From Trichosphaerium sp. ATCC 40318 (Eukaryota > Protista > Tubulinea), in contig JALMLS010000232.1 of assembly GCA_038496445.1 (NCBI GenBank), positions 1-64,000 of the forward strand: 64,000 bases of DNA, written 5' to 3'. The position numbers and the translations under genes were made by a program. Positions 1 through 64,000 of this stretch are shown piece by piece. The stretch's first letter is position 1, and every line of letters begins with the position of its first letter. The notes beneath the pieces are model-generated. The model saw only the letters and a program-made list of their open reading frames with translations, ran no database searches and was not told where the DNA came from.

Positions 1-303
1 TACAAAACAGGTCAATTTGATTAAGATTAGGAAAGGAAGACTACAAAATTAAAGGAACGAACCAAGGATATGTGGACTGGAACAAGGAACAAAAAGCAGA
101 TATAACCACAGCAACTTACATCGAATATTTAATGTCAGGAAAGATTAATCAGTGTCATAAAGAACTCAGATAAGTTTAAAAAGTCTTTATTCTATACAAG
201 AGTAAGAGAACTTCGACTGAATGATGATGGAGTATTATATAGACGTACAGTACAACCGGATGGACAAGAAAGTTACCAAGTATATGTCCCTAATAATATA
301 AAT

Positions 304-1914
304 GTGAAAAGAGAAATATTCAGGCAAGGACATGATGCACCTTTAGCAGGACACTCAGGATTCGAAAAAACGTACCACAGGATAAAACAAAGATTTTACT
401 GGCCAGGAATGTTTACAGAAACGAAGGAATGGTGTGAGTCATGCCCATCATGCCAAAGAACTAAAACACCGAGATTAAGAAAAGCAGGATTAATGGGAGA
501 AAATTTTAATGTTGGAATACCTTTTGGACTAGTCACTATGGATATCGTTGGACCACTCAACAGGACACCTAGAGGAAACACTTACCTGTTAGTGATAAAT
601 GACAACTTCACTAAATGAGTAGAAGCTTTTGCTATGCCAGATCAGGAGGCTTTGACCATTGCCAAACTATTTGTGGACCAATGGTGTTTCAGATACGGAA
701 TTCCTAAGAAAGTGTTAACAGATCAGGGAGCTAACTTTACTGGAGAAATTATGAAGCAAGTCTATGATCTACTACACATAGACAAGCGACAAACATCAGC
801 ATACCATGCTCAAACCGATGGACAGACAGAGAGATTCAATCATACCTTAATAGAAATGATAAGACATTTTGTAAATGAAGATCAGGATAACTGGGATGTA
901 TGGATCAACCCTTCTCTTTTCGCGTACCGTACAGCTGTTCATTCTACTACCAAGTATGAACCCTACAGGCTATTATTCGGAACAAGACCTAGGTTACCAT
1001 TAGATGAACTGGTAGGACAAGAAAACATTTTAGAAAATAAATATAATATGACGGACTGGGCTGAAACAATTGCACATAGACTAAGAGCTGTACATGAATT
1101 AGCTAAGAAGAATATAATGGCACAGAAAAGGAAACAAGCTAAATATTATAATGAAAAAAGAAGAGAGATAGATTACGAACTGGGACAAAAAGTTTGGTTA
1201 TACGTACCTTATGTCAGAGAAGGAGAAAAGAAGAAATTGACTCAGAAATGGAAAGGACCTTACGAGATATTACAAAGGATTGGAAGTGTTAACTACCGGC
1301 TGGACATACCTAAAGGAAGCAAATTAAACCCTGTAGTTCATGTGGAGAGGATGAAACCTTTCATTGATTCATACCTAAGGCCTACTGAAGATATTGATGT
1401 GGACCTAAGAAATATTTATACAGAGACGGCAGAAAGAGGACTTTCAGAATTAGAATCAAGTGAAGATGGAAGTGGAGAATATATACCTGGACCTGTGATG
1501 GATGGAACCAAGTCTATGCGAGATGCTAGAACAATAGCTAATAAGATAAGGGAAGAAAGTAACAAACCACAAAGAATGGAAATCGATGGAGAAGAAGAAA
1601 ATAATACAAACCTGCGAAGAAGTAAAAGAGGAAATAAAACCACGAGAACGTCAAGGCTAAAAGAACTGATCCAAAGTACCTACAAGGTAATGGAGAAGTT
1701 AGGATTGGACAAATCAAAGGAGGCGCTAAAAGATTTATTGGGAATAGGATCAAGATTTATTAGATCAGGCACCAGGAGTAAGGATTTAGAAAATGAGATT
1801 TCGTACCAGGCAGGATGCGGTCTTCTACAGTTGAAAGAATGGGTTGGAGAAATGCTGGATAACTTCGATAATGAATTTAAAGAAGAACAACTACTGGCTA
1901 TAAGCGACTGGTAA
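304..1914 (+). pseudogene. Gypsy integrase interrupted by an in-frame TGA at 616-618
   Basis: ORFs 304-618 and 634-1914 are in the same frame. The join reads DNFTK*VEAFAM where these integrases have FTKWVEA. Further stops lie upstream near 170-180. Confidence 0.85.
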
Positions 1915-2115
1915 CAAACGCGTTTAAAGAAAAGCGAAGATTTGTAATTTAATTACGTACCGACGCTAAAACAGGATCGAGGATGGTTATTAAGGCTAAA
2001 CGATGTGATAAAAATTATTAACGGTTTTGATTACAAAAATACGGACTATAAACGTACCTGGATCAAAGGAGATGACTTATAAGACGAGGGCGTCTTATCT
2101 GGGGTCCCGGAGATA

Positions 2116-2332
2116 TGTAACAGCGGTCAAACTAATTAAATAATAAATCACGTGGACTTACAATTAGACGACTTGTTATCTTTATCCCAAACCGACCCTT
2201 TAACAGTCAGAGTAATAGATGACGGAAAAACAAGACGCACCTATAACATATTTGGACACTTTGGTAGATAAGAATAGCAATAAATTTGTTATTGTAAAAC
2301 TGCGTATATTATTGTCGCCTACTGACGTTACA
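2116..2332 (+). repeat. 3' LTR, about 217 bp
   Basis: Starts TGTAAC (2116) and ends GTTACA (2332), a perfect 6-bp inverted terminus. Contains AATAAA near 2279 and follows the PPT-like tract. The 5' LTR is outside the window. Confidence 0.8.
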
Positions 2333-2422
2333 CGGAGGCCAAGGCCTTTGGCTTTGGGGCTCTTTTTAGCACAAAAAAAGTCAAGAAAAGTATCAAATTG
2401 AAAACGAAACGTTTTATTTGGC

Positions 2423-3194
2423 ATGAGTGATGGTAATGATATAATATGCGTTGTAGTAGGGAACTGGACAATCGGACAATCGTCTCTTATACATACATTC
2501 GCAAAAGGGACATTTCCAGAGGACTACGTACCTTCATTTTACGGTAAACGTTAAAACAACATTTAAAACAGTGTTTATGACAAGTGGGAAATTTTATTAT
2601 CAGCTTTCGGCTAACACGTTTTTTTTGGTTCACAGAGCCCTTCACATTAGAAAAACCTTCACCAGAAAATCCAGAAATGACAATAAACTTTACAATCAAA
2701 GACACAGTACGAAAAAGCTGTTCAACTGATTTTTTTTTCTGACAATTTCAAAAACAAGGGTGGAAGGGAACTTTACGATCAATTTAGACCTGAAGCTTAC
2801 AAGGACGGTGACGTGTTCGTGTTATGTTTTTCAATAGGAGATTCCAATACACTTGAAAACGTTGTATCTAAGGTACGCAGTACAACAGAGAAGAGTACTG
2901 CTGACAATTTGTTTTCAGTGGGCGCCTGGAGTGAAGAAATATGCTCCTGGAAAACCATTTCTTCTTGTTGGAACAAAGTCTGATATCCGAAGCGATACTG
3001 AGGCGCTTGCAATACTTGAAAAACAGGGAGAGGTGCCTGTGACGTATAGTGAAGGTAAAGAAGTAAGTAAGGCTATTGGTGCTATTGGATACATGGAGTG
3101 CTCCGCAAAAACTTTCAAAGGAGTCAACGAAGTTTTTGACAAAGCTAGATTAGCAGCTCGTTCGTTTGGCCAAAAGTCGTGTACTTTACTTTGA
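2423..3194 (+). CDS. Atypical Rho-family small GTPase (4 exons, CAAX CTLL)
   Basis: Spliced reading: ICVVVGNWTIGQSSLIHTFAKGTFPEDYVPSFY / TIKDT-GGRELYDQFRPEAY..FVLCFS / LLVGTKSD..YMECSAKT..SCTLL. Introns are GT-AG. Confidence 0.9.
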
Positions 3195-3467
3195 TAAAAA
3201 ATAACAAGACTACTTGCCAAGAAACAGCGCTGCGTTAAAATGTTGAGTATTTTGAAGGTTGTTCCTGTTTACCCGCTCGTCTCGCAACACGTGATGACAA
3301 ATGGTGCTAAATCTTCGTTTGTCACAAGCGTCAAGAGGCTTGGCAACGAAGCAGCAATTTCGGTTTCCGGCTGTGAAATAATCAACGTGTATCACGTTGA
3401 GCCTATTGGTCAGTTTTATTCAACAAAAACGAACCTGACGCGACTACAGTACTACCAATAGCCGTCA

Positions 3468-4928
3468 ATGGAAGAACCAAAGCCCGTAGCACCGTTTTTT
3501 GAAGGCGTTCCAATAGAAATTATTGTTGTAGTGTTTACGTACTGTAAAGACTATTTACATACTGCGTCTCGCTGTTGTAGGCTATTCTCGCAAATAATAG
3601 ACACTCACATGCGTCACTTGCTAAAACATAACAAAATAGTCGTCAAATCGCGTAAACGACTTAAAAAACTATATAAAACCGCACCCCACCTTATAAAACG
3701 GGTTCACATGGAAATCAAGTACGAACTAAGCCCTACAGATGACTTAAACAGTATTCTTTCTGGGGCACTTTCTCTCAGCTTTAAACACTTTCAAGTTACT
3801 TCAAGCGTTGGCTTCTTGGAAGGTGTTAAAAGTCTTGACTTTGAAAAAACTGATATTACTGATGACCATCTTAAACAGCTCAGTAAAGGAAAAGGAGGAG
3901 TGTATAAGATTGGTTTAGGCGGATGTAGAAGTATTTCAGATGTCGGCGTAAGCGAACTGTCAGGCGTTCATACAATATGTCTTAGTAGAACAAATGTAAC
4001 AGATGAGGGTATAAAGGCATTAGCAGGTGTTCACTCAATTGACTTGGATTATACTCGAGTTACAGATGAAGGTGTTATGGCGCTAGAAGGTGTTCATAAA
4101 ATATGTCTTTTTAGTACGGAGACAGGAGATGAATGTGCCAAAGCATTGGCAGGAGTTCATACAATATGGTGTTCGAAGAATTTCACTGATAAAGGAATAA
4201 AAGAACTAGCTGGTGTTCATACTATTGTACCAATGAGTAAATCTGTAACAGATGAAGGAATCAAACATCTTGCTGGTGTTCATGCTATTGATCTAAGATA
4301 TACAAGTGTTACTAGTGAAGGTATAAAATCATTAGCAGGAGTTCGTACCATTCGATTGTCTAAACATAATATTACTGATGGAATTGTTACGGGTTACATC
4401 CATGCTATTGATCTATCTAATACAGTAGTATCAGATTTTTATATCAAGCAGCTAAAAGGTGTTCACACGATTTTCTTAACAAGTTGCTTACAGATCACTG
4501 ATGAGGGTATAAAGACGCTTGCAGGTGTTCATACAATTGATCTTTCAGATACACTGGTAACTGATGAAGGTATTAAGGCATTGGCGGGCGTTTGTATGAT
4601 TAATATATCCAACACTGAAGTTACTGATGAAGGTGTTAAGGCACTTAAAGGTTTTGTTAAGGCTATTTGTTTACATGGTACACATATAACAGAACGAGGT
4701 ATTAGATCATTAGGAAGTTCTGTTAATGTATTTAATGCGCCTGATATAAAAGAAAAGATGAGGAGACTTGTTAGAATAGGACAATTGACAGCAACACGAA
4801 GACAACCATCTGCTAAATTTTGGATAAGACATACATCTTTTATACTAAAGTATAAGCGTATTTTACAGCTAGCATTTCCAATGGATTTGAAATGTAGTAT
4901 GCGGATTACACATACTGATGAACAGTGA
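3468..4928 (+). CDS. Intronless F-box-like + LRR protein (about 22-aa LAGVHTIxLSxTxVTDEGIKA repeats)
   Basis: N-terminal FFEGVPIEIIVVVF..SRCCRLF F-box-like segment followed by a long tandem LRR array. Confidence 0.85.
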   Translation: MEEPKPVAPFFEGVPIEIIVVVFTYCKDYLHTASRCCRLFSQIIDTHMRHLLKHNKIVVKSRKRLKKLYKTAPHLIKRVHMEIKYELSPTDDLNSILSGALSLSFKHFQVTSSVGFLEGVKSLDFEKTDITDDHLKQLSKGKGGVYKIGLGGCRSISDVGVSELSGVHTICLSRTNVTDEGIKALAGVHSIDLDYTRVTDEGVMALEGVHKICLFSTETGDECAKALAGVHTIWCSKNFTDKGIKELAGVHTIVPMSKSVTDEGIKHLAGVHAIDLRYTSVTSEGIKSLAGVRTIRLSKHNITDGIVTGYIHAIDLSNTVVSDFYIKQLKGVHTIFLTSCLQITDEGIKTLAGVHTIDLSDTLVTDEGIKALAGVCMINISNTEVTDEGVKALKGFVKAICLHGTHITERGIRSLGSSVNVFNAPDIKEKMRRLVRIGQLTATRRQPSAKFWIRHTSFILKYKRILQLAFPMDLKCSMRITHTDEQ

Positions 4929-5411
4929 GAATTATCTACTTATCTGTTTTGGATTATGTTGGACTCTGAACCTACTTGCAAGTATTGTAATAAAGAATAA
5001 AACAGTAACAACTTGAGCAAAGTTATTGTAATCGTATTATATCCTCAGTAGCAAAGCATGACCCCTTGTACTTAGCAAATATTTACAGTCTACTTCACAT
5101 GTATACGGTTGTGTTTGTAGAGGACACACGTTATTGATATTTATTACAATCAACAATTTAAACCAAGCTCGTTTTTAATGTAACTCTTATGGGTTTTGCA
5201 AAAATAAACACTATTCACTCTAACTCCAAAAGTGATTCTTGAAAACAACCTCTACTAGTATAAGCACTAAGCAGGACTACAACATACTGTTTGTATCTGA
5301 CTATCGATTCTCAGGATCATGGCACCAAACGTTTGAATCTGCGTTTGTTTATGATAGTTCTGCATCTGGTTCTTTTTTATTTCTTTGTCCATACATCACT
5401 TTATCTCATAG

Positions 5412-6644
5412 TCAAAAGTACAAATCTATCTTGCTAATGCAGCTTGTATTATGAGCAAAATACAAAGCATGTTCATGATATATTGCAGCACTAGTACCAC
5501 TAACTCCGTTTAGTGGAATCTTGATCAAATCCTTTGTATCGACAAACAAGCAATACAATCTATGCCCGCCTCCAAAAAATAAGCGCCCTATAAAAAAGAT
5601 GAGCCTAATATCTTTGCAATCTATTTATATTCTGTAACGCGAAGACTACATACCTTTTGAATAAGAAAAGTAACTGTTTGCATGCATCGGAAGCTCATAG
5701 AAAAAATTTGTTACAAAGTTTTTATCAGTTTTATAAATATTTTTGTTTCGAGTGAAGTAAATGTTCTCATTATCATCAACAGCAACCCCACAAGTCACTA
5801 ATCCTTTAACATTGTTTTCCCAATTTAAGGACGGAGCATCACTAATCTGAGGGTGTTTAATACACTCCACATTGGAACCTTTATTTGAAGTGAATAAAAC
5901 ATGTTTAGGAGCGATTGCAACTCTTCTCATCCATTTACCATGACACACATGGAGTATTTTGAGCTCTCCAGACTGACCATCCAAGTACACTATTCTCTAA
6001 ACCTATGAGTTAAAAGGAAATTGTTTCAGTTATATGAATTGATTCTTTTTAATCACGTGATTTAACTGACTTACACCGTTTGCAGAATCGGCAATAAAAA
6101 TATTATTCCATTTGTCAACTGCAATCCCGTGAGGGTATCGTAGTTTACCTTCAGTGGCTTTGAATGTACTCACTTGATTTGTCTTCATACATAGCTTGCG
6201 TATCAAATTGTTTGTGTTGTCTGTGATAATGAGCTAACAGTGTTAGTTGTTTGCGTGACATTAATGTCTTTAAAGGAATTATCAATGCTCTATTACATCA
6301 CCGTTATTATCAAACACCAGGCCTCGCACATCGTAAAACCTTGCAGTTGTAACAGCATCTCCTACGACCCAAAAAAGTCAGTGGATAGTAAATACTATTA
6401 GGCACCATCTCTGTGTCCGCTCTTGCTTCCTCCTGCTACTCTCGTTACGTAGTGGTAGCTATTAAGGAACTGTATAGTGTCAGAAAAAGCCTTGAAACGC
6501 GTGGAGAAAGTTTACTTTGTACAATGGGCATAATTTAGCTATAGACGCCAGCATAGAGCAGGTCTGTATTGTATTTGCTAAATACGATGGATTATTTACA
6601 TATTCAAGGATGTAAAGCAGTATTTCAGGCGGCAACTCTTCCAT
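5412..6644 (-). CDS. F-box + NHL-like beta-propeller protein (multi-exon)
   Basis: Starts MEELPPEILLYILEY (F-box). Later exons contain LRYPHGIAVDKWNNIFIADSANG and GVAVDDNENIYF (NHL-like). Stop TGA at 5412-5414. Confidence 0.75.
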
Positions 6645-6744
6645 TTACACAGTTAAGCTCTATTGTAGCAATCTGGGCTTTGTTGTCTGTATTTACGAGC
6701 CGTCAAACAAGTTCTACCTAATTTTTGAACTTTGATTTAACTGA

Positions 6745-7789
6745 ATGGCAGAATCAGATAATATTAACGTGGGCGGTTCGTTTACGCCTACAGATAAACT
6801 ACAACCACTAGATAATAATAAAACAAATATCGTGTTATTTACAATTGGTAGCTTCTGTCCAGCGCATAGAAACCACGCAAGCATAGTTTCAGTACGGTTT
6901 TAAACTAATATAGCTTAGATTGCAATGATAGAAACTGCAAAAGCGTATATAGAGAAAGATAAGAATAAAAAAGTAGTTGGGGCGTATTTAGCGGTCAGGT
7001 AAAGAAATCTCGGTGATTGTTTAAGTGAAACTCGCACCTGGCTCATGAGTCAATAGTGTCAACGCTCTAAATACCGACCTAGTTACTTTGGAAACCTACA
7101 AAACAAACTTGGCATTAACGCTGTGCAAACACCTCACCGCCTTGCCTTGATAAGAATGCTGACAAAAGATAAACCATATATCATGGTACAGTTGGGCGTA
7201 TGTTAACATTCTTTGGCTTATTCTGGAAGGTTGATCAAAGTCGTTGTTGGGAGCAAGGTCCAGCTGCTGCAGCTAGAGCATGCGTTGAAGAAGCCGTTAG
7301 AGAATACTATACAAAGAAAGGTTCAAGCGGACGCTTACAATTCTTTAGCGTCCTAGGCGCTGATGGTGTATTGAAGATTAGGTCTAAGAGGACATTTTCG
7401 TAAGTGTTCAGCTGAGCAATCTCTTTTCTCAGTATTATGCTGTGTTTACATGGTTTATTAGGGCAGGTGTTATTGTAGTTGTTAACCGAGATCCAGGATT
7501 TGATGTAGAGGAAGCAATGCAAACTAAACATCCAATATGTACTTTTTACAAAGACACAGTATTCTTAACATTTGCTGAAGGTTAGCTACTCATACGTCAT
7601 TATAAAACATTCTAACAGGTCTTGAAAAAAGGATGGAAGGATAATAAATCAAGCTCTACTTTAATAAGGACGCGTATGTCTAAGGGACAAAGTATAACAG
7701 AGTTTTATCCAAAAGAAGTTTTAACATATTTGGAAAAACATAACATAACATTTGTACCGCAGCATAAACAGAAACCAAGGAAGCAATAA
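6745..7789 (+). CDS. NMN/NaMN adenylyltransferase-like nucleotidyltransferase
   Basis: GSFCPAHRNH (HxGH-type motif), VLGADG, and C-terminal SSSTLIR..GQSI..VLTYLEKH matching NMNAT/NadD motifs. Multi-exon. Confidence 0.75.
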
Positions 7790-8057
7790 AATAGATTTTT
7801 GTGACAACAAAAAAAACGTGTACCTTTTCAAATGTAATTTGGAAATTCACGTGACTATCACGTGAGAGAAGACAACTGTACAAAAAAAATATATTACAAT
7901 ATTAAAAAGTGTTGTAACATCTTATGGTTTTGAAGAGGAAGCACGTGGTTTTCAAAGGGTTAGATTATTAGAAGTTTGTTCTATATTTTACAAGTAAAAA
8001 CTGCAATGTAGTTTTGGAGAGGAGCTAAGAAGTGTAATGTGGGCAAGGGAGCTTGCA

Positions 8058-9783
8058 TTAGCTTCCCTCATGGATGATCTTTGTTGCTTTTCTCCTTCCT
8101 CTACGTAAACCTTCATCAACATTACCAGCTCTGACTTTTGTATTCTCAAGCATTCCATTCTGTCTTCTTGTTTCTTTATTAAGACTTGCTGCCTTTTCAC
8201 CTATTCCATCAAGCATTGCTTCCAAGGTATTCAAGTCCTAATTTCATAAATATGATTGAATTCAAAAAAAAAAAACTAAAGCATTGCATACCTTGTTGAC
8301 TTGACGATCCCATTTATTTACTTCTTCATACTTCGTAGGTCCGTCTGTGTAGTCAGTATCTTCATCATCACTTAACCATTCAGAAGATCCTTTAATACCC
8401 TTTACTGCAGCCTTTTCCTTTTTACTCTTCTTTGACTTCTTTCCTTTCTTGGCTCTTCAGAAAAAAAACATTAGAAAACATCAATACGGTGCACTACTAG
8501 GCGCTTACTTTTTTCCTTTAAGTTCAGGATTTTCCGCCATGTTTTCCCGGAAGTCTTTAGCTTTTTTATGACGTTTATCTTTCTTATTCTGAGCAAGGTA
8601 TTAAAGGGTAAAAGTGTAACTTCCAAAAACAAAATAAAATGCTTACTTTGACGTATTTATGTTTTACAGAGGTAAAGAAGTGACCTAGATTATCAATTTT
8701 ACGATTCGCTTCATGTACATCATCCTCAATATCAGCCATATCAGCATGAACTTTATCAATACGCTCTAGAAACCTTTAGCCATTTTTTCTTGAAAACCGA
8801 AAAAAAAAATTCATTTAATAAAATACTTACTTCCTTGGGCTTTGAGAGAATCTGTAGTTTCATCAGCTACCATGTTTATTTGTGCTGCGATACGCTAGGT
8901 ATGTTAATAACTCATTCACACAAAGGGGAAAGTGCAAAGCGATCATTTTTACAATCTTTTCAACAAAAACACGCTTATAAACACTTGGAACACGTACAAG
9001 AGTTCTTTTTGTAGCGTCGTGGTCTATTCTCTCATCCAGCATCTTTTTTCTGTATTGAGCGTCTTGGTCAAATCTGAAGTGTGATTTTTAACACAGGAGT
9101 TTACGTGTACAATAGTAGGTGGTTCGCGTGAAGAGTAATGGAGGAAATAAAAAGATTTTTCAAGTAAATTATTTGGATTTTTACCTTTCAAGGTCTACAT
9201 CATCGAAATCTTCTACTTGTTTGCGCATCTGACTCAATTGTTGACGAGTTGGATTTGAACCGAAAAGTTCATCCCGGTCATCTCTCGTTTGGTTATTTCT
9301 TCTTACTTTTGCACCAGCCTTTGGTTTACGGCTGTTGGAAGCGGAACCATGACCCTTCGCCTTTGTTTGTTTGGTTTTTGCTTGTTTGGGTTTTGTTTTT
9401 TTAGTTTTTGACCGTTTAACGTTTTGTTTGCTTCCCCTAGCTGCTGAACCGCCATATCGAGGCGCAGCAGGTGAAAAACTGTCGTCGCTATCTGAAGCAT
9501 CATCAAACGGATTATCACCCTCACTGTCGTCACCAAACGGATTATCACCCTCGCTGTCGTCACCAAACGGGTTTGAATTCGTAGACTTCTTTCTACTACC
9601 ATACGCAGGTGACCCCGAGCTACTATCGCTTCCAAAAGGATTATTGCCCTCACTAGATTCAGAGTCTGAACCGAAGGGATTGTCAGCGCTTGTAGTTGGT
9701 TTTGGTTTGCATCTATGGGCGTCTAATACCTCTATATCTATTCCTGTTTCTCCGCAGAGAGCACACTTTACAGTTAGGCTCAT
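8058..9783 (-). CDS. SNAP-25/SNAP-29-like Qbc-SNARE with N-terminal zinc-finger-like motif and 5 NPF motifs
   Basis: Qb motif ETTDSLKAQGKRIDKVHADMADIEDDVHEANRKIDNLG. Qc motif DLNTLEAMLDGIGEKAASLNKETRRQNGMLENTKVRAGNV. No TM segment. Exon 1 has C-x2-C...H-x-C and five NPF. Confidence 0.82.
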
Positions 9784-9904
9784 TAGCCTCGTGTGTTTTC
9801 TGAATTATGGCTTTTCAAAATTTTTAGCTACGTCGGTATTTTCACCCAAGAAAAAGTCTTGCTTAGTAGAAAATTACTATCTGTAGAGGCTAGCTTGGTT
9901 CACC

Positions 9905-12171
9905 ATGCAGAAGTACATCAACTACCCACTTAAAATTGGGTTCAATATCGCCCAGTGGTACTACAGTGCTAATGAAGCTCAAATTACAACCCACGACCTT
10001 AAATGGCCTGCAAAGGCACTTGATCACCCTATGCCAGGCCATGCTATAGGTATTGAGTTTTTATTCTCCTATCACTAAACTCTGGACAGCCGATCAAGAC
10101 GTACTTAAACACAGGGTTAATCCTATGCAAGAGAAATGGGAGCCGTACGTTTTGCTATCTGGCGTATTTTGCCGCTAAATTACCTGCACAATCGAACTAA
10201 GACCATCTAAACGCTTAAGGAGTTAAATTACACTCTCAAAACGCGTAACAAACAATTTCTGCTTAATTTATTTTCAAAGCCCGCAAAAGCGTACTCTTTT
10301 GCTTTTATTACATGGCACAGAAAAAAAAACTGCTTAAATACAGTATCTAATGACAATTTTCTATAGATACATGAGAGAGTATTATAAACGCTTTCCTGAG
10401 GATAAATTGTCGTATGGTTTCGTTAATAATGTAAAGATGGAACGCTACTGGGTTCATCCAATGTACAAGGTAAACCCTTTCAATATCCCTCCTTCTTGAG
10501 CGATTTGAAGCTAAACAAGGCACTGTCGTTCAGTTTATAGCAAATACAGCTGCGAAGCGTTTAATCGACTAAAAATTATTTATTCTCACTTTCTACGCTC
10601 TCTTTTGCGCTAAAACATGCCTAGTTTTGTGATCGCGTAGTAGAGATACAAAAAGAAACTGGTAAAGGCTTCAAGGGCGCTTTCAACCAAGCAGAAAAAG
10701 AACGTTACCAATACGATGAAAGAATGTATGTAGAGCGTGAACTAGCGAAAGTAGAGGTAACAGCAGCGCCTTGAAGCGTTTTATTTTTTTTTCTTTGTTT
10801 TTGACGTTTGTTACTCTTTACATGTAACCACATCCACTCTGGCCATTGTAGTTGTATTAGAGAGTGAGTGTACTGATCCTTGGATAGGCAGAGAAAGTTT
10901 TTGGTAACAGATCATTGTCAGAAGAAGCAAAAAAATTTCAAATGAATATGCCTTATTTGAATTCTTATGCACAGTGGTTTTATGTTCAAAAACAGACCAG
11001 GATGTACGTTTAATAACTCCCCTAGCGTCATTATTTTTACTTTATGATGATGTGTTCCTTTGAGCGCCAATCAAGGTTTTTGTGGTTTCTGTCAACATCA
11101 ACTTGTTTTCTTATTTTATTCGTAGGAAAAAGCTAGAACTTTTTTGCTCTTTGAATAGAACCGAAACAACACCTGCTCGCCTAACAATGGAAGATCTTGC
11201 TCCATTATCATATGCTGTACGTTTAATTTATTTCATAACTGAATCATACAGCGCTTACCTTTTGGTAAACATGTGATGTAAACGTAAAGTTTGGTCTTCG
11301 TTTGTTAATTTTTTTTGTTCTTAGGATGTTATGGATTACATTAGAACTCATCCTGAAGATCGCGAGTACTTCGATGCTAGTGTTTACTGGGGTGATACAA
11401 ACATTGTTCGTTATTAAAGATACTAGCGCGTAATTCTTATAATTTTGTTATAGTCTGCGTTGCATAAACGTATGGTTGGTAAAATGCCAGAAGATGAAGA
11501 TATGATGGATGCAAAAGATGGAAAACCTTTTGAACCCTTCAAATTTAATGAGTTGAGAGAGTACGTCTTTTATCTACTGTTATATCAATTTGTTGCTTAT
11601 ATTTCTTTGTAGTAATAAAAGTGTACCACTTGAGAAGCAAGAAGAAATGACACAAGAAATCACACAACAAGCAGAAGACATCAAGGTTTGTTTTTTTTCT
11701 GCAATAAATTATTATGCGAAGCTTTTGTTTTAATTGTTAGTTAATTTTCTCTCTTTAGAAACACTTTCAATCCTCGTTAGCAGATTGGACTGCGCACTAT
11801 AAAATCCCTCATCAAGAGAGAGATGCAATGTGGGGCGCAATGAAGGAGGATCCAGGCTTTGATCCAACTGCGCCATTAACAAGAAACCACGTATGTGATT
11901 CCTTGTGTTTTTTTGTTGACAAATTATTCTTTGTAGTATTTCTTTTATTTCGCTTTTTTTACTACCATTTTTAACTCATTTTTATTAGTCTACATCTGCG
12001 TTACTACAAGAACGTGGTGATTACAGAGGTCGTCTTGATAGGCAGGTTAAGAACATGGATGTCAACAAACTTCTTAAATTCAGAACGGATCCAACCCGTA
12101 AAACCTACATGGACAAACCTGAGCATTATAGACATGAAGGTTACCGTAATGGTGCTGATAAAGATCTATAA
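9905..12171 (+). CDS. Probable mitochondrial ribosomal protein mS23 (Rsm25/MRPS23)-like, multi-exon
   Basis: YMREYYKRFPED and FCDRVVEIQKETGKGFKGAFNQAEKERYQYDERMYVERELAKVEAEKVFG resemble the mS23 family pattern, by recalled similarity only. Confidence 0.5.
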
Positions 12172-12501
12172 GTAAATTCACTCCCTTGAGGGAGGGAGTT
12201 TTGCTTATTTCAAAGTTTGGACCTGATTGTAAACGACACGCACATGAAAAGAGAGGAAGTATTTATCCTTGTTCTTTTTTTTTTTTTCTGAAACATGTAC
12301 TGTATTTATCAAATTGTAAAATCTATTGTCAGTCCATTCAAAAAACAAATAGAAAAATATATACTGTGTCACTACATTGTCTTGATAATATTCATTAGAG
12401 AGAATAACAAAAACAAAATATAATTCAAAAACAAGTTGCTGTGTTTCACTGAACAAACCTAAGTTTGTCTACTTTTGGAACGTATTTTATTCTAGAGGTA
12501 C

Positions 12502-13728
12502 CTACGAACATGGTCCTATAACATCAAAGTCCGTATTTCTACTACTTACAGCAATAAGACCGCCATCAGATATGGAAACACCATAAAGCGCAACTGTTGA
12601 ATCAACGTAAGAGAAGCTGACGCTCCATAAGTTGTCGCCATTTGTTGCATTAACAGCGCGAAGATAGCCATTATAAGAGTCTCCATAAAGTACAATACCA
12701 TTACTTGTAACAACAGGAGGCAGGAACGAAGCACTAGTACCTGTATTTTTCCACAAAATTGTCTGAGTTTTTATATCAATTTTAGCAGATCCAAATCCAG
12801 TAACGATGATACCTCCATTATTGTCTGATGCTACACCACCCATGAAACAACCAAAAGGCATATCTACATTAAGCTTTACAGCGCCAGTAAGAGCATCAAA
12901 CCCGAAAACAGCAGAAGCATGGTTGATACCAGTGTAAGTTTGAATAACTAATCCGTTTTCTTCATTCTCAACAAAAATCGGTGCATTGACAGGTGCCAAG
13001 GGACTCTGTGTCGTTGTGTTCCACAAGAGATTTCCCTTTAAATCTACAGCTGCTGTCACAGTAAAGTACTTTTTTTGAAATTGAGTGTTAGTGAACAGTA
13101 CACTGCTGAATACGATACTGTTTTGTTTAGTTAATGAAGCAACTGTAGAAGATCTACAAAATTCGTCTTTTCCGCCAACTCCAAACCGCCACAACTCCTT
13201 TCCAGACCCTGAATCATAACCAACTATACCGCAACCAGTTCCAAGTACAATGACTCTATCATCTTGTGTTAGAAGGACGCTTTGGCCTGAGACTTGAGTT
13301 GACCACATTTCCTCTCCTGTTGAAGAGTCGATGGCGTAAAGTGTAGAATCTAGTGTAGCATACACTACTTTACCATTTAAAGATAACGTAGGGGATATAG
13401 GGCCTCCATAGTTGTTGCTGTTACCTTTTCCTTTAAACTCCCATAAAGGCTCTTCTTGGTTCTTTAAATCATACTTGACGCATGGATAAGCATTTAACGT
13501 TGCGTATAGTTCTCCAGTAGCCGAGAATGTCGTTGCTCCTCTGACATACGGGCTTTTTGGCGCTTTCCATACTTTGCAGCCTTTGTTTGAAGGTACTGAA
13601 GCTGTTGAATATCCGCTACGATAAGATGACCCACCCATTGTTCTCCAGTTAGCTAATACTGTTCCTATTGAAAGAAACAACAATATATAAAATAACACGT
13701 GAGTTGTCATTATTTGGAATAGTGTCAA
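12502..13728 (-). CDS. Secreted PQQ-like (BamB-type) beta-propeller protein, intronless
   Basis: Signal peptide, NWRTMGG..RSG, and repeats LYAIDSSTGEEMWS, GYDSGSGKELWRF, LRAVNATNGDNLWS. Confidence 0.85.
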   Translation of the reverse strand: MTLFQIMTTHVLFYILLFLSIGTVLANWRTMGGSSYRSGYSTASVPSNKGCKVWKAPKSPYVRGATTFSATGELYATLNAYPCVKYDLKNQEEPLWEFKGKGNSNNYGGPISPTLSLNGKVVYATLDSTLYAIDSSTGEEMWSTQVSGQSVLLTQDDRVIVLGTGCGIVGYDSGSGKELWRFGVGGKDEFCRSSTVASLTKQNSIVFSSVLFTNTQFQKKYFTVTAAVDLKGNLLWNTTTQSPLAPVNAPIFVENEENGLVIQTYTGINHASAVFGFDALTGAVKLNVDMPFGCFMGGVASDNNGGIIVTGFGSAKIDIKTQTILWKNTGTSASFLPPVVTSNGIVLYGDSYNGYLRAVNATNGDNLWSVSFSYVDSTVALYGVSISDGGLIAVSSRNTDFDVIGPCS

Positions 13729-13942
13729 GAATTGAAACGTCGACCTCTTTCTTTTTTAGGTTTTTTTTCGTAAAAAGGTGGGAAGCTTTTTGCGTTACAC
13801 AGTTTATAAGAACAAATGTGAGCGAGATGAATTCGTTTCGTACACAGTACAGGTTATGTCAAATATATTTGTAAAAGTCAACCCGGTTAAGGTGGCTACA
13901 AAGCTTCTTAGTCGGTTAACTATCAGCTATATAAATGGGTCG

Positions 13943-13995
13943 GCATTTGACCTGAAATAACGCTAAGTCAATTTAGCGTTAAGCTACTTCAAAGT
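13943..13995 (+). mobile_element. Solo or degenerate end of the MITE family found at 23439 and 38578
   Basis: ATTTGACCTGAAATAACGCTA is identical to the MITE TIR, followed by about 25 nt of weak similarity. No partner TIR seen. Confidence 0.65.
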
Positions 13996-14497
13996 TTTGG
14001 AAAGCTTGCCTTCTATCAAGTTTGTTTATAGATCCACTAACTCAAGTGGCTGGACAATCATTGGAAATCAATTTACAAAACTGCGAAGCTTATGTATGGA
14101 GACATAACTTATTCTTGTGGATCTAGCTAATCACCATTCTCTAGAATGGAAAGCCAGCCGCTATTGATGATTTCGGTCAACTATTGTAGTTGGTAATCAT
14201 CGATGCAAGGTTACAAGTATGTTAGCACTGCCAGTTTCAGTTTGCTGCATGCTGCAGATTGCCAGGTTTTTTCAATTTGGTTTTTTTAGCTGTACAAATT
14301 GCACATAAATACCTCGCTTATCAATCAAACGCCTAAAATACGATTACTAATGTTATACTTGTAATAAAATTTCTTGTGGTTTGGGAGCACTAAGTCGCTG
14401 CTTGCTGTCAAAAGCGCTCGGGTGTTTAGGTGACAATTAATTAAGCAGAATAGTGTGATTAAGTTTATTTAGTATACATTTTTGTTTTTGAGTGCAA

Positions 14498-14992
14498 TTA
14501 CATTGCCCATGACCTATCACGTATCATATCGTTCGCAGATGTAAGGTTATCATAGTCATTGTTGTCAGTTTCTAGGAAGGCTTCCAATGCTTGACTAAAG
14601 TGTGCATCTGCTTCTGTTCTTGTACTAGTTGGCGTATTGTACATTGTCTCATCCGGATAGTATCCTGGAGTTTTAGGTGTTCCGTAGTACGGACTTTGAG
14701 GTTCAAAATCAAAACTAGCCATTTGTATATCCATATAGCGCCCTGGAGTACGAGGCGTTGCAGGTGTTGTGATTTTTGGGCTGTACGGGATTTGAGGTTC
14801 AAAGTCTAGAGTATTCATAGATTCGTTTGCATTGCCTCCCGGTGAGACTACTGTTGCATGTATTGGGCTGTATGAGCTTTGTGAGGAAAACGAGAGACTT
14901 TCGTATGGTTCATCAGTATAACACCCTGGTGTCATTGGTGTTTGGATGAAATGGCTTTCAGGGGTTGAGCAGTTGTTGTATAGTGTTGTCAT
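14498..14992 (-). CDS. Hypothetical disordered S/T-P- and Tyr-rich protein, intronless
   Basis: 164-aa ORF with internal duplication DFEPQxPY...TPxTPGxY and many S/T-P sites. Confidence 0.6.
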   Translation of the reverse strand: MTTLYNNCSTPESHFIQTPMTPGCYTDEPYESLSFSSQSSYSPIHATVVSPGGNANESMNTLDFEPQIPYSPKITTPATPRTPGRYMDIQMASFDFEPQSPYYGTPKTPGYYPDETMYNTPTSTRTEADAHFSQALEAFLETDNNDYDNLTSANDMIRDRSWAM

Positions 14993-15614
14993 ATTGTTTT
15001 TGTTTAGAGGACTAGTTGTTACTGTTGTGTGGTTGAATAATAAATGAAAAAGATTTGCGTAGATTGATTTTGATCATGATTGATTTTGGGTTTTGGCATG
15101 CAAATACTAAACTCCTTGCAACTTCAATTCTTGCTATAAAATGGTTACCCTGGGGAGTTTGTTATTTGGGAAAGCCTGTTATTCGAGGTAGAACGATAAA
15201 AGAAGGGCGTAATCAATCTAGACTTGATTAATCGTGCTTACTTGCAACGAAATACAATGTCTTTATCCAGCACGTTGTTTGCTTACAAGGAACACAAAAT
15301 TGCATCTTTCAATCGTGATTGAAAACTGACAAAAAAAAGCGAAATTTCAGCGAGCCGTTTTCAATCATGTGAAGATTCAGCTGTACTCATCTCTCATGAG
15401 CGAACATACTTTTCACTCTACCTCATTTGCACATCATTGATTCCTAAGTGCTGTTCAAGAGGATTTTCGCTGACTATGATTTTATGAGGTTTCGCTACGA
15501 AAAACTTGAAAGATTATTAGATTACGACAAGAATTTTCAACTATTTATCAATCTTTAGTTAAACCCGGTTTTACGCCATAATATTAAACATACACAACAA
15601 CAACACCTCCTAAC

Positions 15615-16019
15615 ATGCTATCAAATAATATCAACGAAGCTCAACAAACAGAATTCCAAAACGCCTTCTTTGCAATTGCGCAGCGTATAACTATCCCTAA
15701 AACACTATTAATAATGAGGGAAAGGTCTGTGGCTGCAGTACAATCCGTTCACTGGTCGTTCATCCCCGACAAACTCAAACATTTATCAATCCTCGTCAGT
15801 TTCTGCTTAGACGATTACCTTGTATCTACTGTACCGAACGAGGATGGTGAGTTGGAATTTGATGTATCAGCAGTCGCGGTACACCGAGCTTACGAAATGG
15901 TTTTGTCGAAAGGTCCTTTCCCTGATCCGAAGCTATTCCCTCAGAACGTCCGCCGAGCATACGTGAACTATGCTAAAGAACTTGTAGACGCTACTTCTAG
16001 AGCGTCTAGGAGGTCTTGA
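15615..16019 (+). CDS. Hypothetical protein, intronless
   Basis: 134-aa ATG ORF after a CAA-rich leader, with AATAAA downstream. Divergent from the 14498 gene. Confidence 0.6.
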   Translation: MLSNNINEAQQTEFQNAFFAIAQRITIPKTLLIMRERSVAAVQSVHWSFIPDKLKHLSILVSFCLDDYLVSTVPNEDGELEFDVSAVAVHRAYEMVLSKGPFPDPKLFPQNVRRAYVNYAKELVDATSRASRRS

Positions 16020-16261
16020 GATGAGAAAGAACCAAAAAATTGTAATTGTAGTAAAAAATAAAAGAAAATCCTTATTTGTACATCGTCTTGTTTATTTATG
16101 ATACTGTCGTTTGAGGATTGGAAAGAATACGTATAGGTTAACAAGGACAAAGAGCAACGAACACATTGAAAACAGACAAGCTGAGTTTGAGAGTTTTTTT
16201 CGTGAGTTCACGATTAAAAAAAAGTTTCCAAAACTAGCTTGGTTCTACTTCATATCTTTTA

Positions 16262-19042
16262 TTATTTATGTATAGTCATTGTTCCAGCAGACCCTTTGAA
16301 TGACCTCTTACGACTATACGGGTTTACGGTGTCATGACAACAAGGTACAAGCCACAAAATCAAAACACCAACAACCACCTACAATATGTCACTCATTTTA
16401 CCTCGTTGCTTCCCTTACCAGAATGATTACACCTACTATACTACCAACAACGATAGGCCACCATCTTCTACTTTCGCATGTATTTCCAATTAGAATCACG
16501 TGCAACCTACACGTTTAATGAGACAAACATATCAAAACTAAGCGGTTTTTTTAAGCAAACCTTTGTCCATCGTATTCTTGAGATGCTTCTGAACACTCAT
16601 CAGCGCCTACTATTTCCAAACTTCCTTCAAGGCAAGAAGACTCAATAACTAGAATCCTAGTGTCTTCCACCACATTTACAGTAGATACATCTACTGTAAA
16701 ATTGCCTAGGGATACACATCCTAAAATAAAAAAATCACGTGTTTTTCTTTGACTAGTCTTGCTTTACCTCCAACTGATATGGTTGTGTTCCCATCTAGAA
16801 TTAAAGTAACTGACCCATAATTTATGAAGTCTCCAGCTATGGTTATGCTTTCATCGATGAGTAGTGTATCATTAACAGTAATATTTATGTTTGCATAGCA
16901 GTTTCGTTCGGCTACGATACAGCTATTTGTTGAAGGTTCTGTTGGACTTGCTGGCTCTGTTGGCATCGCTGGCTCTGTTGGCATTACTGGCTCCCCTGGA
17001 TTACTTGGCGCCATTGTACAGTTACCTATTGACTTGTTAACCTTTGGGCGCTTAATAGTATGTACCAGAGATAGAGTTTAGCTCTGGTGTTACTTTATTA
17101 ACAGCAAAATCACACTCATTTAGAGAAAGTATCACATAGTTATCAAACCCGACGGGATCTAGTTTACGTAAAAATCAACTTTTCAGAACTCACAGCAACA
17201 TACTGGGGCAACACATCGTATCTTCACACGGCGTCACGTCCGATAAAGTAGTTCCACATGATATATTTACAATACTCGTTGCTGTAATGAAGTTAATTTC
17301 ATACTTTTTTTGGCTCAAACATAGCCTTAATGAGACTTACCATTAGAAGTTACAAATCTTACGGTTATGCCATCTGTGTGACCAACAGAACATCCAATAT
17401 CGTTTCTTGGTGATGACCCGGTAGGTACTAGAAGATGCGTTAACAGGAGAAAGAACAAGTCGTTGTTGAAACATATTGCATGCTTTTGTAAAAAATGCTG
17501 CTTCTACGAAAAAGTTAGATGGATTTTTGATACAGTTCTTACGTCAATGTTAAGCTACCACTGGCCATGAATATAGATTCCCTGGCATTAATTAGTGCTA
17601 AACATATATAATAGCTGTACGTTGTAGAGCATGTACTACCAAGAAAGGCTGAGGATTCTATAGTGTATTGAGTTTCGCTGTAGATTATGCATCCTTTAAA
17701 CGGGTTAGTACTAGTTATTACATTTTATCTCAGTGCCTTCTCCTTCTCCAGATACTGTGTTATCAACAAATGCAGTATTAGATATTGTTACTTCATTGGT
17801 TCGATTACTGCTACGTATCACGCCAGTTTTGTAAGCACCTAAAGAAAAAAAAAAGATAAATAAAAAAAAGTACACAAAAGGTTGTGTAGTGTACACTGTG
17901 TTCCTGTTTCCATAAAGTTATTTTGAAATAAGCTACCTGTCATTGCGAACTACGAAATTGAGTTATTAAAACGGCTTTTTCTGAAAAAGTTTGATGTTAT
18001 TTACCTTTGTAAGACCGCTCGTAGAAATAATACCACCTTAAAAAAAACTGTTAATTTTTTTTCAATGTGCACTGACCAAGCAGCCCAACTATAAAACTTA
18101 TTTTTGTATTTTGGCGTTCACCAAAGCTTGGCTCATTTTTATCAAATATTGATGTCTAGTTTATTAGCACACTTTGAAAGTGAGCAAAGTTTGCCGTCAT
18201 CTGAAAAAAAAAAGCTTACCTTCGGCATTGCAGTCGGACATTGCTGCTCGTATTTCAACTCTGTTATCTTTGAATGTACAATTAACAAGATCAAGATTAC
18301 CTTCAGCTGCTGCTCTTAATACGTAACCGAAATTATTAACAGCAGTGATTCTTGCAGATACAAATTCGGTGTTACTAATCTCGCTGTTTCTATTTTAGAC
18401 AATAAAAAAGTTAGCAGTTAGGCTCTTAAACTTTTTGTCGTGCGCCATACGAATGAAGCAAGCTAAGAATTGTCGTTTCGGTATTGATGCCATCGAATTT
18501 ACAATTACTTTATATTTGGTTAGTTATTGCAATCGTAATATGAACCGTACTCTATTGTCAACTGCCCGATCTTCAAAAATTCAAGAGGACAACTGAAAAG
18601 AATATTTACAGCCATAAACGATTTTATATCATCGCTATCAATACGAACACGTTGTGATGGATTACATGTTACATGCGCTTTCTGATTGTATAGCACTTGT
18701 GATTGAGCATCGCCTGGAGTTTGGTTTTCAAAATTTTTTTTACTGTGGAGATTATTGGGGCTGCGTACCACTTATAATAGTCTTGTCTGTATTTAACCTA
18801 ACGCTATCTATAGTGTATGGACCAATACAAGGCGTCAAATATATATTAGTAGCGTTTAAAGATAGATAGCAAGTTAAATTAGTTTGACACGTGTGCTGAA
18901 GCGACGCAGTAACTATGGTGCCATTATTAAACAAATAACGGTAAGGTAAACCCTATATTGGTAGCGTACCATTAATACAGTCTACTCCATTGATTACACA
19001 AACTAACAAAAAGATAGCGCACGTCCAAGTGTAGTAACGCAT
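16262..19042 (-). CDS. Type I membrane surface protein (beta-helix-like ectodomain, PTEP linker, C-terminal TM), many exons
   Basis: Signal peptide MRYYTWTCAIFLLVCVINGVDC, Asn/Thr/Gly-rich beta-strand exons, PTEPA repeats, TM WWPIVVGSIVGVIILVVVGVLILWLV and a short basic tail. Confidence 0.72.
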
Positions 19043-19528
19043 GTTTTCGTGACAGTTTTTTTTTTTTGTTTTGGCAGTCAAATCTTCCGCTACTAGCGTT
19101 CATATAATTTACTCCTACAAGATGTCTGTATCTACAAAAGAAGCGCGTGTGTGCACCAGTAAAACAATTGTTCAATTTATAACTGCAAAGCCTGCTTGGT
19201 GTTTTTCTTATTCCCTGCCTGCAATAGCTGATACTCCTTACCTTTTTAAATACATGCAAACGGATAACAAATATCTTCCGGACAAAAAAGTCTTTTACTT
19301 GTTCCCATTTATGGGCGAAGTAATCTTTACCTATTACCTACCGTGTAAGCTGTGTTTGAATGTAATTAACTTTTCTGTCACGTGAGTTTTATGATTGGTG
19401 GCGGATTGATTGTCTTATGGATAACTCACTAATACCATCATTGCTCATCTAAGACTGCATTTTCTGAAAATACAACAAAGAGATTGTGCGGCTTTTTTTT
19501 GTTTAATTTAATAGTGTTACAATCAGGT

Positions 19529-22500
19529 TTATTGCTTACGTAAAGCTGATACGATAGTTCTAGCAGTAGGTCTCTTAGATGGGTCCATACGCCAACACAT
19601 TTTAAGAAGCTGAATGTGCTTGATACTTAGGTTTAAAGGAGGCAGCTTATTGTGTTTTCCTCCAAGTACTTGACCTATTATAGACTTTATAGAGGCATTA
19701 TCCTTCCATGGTTTCTCGCGCATGAGTATTTCCCAAAGCACAACACCATAACTAATACATGTGATTAACAGATGAGTAATGAAACAGCGCCATTATCAAT
19801 GCTGTTGCGCCGTTTTTGCTGCGACCGAAAAAGTTAAAAAAAAAAAGGATGTGTTGTACCTGTAAATATCGGTTTGTACTGTTAGTTGTTCGTTGTTTAT
19901 TTGCTCTGGTGATGCCCATAATATTGATTTTCTTGGGTCTGCTGTTATTATAGTTGATTCTCTTGTACGTGCTAATCCAAGATCACCTATCTTAGCAATG
20001 CCACCACGTCCAATCTGAAAGAAAAAGTGAGTTTTAAGTATAATTTTTTTTTGTTCAGTGTCATGTTTGGTAAAAAACTATCAATGAGGCGTAGTCATAT
20101 TAATGGTGTTGTATATTTTTTGTGTTAGAAAATTCAATTAATTGGTTTTGGCAGCAAATTAGAAGCTATTACTAAAGCAACAAAAAAAAGTTTTTTTTTT
20201 GACATTTGATTCATTCGGCGTACCAAAACGTTCATTGATTTGATATCCTTATGTACAGTATTATTTTCGTGAAGGTAACATAAACCTGCTGCAATATCAA
20301 GAGCAATAGTACTTCCTTGAATATCCCAATGTACTATAGGGTCATCATTATCAATAAGATGATAAAGATCACCCATCTCCAAAAATTCTGTTATAAAAAA
20401 AAGAGAATCTTTTTGTGCACAACCACCCATGTATAATACAATATTAGGATGACGTAATTTCATTAACATTTCCATCTCGTCTTTGAATTCTTGAATGAGT
20501 CTAAAAAAGATAGTTAGCGAGGATCTGGAAGAAGCACAAACAAAATCCAAAAAAAAATGCAAAAAGGCAGAAAGCAGAAAAAAAAAAGTGTTTGTTGTTC
20601 GTACTTTTGGTTACGTCCTTTTGAGCTTATAATTTTCTTCAATGCAACACGTGTACCTAACGTAATATTAAAGAAAGTTCTAAGTTTATACAGGGCGTAT
20701 TGCAGGATAATGACGAATTAAAAGACATTATAAACAAAAATTGTTACCTTTGTATTCAGTCAAGAAAACTTGACCAAAACCTCCTTGACCAAGCATGATA
20801 GGATCACCATCTTCGTCATTAACAAAAGTAATAGATTCCTCCTATAATTTCATCAGTATACAATTAGTGACCGATCTAGGAGCGTCAAAAAAACTACGTA
20901 CATCAATCTCCCAAAATCGTTGCATTTGATTATATAACCTCGTTTTTGCAATATTGTCTTCGTCCTGTAGTATGAGCGTTGGTATGTGCATGCTATTACC
21001 ACCTATAAATTTATTAGAATCGTATTGATAAAATACAAATCATGTCACGTGCCAATACCACCTTGTGCAATCTCTCCAGCTCCATATTTTATAGAGCGAA
21101 CGTATTCCTTTGCTCTTGTTGAATCTTCTTCATACAGTGTTCCAGGTGTATTCATAACGTCTACCAATAAGTTCCGTTTATTAATACGAACAACGTTCCA
21201 AGCATGTCCACAGTTATTGCGCTTAGAGAAACCCTTAAGAGAACATGTTATGAAGATTGTCTCATTTGAATAAAAATAGAAAGACGCACTCTTATCAAGC
21301 GACATGGCATGCCTAGTCTATCGGCGATGTACTTGTAAAGTGTGGCGCGATGTCTACATACACCATGCTTTATTTCTCCAATCAGAACAATATTCTTTCT
21401 ACGCTGACGGCGAGCAGCATTCAATTCAAAGCGACATTGTCTAAGTAAGGATTTTAGTATTTATATTTTTTGTTTTGTTTTTTATGCTCTTACGCTGGTA
21501 GATTATCAGGTCTTAGACCATAAAATGAGTCTACTAATTCTGCTAATTTAATAGCTTTGCTTTCAGGATCTTCAGTAAACAGGTCTGAAGCAGCATAACC
21601 TAAAAACGTCAGACTTTTCAATGAAATACAAAACAAAGAGAATTCTTCTGCCAAAAGAAGGTACCTAAAAATTGTACTAGATTTGAATCTAGCATTCTAT
21701 CAACTACTATAATTTCTCTTGTTGTTAAATCATCAAAAGCAAGACGTTTCAAATCAGCATTTCGACCTACAATGTCATGAGACAACTTTTTTAATGAGTA
21801 GAAAACCCAAACAAACCTGGGTCAACGAAGCCGTCTTCAATGATTTCATCGTAGTTGAGCGCATTTTTCTCTGCGTATATTGTTGAACTTGGGGCATCTG
21901 ATGTTATGTCCTTTTCTGTTATAGATAGAATAGATGACATAGGGCTGTTAGGTGTTGCTGGGGAGAGTGTAGACATTGACAACTTTGATCGAAGAAAAGC
22001 TTGTTCTGATTCTGGTGTTTTAAGGTAGTGCCTTTCTTCCATTTGTGAAGGCTAGCAAGTCGTTACTTAGATTATAAATACAGACTGCAAAAGAGTTGCT
22101 AGTTGTTTAACGTACAACTGGAGATTCGTGTAGAACGCTGTGTGAACCATTGGTTGGTGTTTTTGGTGACTCTGGTAGTTGTTTTTGTTTATCTTTTTTG
22201 GGTGTTGCATTTGTCATGATTTTATTTACTTTCCTCGGTAGTATCACTGTTGGTGGAGTACCATTAGGTACTGCATTTTCATCATTTACGGGTGTATGTG
22301 GAGAGTCAACATTAGGTGCACCAAGGACTACAGTTGGCGCTTTTAAGAAGTTAATTCGCATATACTACCTTGGTAATTTAGGTCTTACGTGTCGTTGGAA
22401 CGGTCCCACCCTTCAATAATTTTTTGATGTCATCGTGTCCGTATTTTTCAGCCAAATCGTAGCTAGTTAAATTGCCATACTTACACAAAATAAGCGAACG

Positions 22501-23334
22501 GCTTTGTGTCGACAAAAAGTGTTGATTTTTCTTGATGATATCAGTTTTTTACGTACTCTAGTCTTTAAAGACACATCAGCGCCTTTATCCAGAAGTAATT
22601 TCACACATCTGATATTGTCCTCAACAACGGCATAGTGAAGGGGTGTCATCTAGGAATGAATGTAAGTTTGACATTTGTAAAAAAATATCCATAAAAAAAC
22701 CAAAAAAAGAAGTTGAAGTTGAAAATAGTTTGTGGCTATCCAAAAAATCCAATAAAAATAATCGTACCAACTGCGATATTTGTAAGTATTTATCCACGGA
22801 AAATAAATGAACATCAAATAGTAGAACCACAAAAAAAAAAAAAAACTGTTTCTGATCATAAAATTTAGTTTAGCGTACACTCTATAAAAATGAGTTAGTT
22901 ATGGTAGAAGATGGCGTCAAAAAGGGTTTTAAGATTTTTTTGAAAATGGCGCTAGGATTTAAATGCGTACACTTAGAGCTGTCGACTTTTATAACATAAA
23001 CGAGTTAGTAAAACCATACATAACGCTACGAAGTGACGTACAGCCTAAATTGAGTTAGTTTAATTTTTTTTAGATTTAACTCTGTACCATCTAACAAAAA
23101 ATGAGTCTGTGGTAGTTCGTGTGTGCCAGGATGTATTAGTAAACGCTAAAATAAAAAAAGAACGCACATACTACGGTTATATCAGCTAAAAAGATGCTAA
23201 TAATAATATAGTACGTGGTATTCGTTTACTACGCTACTGTAGGAATCATCTTGTAACAGTCTTCGTAATTTCATTACATTGCCAACCTGTACTGTTTTAA
23301 CAAGTGACCTTACTTTCTCCTGTGTCGGTAACAT
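19529..23334 (-). CDS. Ankyrin + EDR1/CTR1-domain + TKL (Raf-like) protein kinase
   Basis: Ankyrin TPLHYAVVEDNIRCVKLLLDKGADVS. EDR1 domain GVCRHRATLYKYIADRLGMPCRLIRG..HAWNVV. Kinase motifs GQGGFGQV, VALK, HKDIKSMN, DLG, WASPE. Exon 1 is 23334-23215. Confidence 0.88.
22768..23170 (-). other. Microexon cluster: TAT (23170-23168), ATG (23090-23088), GCT (23044-23042), 15-nt TCGACAGCTCTAAGT (22985-22971), AGT (22881-22879), TTG (22770-22768)
   Basis: Each is flanked by an AG acceptor and a GTAC or GTGCGT donor, with CTAAC/CTGAT/CTTAC-type branch points upstream. All are phase 0. Confidence 0.75.
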
Positions 23335-23438
23335 CTTTTGATCAGGCTTTAAATACGGTTTTTGAAAAGCGCGGCAAGAAACACAAGTTGACTTAATTCA
23401 TAAAATTGTAGGAAATGTAATTCGCTCCGACGTTCAAT

Positions 23439-23671
23439 GGATTTGACCTGAAATAACGCTATTCTATTTTAACGTTTGCCTACTTTTTAAAAGGCCACTC
23501 CTGATTTGTAGCACGTGTGTGACTTTCTGCTCTTATGGCCATGTTAAGTACTGCATGAGGATACACTAATGAGTAGCTTGCAGAGTTGTAAAAGGCTACC
23601 TATGTTCACAAACCGTCCCGAAAAATCAGGCTTAGCGCTAACACAAAATAGCGTTACTTCAGGTCAAATCC
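23439..23671. mobile_element. MITE, about 233 bp, PIF/Harbinger (Tourist)-like
   Basis: TIRs GGATTTGACCTGAAATAACGCTATT ... AATAGCGTTACTTCAGGTCAAATCC and a 3-bp TSD AAT on both sides. Second copy at 38578. Confidence 0.88.
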
Positions 23672-24083
23672 AATAGCTGACAAGGTATTACATTTTGCTA
23701 TGATCTATCAGTAAGTCCAACCTTGTGTACAATTTTGGCCGTCAAATTCCTTTTTGCAATACTGTGCAAAACAAATTTCCTTTACTGTGTTATTGATGGG
23801 GTTTTTTCAAGTTTATTGTTGGCTTCCGTATGATCATTAAAGACCTAACAAATCAATTTTCTTGTTATAAGCAAACTCCTTTAGGCTCTAATAATATCAC
23901 CTAGAGGCTTTCATTTTGGTCTAAACAAGAAAGTTTACACCTCGTTACAACCCTAGGACACTAACACCTCTATGTAAACATCCAAAACATATGCACCCTT
24001 GTTCGCACGTGGTTGTTCAAACAAGGCAAATGGCAACAATAATAAGTGGTTGTTTATTGCTCTACACAATTCGTTACTGTCTC

Positions 24084-24851
24084 TCAGCGGTAGTCGTGTT
24101 CAAACCATAAGACACCAGCTATAAAACCGAATCTGTTGTAGCCAAGAACGAACTTGATGTTACAACTACAGCTCATAACATCAGCTACAAGATATGTATC
24201 CCTTACGCTGACATCATCCAGATTGCCTGAACAATAGCTCAATGTCTTTGGATCGAGGGGTGTAACCTTCTTGATAAAGTTCTTTTCTTTCATGCCGATA
24301 AGCTTTAGCAAGTGTTCGCCGGATGGAGGATGCTCTTTACTTTGTTCTGATCTCTTGTGGTTGCTGGTATGTAAAAAGCCAACAACTTCGTAGTCAATGT
24401 TATAACCATGGCCGAAAGAGAGTCCCTCCGTGTGTTCAAAGGATAGGAATTCTTTCAAAGATAACAGCGTGAAGAGCCTCTTTTTACAATCTCCAATATC
24501 ACTTGAGCATGTTGTGGGGTCCAGAAGAAGAGATGTTTCCTTTGGTACTAAAACTCTACACAACTTTTGTTCACGTGATTCCAATCGAACCAAGTTATGT
24601 TCAAAGTTACTCCCGTAACTAGTGTGGTGTGATATCTGCTTTTTAATCTCAATTTGCCATAATTGTATGTAATACGCTATCGTTGCTTGTGTAATGCTTT
24701 TAGAGATTGTATTTGACCGAAATGTAAGCGATACAGCCAAGCAAGCGGTAAGTGCTTCCAGGTCAGTTAATAAGACCTTTTTGAGTATCTCTTGTATAAT
24801 CTCTGGTGGTATTGATCCAAATGAATCAGCTACAGCCTCTTTTTTAGACAT
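24084..24851 (-). CDS. F-box-like protein with unknown C-terminal domain, intronless
   Basis: MSKKEAVADSFGSIPPEIIQEILKKV..ACLAVSLTFR F-box pattern. ATG at 24851. Confidence 0.7.
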   Translation of the reverse strand: MSKKEAVADSFGSIPPEIIQEILKKVLLTDLEALTACLAVSLTFRSNTISKSITQATIAYYIQLWQIEIKKQISHHTSYGSNFEHNLVRLESREQKLCRVLVPKETSLLLDPTTCSSDIGDCKKRLFTLLSLKEFLSFEHTEGLSFGHGYNIDYEVVGFLHTSNHKRSEQSKEHPPSGEHLLKLIGMKEKNFIKKVTPLDPKTLSYCSGNLDDVSVRDTYLVADVMSCSCNIKFVLGYNRFGFIAGVLWFEHDYR

Positions 24852-25368
24852 ACTGTTGAAATACACGTGATATAGGAAAAATTTCGGAAAAAACGAAGCA
24901 CACATGGTTGGAACTAGAACACTTAACTGCAACTTTTTATCCTCTTTCTCCGTGTTCAGTCATACCACTAGCAACAAATAGGTGTTGAAGATCTATTAAA
25001 GTATGTTCTATAAGATGCTGGAGTGCAGGTTCTCTGTAAACGGTTAAATACAAATCGATAATTTTGTTTGTATGTATCAACAAATTAACCAATTCAACAT
25101 TCATCACTCAAAGTTTTTCTTTTTTCGGTTTGAGAACACGTGATAAGATTCTACATGTTCGCGTATTTGGTTCTAGAAAGGTTGTACATTGCCATTGTGA
25201 AGAAAAACTTGTACTTTTGTTTATTTGGACGCGGTTTCCTACAACAGCAAATTTTTGTTTTTTTGTTTTTTTGATACCTTTGTTATCACGTGATATTTTA
25301 AGTTATCGTATTTCTACAAGATTTATTTGTCTTAGTCGCAGCCTTGTACCCAAAACAGGGACGACATT

Positions 25369-26317
25369 ATGCTTTCTTCATCAAAGCGAAAGTAAAATCG
25401 ACAGTACCACCAGTGCGACTTTCTTGCAGCTACCTACAGAGATATTAGCCCATATTTTGCGTCAAACGACTAAATCGCGATTTTCTGCTTGTCAAACATG
25501 TCATTTCCTCGCTTCTATCGTTCATGACATTACTGGATACCATGCTGTTACTATAAAAAAGTTAGCTCACGCAAAGTCAGTTTTAAAACATTCTGGGATT
25601 ATGAAATACACTGCCATCACCCTTAGTGGACATGATTTTGATGACAATATTATCAAACTTTTTGCTGGAGTTCACACGATTTACCTTCGCAGCGCTTCCG
25701 TAACAGATGAAGGTGTCAAAGCACTTGCTGGAGTTCATACGATCTGCCTTAGTTACAGTTCAGTAACTGATGAAGGTATTAAAGCACTTTGTGGAGTTAA
25801 CACGATTTCCCTTGATAGCACTTCAGTAACGGATGAAGGTGTCAAAGCACTTGCTGGAGTTCACAAAATCTACCTTGGTAACACTTCAGTAACTGATGAA
25901 GGTATTAAAGCACTAGCAGGAGTTCACACAATCTACCTTGATAGCACTTCAGTAACTGATGAAAGTATTAAAGAACTTTGTGGAGTTCACACGATTTCCC
26001 TTTGCAGCACTTCAGTAACGGATGAAGGTGTCAAAGCACTTGCTGGAGTTCATACGATCTGCCTTAGTTACAATTCAGTAACTGATGAAGGTGTTAAAGC
26101 GCTTGCTGGAGTTCATACGATCTACCTTAGTTACACTTTAGTAACAGATGAAGGTGTCAAAGCACTCGCCGGAGTTCATACTATCAGCATCCGTAACACT
26201 TGTGTGACTGATGAAGGCTTAACAGCGCTTGCAGGGGCATCCTATATTGTTGCCGAGAATAGTGGTGTAACGAGGGAGGGAGCTAAACTTTTAAAGGGAA
26301 CTAGAGTGACTATATAA
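25369..26317 (+). CDS. F-box + LRR protein (66-nt repeats); start apparently frameshifted, possible pseudogene
   Basis: FLQLPTEILAHIL F-box, then about nine LAGVHTIxLxxxSVTDEGVKA repeats. The nearest upstream ATG (25369, MLSSSKRK*) is out of frame with the F-box. Confidence 0.78.
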
Positions 26318-27424
26318 GGCAATCAAGTTCATTTAGTACAAACCATTGAGCCGACTTCATAAAGAAGGCTACTAGATTAAATAAAATACGGCCAACCATC
26401 TGTTGTGTATATTGTTTTTAGTTCTTAGTAGTTTGCACTGAAGAGACCGAATAAAATGCTTTTCAAGTTTATATAAAAAATGGCCTAGACCAGGAGGAGC
26501 GGTGGCCTAATTGCCTGATATGATGTATTTAGTATTCAAAACAAATATTAGTTAACAGCCATCTTTTTTCTCTTACTAGTACAGTCCTAATTTCGGTTAG
26601 CTTTGGTCATTTTCGTGCTAATTACATAATGTCTACGATGGCATGAATTGTTACACTTTTTGTAAACGGTGGACTGCTATTTTTTCCAAAATCTCATAGC
26701 AACTAAAGTAGTTTCTGCAATACCACTATTATGCCTCTAATAAAAAAACCGCTCTACATGTTGGTGTTAACAAGTAGTGTTTTTAGTTACGGTTTAAGGA
26801 CCAATTGGCGAAGTCGTCATCAATTGGGACAGGACACATAGTGTTGATTGATTGAGAAAAAGTAACTAAATCATAGATTAAACTTGCTTTCAAAGTGCTT
26901 GCTTTATTTCATTTCCGGTTTACATAATAGCCTATATTACCCGTGCTGTGCTGGAAGACTCCAGCTTCCTTCTCCACAATAAGTTGGTCTAAATCCAAGA
27001 AGTTTTCTCTACAGCCAGTTGTTACAATTGCTTGGTTTATAACCACTTCAAACATAGCCGCTCGTTCCATGTGCAGCAGCATACAGCTAGACTTTGTACC
27101 TCTACAACCACTAAAAGTAGGAATATAGAAACCTGCAGACAGTGAGTAAGCCTCATTGTTGTTGATTATGAAGTCACAGGGTACACGCTGACTTAAAATG
27201 GATCAAGTTATTACCAAAATCAGCTTCTACTAACATTCAACGAACAACCAAACAGTGACACTTTAGGTTGATTACCCTGCTACCAATTCACCTCACCAAC
27301 AAGCTATGTGTTTCCTTGGTATATAACTAGATGCTTTATTACGAGGTTTTACAGTTAATGTAATCAGACCGTTATAAGAAAGGAACTTAAGTATGTTTAT
27401 TGGTAATCCGAGTAATAAAACAAA

Positions 27425-30400
27425 TTACTTGCATGTGCTTAAGGGAGTTTGAACACCGCTAACAGAGAATGAGCTTTCAAGAATATTTGAAGGCGCTGAT
27501 ACCTATAATCACAATTAAGTAGTTGCTGAAATATTGATAACTTTTACGTACAGTCTGACCAGGTTGTTGTCCTCCAATGTAGACTTTAAATGAACCAGGA
27601 GAAATTACAAAGTCATATTGTTTAGTCCAAAGAGCCATTGTCCTCGCTTTGATTACACGTGTTACGCTTGAAGTTTGTCCTGCTTTTATATTTATACGAT
27701 CAAACGCTGCAAGTTGGATATTCGGATGCGGAATCATAGATTCCTGCCATTCAATGTACACCTTGAAAGAGTCGTAAGTATTTTTTGTAATTTTGTGAAA
27801 AAACGTTTGAATACCTGAACTACTTCGTCCGAGTCGACTTGTCCAGTATTTTTGACACTGAATGAAACAACCAAGTCTTCACATGGTTTGATACTCGATG
27901 AAGAAAGTTTCAAGGAGCTATAAGAGAATGTTGTATAGCTCAAGCCATAACCTTAAAAAATATCAGAAATCCACATACTTTTTTTTTTGTTTGCTCACCA
28001 AATGGATACATTACTGGTCCTTTGTAGTATCTATATGTTCTATTCGTCATTGTATAGTCTCCTATATCGGGTATAACATCCCAGGAAATTGGCCATGTTA
28101 CAGGCAGTCTACCAGCAGGGCTGACTTTACCGAATAACATGTTTGTTAAAGCTGTTCCAGTCGCCTTGGTGTTTGGTTACTATGTTTAATGTACTAGTAC
28201 TATGTACTTGAGCAGGGTAGAATGCCTCAACAATAGAATAGATACCATCGCTTTGTTTTGCATACGTTATATCCATTGGTGTGCACCCCAAAAGAACAAG
28301 GATGACAGGTTTGCCTATCAGATAAAGTAGATGTTAAGTTTCATTTTTATTTCTTTTTCAATGATGCTCACCTGCTTCGACAGCTGTTTGGATCATTTCC
28401 ATTTGTTTCCCTGGTAGAGAATACTGAGTTCTATCTCTTCCTTCCCTTTCTTGGGTTGTTGAAATACCCATAAATAAAATTGCTAAACCTTGTAAGCGAC
28501 TTTTAATACAATTTACTCACAAATATCGGATTTTTTCGCAGTGTCAGTTACACTTGCTTTGTCAAAGTTTGCACATTCTATATCAGAACACCCACTCGTA
28601 TAGAGTATGTTCAAGCTATTATTCTTCGCAAAACTGCTTATGCCTTCCCAAGGCGTTATCTGAATATTTGGTGTAGGTGAGTAATCGCCAAACATATCAG
28701 CTGAGTTGTTTGCCTTTTATCACATTGTCAGTCTAAGTAAAGATTATGTGTACGATTCAAAACGTACATGTGGTCCCATGACTGCAATGTTCTTATATCG
28801 AGTAGTGCTAAGTGGTAGAAAATTCTTGTTATTCTTTAGCAACACAAACCTACAGTAGAAATGAATGTAAGAAAAAACCAGGAAGTATTCGATCAGTACG
28901 TCTTTTCTGCGATTTCTACAGCCAAAGAGCGATGTGCAGGGGAATCAACTACATCTAGAGACAAGTTTTTGTATTTTACCATATCCACTACAATCAGTGA
29001 GATCAAGAAAAAACACAGTGAACCGAAAAAAAAATATATACTAACCTGGATCGAATTCTCCTAAACGCATTCTTGCGTAGAATAGCCTTGAAGTAGCATC
29101 ATCTATGAATTTAGTAAGAAAAATAGAATGTGTCAATAGGTACCGAGGACACTCTCTGAAACAAACTTATTATTCACTGCATCTGTTAATGCTGCAAAAA
29201 CATTTTCTTGGCTGTTTCCATCTTCCAAGCAACACCCTGCCTTCGCTATAATTGCAGCTCCCTGGGTGTAGCTATAGTTCTTAGCAATTACAATAAAAAG
29301 GCAAAGTACGTACTTGACCTTCAAAACACCGACAGTCTTCTCAAGTGCTTGTTGATCACTAACAACATAACCCTATTTGGTTGTGAAAAAAATAAAACAC
29401 AAAATATGTCTGCACGTGCCTCAAATCCCCACTGTTTACGTAACACAGTTGTAAGTGTATATTCATTAGCACAAGCTTAAGAATATGGTTACTTAGTGAT
29501 TGTTCACTAACAGAGAATAAACAAAGGGGAAAAAGCGAACCTGGTACACCATTTATAGTGCTATAGCTACACATCAAACTTAATGTTCCCGCTTCAACAC
29601 ATCGCTTAAACTGTGGCAAGAAGGTTTGGTGGATATCGTAGTCTAAACTGTGGCTTAGAATGAACATAGTTTTCTTCTAGGCTGTAGAAGCTCGTACCAC
29701 TGACGTTTGATACTGGACCATCATTCGCTATAACATTGTAAGTGGTTGTTACTGTCGAAAGAAACGCACATGGTCCGCCAAACGCTGTGTAGTGCTTGCA
29801 CCCTGCTACTGCTTCAACGTATCTCTTATCATCTAACACGTTGTTAGATACTCTAACAAGTACGTTCTTACCTCCTTGAAGCCCAGTAACATATTGATAA
29901 GCTAACTCGCCAGAAAGGTATGGATCTTCCTAGATAAAGAACATTGGTTGTTGGTATTCAGAAATCATGAGATGATTACCCCGTATGTTTCCTGACCTGG
30001 AACATTAGTTAACCAAAGGTTGTCTGATGAAACGTACTTCTTCCCCATCTGGGATCGCGTAGGATATTGATGACAGGCGACCAACATGACAATCCTACAA
30101 ATGGTTTAAAAAAAAGTACTGTGTTCTTGTTTTTTGCCTGTATGAAAGCCATAATTGTTATGCTTTTCGTAATCATTATTTTTTGCCCGTACTTCATCTG
30201 AAATAGCTCTAGCCATGTTGTATATAACCGAACGCGAAAACGACGCTGACAGACCTAATCCCTATTGATAAAAAGGCAATGTAAGCAAAAAAATAAAAAT
30301 AATGTTATATGTGGCACGTGCCTGAGCGAAAGCTGTCACTCCTGTTTGTACATCCCCACGAAGGCATTCAGTACCCCACTGATAAGGTTTTATACCCAAA

Positions 30401-30668
30401 CGAGAGATGGCAGGCGCAGGACCATTGTTTTGGGCACCACCATGGCTCATCTGTGGTAAATTAGTGATACAAGGTACATACAAGCACCCCTATCTTTTAG
30501 CTGCGAAAAGTTTTTTTGACGTACTTGGGCTACCTTTTCTTCTAATGTCAGTCTACCTACCAAGTCCTTTACGCGCGTTTTCCATGGTAAGGTAGGGTTT
30601 CTGAAAGGGTAGTCGTAAGCAACCACGACAACACAGAGTAGTGCTGTAATAACACCAAGCTTTAACAT
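27425..30668 (-). CDS. Secreted GH3 beta-xylosidase/beta-glucosidase with Fn3-like C-terminus
   Basis: Signal peptide, RDPRWGRSQETYGEDP, CKHY, LMCSY, WGFEGYVVSD (nucleophile), PAGRLPVTW, SDEVVQVY. Confidence 0.93.
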
Positions 30669-30982
30669 CGTGTCTTTGGCTGTAGAAATATAGTAAATGT
30701 GCACGTGTTTCCAAAAAAAATAAAACAACCTCTGAACACTTGAGCAGGCTATCTTTAATTTTTGCCACTAGATATTCTATGAACATAAGGAAGTTTACTG
30801 AAGACATCTTAACTTGCCGCATACGTCTGATTGCAACAATACACCACTATTTGCTTGTGGAAGCTACCATACTTAGATTTTGTACATAGCGCCATTAAGC
30901 GCCTGGCTTTGCTTTGCTGAACTGAGAACCAAAAACCAAAAACCGCATTTGGCTTAAAGGTTAGTTTTAAAACCTTATAACC

Positions 30983-31744
30983 ATGGAAGCAACATTTGAA
31001 AGTATGCCGACTGAAGTCACTGTAATTATACTCAAGTGTCTAAGTGATCGAAATAGATGTAATTCAGCACAAGTGAATACAATCTTTAGAGATATTATAC
31101 ATCATCACGTGGGCTACAAACAAGTAACAATAAATTCTCTATCCTCCGCTCAAGCATTAGCAAAACATCCCCTTCTTCTTCAGAATGCACTTGTTTATTG
31201 TGATAGCCCCACAGACAATATCTTGGAGGCACTAGAAGGCATAAAGTATTTTAAAGGAGGGTTTACTAAAGTGCCTTACTCGAATCTGTCTACATCAACC
31301 TCAATATATTATCTTCTACCAAGAAGGGAGGGTTTTCACGGCCAAGTTACAGACAAAGGAGTATCATATCTTGCTGGAGCGCACACAATCAACTTATGTG
31401 GGTGTGTAAACATCACAGATGAAGGCATTAAACACCTTAAAGGAGCTCACACTATTAATCTTGGCAATTGTCATGATGTAACCGATGAAGGCATAGCTAT
31501 GTTGGCAGGTGTACATGATATCAACCTTTCATTCTGTTCTAAAATAACTGATAAAGGGATTAAAGCTCTTAAAGGCGCACATACAATAAATCTAATGAAT
31601 TGTAGAAACATAACAGCTGAAGGTGTTATTGCATTACGTGGTGCAGATACTATTGATTTAAGGCATTGTACCTCAATTACTCGTAGTGTCTGTAAAGAGC
31701 TAAGAAAGAGCAATGCAATAAAAAATATTGTAAGCTACTATTAA
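30983..31744 (+). CDS. F-box + cysteine-containing LRR protein, intronless
   Basis: FESMPTEVTVIILKCL F-box and LxGAHTINLxxCxNITDEGI repeats. Confidence 0.85.
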   Translation: MEATFESMPTEVTVIILKCLSDRNRCNSAQVNTIFRDIIHHHVGYKQVTINSLSSAQALAKHPLLLQNALVYCDSPTDNILEALEGIKYFKGGFTKVPYSNLSTSTSIYYLLPRREGFHGQVTDKGVSYLAGAHTINLCGCVNITDEGIKHLKGAHTINLGNCHDVTDEGIAMLAGVHDINLSFCSKITDKGIKALKGAHTINLMNCRNITAEGVIALRGADTIDLRHCTSITRSVCKELRKSNAIKNIVSYY

Positions 31745-32090
31745 AAGTGTGAAGCGCTTCGTGTCCACAATAAAAGTTGATTTCACCAGCCGCATTAATC
31801 ACACCGATTTTCTTGAATCGCGTTTCAGTTTTATCAATCAATCATTGTCACGTGCACAAAAGGACAAATCTCTATTAGTATTGTGTTTGGCTGTTTACTA
31901 ATTGGTACCAAACCAATAGTGTATCCACTGAATTCGCACTAGTACTCCCCGCGATAAAACACGCTTGGTTTGCATCATACCCACACCATTCGCTGAAAAC
32001 CTTTACACTCAACGCACTGATGCGCAAATGATTATCGGTTTGGATAATGCAATGTACACATCTTATTTGTAAATACTGTTTGTTGTTTTA

Positions 32091-35000
32091 TTACGTTTGA
32101 CATGCTGTCCAGTATAATAACCAAGACTTACTCAAGCCCTATTGTATTTATGAGAAAAAAAAACGACATACAAAAAATTGAGAAATAAAGACAACGTACT
32201 GTATCCATGAGTGTACTGTTCTGTTGTAAAGCAAGATTCCATGCCTGTTCTTTATCAGTGATTGCAAGGCCTGCAATATAAAAGCCCTGGAATGATTGAC
32301 TTCCAGGCTCAGAGAAGTTTTGAGCTCCAAAAACATTAAGTTCATACTGAAGCCATTGCTTCTGTAGGTACGCAAAAGAGACGCCTAAAACATTTTATTT
32401 ACGTCTTAAAGAATAGTTCATTACCTGTGATTGGTATGTATTGTATTCCATGAACATAAGCAGGTGCAATACCGAAATAAGTTGAATACTTGGCCTTCAA
32501 AAAAAAGATTTTAGAGGCTTTCTATGTGAAGACATTTGTACCGCTGCAGCTGTTTTTTGCCCAAGTATCGTAAGCGATTCAAAAGCTTGTGGATAAATAT
32601 CGTTCTGACCAGGTATCACATGGTAGTACCTATGATGACATAAAAAACCAAGAAAGGATAAGAAAAATGAGCAGCAAATACATGTTAGTTGCGTATGCTT
32701 CCATAGCTAATAGCACAGAGCCAACCTCCTCCACGTGTGCATCACCCAATGCGTTGCCTAATACATGTTTAGTAAATAAAGTCACTCTCAAGAATGGTAT
32801 CTTGCGCACCCAGGCGGTTAATAGCATAGTAACTGTTGATAGCCTCAGAAGAAGATTCTTGTCCCTTTTACATAAATTATTGTCGACAGTTGTAAACACT
32901 AGTCTTACTTGTCCATCTCCAGTTGCCACGAGACCATGTGCATTCGAAAGCCACAACCACCAATCTTTGCTTCTAAATGGTGTAAAGTATGGATCTGAAC
33001 TAGCTAGATGAAAAAACAGCTGAGCAACACAAGAAATAATAAACTAAAAAAACGTACAAGGATTTGCGAAGTCGCGCATGAGGGCATATAAATAACTCTT
33101 CACTTTAGGATTAGATGATACCCATTGGCTCTGTTTCTCAAGAATAGAAGCAGCGTATATCCAGTAACCATAATGAAAGTGATGATCAGAATAGATGCCA
33201 TTACCGAAATCACCCAAAATCTAAACAAACTCGATTAAAAAAAAACTGTTTGTCGTGTTGCTTTCGTACTCCATTAGACCAAGGGCAACTACAATGATTT
33301 ATTAACACAGAAATACATTGAATTTTGAGATTCGTACCCAGGTAACTGCCATCCGTTATAGCTCATAATACCGCCGTATTGTGTATCATAAACAAGAGGA
33401 TTAAATCCATCTTGCATTGGTTCTGACATTTTTTCGTTGATAGAAGCTTGAACTTTAGATCTTAGTTGTTCTGCATACTGAGACAATCCTAGCTCTTCGC
33501 TTATCAATGCTAGTTGAGCACCATAACTTAATGTTTTTCCGTAATAATACGGATTCGAATAGTTAGAGTTTTGAATAGCAAAGTAAGTGACATCCGGTCT
33601 AAATATAATTAACAACTCTGTTAATTCAGTGAAACCGTACTTCAACTGAGACTTTATCTGGTCTTTTTGTGAACCGTTAGCCTTCCTATAATTTGTATCA
33701 ATAAGAGTAAGTCATGGAGCAAATGCTCTTCATTGCAAGGTAATGACATAGTTCACAAAAAACAAAATGATGTATCGTACGATAAGTCTAGGCTGCCAAA
33801 CCAAGATACATCAAGCGCTGTGATAGTCATTGTCCACTTTTTACCAACAACTCCTTTCATGGTGCCCAAATAACCTATCAGTAATAATAGTAAGCAACAA
33901 ACTAGACGAACTACACTAGATATTACCATCTTGTATACTAACTTGATTATCGTAGTCAGGATTACTTAATGAACTAATATGATGTTTTCCAGCCATATGG
34001 ATGAATGGGCCATCGCCCACCGTGTCCCAACTAAACGTATAAGAAAAAATAGAGAAAGAGTATTGACATACTTGTAGATTATATTAATGTTATCGCCGTC
34101 CACGTCAACGTCTAAGCCACCGCTTACAGGATAAGTATCCTTATAGTAAGCAAGGCGGTCATTTAAGCCTTGAGCTGCACGAACGACGAGCTGTTCTCCA
34201 GGAGCTACTTGAGCAAAACATCCTGCTGGTTTGTATGTTCCAGGAAGACAAGTCCATTTAACTGGTTTCGTTGTATAGAATACCCAATCTTTTACAAGTA
34301 AAGAACTTTTTTCTCTAGTGATATGTAGAGCATCAGTTACAATTGTATAATTCGCTGAAGGCGGATAAGATGTCCCATTAACTATAAATTGTGAGTACTC
34401 CCGGCGATAATACACTTGGTTTGCATTGGTAAATCATGTCAGAGCATATAGTACAAAGGAACCTACTGGTTCCTTTCTTTTTACACAGAAACCACTGTAT
34501 TTACCTGACGTTATTGGAGCATTTCCTGGGTTGGGTGCATCACTAATTACGTTTGGGATTAAGCAATCAATACCATTGTACACCTACTATAACGTATTAC
34601 TATCAGCAGTGAATAAGGTTGTCTACCATCGTTACAAAAGGTGATCCTCTCACTACAAAAAACTGTTAAAACTGTAGTAGTAATTGCTTCTATGTACCTA
34701 TCGGAGCCTCCATGTATGAGTCTTGGCTCAACTACAGATTGATGGTAGTAAGAATACGAGCGTAATATTAATAATAAACATGGAAAACCTACCTCCCATC
34801 GCATTGTCATGGATAAGTGATCATAAGACATTACTTTTCTGCTTATCGCTGTGGTCGGCCAAGTGCCGAGGCTTGCTGTTTGTTGAAAGCTCACTACAGA
34901 CCACGTGGTATCGTCATGGTAATACCACGAGCTTAAATAATCCTTACTCACTTGAGTTCTATCAGCAACCTTCAAACCAGAAAGTTAAAACCGCTACAGA

Positions 35001-35565
35001 GCGAAAGATAAAGAAACAAGAAAAAAAATAAACTCAAGAGTTGTGTACAATGTAATCCATAAACATGCCAAAAGTGTTATCGAAATGTAAATAATAAGGT
35101 GACTGGTAAGTAGGAGATAAGCGCCCGTAAGTTTGTCCTGGTTTAGGAAAAGTACAATCATCGTTTGAAGGACCTAAAAGAAGTTACAAAACGTCAAATG
35201 TATTACGAAATTTCTCATACCTTTAACAGGCTCTCCTAAACTTGACAGAGACCACCACGACGTAGTAGGATATGGTCCCGGAGGTCCCCAGTAATCTACA
35301 TACTTTTTTAACAAAGGAAGCCTATAAACACTATAAAAGAGCACCGTACCTTCAACAAACGCTACTTTTTCTTGTTTTACCGTCTCAAAAAGACCTTGAG
35401 GATTTTCGGTGGATAAAGGAGAGAAGAACGAGGATTTTGCTTCCACACGTGATACTAAGTACGTAAATCACGTGTCAAAAATTATATGAGGCTTCTTTTA
35501 TGTAAACAACCTTGTATTGACGAAAGAAGCACTAAAACAAACGTCACGACCAAGTTAGTGCGCAT
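32091..35565 (-). CDS. Secreted GH81 endo-1,3-beta-glucanase
   Basis: Signal peptide MRTNLVVTFVLVLLSS, PYPTTSWW, YYYGK, DFGNGIYSDHHFHYGYWIYAA, catalytic GQESSSEAIN, C-terminal GLSKSWLLYW. Confidence 0.92.
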
Positions 35566-35806
35566 GGCGAAGAGTTTTCCTTGTGACTGTTTTTAATTGG
35601 CTCTAGGAGTGAGCTAAAGATCGATTTTAAGTAGCTTACTTTGCAAGACTTGGACAATACGCGCATTCACTTGGCTACAAACAGGCTGTGGTCCATTTCT
35701 TGCACTAGACGGTGAACTTGCGCTTATAAAATCATACATAGGTCCATACGGTAACGTTACATTAAAATTGTAATAATAAGGTTAACGAATATAGCCAATA
35801 GAACTA

Positions 35807-36143
35807 ATGTCGCTTTGGAAGAGGTTTAAGCCAACATTTAAAGGCGGCCAAACATCGGACGATGTAATTTCTGCTCCTTTTGACGTTGAACATAACGAAC
35901 ACGTTGAGTACAGCAAAGAAGATGGATATACCGTGAGTACCTTTTGGTTATCTTGATTATAAAATTTATTACTGATGATTTAGGGTATACCGGCTGAGTG
36001 GCTCGCTAAACTTAATGCTCCTGGCGTTGTTATTGCATGCTATGATGAAGGTACACCAACTATACGAAAGATTTATGAGTCATCTCTAACAAATGGGATG
36101 ACTAATCTTTTTGTTAGAACCAAACGAAATGTCTTGTTTTTAA
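35807..36143 (+). CDS. Small CRIB/PBD-only protein (Rac/Cdc42 effector-like), 3 exons
   Basis: MSLWKRFKP..VISAPFDVEHNEHVEY..YTGIPAEW fits ISxPxxxxHxxHV plus GxPxEW. Confidence 0.72.
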
Positions 36144-36761
36144 GTACTGCTCTGATTGTTCATTAAAAACATCACGGAAAAACCTACAATTACTAAAGGA
36201 ATAAATAAAACAGTCATTCCCCTATGAACATAACTTAGAGCACTATATTCAATACTGTATGTATGAACAAACCTTACAATGTTATTGGTAGAATACATAC
36301 GAGTTAAGAAAAAATTAAGACGCAACAACGATCAACTTCAAATCTCGTGTTGTGAAAAATTACAGAAAAAAATAAGAATCATCGTAATATTTATGTCAAA
36401 ATCTTACAATGAACAATTTCTGCCTTGCTAAAACATATTAGCCCTCATCTCTTGTACGCAAGACTTTTTGATGCAAACATACAGTGTTTACAAATCGAGT
36501 GTTGAAACGGCAACCAAAGAACTCTACATTAAACTATCTACTCCAAAATAAATTTGTATTGAATACCAAGTCTGCTTGATTGATGGTATAAGCTGTTACA
36601 TTGGAGCCTTAATTTACATTATTTGGCATGTTGCCTAGGCAATAAAGCACTTTTGAGAATACCGACATCTTGGTGCACGCGACTTCCTTTGTGTAGTTAA
36701 GTCGTTTCCCCAAAATTTGCTTATTAAACTAATTTCTTAAACCAGTGACAACGAAAGCACT

Positions 36762-37403
36762 ATGATTATAACAGTTAGAAGGCGTAGACGCTACGTGGGC
36801 TTTGGAACATTGTTGTCTGTACGTAAACTCATCAATAATTGTAGTGTAACGCTCTCTACGCCTTTAAAGACCATAACGTCGTTCTTATATGTAATTAGAG
36901 TAGTTTTAACGCTAACACACTTAAAAGGGATGTATCTGCTTTGGAGTTAGTTGGATATGGTTTGGTGATAAAAACTCGTATGTGGTAGCTTGCACAGAAC
37001 TCGTAAAACTCAACACTAATTTTACAAAAGGATGTACATTTTTTTTCTTCTGATGGGCTCAGGTACGATTATTCTACATCTACTACGAACCTTTTAGATA
37101 TTTATTCGAATACCAGGTCTTGTTTTTATTCTTGCTGGTATTTCACAAATAATATGGATGTACAGAAATACTGGTAGTGGCAATGGCGTAACAGTAGTAA
37201 CACATCACCCAACTGTACGTATTTAAACAATATTTAAACAGCGTAATAAGGTTAACGACTAAAACCATACAGCACCAAGGATACAACGCAGTAGGCACCG
37301 GAGCATACTACCAATCAGGACCAATGCAACACGGCGGGTACCAACAACAGCAAGCTCCTCCCCCAGGAGCGTATGCTCAACAAGCAGTGGTTTATAGAAC
37401 CTA
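36762..37403 (+). CDS. Small membrane protein with Gln/Pro/Tyr-rich tail
   Basis: Hydrophobic exons and last exon HQGYNAVGTGAYYQSGPMQHGGYQQQQAPPPGAY. Internal exon phases were not fully resolved. Confidence 0.5.
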
Positions 37404-37603
37404 GCAACGTAACGGTTGAACTTAAAGATTAGCAAACAAAGTAATGCTCTTTGTTTTAACGTGGACGACAGTAATCTGTCATTTCGTTTTAATAAATAAC
37501 GTATGTACAAGTTTTGTCTATATCTCTCAAAGAGTTCTATTACATCATAGTAGAACGTAATGTGTCAAGTCCACGCATCTCCCATTTTGCTTTATCAACA
37601 TCT

Positions 37604-38437
37604 TTAAACGAAAGTGTTAGAGTACTGTGCTATGTCGAGAAAAATAACATGTCGTAAAATCACGTTTTGTGGATAAACGTACTGTTACTTTTTCGCGGTG
37701 TAGCAATTTCACCTTGACCTTCTTCTGAAGAATCACTTTTGCTCCTTGAAACATCAACACAGTAACATAGTAGTATAACAACAGCTATAAACGACAATGA
37801 AGCACATCTGGAAGAAAATGTCAACAAAAAAAGTACACATTTTTACTGTTTTCTTACCCTAGAGTTCCTATTTTTAATAACAATAGCCACCATTCGCTTA
37901 GATATATTATTTTACGCCTGCCTAAATACTTTTGCGTACTTTTTGTCTATCGTGTCGAGTTTTTCAAGAGGTTCTTCTTTTGTAAACGTCAGATACGATA
38001 GGAATACCAGTACAGCTGCTGATAGAATGTACACATGCAAATACTACACGTTATTTACCAAAATGACGAATTGCGCTTTAATTTCTTAAAGCGATTTACA
38101 TACCACCATTAGAAGTACTCTAGCGACTACAGTATGACGCTTATAAAAGAACGGCAGCGAGAATTTTAGTTGAAGAAGCGCTAGCAGTAATGGCGCAAAG
38201 AATGGTAAAGCGAACCACCCAACTATATTAGAGGTGGTTTGGAACGCTATTAAGGCAATTAGATCAATAACCTAAGAAATAACTGCAAAAATATTGCAAC
38301 AGAACGTTTGCAACGTGTGAACTGCATCTATAAGCTAGCTAGGTACCTCTATACAAACCAACAAGACCAACACCACAAGAAGCAACATAACACAGCAGAA
38401 ATACCCCTAATACGGAAAGCCAGCCACAACCTTTCAT
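37604..38437 (-). CDS. Hypothetical multi-pass membrane protein
   Basis: MKGCGWLSVLGVFLLCYVASCGVGLVGLY followed by several hydrophobic exons with GT-AG introns. Confidence 0.55.
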
Positions 38438-38577
38438 GTGGAGTGTAAAATCGTTCACAAAAACTAGGAATTTGCCTCAATTTAGTCAACTTGACTTAAA
38501 TTTATCTCAAAACAGTTTTTTGTGGCCTGCGTCACCAAAAGAAGGCAACTTTCTCAATTATGGCATCGTATATTTAA

Positions 38578-38809
38578 GGATTTGACCTGAAATAACGCTA
38601 TTTTGTGGTAGCAAAAAGTCAGATTGTTCGAGAACGTTCGTGAACATAGGTAGCCTTAGGCAACTCTGCAAGCTATACTATTAGTGTATCCTTATGCAGC
38701 ACTTTACGTGAGCATAAGTGCAGAAAGTCACGTGTGCTACAAAGCGGGAGTGGCCTTTTAAAAGTAGGCTTAGTGTTAAAATAAAATAGCGCTATTTCAG
38801 GTCAAATCG
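38578..38809. mobile_element. MITE, second copy, opposite orientation to 23439
   Basis: Same TIRs. The internal sequence is the diverged reverse complement of the 23439 copy. Flanks are TAA and TAG. Confidence 0.88.
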
Positions 38810-39029
38810 TAGTTATTCACAATGAGGAATCACAGGTTTTGTAGAACGAGTATAGAACTTCTTCTTCTGACACTCTGAGATGATTAAGGTCCATTTCTAA
38901 CCCTTCCTTACAGTTACATTGTAGTTGAGATACAACAAGCTTTCAACAATACGAGATTTGTCATGAAGGTATATTCAAAATGCGTGTACCTTTGTTGGTT
39001 TTTTACAATACACGTGATGTTCATAGCAC

Positions 39030-40183
39030 TCAGTATTCTCGCAAAAACAGCATCTCAACTGTAAACCCTTTAACATGCAGGATTAAAACCTTGAATTGTT
39101 CAAAGGGGCAGAGCACATGTTGTATTTGTTCCAGTCGTTCTCTCTCATAAGTATAGTACAATCTAATATTAGGTAGCTTCTTATAGTTTTTTCTGACATA
39201 TTGGGAACTTTCCACAGCCGCTCTTTTGAGACCTTTCAGTTCTGATAATACACCCATTGTACAATTTGTTGCTAAAATATCAATTGTGTCAACACCCGCA
39301 AGAGTTTGAATACCTTCAACTGTCACAAGTCTACAATGGCTTAAACTGATTGTGTGAACTCCTGCCAACGCCCTGACACCTTTATCTGTTATATTCGTTT
39401 CACGAAGATCAATTGTATGCACGCCTGGCAATGCCGCAAACCCATCATCTGTCACTTGGCTACATTGTTTTAGACTTATTGCATGTACACCGGCTAATGC
39501 TTTGACACCTTTATCAGTGATTTTTGTGTTCCATAAACTAATAGTATGAACGCCAGCCAATGCTCCTCACACCTTCATCTGTTACTGAAGTACACGATAA
39601 ATCAATTGCATGACACCAGCAAGTGCTTTAACACCTTCATCAGTTACTAACGTCTTATACAAATTGATGGTTTGAACACCTGCCAATGCTATAATTCCCG
39701 TATCAAATACTCTTGTACAAGAAATATCAATGGTATGAACTCCTTTCAACTCCTTGACGCCAGCCAATGCTTTGACATCATCATCAGAAACCAAAGTATT
39801 GTTAAGATTAATTGTATGAACACCTGCAAGTAGCCTAATAGCCTGACCTTTAATTGCAAAGTTTGACAGTTCAATAGTGTGAAATCCAGCTAACACTTTA
39901 ATGCCCTCAGATGTTATATAGCTTGTAATATCCTTATGGCTTTTGCTTAATATTCCTTTTAAGGCAAATAGTTTTTGCTTTTAAGTAAGTACATTTTTCC
40001 ACGCTTACAACGTAATTTTATGCTCTCATACTACACCACCTTATTTAACAGCATCTTTTAAAGCCGATAAGCATGTGTGGAATGCTTACGTAATCTGGCT
40101 CTAGTTAACAATGACGTGAATTGGAGTATATGAACTATCACTTCAATAGGAATCTCGTCAAAAAAAGCCGTGTCGTTATTCAT
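39030..40183 (-). pseudogene. F-box + LRR pseudogene, paralog of 3468
   Basis: MNNDTAFFDEIPIEVIVHIL start, then an early stop. The LAGVHTI repeats are split over several ORFs. Confidence 0.82.
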
Positions 40184-40451
40184 AGCGCTATGTATATTGT
40201 TTTAATGCGGTGAAGAGCAAATAGATAGTGTTGGCTAGATAATCTCCTTGTTAACGTGCTTTTCAAGAAGTCAACGGCAGTGTTTAGCAAACGCACAGTG
40301 CGTTTTGTATGAGGGTTTAACTCGCCTAAAACAAAACACTATCCACTGTAGCACCGCTTCTTTAGTTAGCCTAAACACTGTAAAGTTTGGTGGAATCCCC
40401 AACTATTGACGTTGGTACACGCGTGAGAATTGAGTACCTTATGAGAAAACT

Positions 40452-40525
40452 TGAGATATCTACAATATCTAGATAATCTAGATAATTTCGCCAAAACTAG
40501 ATATTTCAGATATCTAAACATCTCT
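40452..40525. repeat. Degenerate 9-bp tandem repeat (AGATATCTA-like)
   Basis: AGATATCTA CAATATCTA GATAATCTA GATAATTTC ... AGATATTTC AGATATCTA. Confidence 0.55.
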
Positions 40526-40739
40526 TTGGAGTGCGCAATGGCGTGAGACTGGAAGAGTTGCTATTTACACGTGTAACAGAATAGAAATACTTGTAGAATG
40601 AAAATAAACTCATTTAACACGTTTGTTTTTTCGAAACACGTGATTGAAGCACGTGACAAGAATACGTTTTGAAATTCGAACCGAAAACCTCACAAAATTT
40701 TATTTGTTTCAGTACAACGTTTGGTCACTGGGCTTTGGT

Positions 40740-41850
40740 TTATTCATCTTTTGATTCGCCAAGTATCATAAAAACAGAAGTAGCAACGCCCACAATCGCC
40801 CATATGATTTGCATAGATAATGAGAATTTTGCAGCCACTTGAAAAGCATTGCTTGCGTTAAGTGTACCAAGATCTACGCTATTTGCCCACAACGCTGCCG
40901 CCCCGAAAACAAAAAAGCTCACAACGATAAGAGATCCAACCCACTACAAAAGGTGACATGTAAGCCCAGAAGCAGTGTAATTGTTCAGCGTACTATAGCA
41001 ACAAAAATCTTGCTTTTTAAAGCCGAAATCACGCCAACAGCAATACCAGCTGCGCCAACTACTACACCCGCTAGAGCCCCAAATAACGCGTATCCTGTCT
41101 GTAGATCAGAGGTGACGCCATCAACGCATCCACCAAGTCTCTCTCTAGTACACAGTAACTCATCAAAGCGGAAAGCGAGGCGTTTGGTGTCAAACAATTT
41201 GAAAAAAACAAAAAACCGCTTCTCGCGGTTCTTTAACTGGAAATCGTACGTACACAGCACATAATCCGCTCTTTATTGCTGATTCTATTCCTAATATAAG
41301 CAAACTGACAACCTACACATATACTTCATTAGAGATGAGCTCAGATTACGCTACACGCGTAGATGAGTCGAAAATGATCTTTTTTTTTCAGCTCCCACGT
41401 GCGCTAGTTAAAGAAGTTTTTTATTGTACGTACCACCAATACGCTGGATCCAATTATGATACCGAGTTGAAACATCCCCATACTGCGAACCCAGAATACT
41501 TGATAAAAAACTTAGAGGTAGCAAAGTTATCTGCTCCCTTTAAGTCAAACGTTGGTAATAAGTTGTCCTTCGCGTATAGACCGCGGTAGTGATATTTAAG
41601 CTCTCTAGTTGTTGTAGCGATCAACAGCTTAGGGTACTTGCGGTAAAGTCTTGAGGTTCTGCGCTCAGTACTTTCTAATTTGTTCAACAAAGTAGTTCAA
41701 AAACCAGACATCCTGCTAGCAGTATCAATGATGGCGACAAACACGCTACAAGAATGTTGGCCCCGAGACTGTTTTATTGAATAACAACATAAACAGCTTC
41801 AATAAAATAGCTACGGTATAAGAACCCTTATTGAAGCGTTATCGATAGCT
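40740..41850 (-). CDS. Hypothetical multi-pass membrane protein; 5' end uncertain
   Basis: Spliced hydrophobic exons GYALFGALAGVVVGAAGIAVG..KIFVAI/WVGSLIVVSFFVFG..IIWAIVGVATSVFMIL. Confidence 0.5.
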
Positions 41851-42895
41851 TGAGTCTAATCCACCAAAAACAGGTACTCATAAAATTAGGGGTTGTTTTT
41901 GGCGTTAGATTTCAAAAAAAAATTCGTTCCCCAAAATGGTCTACCGAAAAAACCTAATTTGGATTATTCAGTCAGCTTTTTAAGACCACTGTTAACATGT
42001 CTCGTTTTCTTATATTTAGCCATAAACGATGTCCACATCGTCTCTATTGTTGTTGTTGTTAGTAGTTTACGTTATATGTTGTTTTGCTCGACACCATCTT
42101 GAGGTTGACTCTCGGTAGTGGCTGCTTTGCTGTTAAATGGTCTCTTCACAAGATCGAGAACTACTGGGTTGCTATGTACTACAGAGGGAATGCACACTTC
42201 AGCCATTTTACCAAAGGAATACTAACAAAACCAAGTTCTGGATCATATTACTGGGTTGATGACGAATATGTTACTTACTTGTTGGTACTACTAAAGTTAG
42301 TTTTGCTTATGTAGCTCTAGCTGTGAAATAAATATTTAAGCTATCACATCCAACAGAATACTATGTAATAAGAATACTCCTCCATACTTGGTTCGGGTTC
42401 TCACGTTTAATTGCAACGCCTTTGTGAGTGTTGAACCAATCAAGCAAGGTTCCTCAGGATTTTCAAAATAACTACTGTACAAAGATGCTTTCTCGTGCTA
42501 TTCTTAGTTAGAATCTATAGCACATGACCCACTTTCACTTTTTGTGGTTGCCGTGGGTTGCAATAACTTGATTATCCGAAAAAAATGAGTACCTGTATTT
42601 AAAACCATTTCACTGTATAGGACGGATAGTGATAGTCCTGCCTGTCAAACAAACGATGCGTAATCACTTTGTTTGATAGAACCCAGTTCTCGGAATATTT
42701 ACAAAGGATAGTTTAGCTTCTTTGGTAGAGACAAGCTGTTCAACTTGTACATACGATTATAAGACCCGCTTGTTGCATATCATCACATTTAAGCATACTG
42801 CCTCGACCCTTACCCCATACTCTGTTTTAATAGTAGATTTAAACTTACCATTCGAGTTGGCGTGTTTTTAAAACTGAACGAACATTGGTTTATTC

Positions 42896-44541
42896 AAACG
42901 TTCAAAAAAAGTCAATATAGATTTCTTGAGAGTCAAAGTCAAGTCAGAGACAAGCACTGTCAACCAGCTAGAGGTCAACTTTTGTGTCTCGTAGTGCCTT
43001 GCTTCTTATTGAACGCATTTTAATAGGACCAGTAGTAATTATGGTACGTAAAACAAAATTAGTTTAGCTGCATTGAAATTAACAAACTTACAAGCGGAAT
43101 AGCTTGTTCAAACAAAATAAAATTTCGGTTTAGGCTTTCGCGACCAGAAATTAACGCGATTTTAATTAAACGTTAAAACAACGTTTCAAAAGCCACTTTC
43201 AACGAGTTTGCACTACTTTTGGCGAGCACGTGTTCTATTTCTCAGAAATCACGCTAACGAAGGCCTTTTTGTGTTTCAATTTTACAAGTTTGCATTTTTA
43301 TGGTTTACATTTGAAACTCTCCTGCAGTACCCTTCAGTATTAGTCTTCTAACATTTCAATAGTCCGCAGCCAACAGGAAAAAATCAAGTAAATTGGGTAC
43401 TGTGAGTTTGTTGGATATTCCACGTGAGCTTCAGATGTACATTTGTACTTTCAATATTGAAGCATTCACAAAATTCCATACTCTATCAAAGAGAGCTGCA
43501 ATTAATACTCATTATGATGAATCATTACAAAAGAAAGGAATGTGGATACGATGGTATAAAAGTGGAAAGGTTCAGTTACATCACCATGTAGTGAATGGCC
43601 CTGGTAAAGAATGGCATACAAACGGACAATTGAAGACCTCATGTACGATCATCAATGGTAAGCAACATGGTGAACACAAAGAATGGTATGTAAATGGTCA
43701 ACTAAAAATACAGTGCATATGTGTCAGTGGTAAAATCCATGGTGAATATAGAGGATGGTATGAAAAAGGACAGCTTAAGTTTCAGGCAATGTTTATTGAT
43801 GATAAACGCCATGGTGAATGTAGAGAATGGTATGAAAATGGACAACTTAAGTTTCAGACAATGTTTATTGATGATAAATGCCATGGCGAAAGTAGAGGAT
43901 GGTATGAAAATGGACAACTTAAGTTTCAGACAATGTTTATTGATGATAAACGCCATGGCGAAAGTAGACGATGGTATGAAGATGGTCAACTAAAGTATCA
44001 GGTAATGTGTATTCATGGTAAACAACATGGTGAACATAAAGAATGGCATGAAAATGGTCAACTAAAAATACAGCACATGTGGATTGATGGTAAACTCCAC
44101 GGCGAAAGTAGACGATGGTATGAAGATGGTCAACTAAAGAATCAGGTAATGCGTATTCATGGTAAACAACATGGTGAACATAGAGAGTGGTACAGGAATG
44201 GACAACTTGAAGAACTTTCGTTGTGGACTGATGATAAACTAAATGGCAAAGCTAAGGAATGGTATGAGAATGGACAACAGATGGAACATTCCATGTGGGT
44301 AGATGATAAACGGCATGGTAAAACTAGAAAATGGTATGAGAATGGACAACAAAAGTCACAGTCCATGTGGGTAGATGGTAAACGGCATGGTATAACTACA
44401 GAATGGTATGAGAACGGACAACAAAAGTCACAGTCCATGTGGATAGATTGTGAACAACAAATTAAAAGTGTTTGACTCTGGTAGTGCTATTGCTCCTTCT
44501 TATATTTGATTCTTTGTAGATATCGCCATGTGTAAAATAAA
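42896..44541 (+). repeat. Inverted segmental duplication, copy A (partner 58896-60416)
   Basis: About 500 nt of upstream sequence, the CDS and the 3' UTR up to AATAAA match the reverse complement of 58896-60416. Confidence 0.92.
43402..44475 (+). CDS. F-box-like + MORN-variant repeat protein, copy A (ATG changed to GTG)
   Basis: LLDIPRELQMYI followed by 24-aa GKxHGExxEWYENGQLK repeats. Intronless. Confidence 0.82.
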   Translation: MSLLDIPRELQMYICTFNIEAFTKFHTLSKRAAINTHYDESLQKKGMWIRWYKSGKVQLHHHVVNGPGKEWHTNGQLKTSCTIINGKQHGEHKEWYVNGQLKIQCICVSGKIHGEYRGWYEKGQLKFQAMFIDDKRHGECREWYENGQLKFQTMFIDDKCHGESRGWYENGQLKFQTMFIDDKRHGESRRWYEDGQLKYQVMCIHGKQHGEHKEWHENGQLKIQHMWIDGKLHGESRRWYEDGQLKNQVMRIHGKQHGEHREWYRNGQLEELSLWTDDKLNGKAKEWYENGQQMEHSMWVDDKRHGKTRKWYENGQQKSQSMWVDGKRHGITTEWYENGQQKSQSMWIDCEQQIKSV

Positions 44542-44659
44542 AATAGTCATAGATTAAACCATGGTTTTGGTACTCTTTGATTGCCATGGGCTCAAAGAAA
44601 ACGATGTAGCAAATTGAAGAGTAACATACATATTCAATTAAAACATGTGCACAAAACTG

Positions 44660-46575
44660 TCAGTTTTGTTGTGCTGCAGTAAATGGTTTTCTTCTTCTAA
44701 ATGGAAAAACATACTCTCTCACTTTTCGAACAGAGAGAGAAATTACAATTATACACAGAACAAATAAACACACTAAAACCAATCCGACAATTGCTCCCAC
44801 ACCCAAACCTTTTGCCTAAAAAAAAAAAGAATCAATATTCTTGAAATGTTCTTATTCTTAGCACCTGTTCAGGAGTAGTGCTTGATGTACATAATCTTGT
44901 AATTATTGAATTTCTTGTTACTTCTAAATCTATACAAGTGTTTTCCCCAGATGTGAGAATAACTTCAGCGTCCTTAACAGTGACACAAGAACTGTCATCG
45001 AAAGTAAACAAAGTAACATTTATCCCCGTTTCATGCTCCAAGAACAGCTTTCCATTAATGTCAACACATCCACTCACAGCCAACTACAACTTATATTAGT
45101 AATTAATAAGGCACTTTTTGATACTTACAATAACACCAGGGCGAAAAGTCACTGTACTTAAGGAATCAACAGACACGTCACCAGTAATGAGCACTGACTT
45201 GATTATAACTATTTCTTCATTAACCAAAGATAGATTATACGCTGTCCATGTTCCTCGTTCACAAATTGCGTCAGGGAAAGGCTTTATATCGGTGTCACAT
45301 GTCCATATTCCTCCTTCACAAATTGCGTCAGGGGAGGGCTTTATATCGGTGTCACATGTCCATGTTCCTTGTTCACAAATTGCGTCAGGAGAAGGCTTTA
45401 TATTGGCGTCACATGTCCACATTCCCCCTTCACAAATTGCGTCAGGGGAAGGCTTTATATCAGTGTCACATGTCCAGATTCCTCGTTCACAAATTGCATC
45501 AGGAAAAGGCTTTATATCAGCGTCACATGTCCATATTCCTCCTTCACAAATTGCGTCGGGAGAAGGCTTTAATTCCGCATCACAGGTCCAAGTTTCTCCT
45601 TCACATATTGATACATTTGAAGGTCGAGGGCTTTGGCAATTGTTCCCACAGTTTAAGCTGTAATTAATAGCTGCGAGTAGCATATCCTTTCCAGCTGTGT
45701 TTAGCTGGCTACCAGCAGTTGAAAGGAAAAAACCAATCCTACAACTCGGTGAAAGTGTTCCATCAGCAAGTATGTCACCCTAAATAAACTAATTGTAAGT
45801 ACAGGTAGCTCTAGTAATTAAAGCAAAGCAGAGAGGCTTACCTTTTCGAAAACGAAGTAAGAAGGCATCCTGGCACCAAACGTTGCTTTTGCAATCACTC
45901 TCCCACTACTAGCAAGAATCCCTCCTTCGTTTATAGATGATAAATACCCATTGCTATCAAGAACAGCAACAACATCGTTGTAGTTAGCTGCGAGAATGCT
46001 CGTAGGAGCAACAATTTCAATTTCTCGACTTGATCGCTCCTTCTCTAAATAGTAGTTTTAATCCACGCGTGAACTCAATATTGGGTACCTCCTGAGTTGA
46101 ATGACGTATCTGCTGGTATGTACTGAAATGTTACGCGTTCGTATGTCAGTATTGGGACACTCTCTTTAAATATCATTCTAACACTGAATCCCTCAATGGT
46201 TTCAGATACAAGCTGAGGAAATACTGAGTTAACTAAACTTGTTTTTGAACAAAAGCGTACTACAGCCCCATAATCCTTCACTAGTGTTGGATTTACCTCT
46301 ACTTCATTCTGATTTGCACAGTCGTAGGGTATATTACTTTCTTGGATAAACATTTGTATTGCGTTGTCGTGAATACTACTTCCGTCACACAATTGTGCCT
46401 ATTTTTTTTGTTTTTTAACAAACAACGCTACTTCAGGAGATTTGTAAAGCGAAAACTAGAATCAATAGCGTACAATAAATAACAGCTTGTTGGCCTTTGA
46501 CACTGGCGGTTCCTGACAATATACGTAACTCGCAGTAATAGAAGCAAAAAGTATGAAAAATATCACGTGATTCAT
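44660..46575 (-). CDS. Type I membrane surface protein with 19-aa Cys repeats
   Basis: Signal peptide MNHVIFFILFASITASYVYC, KPSPDAICEGGIWTCDADI repeats, TM GVGAIVGLVLVCLFVLCIIVISL and tail VFPFRRRK. Confidence 0.78.
45243..45620 (-). repeat. Coding 57-bp tandem repeat (about 6-7 units)
   Basis: TCACAAATTGCGTCAGG..AGGCTTTATAT..GTCACATGTCCA recurs every 57 nt. Confidence 0.92.
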
Positions 46576-46915
46576 TGCTACTCCCTTTTGTTTAAAAAGG
46601 TGCGTAGTACGAAAATGAATTTCGAACATTAAATTTATGTGGTTACAGACTTAGACTGACCACATAACTTTAGTGGATTATTTGTGATGCAGTACGGTGT
46701 AGATTTATAAGTATAACAATTTAAATGAGCTGGTGGCTGTAGTTGTAGGAGCACGAACAATTAAGTTGATGTTTGGTTACAACCTGATCAAAAAAGGCAT
46801 GCTTGTTACCAAAACGCTACAGCTTCTTTCTAAGGCATAAGTGTTGGTTTATTAGTAGTTTACAAGATGAATCGTTTTTTAAATCAAAACGATAAGTGGT
46901 GTAGAAAGGATATAC

Positions 46916-48480
46916 CTACGCAAACTCGTCTGGGCTTGGTAGAGGTCTTTTTCGTGGCTTTAAAGGACACCAGCGCGTGTTTAGCACAGGGTCTTTAAGT
47001 AAGTGGTTGTAATGTGATATTAAAGAGCGTAAGTCGTTATAAACGACACCAGACTCTTCAAATTTTAGTGTACGCGGTTCTATGATGAGACCAATTACAG
47101 AGTGTGTTATTGCTTTATTAGCATCGCCAGCATGGCAGGATACTGCAATATGGCCTTGCTTAGAACTGAATCTGAACAAGTAAGATCCTAAAAGCGATTA
47201 AGCACGTAGATAGAAAAAAAATACTTCAGTTTGTTGATAGTTTTATGCGTTGTACGTACCCACAGGCATCTTGATGAGTTTCTTTTCTGCATCCACAGAT
47301 GTTAAATACCCGTGAAAGTATCGTGATAATCTAATAAGGATCAGTGAGGAGTAAAGAACTAAAGGAAAGTCCAAACAATGCATGATTTGAGGTTCTAGTT
47401 CTGACGTACACTTGATTTTCTAATAAAACTGATCGTAGTGCATTATTGCACCCTCCATATTGCGCAAACAGCAAAGGCAACGTAGGTGCGTTTAAAATTA
47501 TTCCAGCGAAATTAACTTCATAGTCTTTTCCGTTACGTTCCACTAAACAACATATTAGACCTAAAAGGCAATACACGACACCCGAGTGTAATAGATAACC
47601 ATATTACTGACGACACGTAAAAGTTGTAGAGTTGCACTGATTTCGTTGTAAATCTGTTTGTACCTCTAGAGTGGTTTATGACATCATTGGCTATCCATGA
47701 TACTGTAAATCGTAGTTTACCTTGAGATAGCCGGACAATAAAAGAACCGTCCAAATCTCGTGTAAACCAAAAATGCCTGTTTGCTTCAGTGGCAGACATG
47801 TACGTAGTGAACCAGCTTAGATTGTAAAAGTTAGGAATAAAATAAAATAAACTGGTTGCTAGTGTATAAAATGGCGTACTCTGCTGATAAAATTGATGAT
47901 GCGTTGTACATACACTGATCAAAGGGTCCAAATGCTCGCATAAAATCAGCGAATCTGTGAACATTGACAGTACTTGCGCCTGCTGGATCTAAGGCGTATT
48001 GATGTTAAATGATACCCAAGACGCGCCAAAATAGTGTATTTACTGTTAAAAGAAATTACAAACAGCTTGTTTTAACGCACCAAGAAGAAATGCAAGTATT
48101 TGGGAACCCTTTGAAGGCCATGGCGTTGAAAAGTGTTGGTTTTTGAATTGTCGCTCGAATTCATCCAGATGTACATACATCTACGCCAAGGAAACGTTGT
48201 CAGCAAACCTGCTGATAAATTTATGCACCTCTTTATTGAAATTTTTTGCCCAAAACTCTGCTCCTCGTTTGTCTGTTATCCAGTTGTGCTGCGGAAGGCG
48301 CAAGTCGCGCCGTAGGTACTTGACATTAGTTTCTTTGCACCAAGCGTATATTTCCGCCAACAGCTCTGTTAGCTCTTGTTTCACTTCAAACGTCCATTCT
48401 TCATTCTCAGCTACAGCTGAAAGTTCCAACAATCGCCTATGCAGCCTAGCGTAATGGTCGCCTAGGTCTTGCTCTTCCAT
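46916..48480 (-). CDS. Cbl/Shk-type EF-hand-like + tandem SH2 adaptor protein
   Basis: GAEFWAKNF, FADFMRAFGP, SH2-1 WFTTYMSATEA..GSFIVRLS, SH2-2 YFHGYLTSVDAEKKL..GSYLFRFSS. Confidence 0.78.
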
Positions 48481-48583
48481 TGTTTATAATAAGCACATGC
48501 TACCTTCAACTACGCTGAAGCCAGGTTTCAGGCGGAAATTCAGCAGTTTTTTGTGAAACTTATCATTTTGGAAAGATAACACA

Positions 48584-50548
48584 ATGGCAGCAGAGGAAAT
48601 ACCTTTAAAGAATGATTTATTCCTTCGTGCCGCGCGGTACGCATTTTAACAGCCTACTAAATCATTTACATGTCATTATAGCGGCGAAAAAGTAGAACGT
48701 ACTCCTGTATGGATCATGAGACAGGTATGGCGTCTTTTGTCGTTTTTAGTTGTATTTAGTACTCAGTTTACATAAAGGCCGGCAGATACCTCCCAGAGTT
48801 TCGTAAACTGCGTGAAAAGCATGATTTCTTCACTATCTGTAGAACTCCAGCTCTGGCAGCTGAGGTAACCCTACAACCTATAAAACGCTACAACTTTGAT
48901 GCGTCAATCATATTTAGGCACGACTTACGTGTACCCTTGTCATATTAACTGTTTTGTCAGTGATATTATGGTAATTCCGACTGTAATGGGCATAGACGTC
49001 AAAATGGTAAAGGGTATAGGTCCTAAGATTGAGAACCCTCTGGTACATACTCAAATTCTCTTTTTTCGCTTCAAAAGCGCTCATGATTATGTACAGAAAC
49101 CCGAAGAGGTCGCAACGCGTGTAAGAACTCAAGAAGAAACAAACGTCACTGTCACGTTAAAATACGTCGCAGACGCCATTATTGAAACCAATAAGCGCCT
49201 AGAAGGTCGTGTACCACTTATTGGGTACATTTTAAATGACATCATCGCCGGTTAAACACTCATACAATACTAGATTCGCTGGTGCACCTTGGACATTGAT
49301 GGCATACATGGTTGAAGGCTCAGGTACAGTCAGCATTTTAGTGTGAGCTTTTACAAAATTCCGTTGCGAAGTTCCGGCTAATTGCTATAACCTCACGTGA
49401 AAATACTACGGTGTACACGTGTACTATATAACCTATTTGTTTATATACTGACGTGTACACTTGTTTTTTTAATTGATGCTGGCAGTAGCATTTAAATTTT
49501 TATGGATCACACAACTTTTGTGCGTCGTCGGTTAAAATGTGTAAAACGTCGTTCCACTGTGCTCTTGGTATCGCCACAGAGAACTCAGTATGCGTTGATA
49601 GCGAGCAAGTCAATATAAAAGACTTAGCTTGGGTTTCTAAAATATGAACCAGCTTTCTTATTTAAAACAATTGTTTTGTCTTATTATTGAACCCTAGGCA
49701 AAGTTACAAAAGGTTGGACTATAGCGAGGGTACGGAAAGCGTTTTACATTGACTCCAAAAGAATTCTATTTTACGCATACACAAAGTCTTACAGTTAAGT
49801 AGTCTTGGCTATACAAACATCCTCAAGAATCTCATGCACTTATGGACAAAATCGCAAAAGTAACCGCAGAGTACCTTATTATGCAAGCCAGAGCTGGTGC
49901 AAAGGCACTACAACTATTTGATTCATGGGCTGGCTGCCTCGGTACGTGCTTTCCTAAACAACTTTAAAATCCATTGACGAGAATAACCTTGCTAAATACT
50001 TTTGTAGGTCCTGAACAATTTAAAGAGTTCTTGTTACCTTATCATGTTCAAATTGCAAACACAATACGTGAGGAACTTGGTAATGATATTCCTTTGATTC
50101 TGTTCGCCAAAGGCGCTCATTATGCTCTTGAATGGCTAAATGAGACTCCATTTGATGTCATTGGCATAGGTACAACAAAAGAAAATTATTGTCAAGTTTT
50201 TTTTTTCAAACGTTAACTAACTTTGTGTAAGATTGGACGATTTCTCCTGAAGAAGCCCGTAGAAGGATCCCAGACAAAGTTCTACAAGTATGCGTGCTCT
50301 TACAGAATAGATATAGTTGTGTAAAGGTTCGTACTTACTTTAAATAGGGTAACCTTGATCCTTGTGCTTTGTATGCTCCAAAAGAAGAGATCGTAAAAAT
50401 GGCAAGAAAGATGTTGAACGGTTTTGGTACTCAAAAACTTATTGCAAACTTGGGACACGGTATGCATCCTCACCATGAACCAGAGCATTTAGAAACATAC
50501 ATTAATGCTGTCCACTCAATCTCAGAAGAGATGACCAAAAAGAATTAA
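48584..50548 (+). CDS. hemE: Uroporphyrinogen decarboxylase
   Basis: [53 protein letters not shown]. Confidence 0.96.
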
Positions 50549-50815
50549 CATTTGAATAAATAAAACAAATATTGCACTTCGCATTGGCTTTTTTTTGTTG
50601 TTACCACGCTGTCGTTATTTATCTCGCTGTTGTTTGTTTCACAGACCACTGTCAACTATCAAAGACTTTCAATTGTCATACTTCGAATGTATGCAAGTCT
50701 GAATAATGACAAGGCTATGTTCCACGTGAACAGAGCTTGAAGACCAGTAGTGACTTAATAAGTTAAGACTTGTTTTTTTTTCTTATTTTGTACATAGAAA
50801 TTCAAAAAGGAGAAA

Positions 50816-51350
50816 ATGCTTCGCTTTGGGTTGCTGTTACTCGTGTTGGTAATACTTTGCTTGGGTCTTCCAAGATATAATAGACGAGTTTGCCTTAAAA
50901 CTCCCAACTCAATAGACTGCGCCTGTAAACCTTCATACAAACCGCGTGGACAACTACTAGCGAGGACTCACTACTTATACAAAACTACGGCCGATTTCGC
51001 AAGAGGATATTTTTATTGCCACTACGACAACGTAATGCTCACCAGACCTCACCAGATAACATTAACATACCGCCGTAAGCAAAGTTTCTCAGCAATGCGC
51101 CCAAAGACCAGAAGAGCGTATACCGGGCCTATATGCAACGTAGCTACAACAAGCAGGTACGTACTAGCGTATAACGCATACACAATAGAAATTCTTAACA
51201 TATCTTCCTTTTTAGGGTAGATTATTGGGGATTCACAAGACAGAGTCTTGCTAATGCTGGATATTGCACAGTGCGGTTTATATTCTAAAATATATACCGA
51301 AAAACAATTTTGGAGAGGTGACTGGATATGGAAGACAACATTCCTAATTT
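50816..51350 (+). CDS. Small secreted hypothetical protein; 3' end uncertain
   Basis: Signal peptide MLRFGLLLLVLVILCLG and a Cys-containing ORF with a probable intron near 51157. Confidence 0.5.
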
Positions 51351-52216
51351 AATTGATGGATGTATTTGAAACTATTATACATCAATTCAGTCGTGGTATT
51401 ACTCCTCCAGAAGACCCAGCCTGGAAAAAAAAAAGATGTCATCAAAAGATATCGTACTTATACTCTACGTACCTTTTTTAGTGGTATGCTACTCTTCTGT
51501 CCGCTTTTGTACTTGTATATAGTAAGTAATGGTATTGTATAGTTGACTAGAAATATAAACTGTAAGAGTGAACAACGCACTTTTTGTTCATTTCTTTCGA
51601 TAGTCTCTAGTAAGGATTTTACTGTTTGTTCTAGTTCATCTACACGTCTCAATAATTCTATTTGCTTTTTAACACTCAGTCCATCTCCTACTATCTATAA
51701 AACATTATTAGTAGATTGGCGTTTTGCTGATTTCGTGTATCACGTGATAGACACAGCTTTTTTTTTGTAACTGGTTTTTATTTTTACCGTGTGGTTTCGC
51801 GTGTTGGAGGGTATTATGGCGTAATTTGAGCCGTTTAAAAGAAAAAAAACGGCTTTCTGTGTTGTTTTTAATCAGAACAGATTGTTTGGTACCTGTACGT
51901 ATTTATCTGTCATAGTGTTGTTTATCACTTGTGCTTGTACGTTGTACTGTTTAAGTCACGCTACATTCAGTATGTTAGTTTAGGATCTTGCGACATAGTG
52001 ACATCATATCTTCGAAACAAGTGCAATGGAAAAAGGTGAATGCCAAAACAACGGCTTCCACCAACACTTCATACTTTGTTGCGTGACTTTTAATTGCATA
52101 ATAACTGACACTTGTTTGATTATTCAATAATAGAGTTTATTACGGCCTGGGATAAGGCCATTATGTATACCGCTTAATTTTTTGTAGACAAGTTTTTTTT
52201 CGAAATTATGTTTTTT

Positions 52217-54395
52217 TTAGACAAGCTTGGCGACGTTGTACAAACCGACAGTAGAACCGACATGTTTACCCAACATTGAGCGCATAACAACAATAACATG
52301 ATCTTTTGTTGTCAAAAGCTTTCTGCTGATGGCAATCTTAACAGCCTTAACAACACGTTCCTGGACAAAAGAAGTTAGAAAAAAATTAGAGAAAAGATAG
52401 CAAAAAACTTACCTCAGTAGATTTGCATGTTGCGAGGGACTCATCTAAGACAGAGCGAACACCCCATAGCAAGTTAAGTTCATGAGCTGTTCTCTCATCA
52501 TATGTCATGGCGAGGATATCCAATGGAGGTCTGTATTTGGAAACCTAAAAGAAAAGTGTCAGAGGCGAACCAAAAAAGTGCTATAAAAATACAGAATCGT
52601 CTTAACACTCTAAACAATGCGTACCATTCTTGCTGTGTAAGCGGAAGGTGGGTTTGTGACAACAATAACCTTTCCTGTCCATCCAAGCTTTTCAAATTCA
52701 AGAGCAAAGTTGTAGGCACCGTGTGCTGCGGTTTCAGTGTATGATTGGAATTGAGATAGATAGTCAACTGATTTACGGTCTGGAATGTGCTTTTCGGCTT
52801 GTTCGATGATTTTGTCCATAACTGTAACAGCCTCAACTGGGTACTTACCTACAATTATTGATTAGAGAAGGCCCATTTCAGAAAAAAAAAACTCAATAAA
52901 ACGCGTACCAACAGAACTCTCTCCTGACAACATAACGGCGTCAGCACCGTCCAATACTGCGTTGTATACATCGTTGGCTTCAGCGCGTGTAGGACGTGGG
53001 TTTCCTGTCATAGATTCCAACATCTACAATGGCGTTAGCTGTTACCAAAGGCAAAACAATAAGAATAAAAACAACTTACTTGTGTAGCTACAATAACTGG
53101 TTTACCCAAAACATTACACTTGTGGCAAATAGTTTTTTGAGCAGTTGGGACTTCCCTGTATACATTGTTAGAGGCGTTTAATTAAAATAAAAAATAAAAA
53201 CGCAAAGCACGTACCAAGTTGGGATTTCTACACCCAAATCACCTCTGGCAACCATAGCACCATCAGTGGCTTCCAAAATAGCGTCCAAATTTGTCATTGC
53301 GACTGGTCTCTCCAATTTGGCGATAATCTACAAAAACGATTAATAATTTGTTGAGAATACCGCAAAGAGCACAATAGAAGCATACTTTGATATCTGTGTT
53401 TCCATGCTTCTTCAATTCAGCTCTTACGCGCTCAATATCTTCAGCACTGCCTACGAAAGAAGCAGCAAGGTATTCTGGGTTGAGCTTGGCGATAAACTCG
53501 AGGTCGACAACATCTTTTGGTGTAACGACATTGACGGACAAGTTACCTACGCGCACGTTAGTATCGCGTAGAGCACCCTTTTAGAGCGAAAAGCAAAAAC
53601 AATTTATAGCTCTACAAAAACAGAAAATAATAAAATGCGTACCACTTGGTATATTGCATCCTTTATGAGATGAGATCATTCCAGAGGAGTCTGCTACGCA
53701 GTGCAAGTACTCTGAGTCTTTCTTTTCAACGCGAAGTGTGATCAAGCCGTCGTTGATGTAGATAAGGTCGTCTTTATCCAAGTCCTAGTATTATTGTTAG
53801 CAATCTGGGCCGTAAGAATAAAAAGACGGACGGAAAAAGGAGAAATGGCGATTAAAAAAAGAGCTTGTGTTTGGTTAGTGTTGTTGCAATAGTACCTTTA
53901 GCATCTCGTCGTAGCGCACTTGAATGCATTCCTTTGTACCGATAACCTCTTTTGGAGTGACTTTAATCTTATCGCCAACGCTCACAAGGAAAGGCTCTTT
54001 GATGGAACCCTAGTAGAGACAATGAGACTTCAAACATAAAATTCCTTCCGTATCACAAAAAGTGTAAAAGTGACGTACGGTTCGGATCTTAGGCCCTTGG
54101 ATGTCACAAAGGATGGACACTTGGTGGTCGTACTTTTTGGACAACTTACGGACAATATCAAAAACAGCTTGGTGCTGTTCGTGCTTACCATGCGAAAAAT
54201 TCAATCGCACGATGTCCATACCAGCTCTAATCATAGCATCAAGCCTTTCTTCGCTATAATCGTTTAGTTATCTTCGTAAATCTCCAAACTAACGCCTCCG
54301 CGCGTTTATATAGTGGAAAAAAGCGGTACGTACGTGTTGGAAGCTGGCCCGAGGGTACATACGACTTTTGTCTTTACAAATCTATCAATATTCAT
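52217..54395 (-). CDS. pyk: Pyruvate kinase
   Basis: [68 protein letters not shown]. Confidence 0.96.
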
Positions 54396-54769
54396 GAGGT
54401 GAGTGTTATAGCAAGGGTACTGGGAACAAGAAGAGCAAGAAACAACCTTAACGCGTTCGTTGTTTAAGTCGCCAAAAAACTAGAAAACAATTGGGTTCGT
54501 CATTACTCTCAGTAAACTAATGTATTGACCAAAACACAAGGATGATAATGAATGAAACAAGAAACAATCAAAAATGTTACCATCAACAAAAAACTTTTCT
54601 ACAGTTGACAGACGAGCCACTTTTGTTAGTTTCCGTTTCGTTTTTTAATGCTGTTTACACAAAGGGTATTTACAAGGTCTACAGTCAATAGTCTGAGCAA
54701 TGGAATGGATCCAAGGCGCAAACAAAAATAAACACTCCACTGGCTGCCCAAATAACTGAAAAAAAAAAT

Positions 54770-56732
54770 TCAAGTAGGCGTTTGTACGTAGTGGCCCATG
54801 TATGATGCAAATGCCCTCAGCGTCGTTCGTCGTTCAATTTTTAACCAATCCAGCCGACGGGGAATAAACTCTATATCAGTGGAACCTAAACCTAGCTTCT
54901 GTGCGAACAAATCTTCTACAGTCATATTGACTGGTTTACGGTAGTGTCGGACCTCGCGGTTTGGTGACATGTAGGATATGGTGAGTTTGTCGGGGTGGAG
55001 ACGTGAGAAACGCATAAGGACATAGGTTTTGCCATTATTTTGTGTCGATATTTCCGATAGAATATGTTTTGAATGAATTGCATTGACCAAACCAACGAAA
55101 CCGTTGCACAGTGCGTATTTCTCGAGATTGCACGCGATTTTGCTGTAGGGTCCCCAGTGACAACACAGAAGGTGAAACTTATAAGGTGTTACCTAAAGAT
55201 CGTTAGTAAACTACACAGTTACAAAAAAAAAACTGTGAAGAGTCCACAAAACCTATGTTCCAGGGAGCAAACCAGTTTCGAAGGAAAAAAATAACGGAAA
55301 ATACTTAACGGCAAAGTTTTGCACGTTAGAGTGAAAAAGCCAAAAAACTTGGGCAAAAGAGGTAAAAAGATAAAGAGTTGAAAGTTAGGAAAGATGAGGG
55401 AAAGCGCGTAGATGTAAAAAAGCCGTATTAAAAACAACGACAAAAGGATAAATAAGGGGTCAGGTTGCGCAGCAAGATCGTTTAGCTAGCTTCGCATCAC
55501 ATTGTAGAAAAGCATTAAATGTGTAGTCTACGTATATTCACCGAATTAAAAACGCATTAAACGCGCTAGCAATACGATATTAAAGATAGAGAAGACGTAC
55601 CAAGTCGTCCCGTGGGAAGTTCACAAAAAACTTGAGGCTCGCTATGAGGTCTTCATAAGAAGCATCAATTTCTCTAGAATGGCTAGAAACAAGCGGTTGA
55701 ATGACTTGTGAGCAGAATTGATCAAATTTGACAAAGTAACGTCCTTGCCCAAATAATTCAGTCCACAAAAGCCTTGCTTGCTCATCAGCTATCAGCGTCG
55801 ATGGCTCGTGAAGTGTGTGATCGTCAGCCTCAATGAACATTCGCTTGAGTTGATCGTAGTAGCGCCTGAGCGTCAACTCGTAGATATCAAAGTTTGGCGA
55901 AATATCCATTTCATCACGCGCAATCTGCTCCAAAGTCGTTGTGGTGTCTTCTATATTACCTGAGAGAACTTGGACAAGTCGTTGGAAACACTGAGTAGTT
56001 TTAACCGGGTACTTGTTCCAAAGACTTTCAGGAGTAGATTTAGCCACTGACAAGAGCAACATCTCTGTGGCTTCAAGAGTCGCTTTTAAATATCCGATTC
56101 TAGCCTTTTGATTCGCCAGTGCCTTTGGACCTTTATCTGGTAATCTTGTGCTATACGTTTCGCGTCCTTCTTGACTGTTACGCATAGTCATCTCAATCTT
56201 ATCTTCCAGCGATCCGGTAATTTCCTTCGCTTTCCTTGCTCGGTACTGACAAAGACGTGCATCCATTTGAGCATGTTTACGGTAAAAAATATGTGCACTG
56301 ACACACTCTCTAAAGTTTAAAGAAACCCCACGGCATACAGCAAGGTCTCGTATATCTAAAAGAGAAAAAACACAAAGCTTAACATCATAGTAAAGTTCGT
56401 CGAAAAGATCAAATCTCCTCCACTCGTGACACTCTAAGAATAGGTTGTGAGTCATTAAGAAAAGTTTTGTTGCGTAACATTCGGAGATTCCGTTAACCTT
56501 CTGGTTCCGAAGGAAACAGGTTCAACGAATAAGCATTTAAAAGTAGCGTACGTGGTAGCGGTGATGGTATGACGCGTATGGCATCTGTTTTATTTAATAT
56601 AAAGCCACTTATGCGTTTACTACTAAAATCTTGTGTTTGGCGCTCAAGACTGTGTTGGCTTCTTGTTTGTCGTCGTAGTTGCTTTTCGTCGCTGTATGAG
56701 GTATCCTCTGTTGTATAACTTTCAATAGCCAT
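54770..56732 (-). CDS. F-box + Cbl-TKB-like (helical, EF-like, SH2-like) protein; start uncertain
   Basis: F-box FDELYYDVKLCVFSLLDIRDLAVCRGVS, then ARLLWTELFG..VKFDQF, VTPYKFHLLCCHWGP, GFVGLV..YVLMRFSRLHPDKLTISY. The upstream exon (56732-56497) splices in frame. Confidence 0.72.
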
Positions 56733-57790
56733 CTTTTCCTCTTGAGACAATGAACTTATTGCTAAATAAGAAAATCCAGTTAAAAACGTCAAGAGGTCAT
56801 TGACAGTTAATAAACGGCTTTATTTTGAACATTTTAAGGATGTTCAATAGAAGATGACGTGCCACAAACGGTATCTAACTCAACCACCATCCTTTCAATG
56901 TATGATTCAGATTGATTATCGTAAGTGCCACCTGAGGTTGTTGAGAATAGGGTATATAGCATTTGTGTAAAAGGGCGTGAAGCACTAAATACATAAACCG
57001 TGTTGGGCGGAAATAACGAAAAATGATTGACCGCCTGGTGTATTAAATACGTATACAAACGTCTTGCCTGTGTTTGATAGGTTGGCTATTTCCATTGGTG
57101 AATTTCTTTGTGTTGCTATATTATATTCTAGTGGGGAGCCTTTTGCTCGATAATAAGGTAAGTACAGTTAGATCTAGTAAAGAGGCGTATTTACCGTCGG
57201 AGAAGCCAAATGAAGGGCCAGAGGAGCTGCTTCTACACAGAATGTTTATATGTTCATGTTCAAGGTTCATACGAGGCCGTCACAGCGCGAACAGCATTAT
57301 TTGTGGATCAGTGAACAGTATTTAAGTTCAAGTTAAGTTTTGGTAACCTATTCGGTAGGAGTAAAGTTGTAACGAATTCATTTCGAACTTGTAAACTCAC
57401 GTATGTGTAACTCGGACAAAAATAAAAACTGCGCACAGCAACTCAATAACCTCAACACAAATTTTTCCCTTCTTGTATTTACTAGATAAGCTTGTAACGC
57501 GATATTAACGAATCCGAGTATTTTACAGTATTGACGGTTAACAGAACGTAACAGACGAACAAAAAACACGGTGGACATTCCATACGGTTCTTCGGGATTG
57601 GTTTTATCGCCAGTTGTTTGAAAATACTTACGATAAAGCAAAAAAATAGTGTAAGTCTTGAATTTCTCTTGGGAGGGTCTTTACTTGACTCATCATCTCG
57701 GCAATAATTTTACGATAACTTGCACGGGTGTTTATTTACCATAACGGTTCGTGAAGTAGCTTTATTGGTGTACAACCAAAACGTACAACC

Positions 57791-58856
57791 ATGTCGCTAT
57801 TGAGGGAGTTTGTGAGTTACAGTACTGTTTCTTTTGTTATCTCCGTAACTTAGACTGAGGACCAGCCTCCCAAAAAAGTCAGGCGTAGAAATCACGCTTT
57901 TTGGAGTTTCTGATATCTCGTTATGATACGTCAAAAAGGAGCTTTACATCCGTTTTCTTACAACACCTGAGAACACTAAGTAATCCTAGATCATTCCTAA
58001 AATTTTCGAACAAGATCGAACGTCAATGAACGCAAAACACGTAAAAGAGCTCGCATACGCTGCTCTAGATAAGAGTAAGAAAGAATATGATAGTTCAAAC
58101 GTTGAAGAAGAAGCGACAGAGAAAATCTTCTCAAGAGCCGCAAACATCTTTCTAACTGATATGATGAGAGAGGCTGCTATGCCAGAAGATAAAAGGATAG
58201 CTACAATAAACAAAAAGCTTAACTCTCTCGATGGTGAAGCTAAAAAACTGCTAGAACATCTAATCTTATCGTGGCATAACGGTTCTGTAGACGAGAACGG
58301 AAAAGACGCACCAGCGATAATGTCTTACAGATCTAAAGGTAAAACACATCAAATAGACGTAAAACAACTACGAAACTCTGAAGGAAAGCCAATAATACCG
58401 TTCAATGACTTGTATTCACGTGTTAATGAAGTAGTACCAAATGTTGTTTGGATTCTGGAAAAACTAAGAAAGAAAGGATTACTGAAACCTCATTATGTAT
58501 TTGGTGATACAAGGTTCATGCAAAGACTACGTAGAGTTGAAAATGGTAAGACACTTGCAGAGATAAGAGGAGGTGTTTTTGATGAAAGTGATTTGGTTTC
58601 TAATCTTGAAGAGAGCTATATAGAAGTAGTTGATTGGGATGACCTATGTCACGCTCTAGATGAGCTTCATAGTGGTAACAAAGAGCGTGAAGATAAAATT
58701 ATTGACCTGAATGAGAGATCTGGGCATTCTTTTGTTGATGTTAATGCTAAAGTAGCTTCGTTATCACAAGTTATACTACTGTCTGAGCTTAAAGAAGATG
58801 ATAATATTATAATGTTACTTGAGTATGCAAGAAAGATAGCGGAAGTAAAAAACTAA
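57791..58856 (+). CDS. Hypothetical protein
   Basis: Two short 5' exons (MSLLREF / TEDQPPKK) splice to a long open exon. No recognisable motif. Confidence 0.65.
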
Positions 58857-58895
58857 TAAAACTGTTGTAAGAAGACAAAAGTGAGTAGAGTAAAA

Positions 58896-60416
58896 CTTTA
58901 TTTTGCACATACAGAGTAGTACAAGAAATCAAGTTGGCAAACATGAGTTAAAAAAGAGAAATCAACGCTACTGGAGTCAAACTCTTTTAGTTTGTTGATC
59001 ACCATCTATCCACATGCGCTGTATTTTTAGTTGACCATTTTCATGCCATTCTTTATGTTCACCATGTTGTTTAGCATCGACCCATATGGACTGTGACTTT
59101 TGTTGTCCGTTCTCATACCATTCTGTAGTTTTACCATGCCGTTTATCATCTACCCACATGGAATGTTCCCTCTGTTGTCCATTCTCATACCATTCCTTAG
59201 TTTTGCCATTTAGTTTACCATCAGTCCACAACGAAAGTTCTTCAAGTTGTCCATTCTTGTACCATTCTCTATGTTCACCATGTTGTTTACCATGAATACA
59301 CATTACCTGATACTTTAGTTGACCATCTTCATACCATCGTCTACTTTCGCCATGGCGTTTATCATCAATAAACATTGTCTGAAACTTAAGTTGTCCATTT
59401 TCATACCATTCTCTACATTCACCATGGCGTTTATCATCAATAAACATTAGCTGAAGCTTAAGCTGTCCTTTTTCATACCATCCTCTACATTCACCATGGA
59501 TTTTACCACTGACCCACATGCATTGTGTCTGAAGTTGACCACTTGCATACCATTGTTTGTGTTCACCATGTTGCTTACCATTGATGATCGTATATGAGGT
59601 CTTCAATTGTCCGTTTGTATGCCATTCTTTACCAGGGCCATTCACTACATGGTGATGTAACTGAACCTTTCCACTTTTATACCATCGTATCCACATTCCT
59701 TTCTTTTGTAATGATTCATCATAATGAGTATTAATTGCAGCTCTCTTTGATAGAGTATGGAATTTTGTGAATGCTTCAATATTAAAAGTACAAATGTACA
59801 TCTGAAGCTCACGTGGAATATCCAATAAATTCATAGTACCCAATTTACTGGATTTTTTCCTCTTGGCTGTTAACTATTGAAATGTTAGAAGACTAATACT
59901 GAAAGGGTACTTGCAGGAGTTGATTTTTTTGACCCCTCGGAACACAAATAAAAATGTTACAAGACACAACATAAACAGTTACTGCACAAGGCTCCAAATG
60001 ATAAAAGGCTATCTTTGCTTGCTGTTTTGTGACAAAGGCGCCAAAACACGTGATTTCTGAGAAATAGAACACATGCGAAAACACGTCGCTGAATTTCGCG
60101 ACAAGGTGCCTGAAAGTGGGTTTTGAAACGTTGTTTTAACGTTTAATTAAAATCGCGGTATTTTCAGGTCAGCGAAAGCTTAAAACAAATTCTATTTTGT
60201 TTGAACAAGCTACTCCACTTGTAAGTTTGTTAATTTCAATGCAGCTAAACTAATTTTGTTTTACGTACCATAATTACTACTGGTCCTATTAGAATGCGTT
60301 CAATAAGAAGCAAGGCACTACGAGACACGAAAGTTGACCTCTAGCTGGTTGGCAGTGGTTGTCTCCGACTTGACTTTGACTCTCAAGAAACCTGTATTGT
60401 CTTTTTTTGAACGTTT
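58896..60416 (-). repeat. Inverted segmental duplication, copy B
   Basis: Reverse complement of 42896-44541. It begins at the Pol kappa stop codon. Confidence 0.92.
58977..59834 (-). CDS. F-box-like + MORN-variant repeat protein, copy B (intact ATG)
   Basis: MNLLDIPRELQMYI plus MORN-variant repeats. 72 aa shorter than copy A. Confidence 0.85.
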   Translation of the reverse strand: MNLLDIPRELQMYICTFNIEAFTKFHTLSKRAAINTHYDESLQKKGMWIRWYKSGKVQLHHHVVNGPGKEWHTNGQLKTSYTIINGKQHGEHKQWYASGQLQTQCMWVSGKIHGECRGWYEKGQLKLQLMFIDDKRHGECREWYENGQLKFQTMFIDDKRHGESRRWYEDGQLKYQVMCIHGKQHGEHREWYKNGQLEELSLWTDGKLNGKTKEWYENGQQREHSMWVDDKRHGKTTEWYENGQQKSQSIWVDAKQHGEHKEWHENGQLKIQRMWIDGDQQTKRV

Positions 60417-62943
60417 ATTCTGATATCAATGATTCATCATTGAAGCATTCAAGAGGGTTTTTAATTCTTGTACCTTCCTACCTGTTAACTTAGACTGCAA
60501 CTATCTTTATTCACAATTATTTACAACACAGCACCAACTTATTAATCCGAAAACAAAACTTGCGGAGGCTCAATCTTTCTTTTTACAAAAAAAGGATTCA
60601 ATCGTTCCCTTCTTATCCAGCTTACGCTTCTTAGGTGATACCTGTCCGTGCTGTGATTTACGCTAGATATAATAATAAGAATGGTGTTTTGTAAAATGAT
60701 CACGTGCCTTCAACGGTAACAGAGTAGTTCCAGACTTGTCAGATTTTGAAAAATAATCAGTTACCTTGACTTGTTTTCCAGGAGACTGTCGTATATCTAC
60801 ACTATGTACATCAATGAGCTTCGTCATTCGTATACCAAGACATCTAATATATATATCCTTATCAAGCTCTGTAATCTTTGTTGAAACAACATCTAACAGC
60901 TGTATTTCGTCATTTGTTGGAACAATAAAACTCTTTGATCTTCGAATTTTCTTAAAATTAGCTGTTTGCATTGTGACTTCTACCAACCGTCCCTAAACTC
61001 CTTGTCAAAAAATCAAACATGTATTTCAGTGTTAGTACCAGTTTCCCTTTGTTTACCATACTTTTCGATATATCAGCACAAATCTTCCTTGCTTGATCGA
61101 GTAAAAAAGATTTACGACAATCAGGGCTTGAAAAGGTTCTTTGTTTTCCAATGCTTTTACGTTCTTTGTAGTTGTGTCTTGTGCTTCCTAAACCAAGACA
61201 AGAACCCATGAATGATTCAAAACGCTTTTGTTTTGTAAATTTATAGAGATAATAGCGCTAAAAACAAGTTGTAAGCCCTTCAACAACAGCAGAAAGTATA
61301 AAAAGAAAAGAAAAATCCCTTGGTATTGTTGAAAAAAACATGTCGCGTTTTCCTACCTTGCCCCATAAATCGTTAAGTGTAAATACATTTAGGGTTTTCT
61401 CAAGTTGCTCATTTGTTACAGGACCTAGAATCGCGCCTTAGAAAGTCAAAGTCTTTTGTACAATCCAAAAAAGTTGAAAGATGAAAAAATCCGAAGTATG
61501 CTTACCTATACCAGGTACTTTTGCTAGTTTAAGGTTACGAACAAAGTTCTTGATAGAAACAACGTTATTGGATAAACAAAATAATCCATCAGGTTTCCCA
61601 TGTTCACAGCAAACTTTTGCCAAAAACTTGTTAACAGCTGTGCCTAGAATTAAAGCCTTTAGTCGCCTGTAGCTCTGCAAGAAGTTTTGTTAGACAGTGT
61701 TTCGTACCAACACTACAAGGAAGGTTTAGTTCTTCCTTAATATGCCTCTTTATATTGGTAGCAGCTCGCTTCGCACAAAGACCTTTTGAGTTCATGTACT
61801 AGTAAGAAAAAAATGAGAATTTTATCAAATGTTTGCTACAAGCAACACGTGCGTCTGTAATATCAACAGCAGCTTCATCTATAGATCTCATTTGTAGTTG
61901 TGGATCGTAGTTGCGTAATATATTACTAGTATAGATGTCAAAGGAAGTTAAAAGTAGAGTTTGACGAACCCAATCTGTACAGAAATCGCTTTGTATTTGT
62001 TGAAGCTACTTCCAACAAAGATAAGTTCTTTTCCAGCTTTTCTTACGAGTTCAGCACCAATAAATCCTATTATTAATGAGGTCATTAAAAGCGACAGGGT
62101 TTACATACCAGGCATAGCAGAGCGAACGCCATACTTTCTTGCCTCATAGTTTGCTGTTGATATCATTTTTCTACCGCCAACAGCAACAGGATGGTTCTAG
62201 TTTAACCAACAGTTAGTATGATAAACTACCAATTGTTTTTGATTGGCAATTGTACCTTAAGTTCAGGGTTATCACGTTCTTCTACAGAAGCAAAAAATGC
62301 ATCCATATCAAGATGAAGCCATCTTTAACAAGAAAAAGTTAAAAGTTCAATATTTCTTGCTTTTTTTTTCCTAGTACGTTTTGGACACATCACGTGATTC
62401 TTCTAATTTCTTGACCATCTCATCAACCACACGTTTATCATTTGATGTCACTCTCACATGAACAAGCCATTTTTTCAATGCTTCAATCTTTTCTTGGTTC
62501 TTTTTGTTCGCTTCTTGCTTAAACTCATAATACTTTGATCCCCTTGTCTGCTTCAAAATAGACTCATTAACAGAAGCGCTATCAACCTTTTCAAGCCCAC
62601 ACTTGTTGGTATTAAGCTTAAGAGAACGTGGCAGTGCTTGAGAACTAACTGGAGGCAAGATGGCCGATGACTGAGCTCTTGAAGACTGATCAATCACGGC
62701 GTCATTGGATTCATCTTCTGGTTTGTTTTCAATATGCTGCGAGTCAGCCAAGTCAAACTCCTCGTCATCATCGTCCAGATCTCCAAAATCCTCAAATACA
62801 TTCTGTGGTACAGGTGGCTCAACTGTCAGGTCAATAATAGTGTTTGAGGACTCGTGAGAAGTTAAGTCTATTTGGGTTGGTTTGATAAGCGTTTTCTTTG
62901 GTTCTGGTGAATTTAAAGGCATGTGAGGATGGTTTAGGCGCAT
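60415..62943 (-). CDS. POLK: DNA polymerase kappa (Y family, DinB)
   Basis: N-clasp GLEKVD..RGSKYY, HLDMDAFFASVE, STANYEARKYGVRSAMPG, SIDEA, KVPGIG, RKSIG, and a C-terminal NLS with PIP-like KGTIESFF. Confidence 0.93.
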
Positions 62944-63515
62944 GCTACTGTTTGTTAGTCTGCTTGATAGATTTTGTGGTTTTTGAGGAAAAACGTTAAA
63001 TGTAGAATGCTAGGATACGCTAATGAAGCGTTGTAGACGGTTTACAGCGACTTTTTAGGAGAAAATGATTGGGTAATAACTAATGTTATTGTTTTGGCAC
63101 CTGTACGTTGTAAATACTTGCCTTGTGTTGTTTGGGTGCGTTTGTAGAGACATGTGCACATGATTACCGTTATTTTCTAACCGCCGGTCCTATGCGAGAA
63201 TTAATAACTCTGTACTGATTTCTACGCGTGAATACACGCATTGCAGACTTTATGTCAAACGCGTACGCTTGTTTCGTCCATAATACAATTCAGCGTACTG
63301 TATGATACAACGGGGTACCTCTTATGCTTGTACACGCGTATGAGGAGTGCGAACAAACAATTTATAGCAATGTTATTGGAAAATTTTGACCAATGTAGAC
63401 TGTCTTATCAGTAATTCGTTGAAAAAGCAAAGCAAGAATAAAAACCGATCGCACCGTCCTATTGCCATTTGTCTTCCGGCGAGCCGATACCACGCTATGT
63501 GTCAGTATACAACAA

Positions 63516-63586
63516 GGGATTGTGGAGTAGGGGTAACTCGCTAGACTTTCAATCTAGAGCCAGGGGTTCGATTCCCCTCTTTCTCG
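63516..63586 (+). tRNA. tRNA with TTC (Glu) anticodon, atypical body; possibly a pseudo-tRNA
   Basis: D stem GAGT/ACTC. Anticodon stem CTAGA/TCTAG with loop CTTTCAA. T arm AGGGG-TTCGATT-CCCCT. Acceptor GGGATTG/CTTTCTC has two U:U mismatches. Confidence 0.75.
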
Positions 63587-63656
63587 AACAACATAAAGTC
63601 GTCATCATTGCACAAACATAATGTTGATGATATTTTTATTTAATTATGTACTGAGT

Positions 63657-64000
63657 TTATTTACAAAAGCTGCGACGAGGTGCCACACTGGTTTTTATGC
63701 GCTTGATGTTATTGCGTAGCTTACGGTATCACCAGCACTTTCAATCTTTTTACCGCCATCAGGGAACCTCTCACCGCGTTCAGGTAGTCTATAATCGATA
63801 CCTTCTTCAGTACAAAGTGAACGTACGTGTTCCACGTGATCGTAAATATAAGTGCCTAATAACAAGCATTAGATAAAAAGACACATGAAGTAATAAACAG
63901 TTTGAACAAGGCTCATGAAAAAAAAAATGGAAAAACAAAGTACCTCCAAGCCAAGTTGGTATGTTCCATATTGGGATATGTGCAGTCAGACTTTTAGTTT
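63657..64000 (-). CDS. 3' end of an unknown gene continuing beyond the window
   Basis: Open exon LCTEEGIDYRLPERGERFPDGG...SFCK* preceded by an intron. Confidence 0.5.

Follow-up and report, generated by a model that had tools for sequence, protein, structure and literature searches.

A 565 nt interval between the first two exons of an ankyrin-kinase gene in Trichosphaerium sp. ATCC 40318 may well be a tandem array of seven short spliceosomal introns, whose single-codon spacers would stay in the mRNA. Judging from sequence features, we give this interpretation about an even chance. The gene lies on the minus strand of a 64,000 nt stretch of DNA (assembly GCA_038496445.1, contig JALMLS010000232.1, positions 1-64,000), which is referred to here as the window. 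The interval carries splice signals in a non-random arrangement that preserves the reading frame, and it resides in a gene whose normal splicing habits can be read from RNA contigs.

Layout of the interval and its gene

Exon 1 ends with ...GAATACCAC at 23215, immediately before GTACTA. Exon 2 begins with ATGACACCCC at 22649, and its translation opens MTPLHYAVVEDN. The 565 nt between them can be parsed from end to end as seven GT...AG units separated by six spacers (Table 1). An initial annotation of this DNA had proposed the same seven-intron parse, and its coordinates, donors and spacers all proved exact when the minus strand was read again. The annotation had also stated that every spacer is in phase 0, such that any subset keeps the frame. 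This holds as well: all six spacers are multiples of three nucleotides and none contains a stop codon. The length of the complete interval is 3n+1. Sub-intron 6 has a length divisible by 3, but its third in-frame codon is TAA. The predicted product comprises 734 aa if exons 1 and 2 are joined directly and 744 aa if all spacers are kept, and both frames are open.

Table 1. Parse of the 565 nt interval and of the gene that contains it. Coordinates are those of the window; donor scores are in bits.
Feature	Coordinates	Strand	Length and sequence	Donor score	Product or remark
Exon 1	23215..23334	-	ORF of ATG + 39 codons, ends at GTAC donor		MLPTQEKV...SVVNEYH; divergent N-terminal ankyrin cap
Sub-intron 1	23171..23214	-	44 nt, GTACTA...CTGAT...GTAG	3.0	branch-like CTGAT 12 nt from 3′ end
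Candidate microexon 1	23168..23170	-	3 nt, TAT		Y
Sub-intron 2	23091..23167	-	77 nt, GTGCGT...ACTCAT...TTAG	6.6	
Candidate microexon 2	23088..23090	-	3 nt, ATG		M
Sub-intron 3	23045..23087	-	43 nt, GTACAG...ACTAAC...TTAG	2.5	
Candidate microexon 3	23042..23044	-	3 nt, GCT		A
Sub-intron 4	22986..23041	-	56 nt, GTACGT...ACTAAC...AAAG	10.0	highest donor score in the gene
Candidate microexon 4	22971..22985	-	15 nt, TCGACAGCTCTAAGT		STALS
Sub-intron 5	22882..22970	-	89 nt, GTACGC...ACTAACTCAT...ATAG	7.8	
Candidate microexon 5	22879..22881	-	3 nt, AGT		S
Sub-intron 6	22771..22878	-	108 nt, GTACGC...ACTTAC...GCAG	7.1	
Candidate microexon 6	22768..22770	-	3 nt, TTG		L
Sub-intron 7	22650..22767	-	118 nt, GTACGA...ACTTAC...CTAG	8.3	
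Exon 2	22557..22649	-	MTPLHYAVVEDNIRCVKLLLDKGADVSLKTR		one full ankyrin repeat; Pfam Ank E = 1.5e-9
Rest of gene	19529..22556	-	13 exons + 13 introns		ankyrin repeat 3, linker, EDR1/CTR1 peptidase-like domain, TKL-type kinase domain

The assignment of this gene to the EDR1-type kinases with ankyrin repeats, also made in the initial annotation, is borne out by Pfam, which finds Ank, EDR1_CTR1_ARMC3 and kinase domains. Specifically, exon 2 is an ankyrin repeat that aligns with profile positions 3-32 of 33 of PF00023, the exon at 21290-21439 matches PF14381 (EDR1_CTR1_ARMC3_pept; E = 4.5e-13), and the exon at 20224-20499 matches PF07714 (PK_Tyr_Ser-Thr; E = 5e-19). The location of PF14381 N-terminal to a TKL-type kinase domain, an order backed by spliced RNA contigs, identifies an EDR1/CTR1-type (Raf-like) protein. 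The proposed link to plant defence and ethylene signalling is not transferable: the genome is marine, non-plant-like and rich in F-box/LRR and MORN genes.

A search of sequencing runs gave matches mainly in RNA-type runs of two organisms, which differ by ~1% in their exons, and in one marine metagenome. The RNA evidence used here consists of contigs of runs X1, X3, X8 and X11 placed on 19300-23600. A template-switch oligo at the loose end of one contig leads us to presume that run X1 is a SMART-type cDNA library. Eleven spliced joints downstream of the interval are confirmed directly by RNA, and a twelfth (22388-22340) is supported by a loose end that continues into exon 3. The intron between exons 2 and 3 (22556-22480) is taken from the gene model alone and lies in a stretch without RNA contigs; none of the contigs placed on 19300-23600 extends over 22468-23331. 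Furthermore, a representative-protein search with the 79 aa linker exon as query yielded 0 matches, JGI metagenome contigs contained neither a relative of this exon nor a spliced junction pattern with an insert of 0-30 nt, and word-based protein searches centred on exon 1 and exon 2 recovered no fragment of 33-115 aa.

When cut at canonical positions, the 13 introns of the rest of the gene measure 49, 50, 50, 53, 56, 60, 64, 65, 77, 91, 104, 108 and 209 nt, with a median of 64 nt. GTACGT serves as the donor in three of them and GTAAGA in two, and GTACGC, GTACGA, GTACAA, GTACCT, GTGCGT, GCACGT, GTAACA and GTTTGT are found once each. A GC-AG intron at 21003-21052 on the minus strand, which begins GCACGTG, is represented by spliced RNA contigs in X1 and X3. 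The gap between exons 1 and 2 had been described as much longer than the usual intron, and at 565 nt it is indeed 2.7 times the length of the longest verified one (209 nt). At the opposite extreme, a 42 nt intron at 62067-62108 is supported by homology, as it interrupts a DinB-like polymerase gene at the conserved junction ...SAMPG|FIG..., which brings units of 43-44 nt within reach of the spliceosome. Verified introns span 42-209 nt, mostly 50-110 nt; their donors are of the GTACG type, and 10-22 nt separate YAG from an upstream CTNAY branch motif. The organism appears to splice by intron definition.

Splice signals within the interval

The sequence YAG-NNN-GT[AG]CG is present at 6 sites in 128 kb (both strands of the window). 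Four of these are inside the 565 nt interval, for which the background rate predicts ~0.01, and the remaining two correspond to ordinary exon ends. Of the six internal donors of the interval, five follow a YAG at a distance of exactly 3 nt, and for the other one this distance is 15 nt. As motif matches, all six spacers have the splice-site flanks of a microexon, each being located between YAG and a GT[AG]C donor.

To score the donors, we used a matrix built from 14 verified donors, with the scores of the verified donors themselves obtained by leave-one-out. The seven donors of the chain have scores of 2.5-10.0 bits, compared with 0.5-9.1 bits for verified donors. The donor of sub-intron 1 is at the low end of this verified range. 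In relation to GTACAG of sub-intron 3, the donor GTACAA is RNA-verified elsewhere in the kinase gene. The interval contains six internal donor-like sites that score at least as high as the median verified donor, versus 0 in 1078 nt of verified intron interior. Two introns of the kinase gene that are spliced whole in RNA contigs served as controls: internal AG..GT pairs are present but weak in the 64 nt intron, and the 209 nt intron is free of internal donors.

A CTNAY motif whose branch A is 10-20 nt from the 3′ end occurs in five of the seven units, and in three of these it is a perfect ACTAAC, at a distance of 11-20 nt. Over the whole window this hexamer shows no enrichment, with 35 sites versus ~40 by a rough base-composition estimate. 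The pattern of the chain is non-random. It is also unique in the window, where looser scans gave only coding LRR repeats or null-level matches. Specifically, clusters of loose AG-NNN-GT sites at 25729-26123 (minus) and 4022-4340 (plus) were rejected as exon chains on being recognized as coding LRR repeats, and the two strict-scan candidates at 29848 and 29914 (plus), which lie opposite sequence that looks coding, agree with the ~2 expected under the null.

Possible retention of the spacers and competing interpretations

If the interval is an array of short introns, each unit, having complete signals at a normal size, would be recognized and removed on its own. The unit sizes (43-118 nt) match those of verified introns. 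Removal of adjacent units would probably be sequential, since 3′ and 5′ sites that are 3 nt apart cannot both be occupied at the same time. With the spacers retained in this manner, the tip of the first ankyrin hairpin would gain as many as ten residues (Y-M-A-STALS-S-L), inserted after His40 and before Met41. Both the use of the internal sites and the retention of the spacers are what we infer from the sequence. As to its likely origin, an ancestral phase-0 intron may have lengthened and then been subdivided, with the smallest in-frame footprints left behind; such footprints could be tolerable in a surface loop.

Several features argue against the array. The predicted insert YMASTALSSL is not loop-like, as it lacks G, P, D and N. 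Weak donors (GTACTA and GTACAG) open units 1 and 3, whose lengths exceed that of the shortest intron seen by just 1-2 nt. Also, 3 nt is the tightest packing of YAG and NNN|GT, which makes the multiple-of-3 argument weaker than (1/3)^6, such that it rests mainly on the 15 nt piece.

The architecture of the ankyrin repeat is a further consideration. The initial annotation located the break at the ankyrin hairpin, and this position is correct: the break lies between Ank profile positions 2 and 3, just before TPLH. Retained codons would consequently lengthen the first ankyrin finger. The annotation had additionally held that the loop needs about three added residues to reach its normal size. This part fails, because with a direct CAC|ATG join 14 residues lie between LL (profile positions 21-22 of the first repeat) and the T of TPLH, so that the canonical period of 33 residues is already reached exactly. 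The junction is likewise crossed without gaps in a local alignment to a tandem ankyrin consensus, although this alignment is no more than a lead. Even with no insert the protein looks complete and would appear not to need one, which is a point against the array.

The same spacing favors a single long intron, in which CAC is joined directly to ATGACA in the mature mRNA and nothing from the internal sites is retained. The internal sites could then be evolutionary relics or decoys that are never used; alternatively, they could act in nested splicing, as intermediates by which the intron is shortened before a final outer splice removes the spacers as well. We consider a single intron the main rival, less likely than the array but well possible. 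The insert that is unlike a loop and the weak donors 1 and 3 speak for it, exons of 3 nt are sterically awkward, and the splicing of the 209 nt intron as a whole in two runs indicates that longer introns are tolerated. Furthermore, sub-intron 2 contains a competing ACTAAT and CACAG acceptor, the use of which would generate a 19 nt, frame-breaking exon. However, a single intron provides no reason for six consensus donors to be located 3 or 15 nt past YAG with a branch motif, and verified introns avoid internal donors altogether, as noted above. It also reduces the in-frame state of all spacers to a coincidence.

A different proposal concerns the start of translation. Exon 2 opens exactly with ATG, and if this were the start codon, exon 1 and the chain would constitute a 5′ untranslated region with non-coding spacers. 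The 5′ end of the transcript is not defined by any contig of X1, X3, X8 or X11. Pfam finds no match to exon 1 or exon 3 alone, both of which are merely cap-like, and exon 1 exhibits no significant similarity to the ankyrin consensus (z = -0.8). In opposition to this proposal, exon 1 is an ATG-started ORF that remains in frame through the join, and without any gap its G..LL residues coincide with ankyrin positions 14 and 21-22. Moreover, its codon-usage score is positive in the proposed frame only (+0.13 per codon, versus -0.23 to -0.88 in the other five). Given this score, exon 1 was treated as coding and the 5′ UTR was kept as a rival, which we judge to be improbable.

The initial annotation had proposed that the spacers are cassette microexons whose varying combinations tune the ankyrin recognition loop residue by residue. 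The spacers are all symmetric and stop-free, any subset of them is in frame, the skipping of one spacer still leaves an intron of normal size (102-229 nt), and their location is the hairpin tip just before TPLH. Nevertheless, the window has a single chain of this type, nothing points to ligand contact by the loop, and signals of such strength predict constitutive rather than variable use. We find the cassette proposal very doubtful, and its combinatorial use of 2^6 isoforms and role in recognition are pure speculation. The combined scenario, wherein an overgrown intron was split into seven under a spliceosome adapted to very short introns and the footprints act as cassette exons that lengthen the first ankyrin finger stepwise, seems just as hard to credit.

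Lastly, that splice-like motifs simply fell together in AT-rich intron sequence is extremely improbable: GTAC by itself is common (320 per 64 kb) and loosely defined intron-like units are also frequent in shuffled sequence, but chance accounts neither for the four strict sites in the interval nor for the presence of YAG at exactly -6..-4 in five of six donors (p ~1e-7, a rough estimate from base composition).

Possible origins, known microexons and neighbouring features

A recent introner or tandem-duplication origin of the array is not supported by comparison of its units. The mean similarity among chain members in the 64 kb window (z = 0.43) versus that between chain and control introns (z = 0.29) led us to reject a transposon-derived family, an introner family or a tandem duplication. 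Similarity among the units includes nothing past the splice consensus and poly-A/T. The short strings that they have in common correspond to the branch and 3′ consensus (AACTAACTCA..T-run..AG) and to homopolymer runs, and the resemblance of sub-introns 3 and 5, and of 6 and 7, is attributable to consensus motifs and low-complexity runs.

We also considered whether the units host small RNAs. A search of 22650-23214 against Rfam (E <= 1) returned no match except a chance lncRNA, and the predicted fold of the interval is not significant (z = -0.39). The lack of an Rfam family and of a stable fold makes a hosted small-RNA cluster unlikely. A cluster of intron-hosted snoRNAs, with one C/D or H/ACA RNA per intron, was rejected when Rfam gave no snoRNA match. 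An 18 nt pair with 83% complementarity (22864-22881 and 23138-23155) connects the branch region of sub-intron 2 with candidate microexon 5 and the donor of sub-intron 6; considering the fold of the whole interval, this pairing is probably due to chance.

The chain resembles recursive or nested splicing, in which a long intron is removed stepwise through internal pairs of 3′ and 5′ sites. At ratchet points AG and GT adjoin, defining a zero-length exon that leaves no footprint. In contrast, each site pair of the chain is separated by 3 or 15 nt. Strict recursive splicing was rejected on this basis, as AG|GT abutment is not seen at any of the six internal sites. The upstream junctions of the chain regenerate no donor either, and with this spacing any use of the sites must leave codons behind.

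Microexons of 3 nt are established in animals, where examples include the diglycine/triglycine switch of cytohesin-1 and MAP4K5, and RPS24 has three adjacent microexons (PMC6314551, PMC8632122, PMC11162997). As in these cases, the chain exons of exactly 3 nt would each add one residue and are flanked by ordinary splice sites, and RPS24 offers a parallel for several microexons side by side. However, the animal microexons are single or at most three in number, are located in long introns, and depend on exon-definition machinery and regulators. The chain has five 3 nt and one 15 nt predicted exons within 565 nt, with introns of 43-118 nt, in a protist-like genome.

In plants, microexons of 1-15 nt include the 1 nt exons of APC11 and VPS55 and a pair of 5 nt and 12 nt in rice; they are constitutive and conserved, are sometimes found as two adjacent exons, and are routinely missed by annotators (PMC8831610). 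Plant microexons split conserved coding sequence, mostly occur singly and are not restricted to one phase, whereas all spacers of the chain are in phase 0 and the protein seems complete in their absence. Schistosome MEGs contain tandem symmetric microexons of 3-81 bp, the skipping of which keeps the frame and yields variants (bioRxiv 10.1101/2023.06.21.545858). These genes encode small secreted proteins, consist almost entirely of microexons and have introns of up to 5 kb, unlike the chain, which is confined to one loop of a large intracellular kinase and has very short introns. A gene of the schistosome MEG type was rejected, as microexons would account for no more than 30 of 2235 coding nt and the gene encodes an ankyrin-EDR1-kinase of 734-744 aa. 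In the literature we found no described run of several 3 nt exons separated by introns shorter than 120 nt. If real, the chain is an extreme form of known microexons and not a new category.

Should transcripts confirm the spacers, no denser array of minimal exons would be known, and the locus would establish that 3 nt exons can be strung together. It would then serve as a test case for how the spliceosome recognizes exons too small for any exonic signal, for the order in which adjacent introns are removed, and for the evolution of long introns under intron definition. It would also show that gene models in this genome can overlook codons which neither aligners nor gene predictors place. Were the direct join the sole product, the interval would instead offer six strong decoy pairs of splice sites, a natural collection that the cell ignores. 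The locus is of interest regardless of the ligand-recognition claim, which has no support at present.

Several other features were noted in the window. A short stretch at 23439-23478 is matched by two or three X1 cDNA contigs over these 40 nt only (90-95% identity), with unrelated sequence on both sides. It looks like an element common to other transcripts, located ~105-145 nt upstream of the kinase start codon. The 42 nt intron at 62067-62108, which is the shortest supported in the window, resides in a gene for a DinB/Pol kappa-like translesion polymerase (61500-62700, minus; ...DMDAFFASVEERDNPELK..., ...STANYEARKYGVRSAMPG|FIG...). ORFs with F-box and LRR_6 (RNI-type) domains are present at 25064-26314 (+) and 30983-31741 (+), along with an LRR_6-only ORF at 3468-4925 (+) and an F-box-only ORF at 55583-56455 (-); the LRR arrays are the source of the false AG-NNN-GT clusters in the scans. 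Two long ORFs at 43393-44472 (+) and 58980-59843 (-) are composed of MORN_2 repeats (Pfam E = 2e-49 and 2e-38, respectively). The ORF at 634-1911 (+) combines a Tf2-1-like SH3 domain with an integrase p58 C-terminal domain, which suggests a remnant of a Ty3/gypsy-type retroelement. Finally, a multi-exon gene at 16700-19100 (minus) encodes a P/T/E-rich repeat (PTEPAMPTEPASPTEP) followed by beta-helix/PMP-like repeats (...FVDNTVSGEGEGT..., ...FKDNRVE...).
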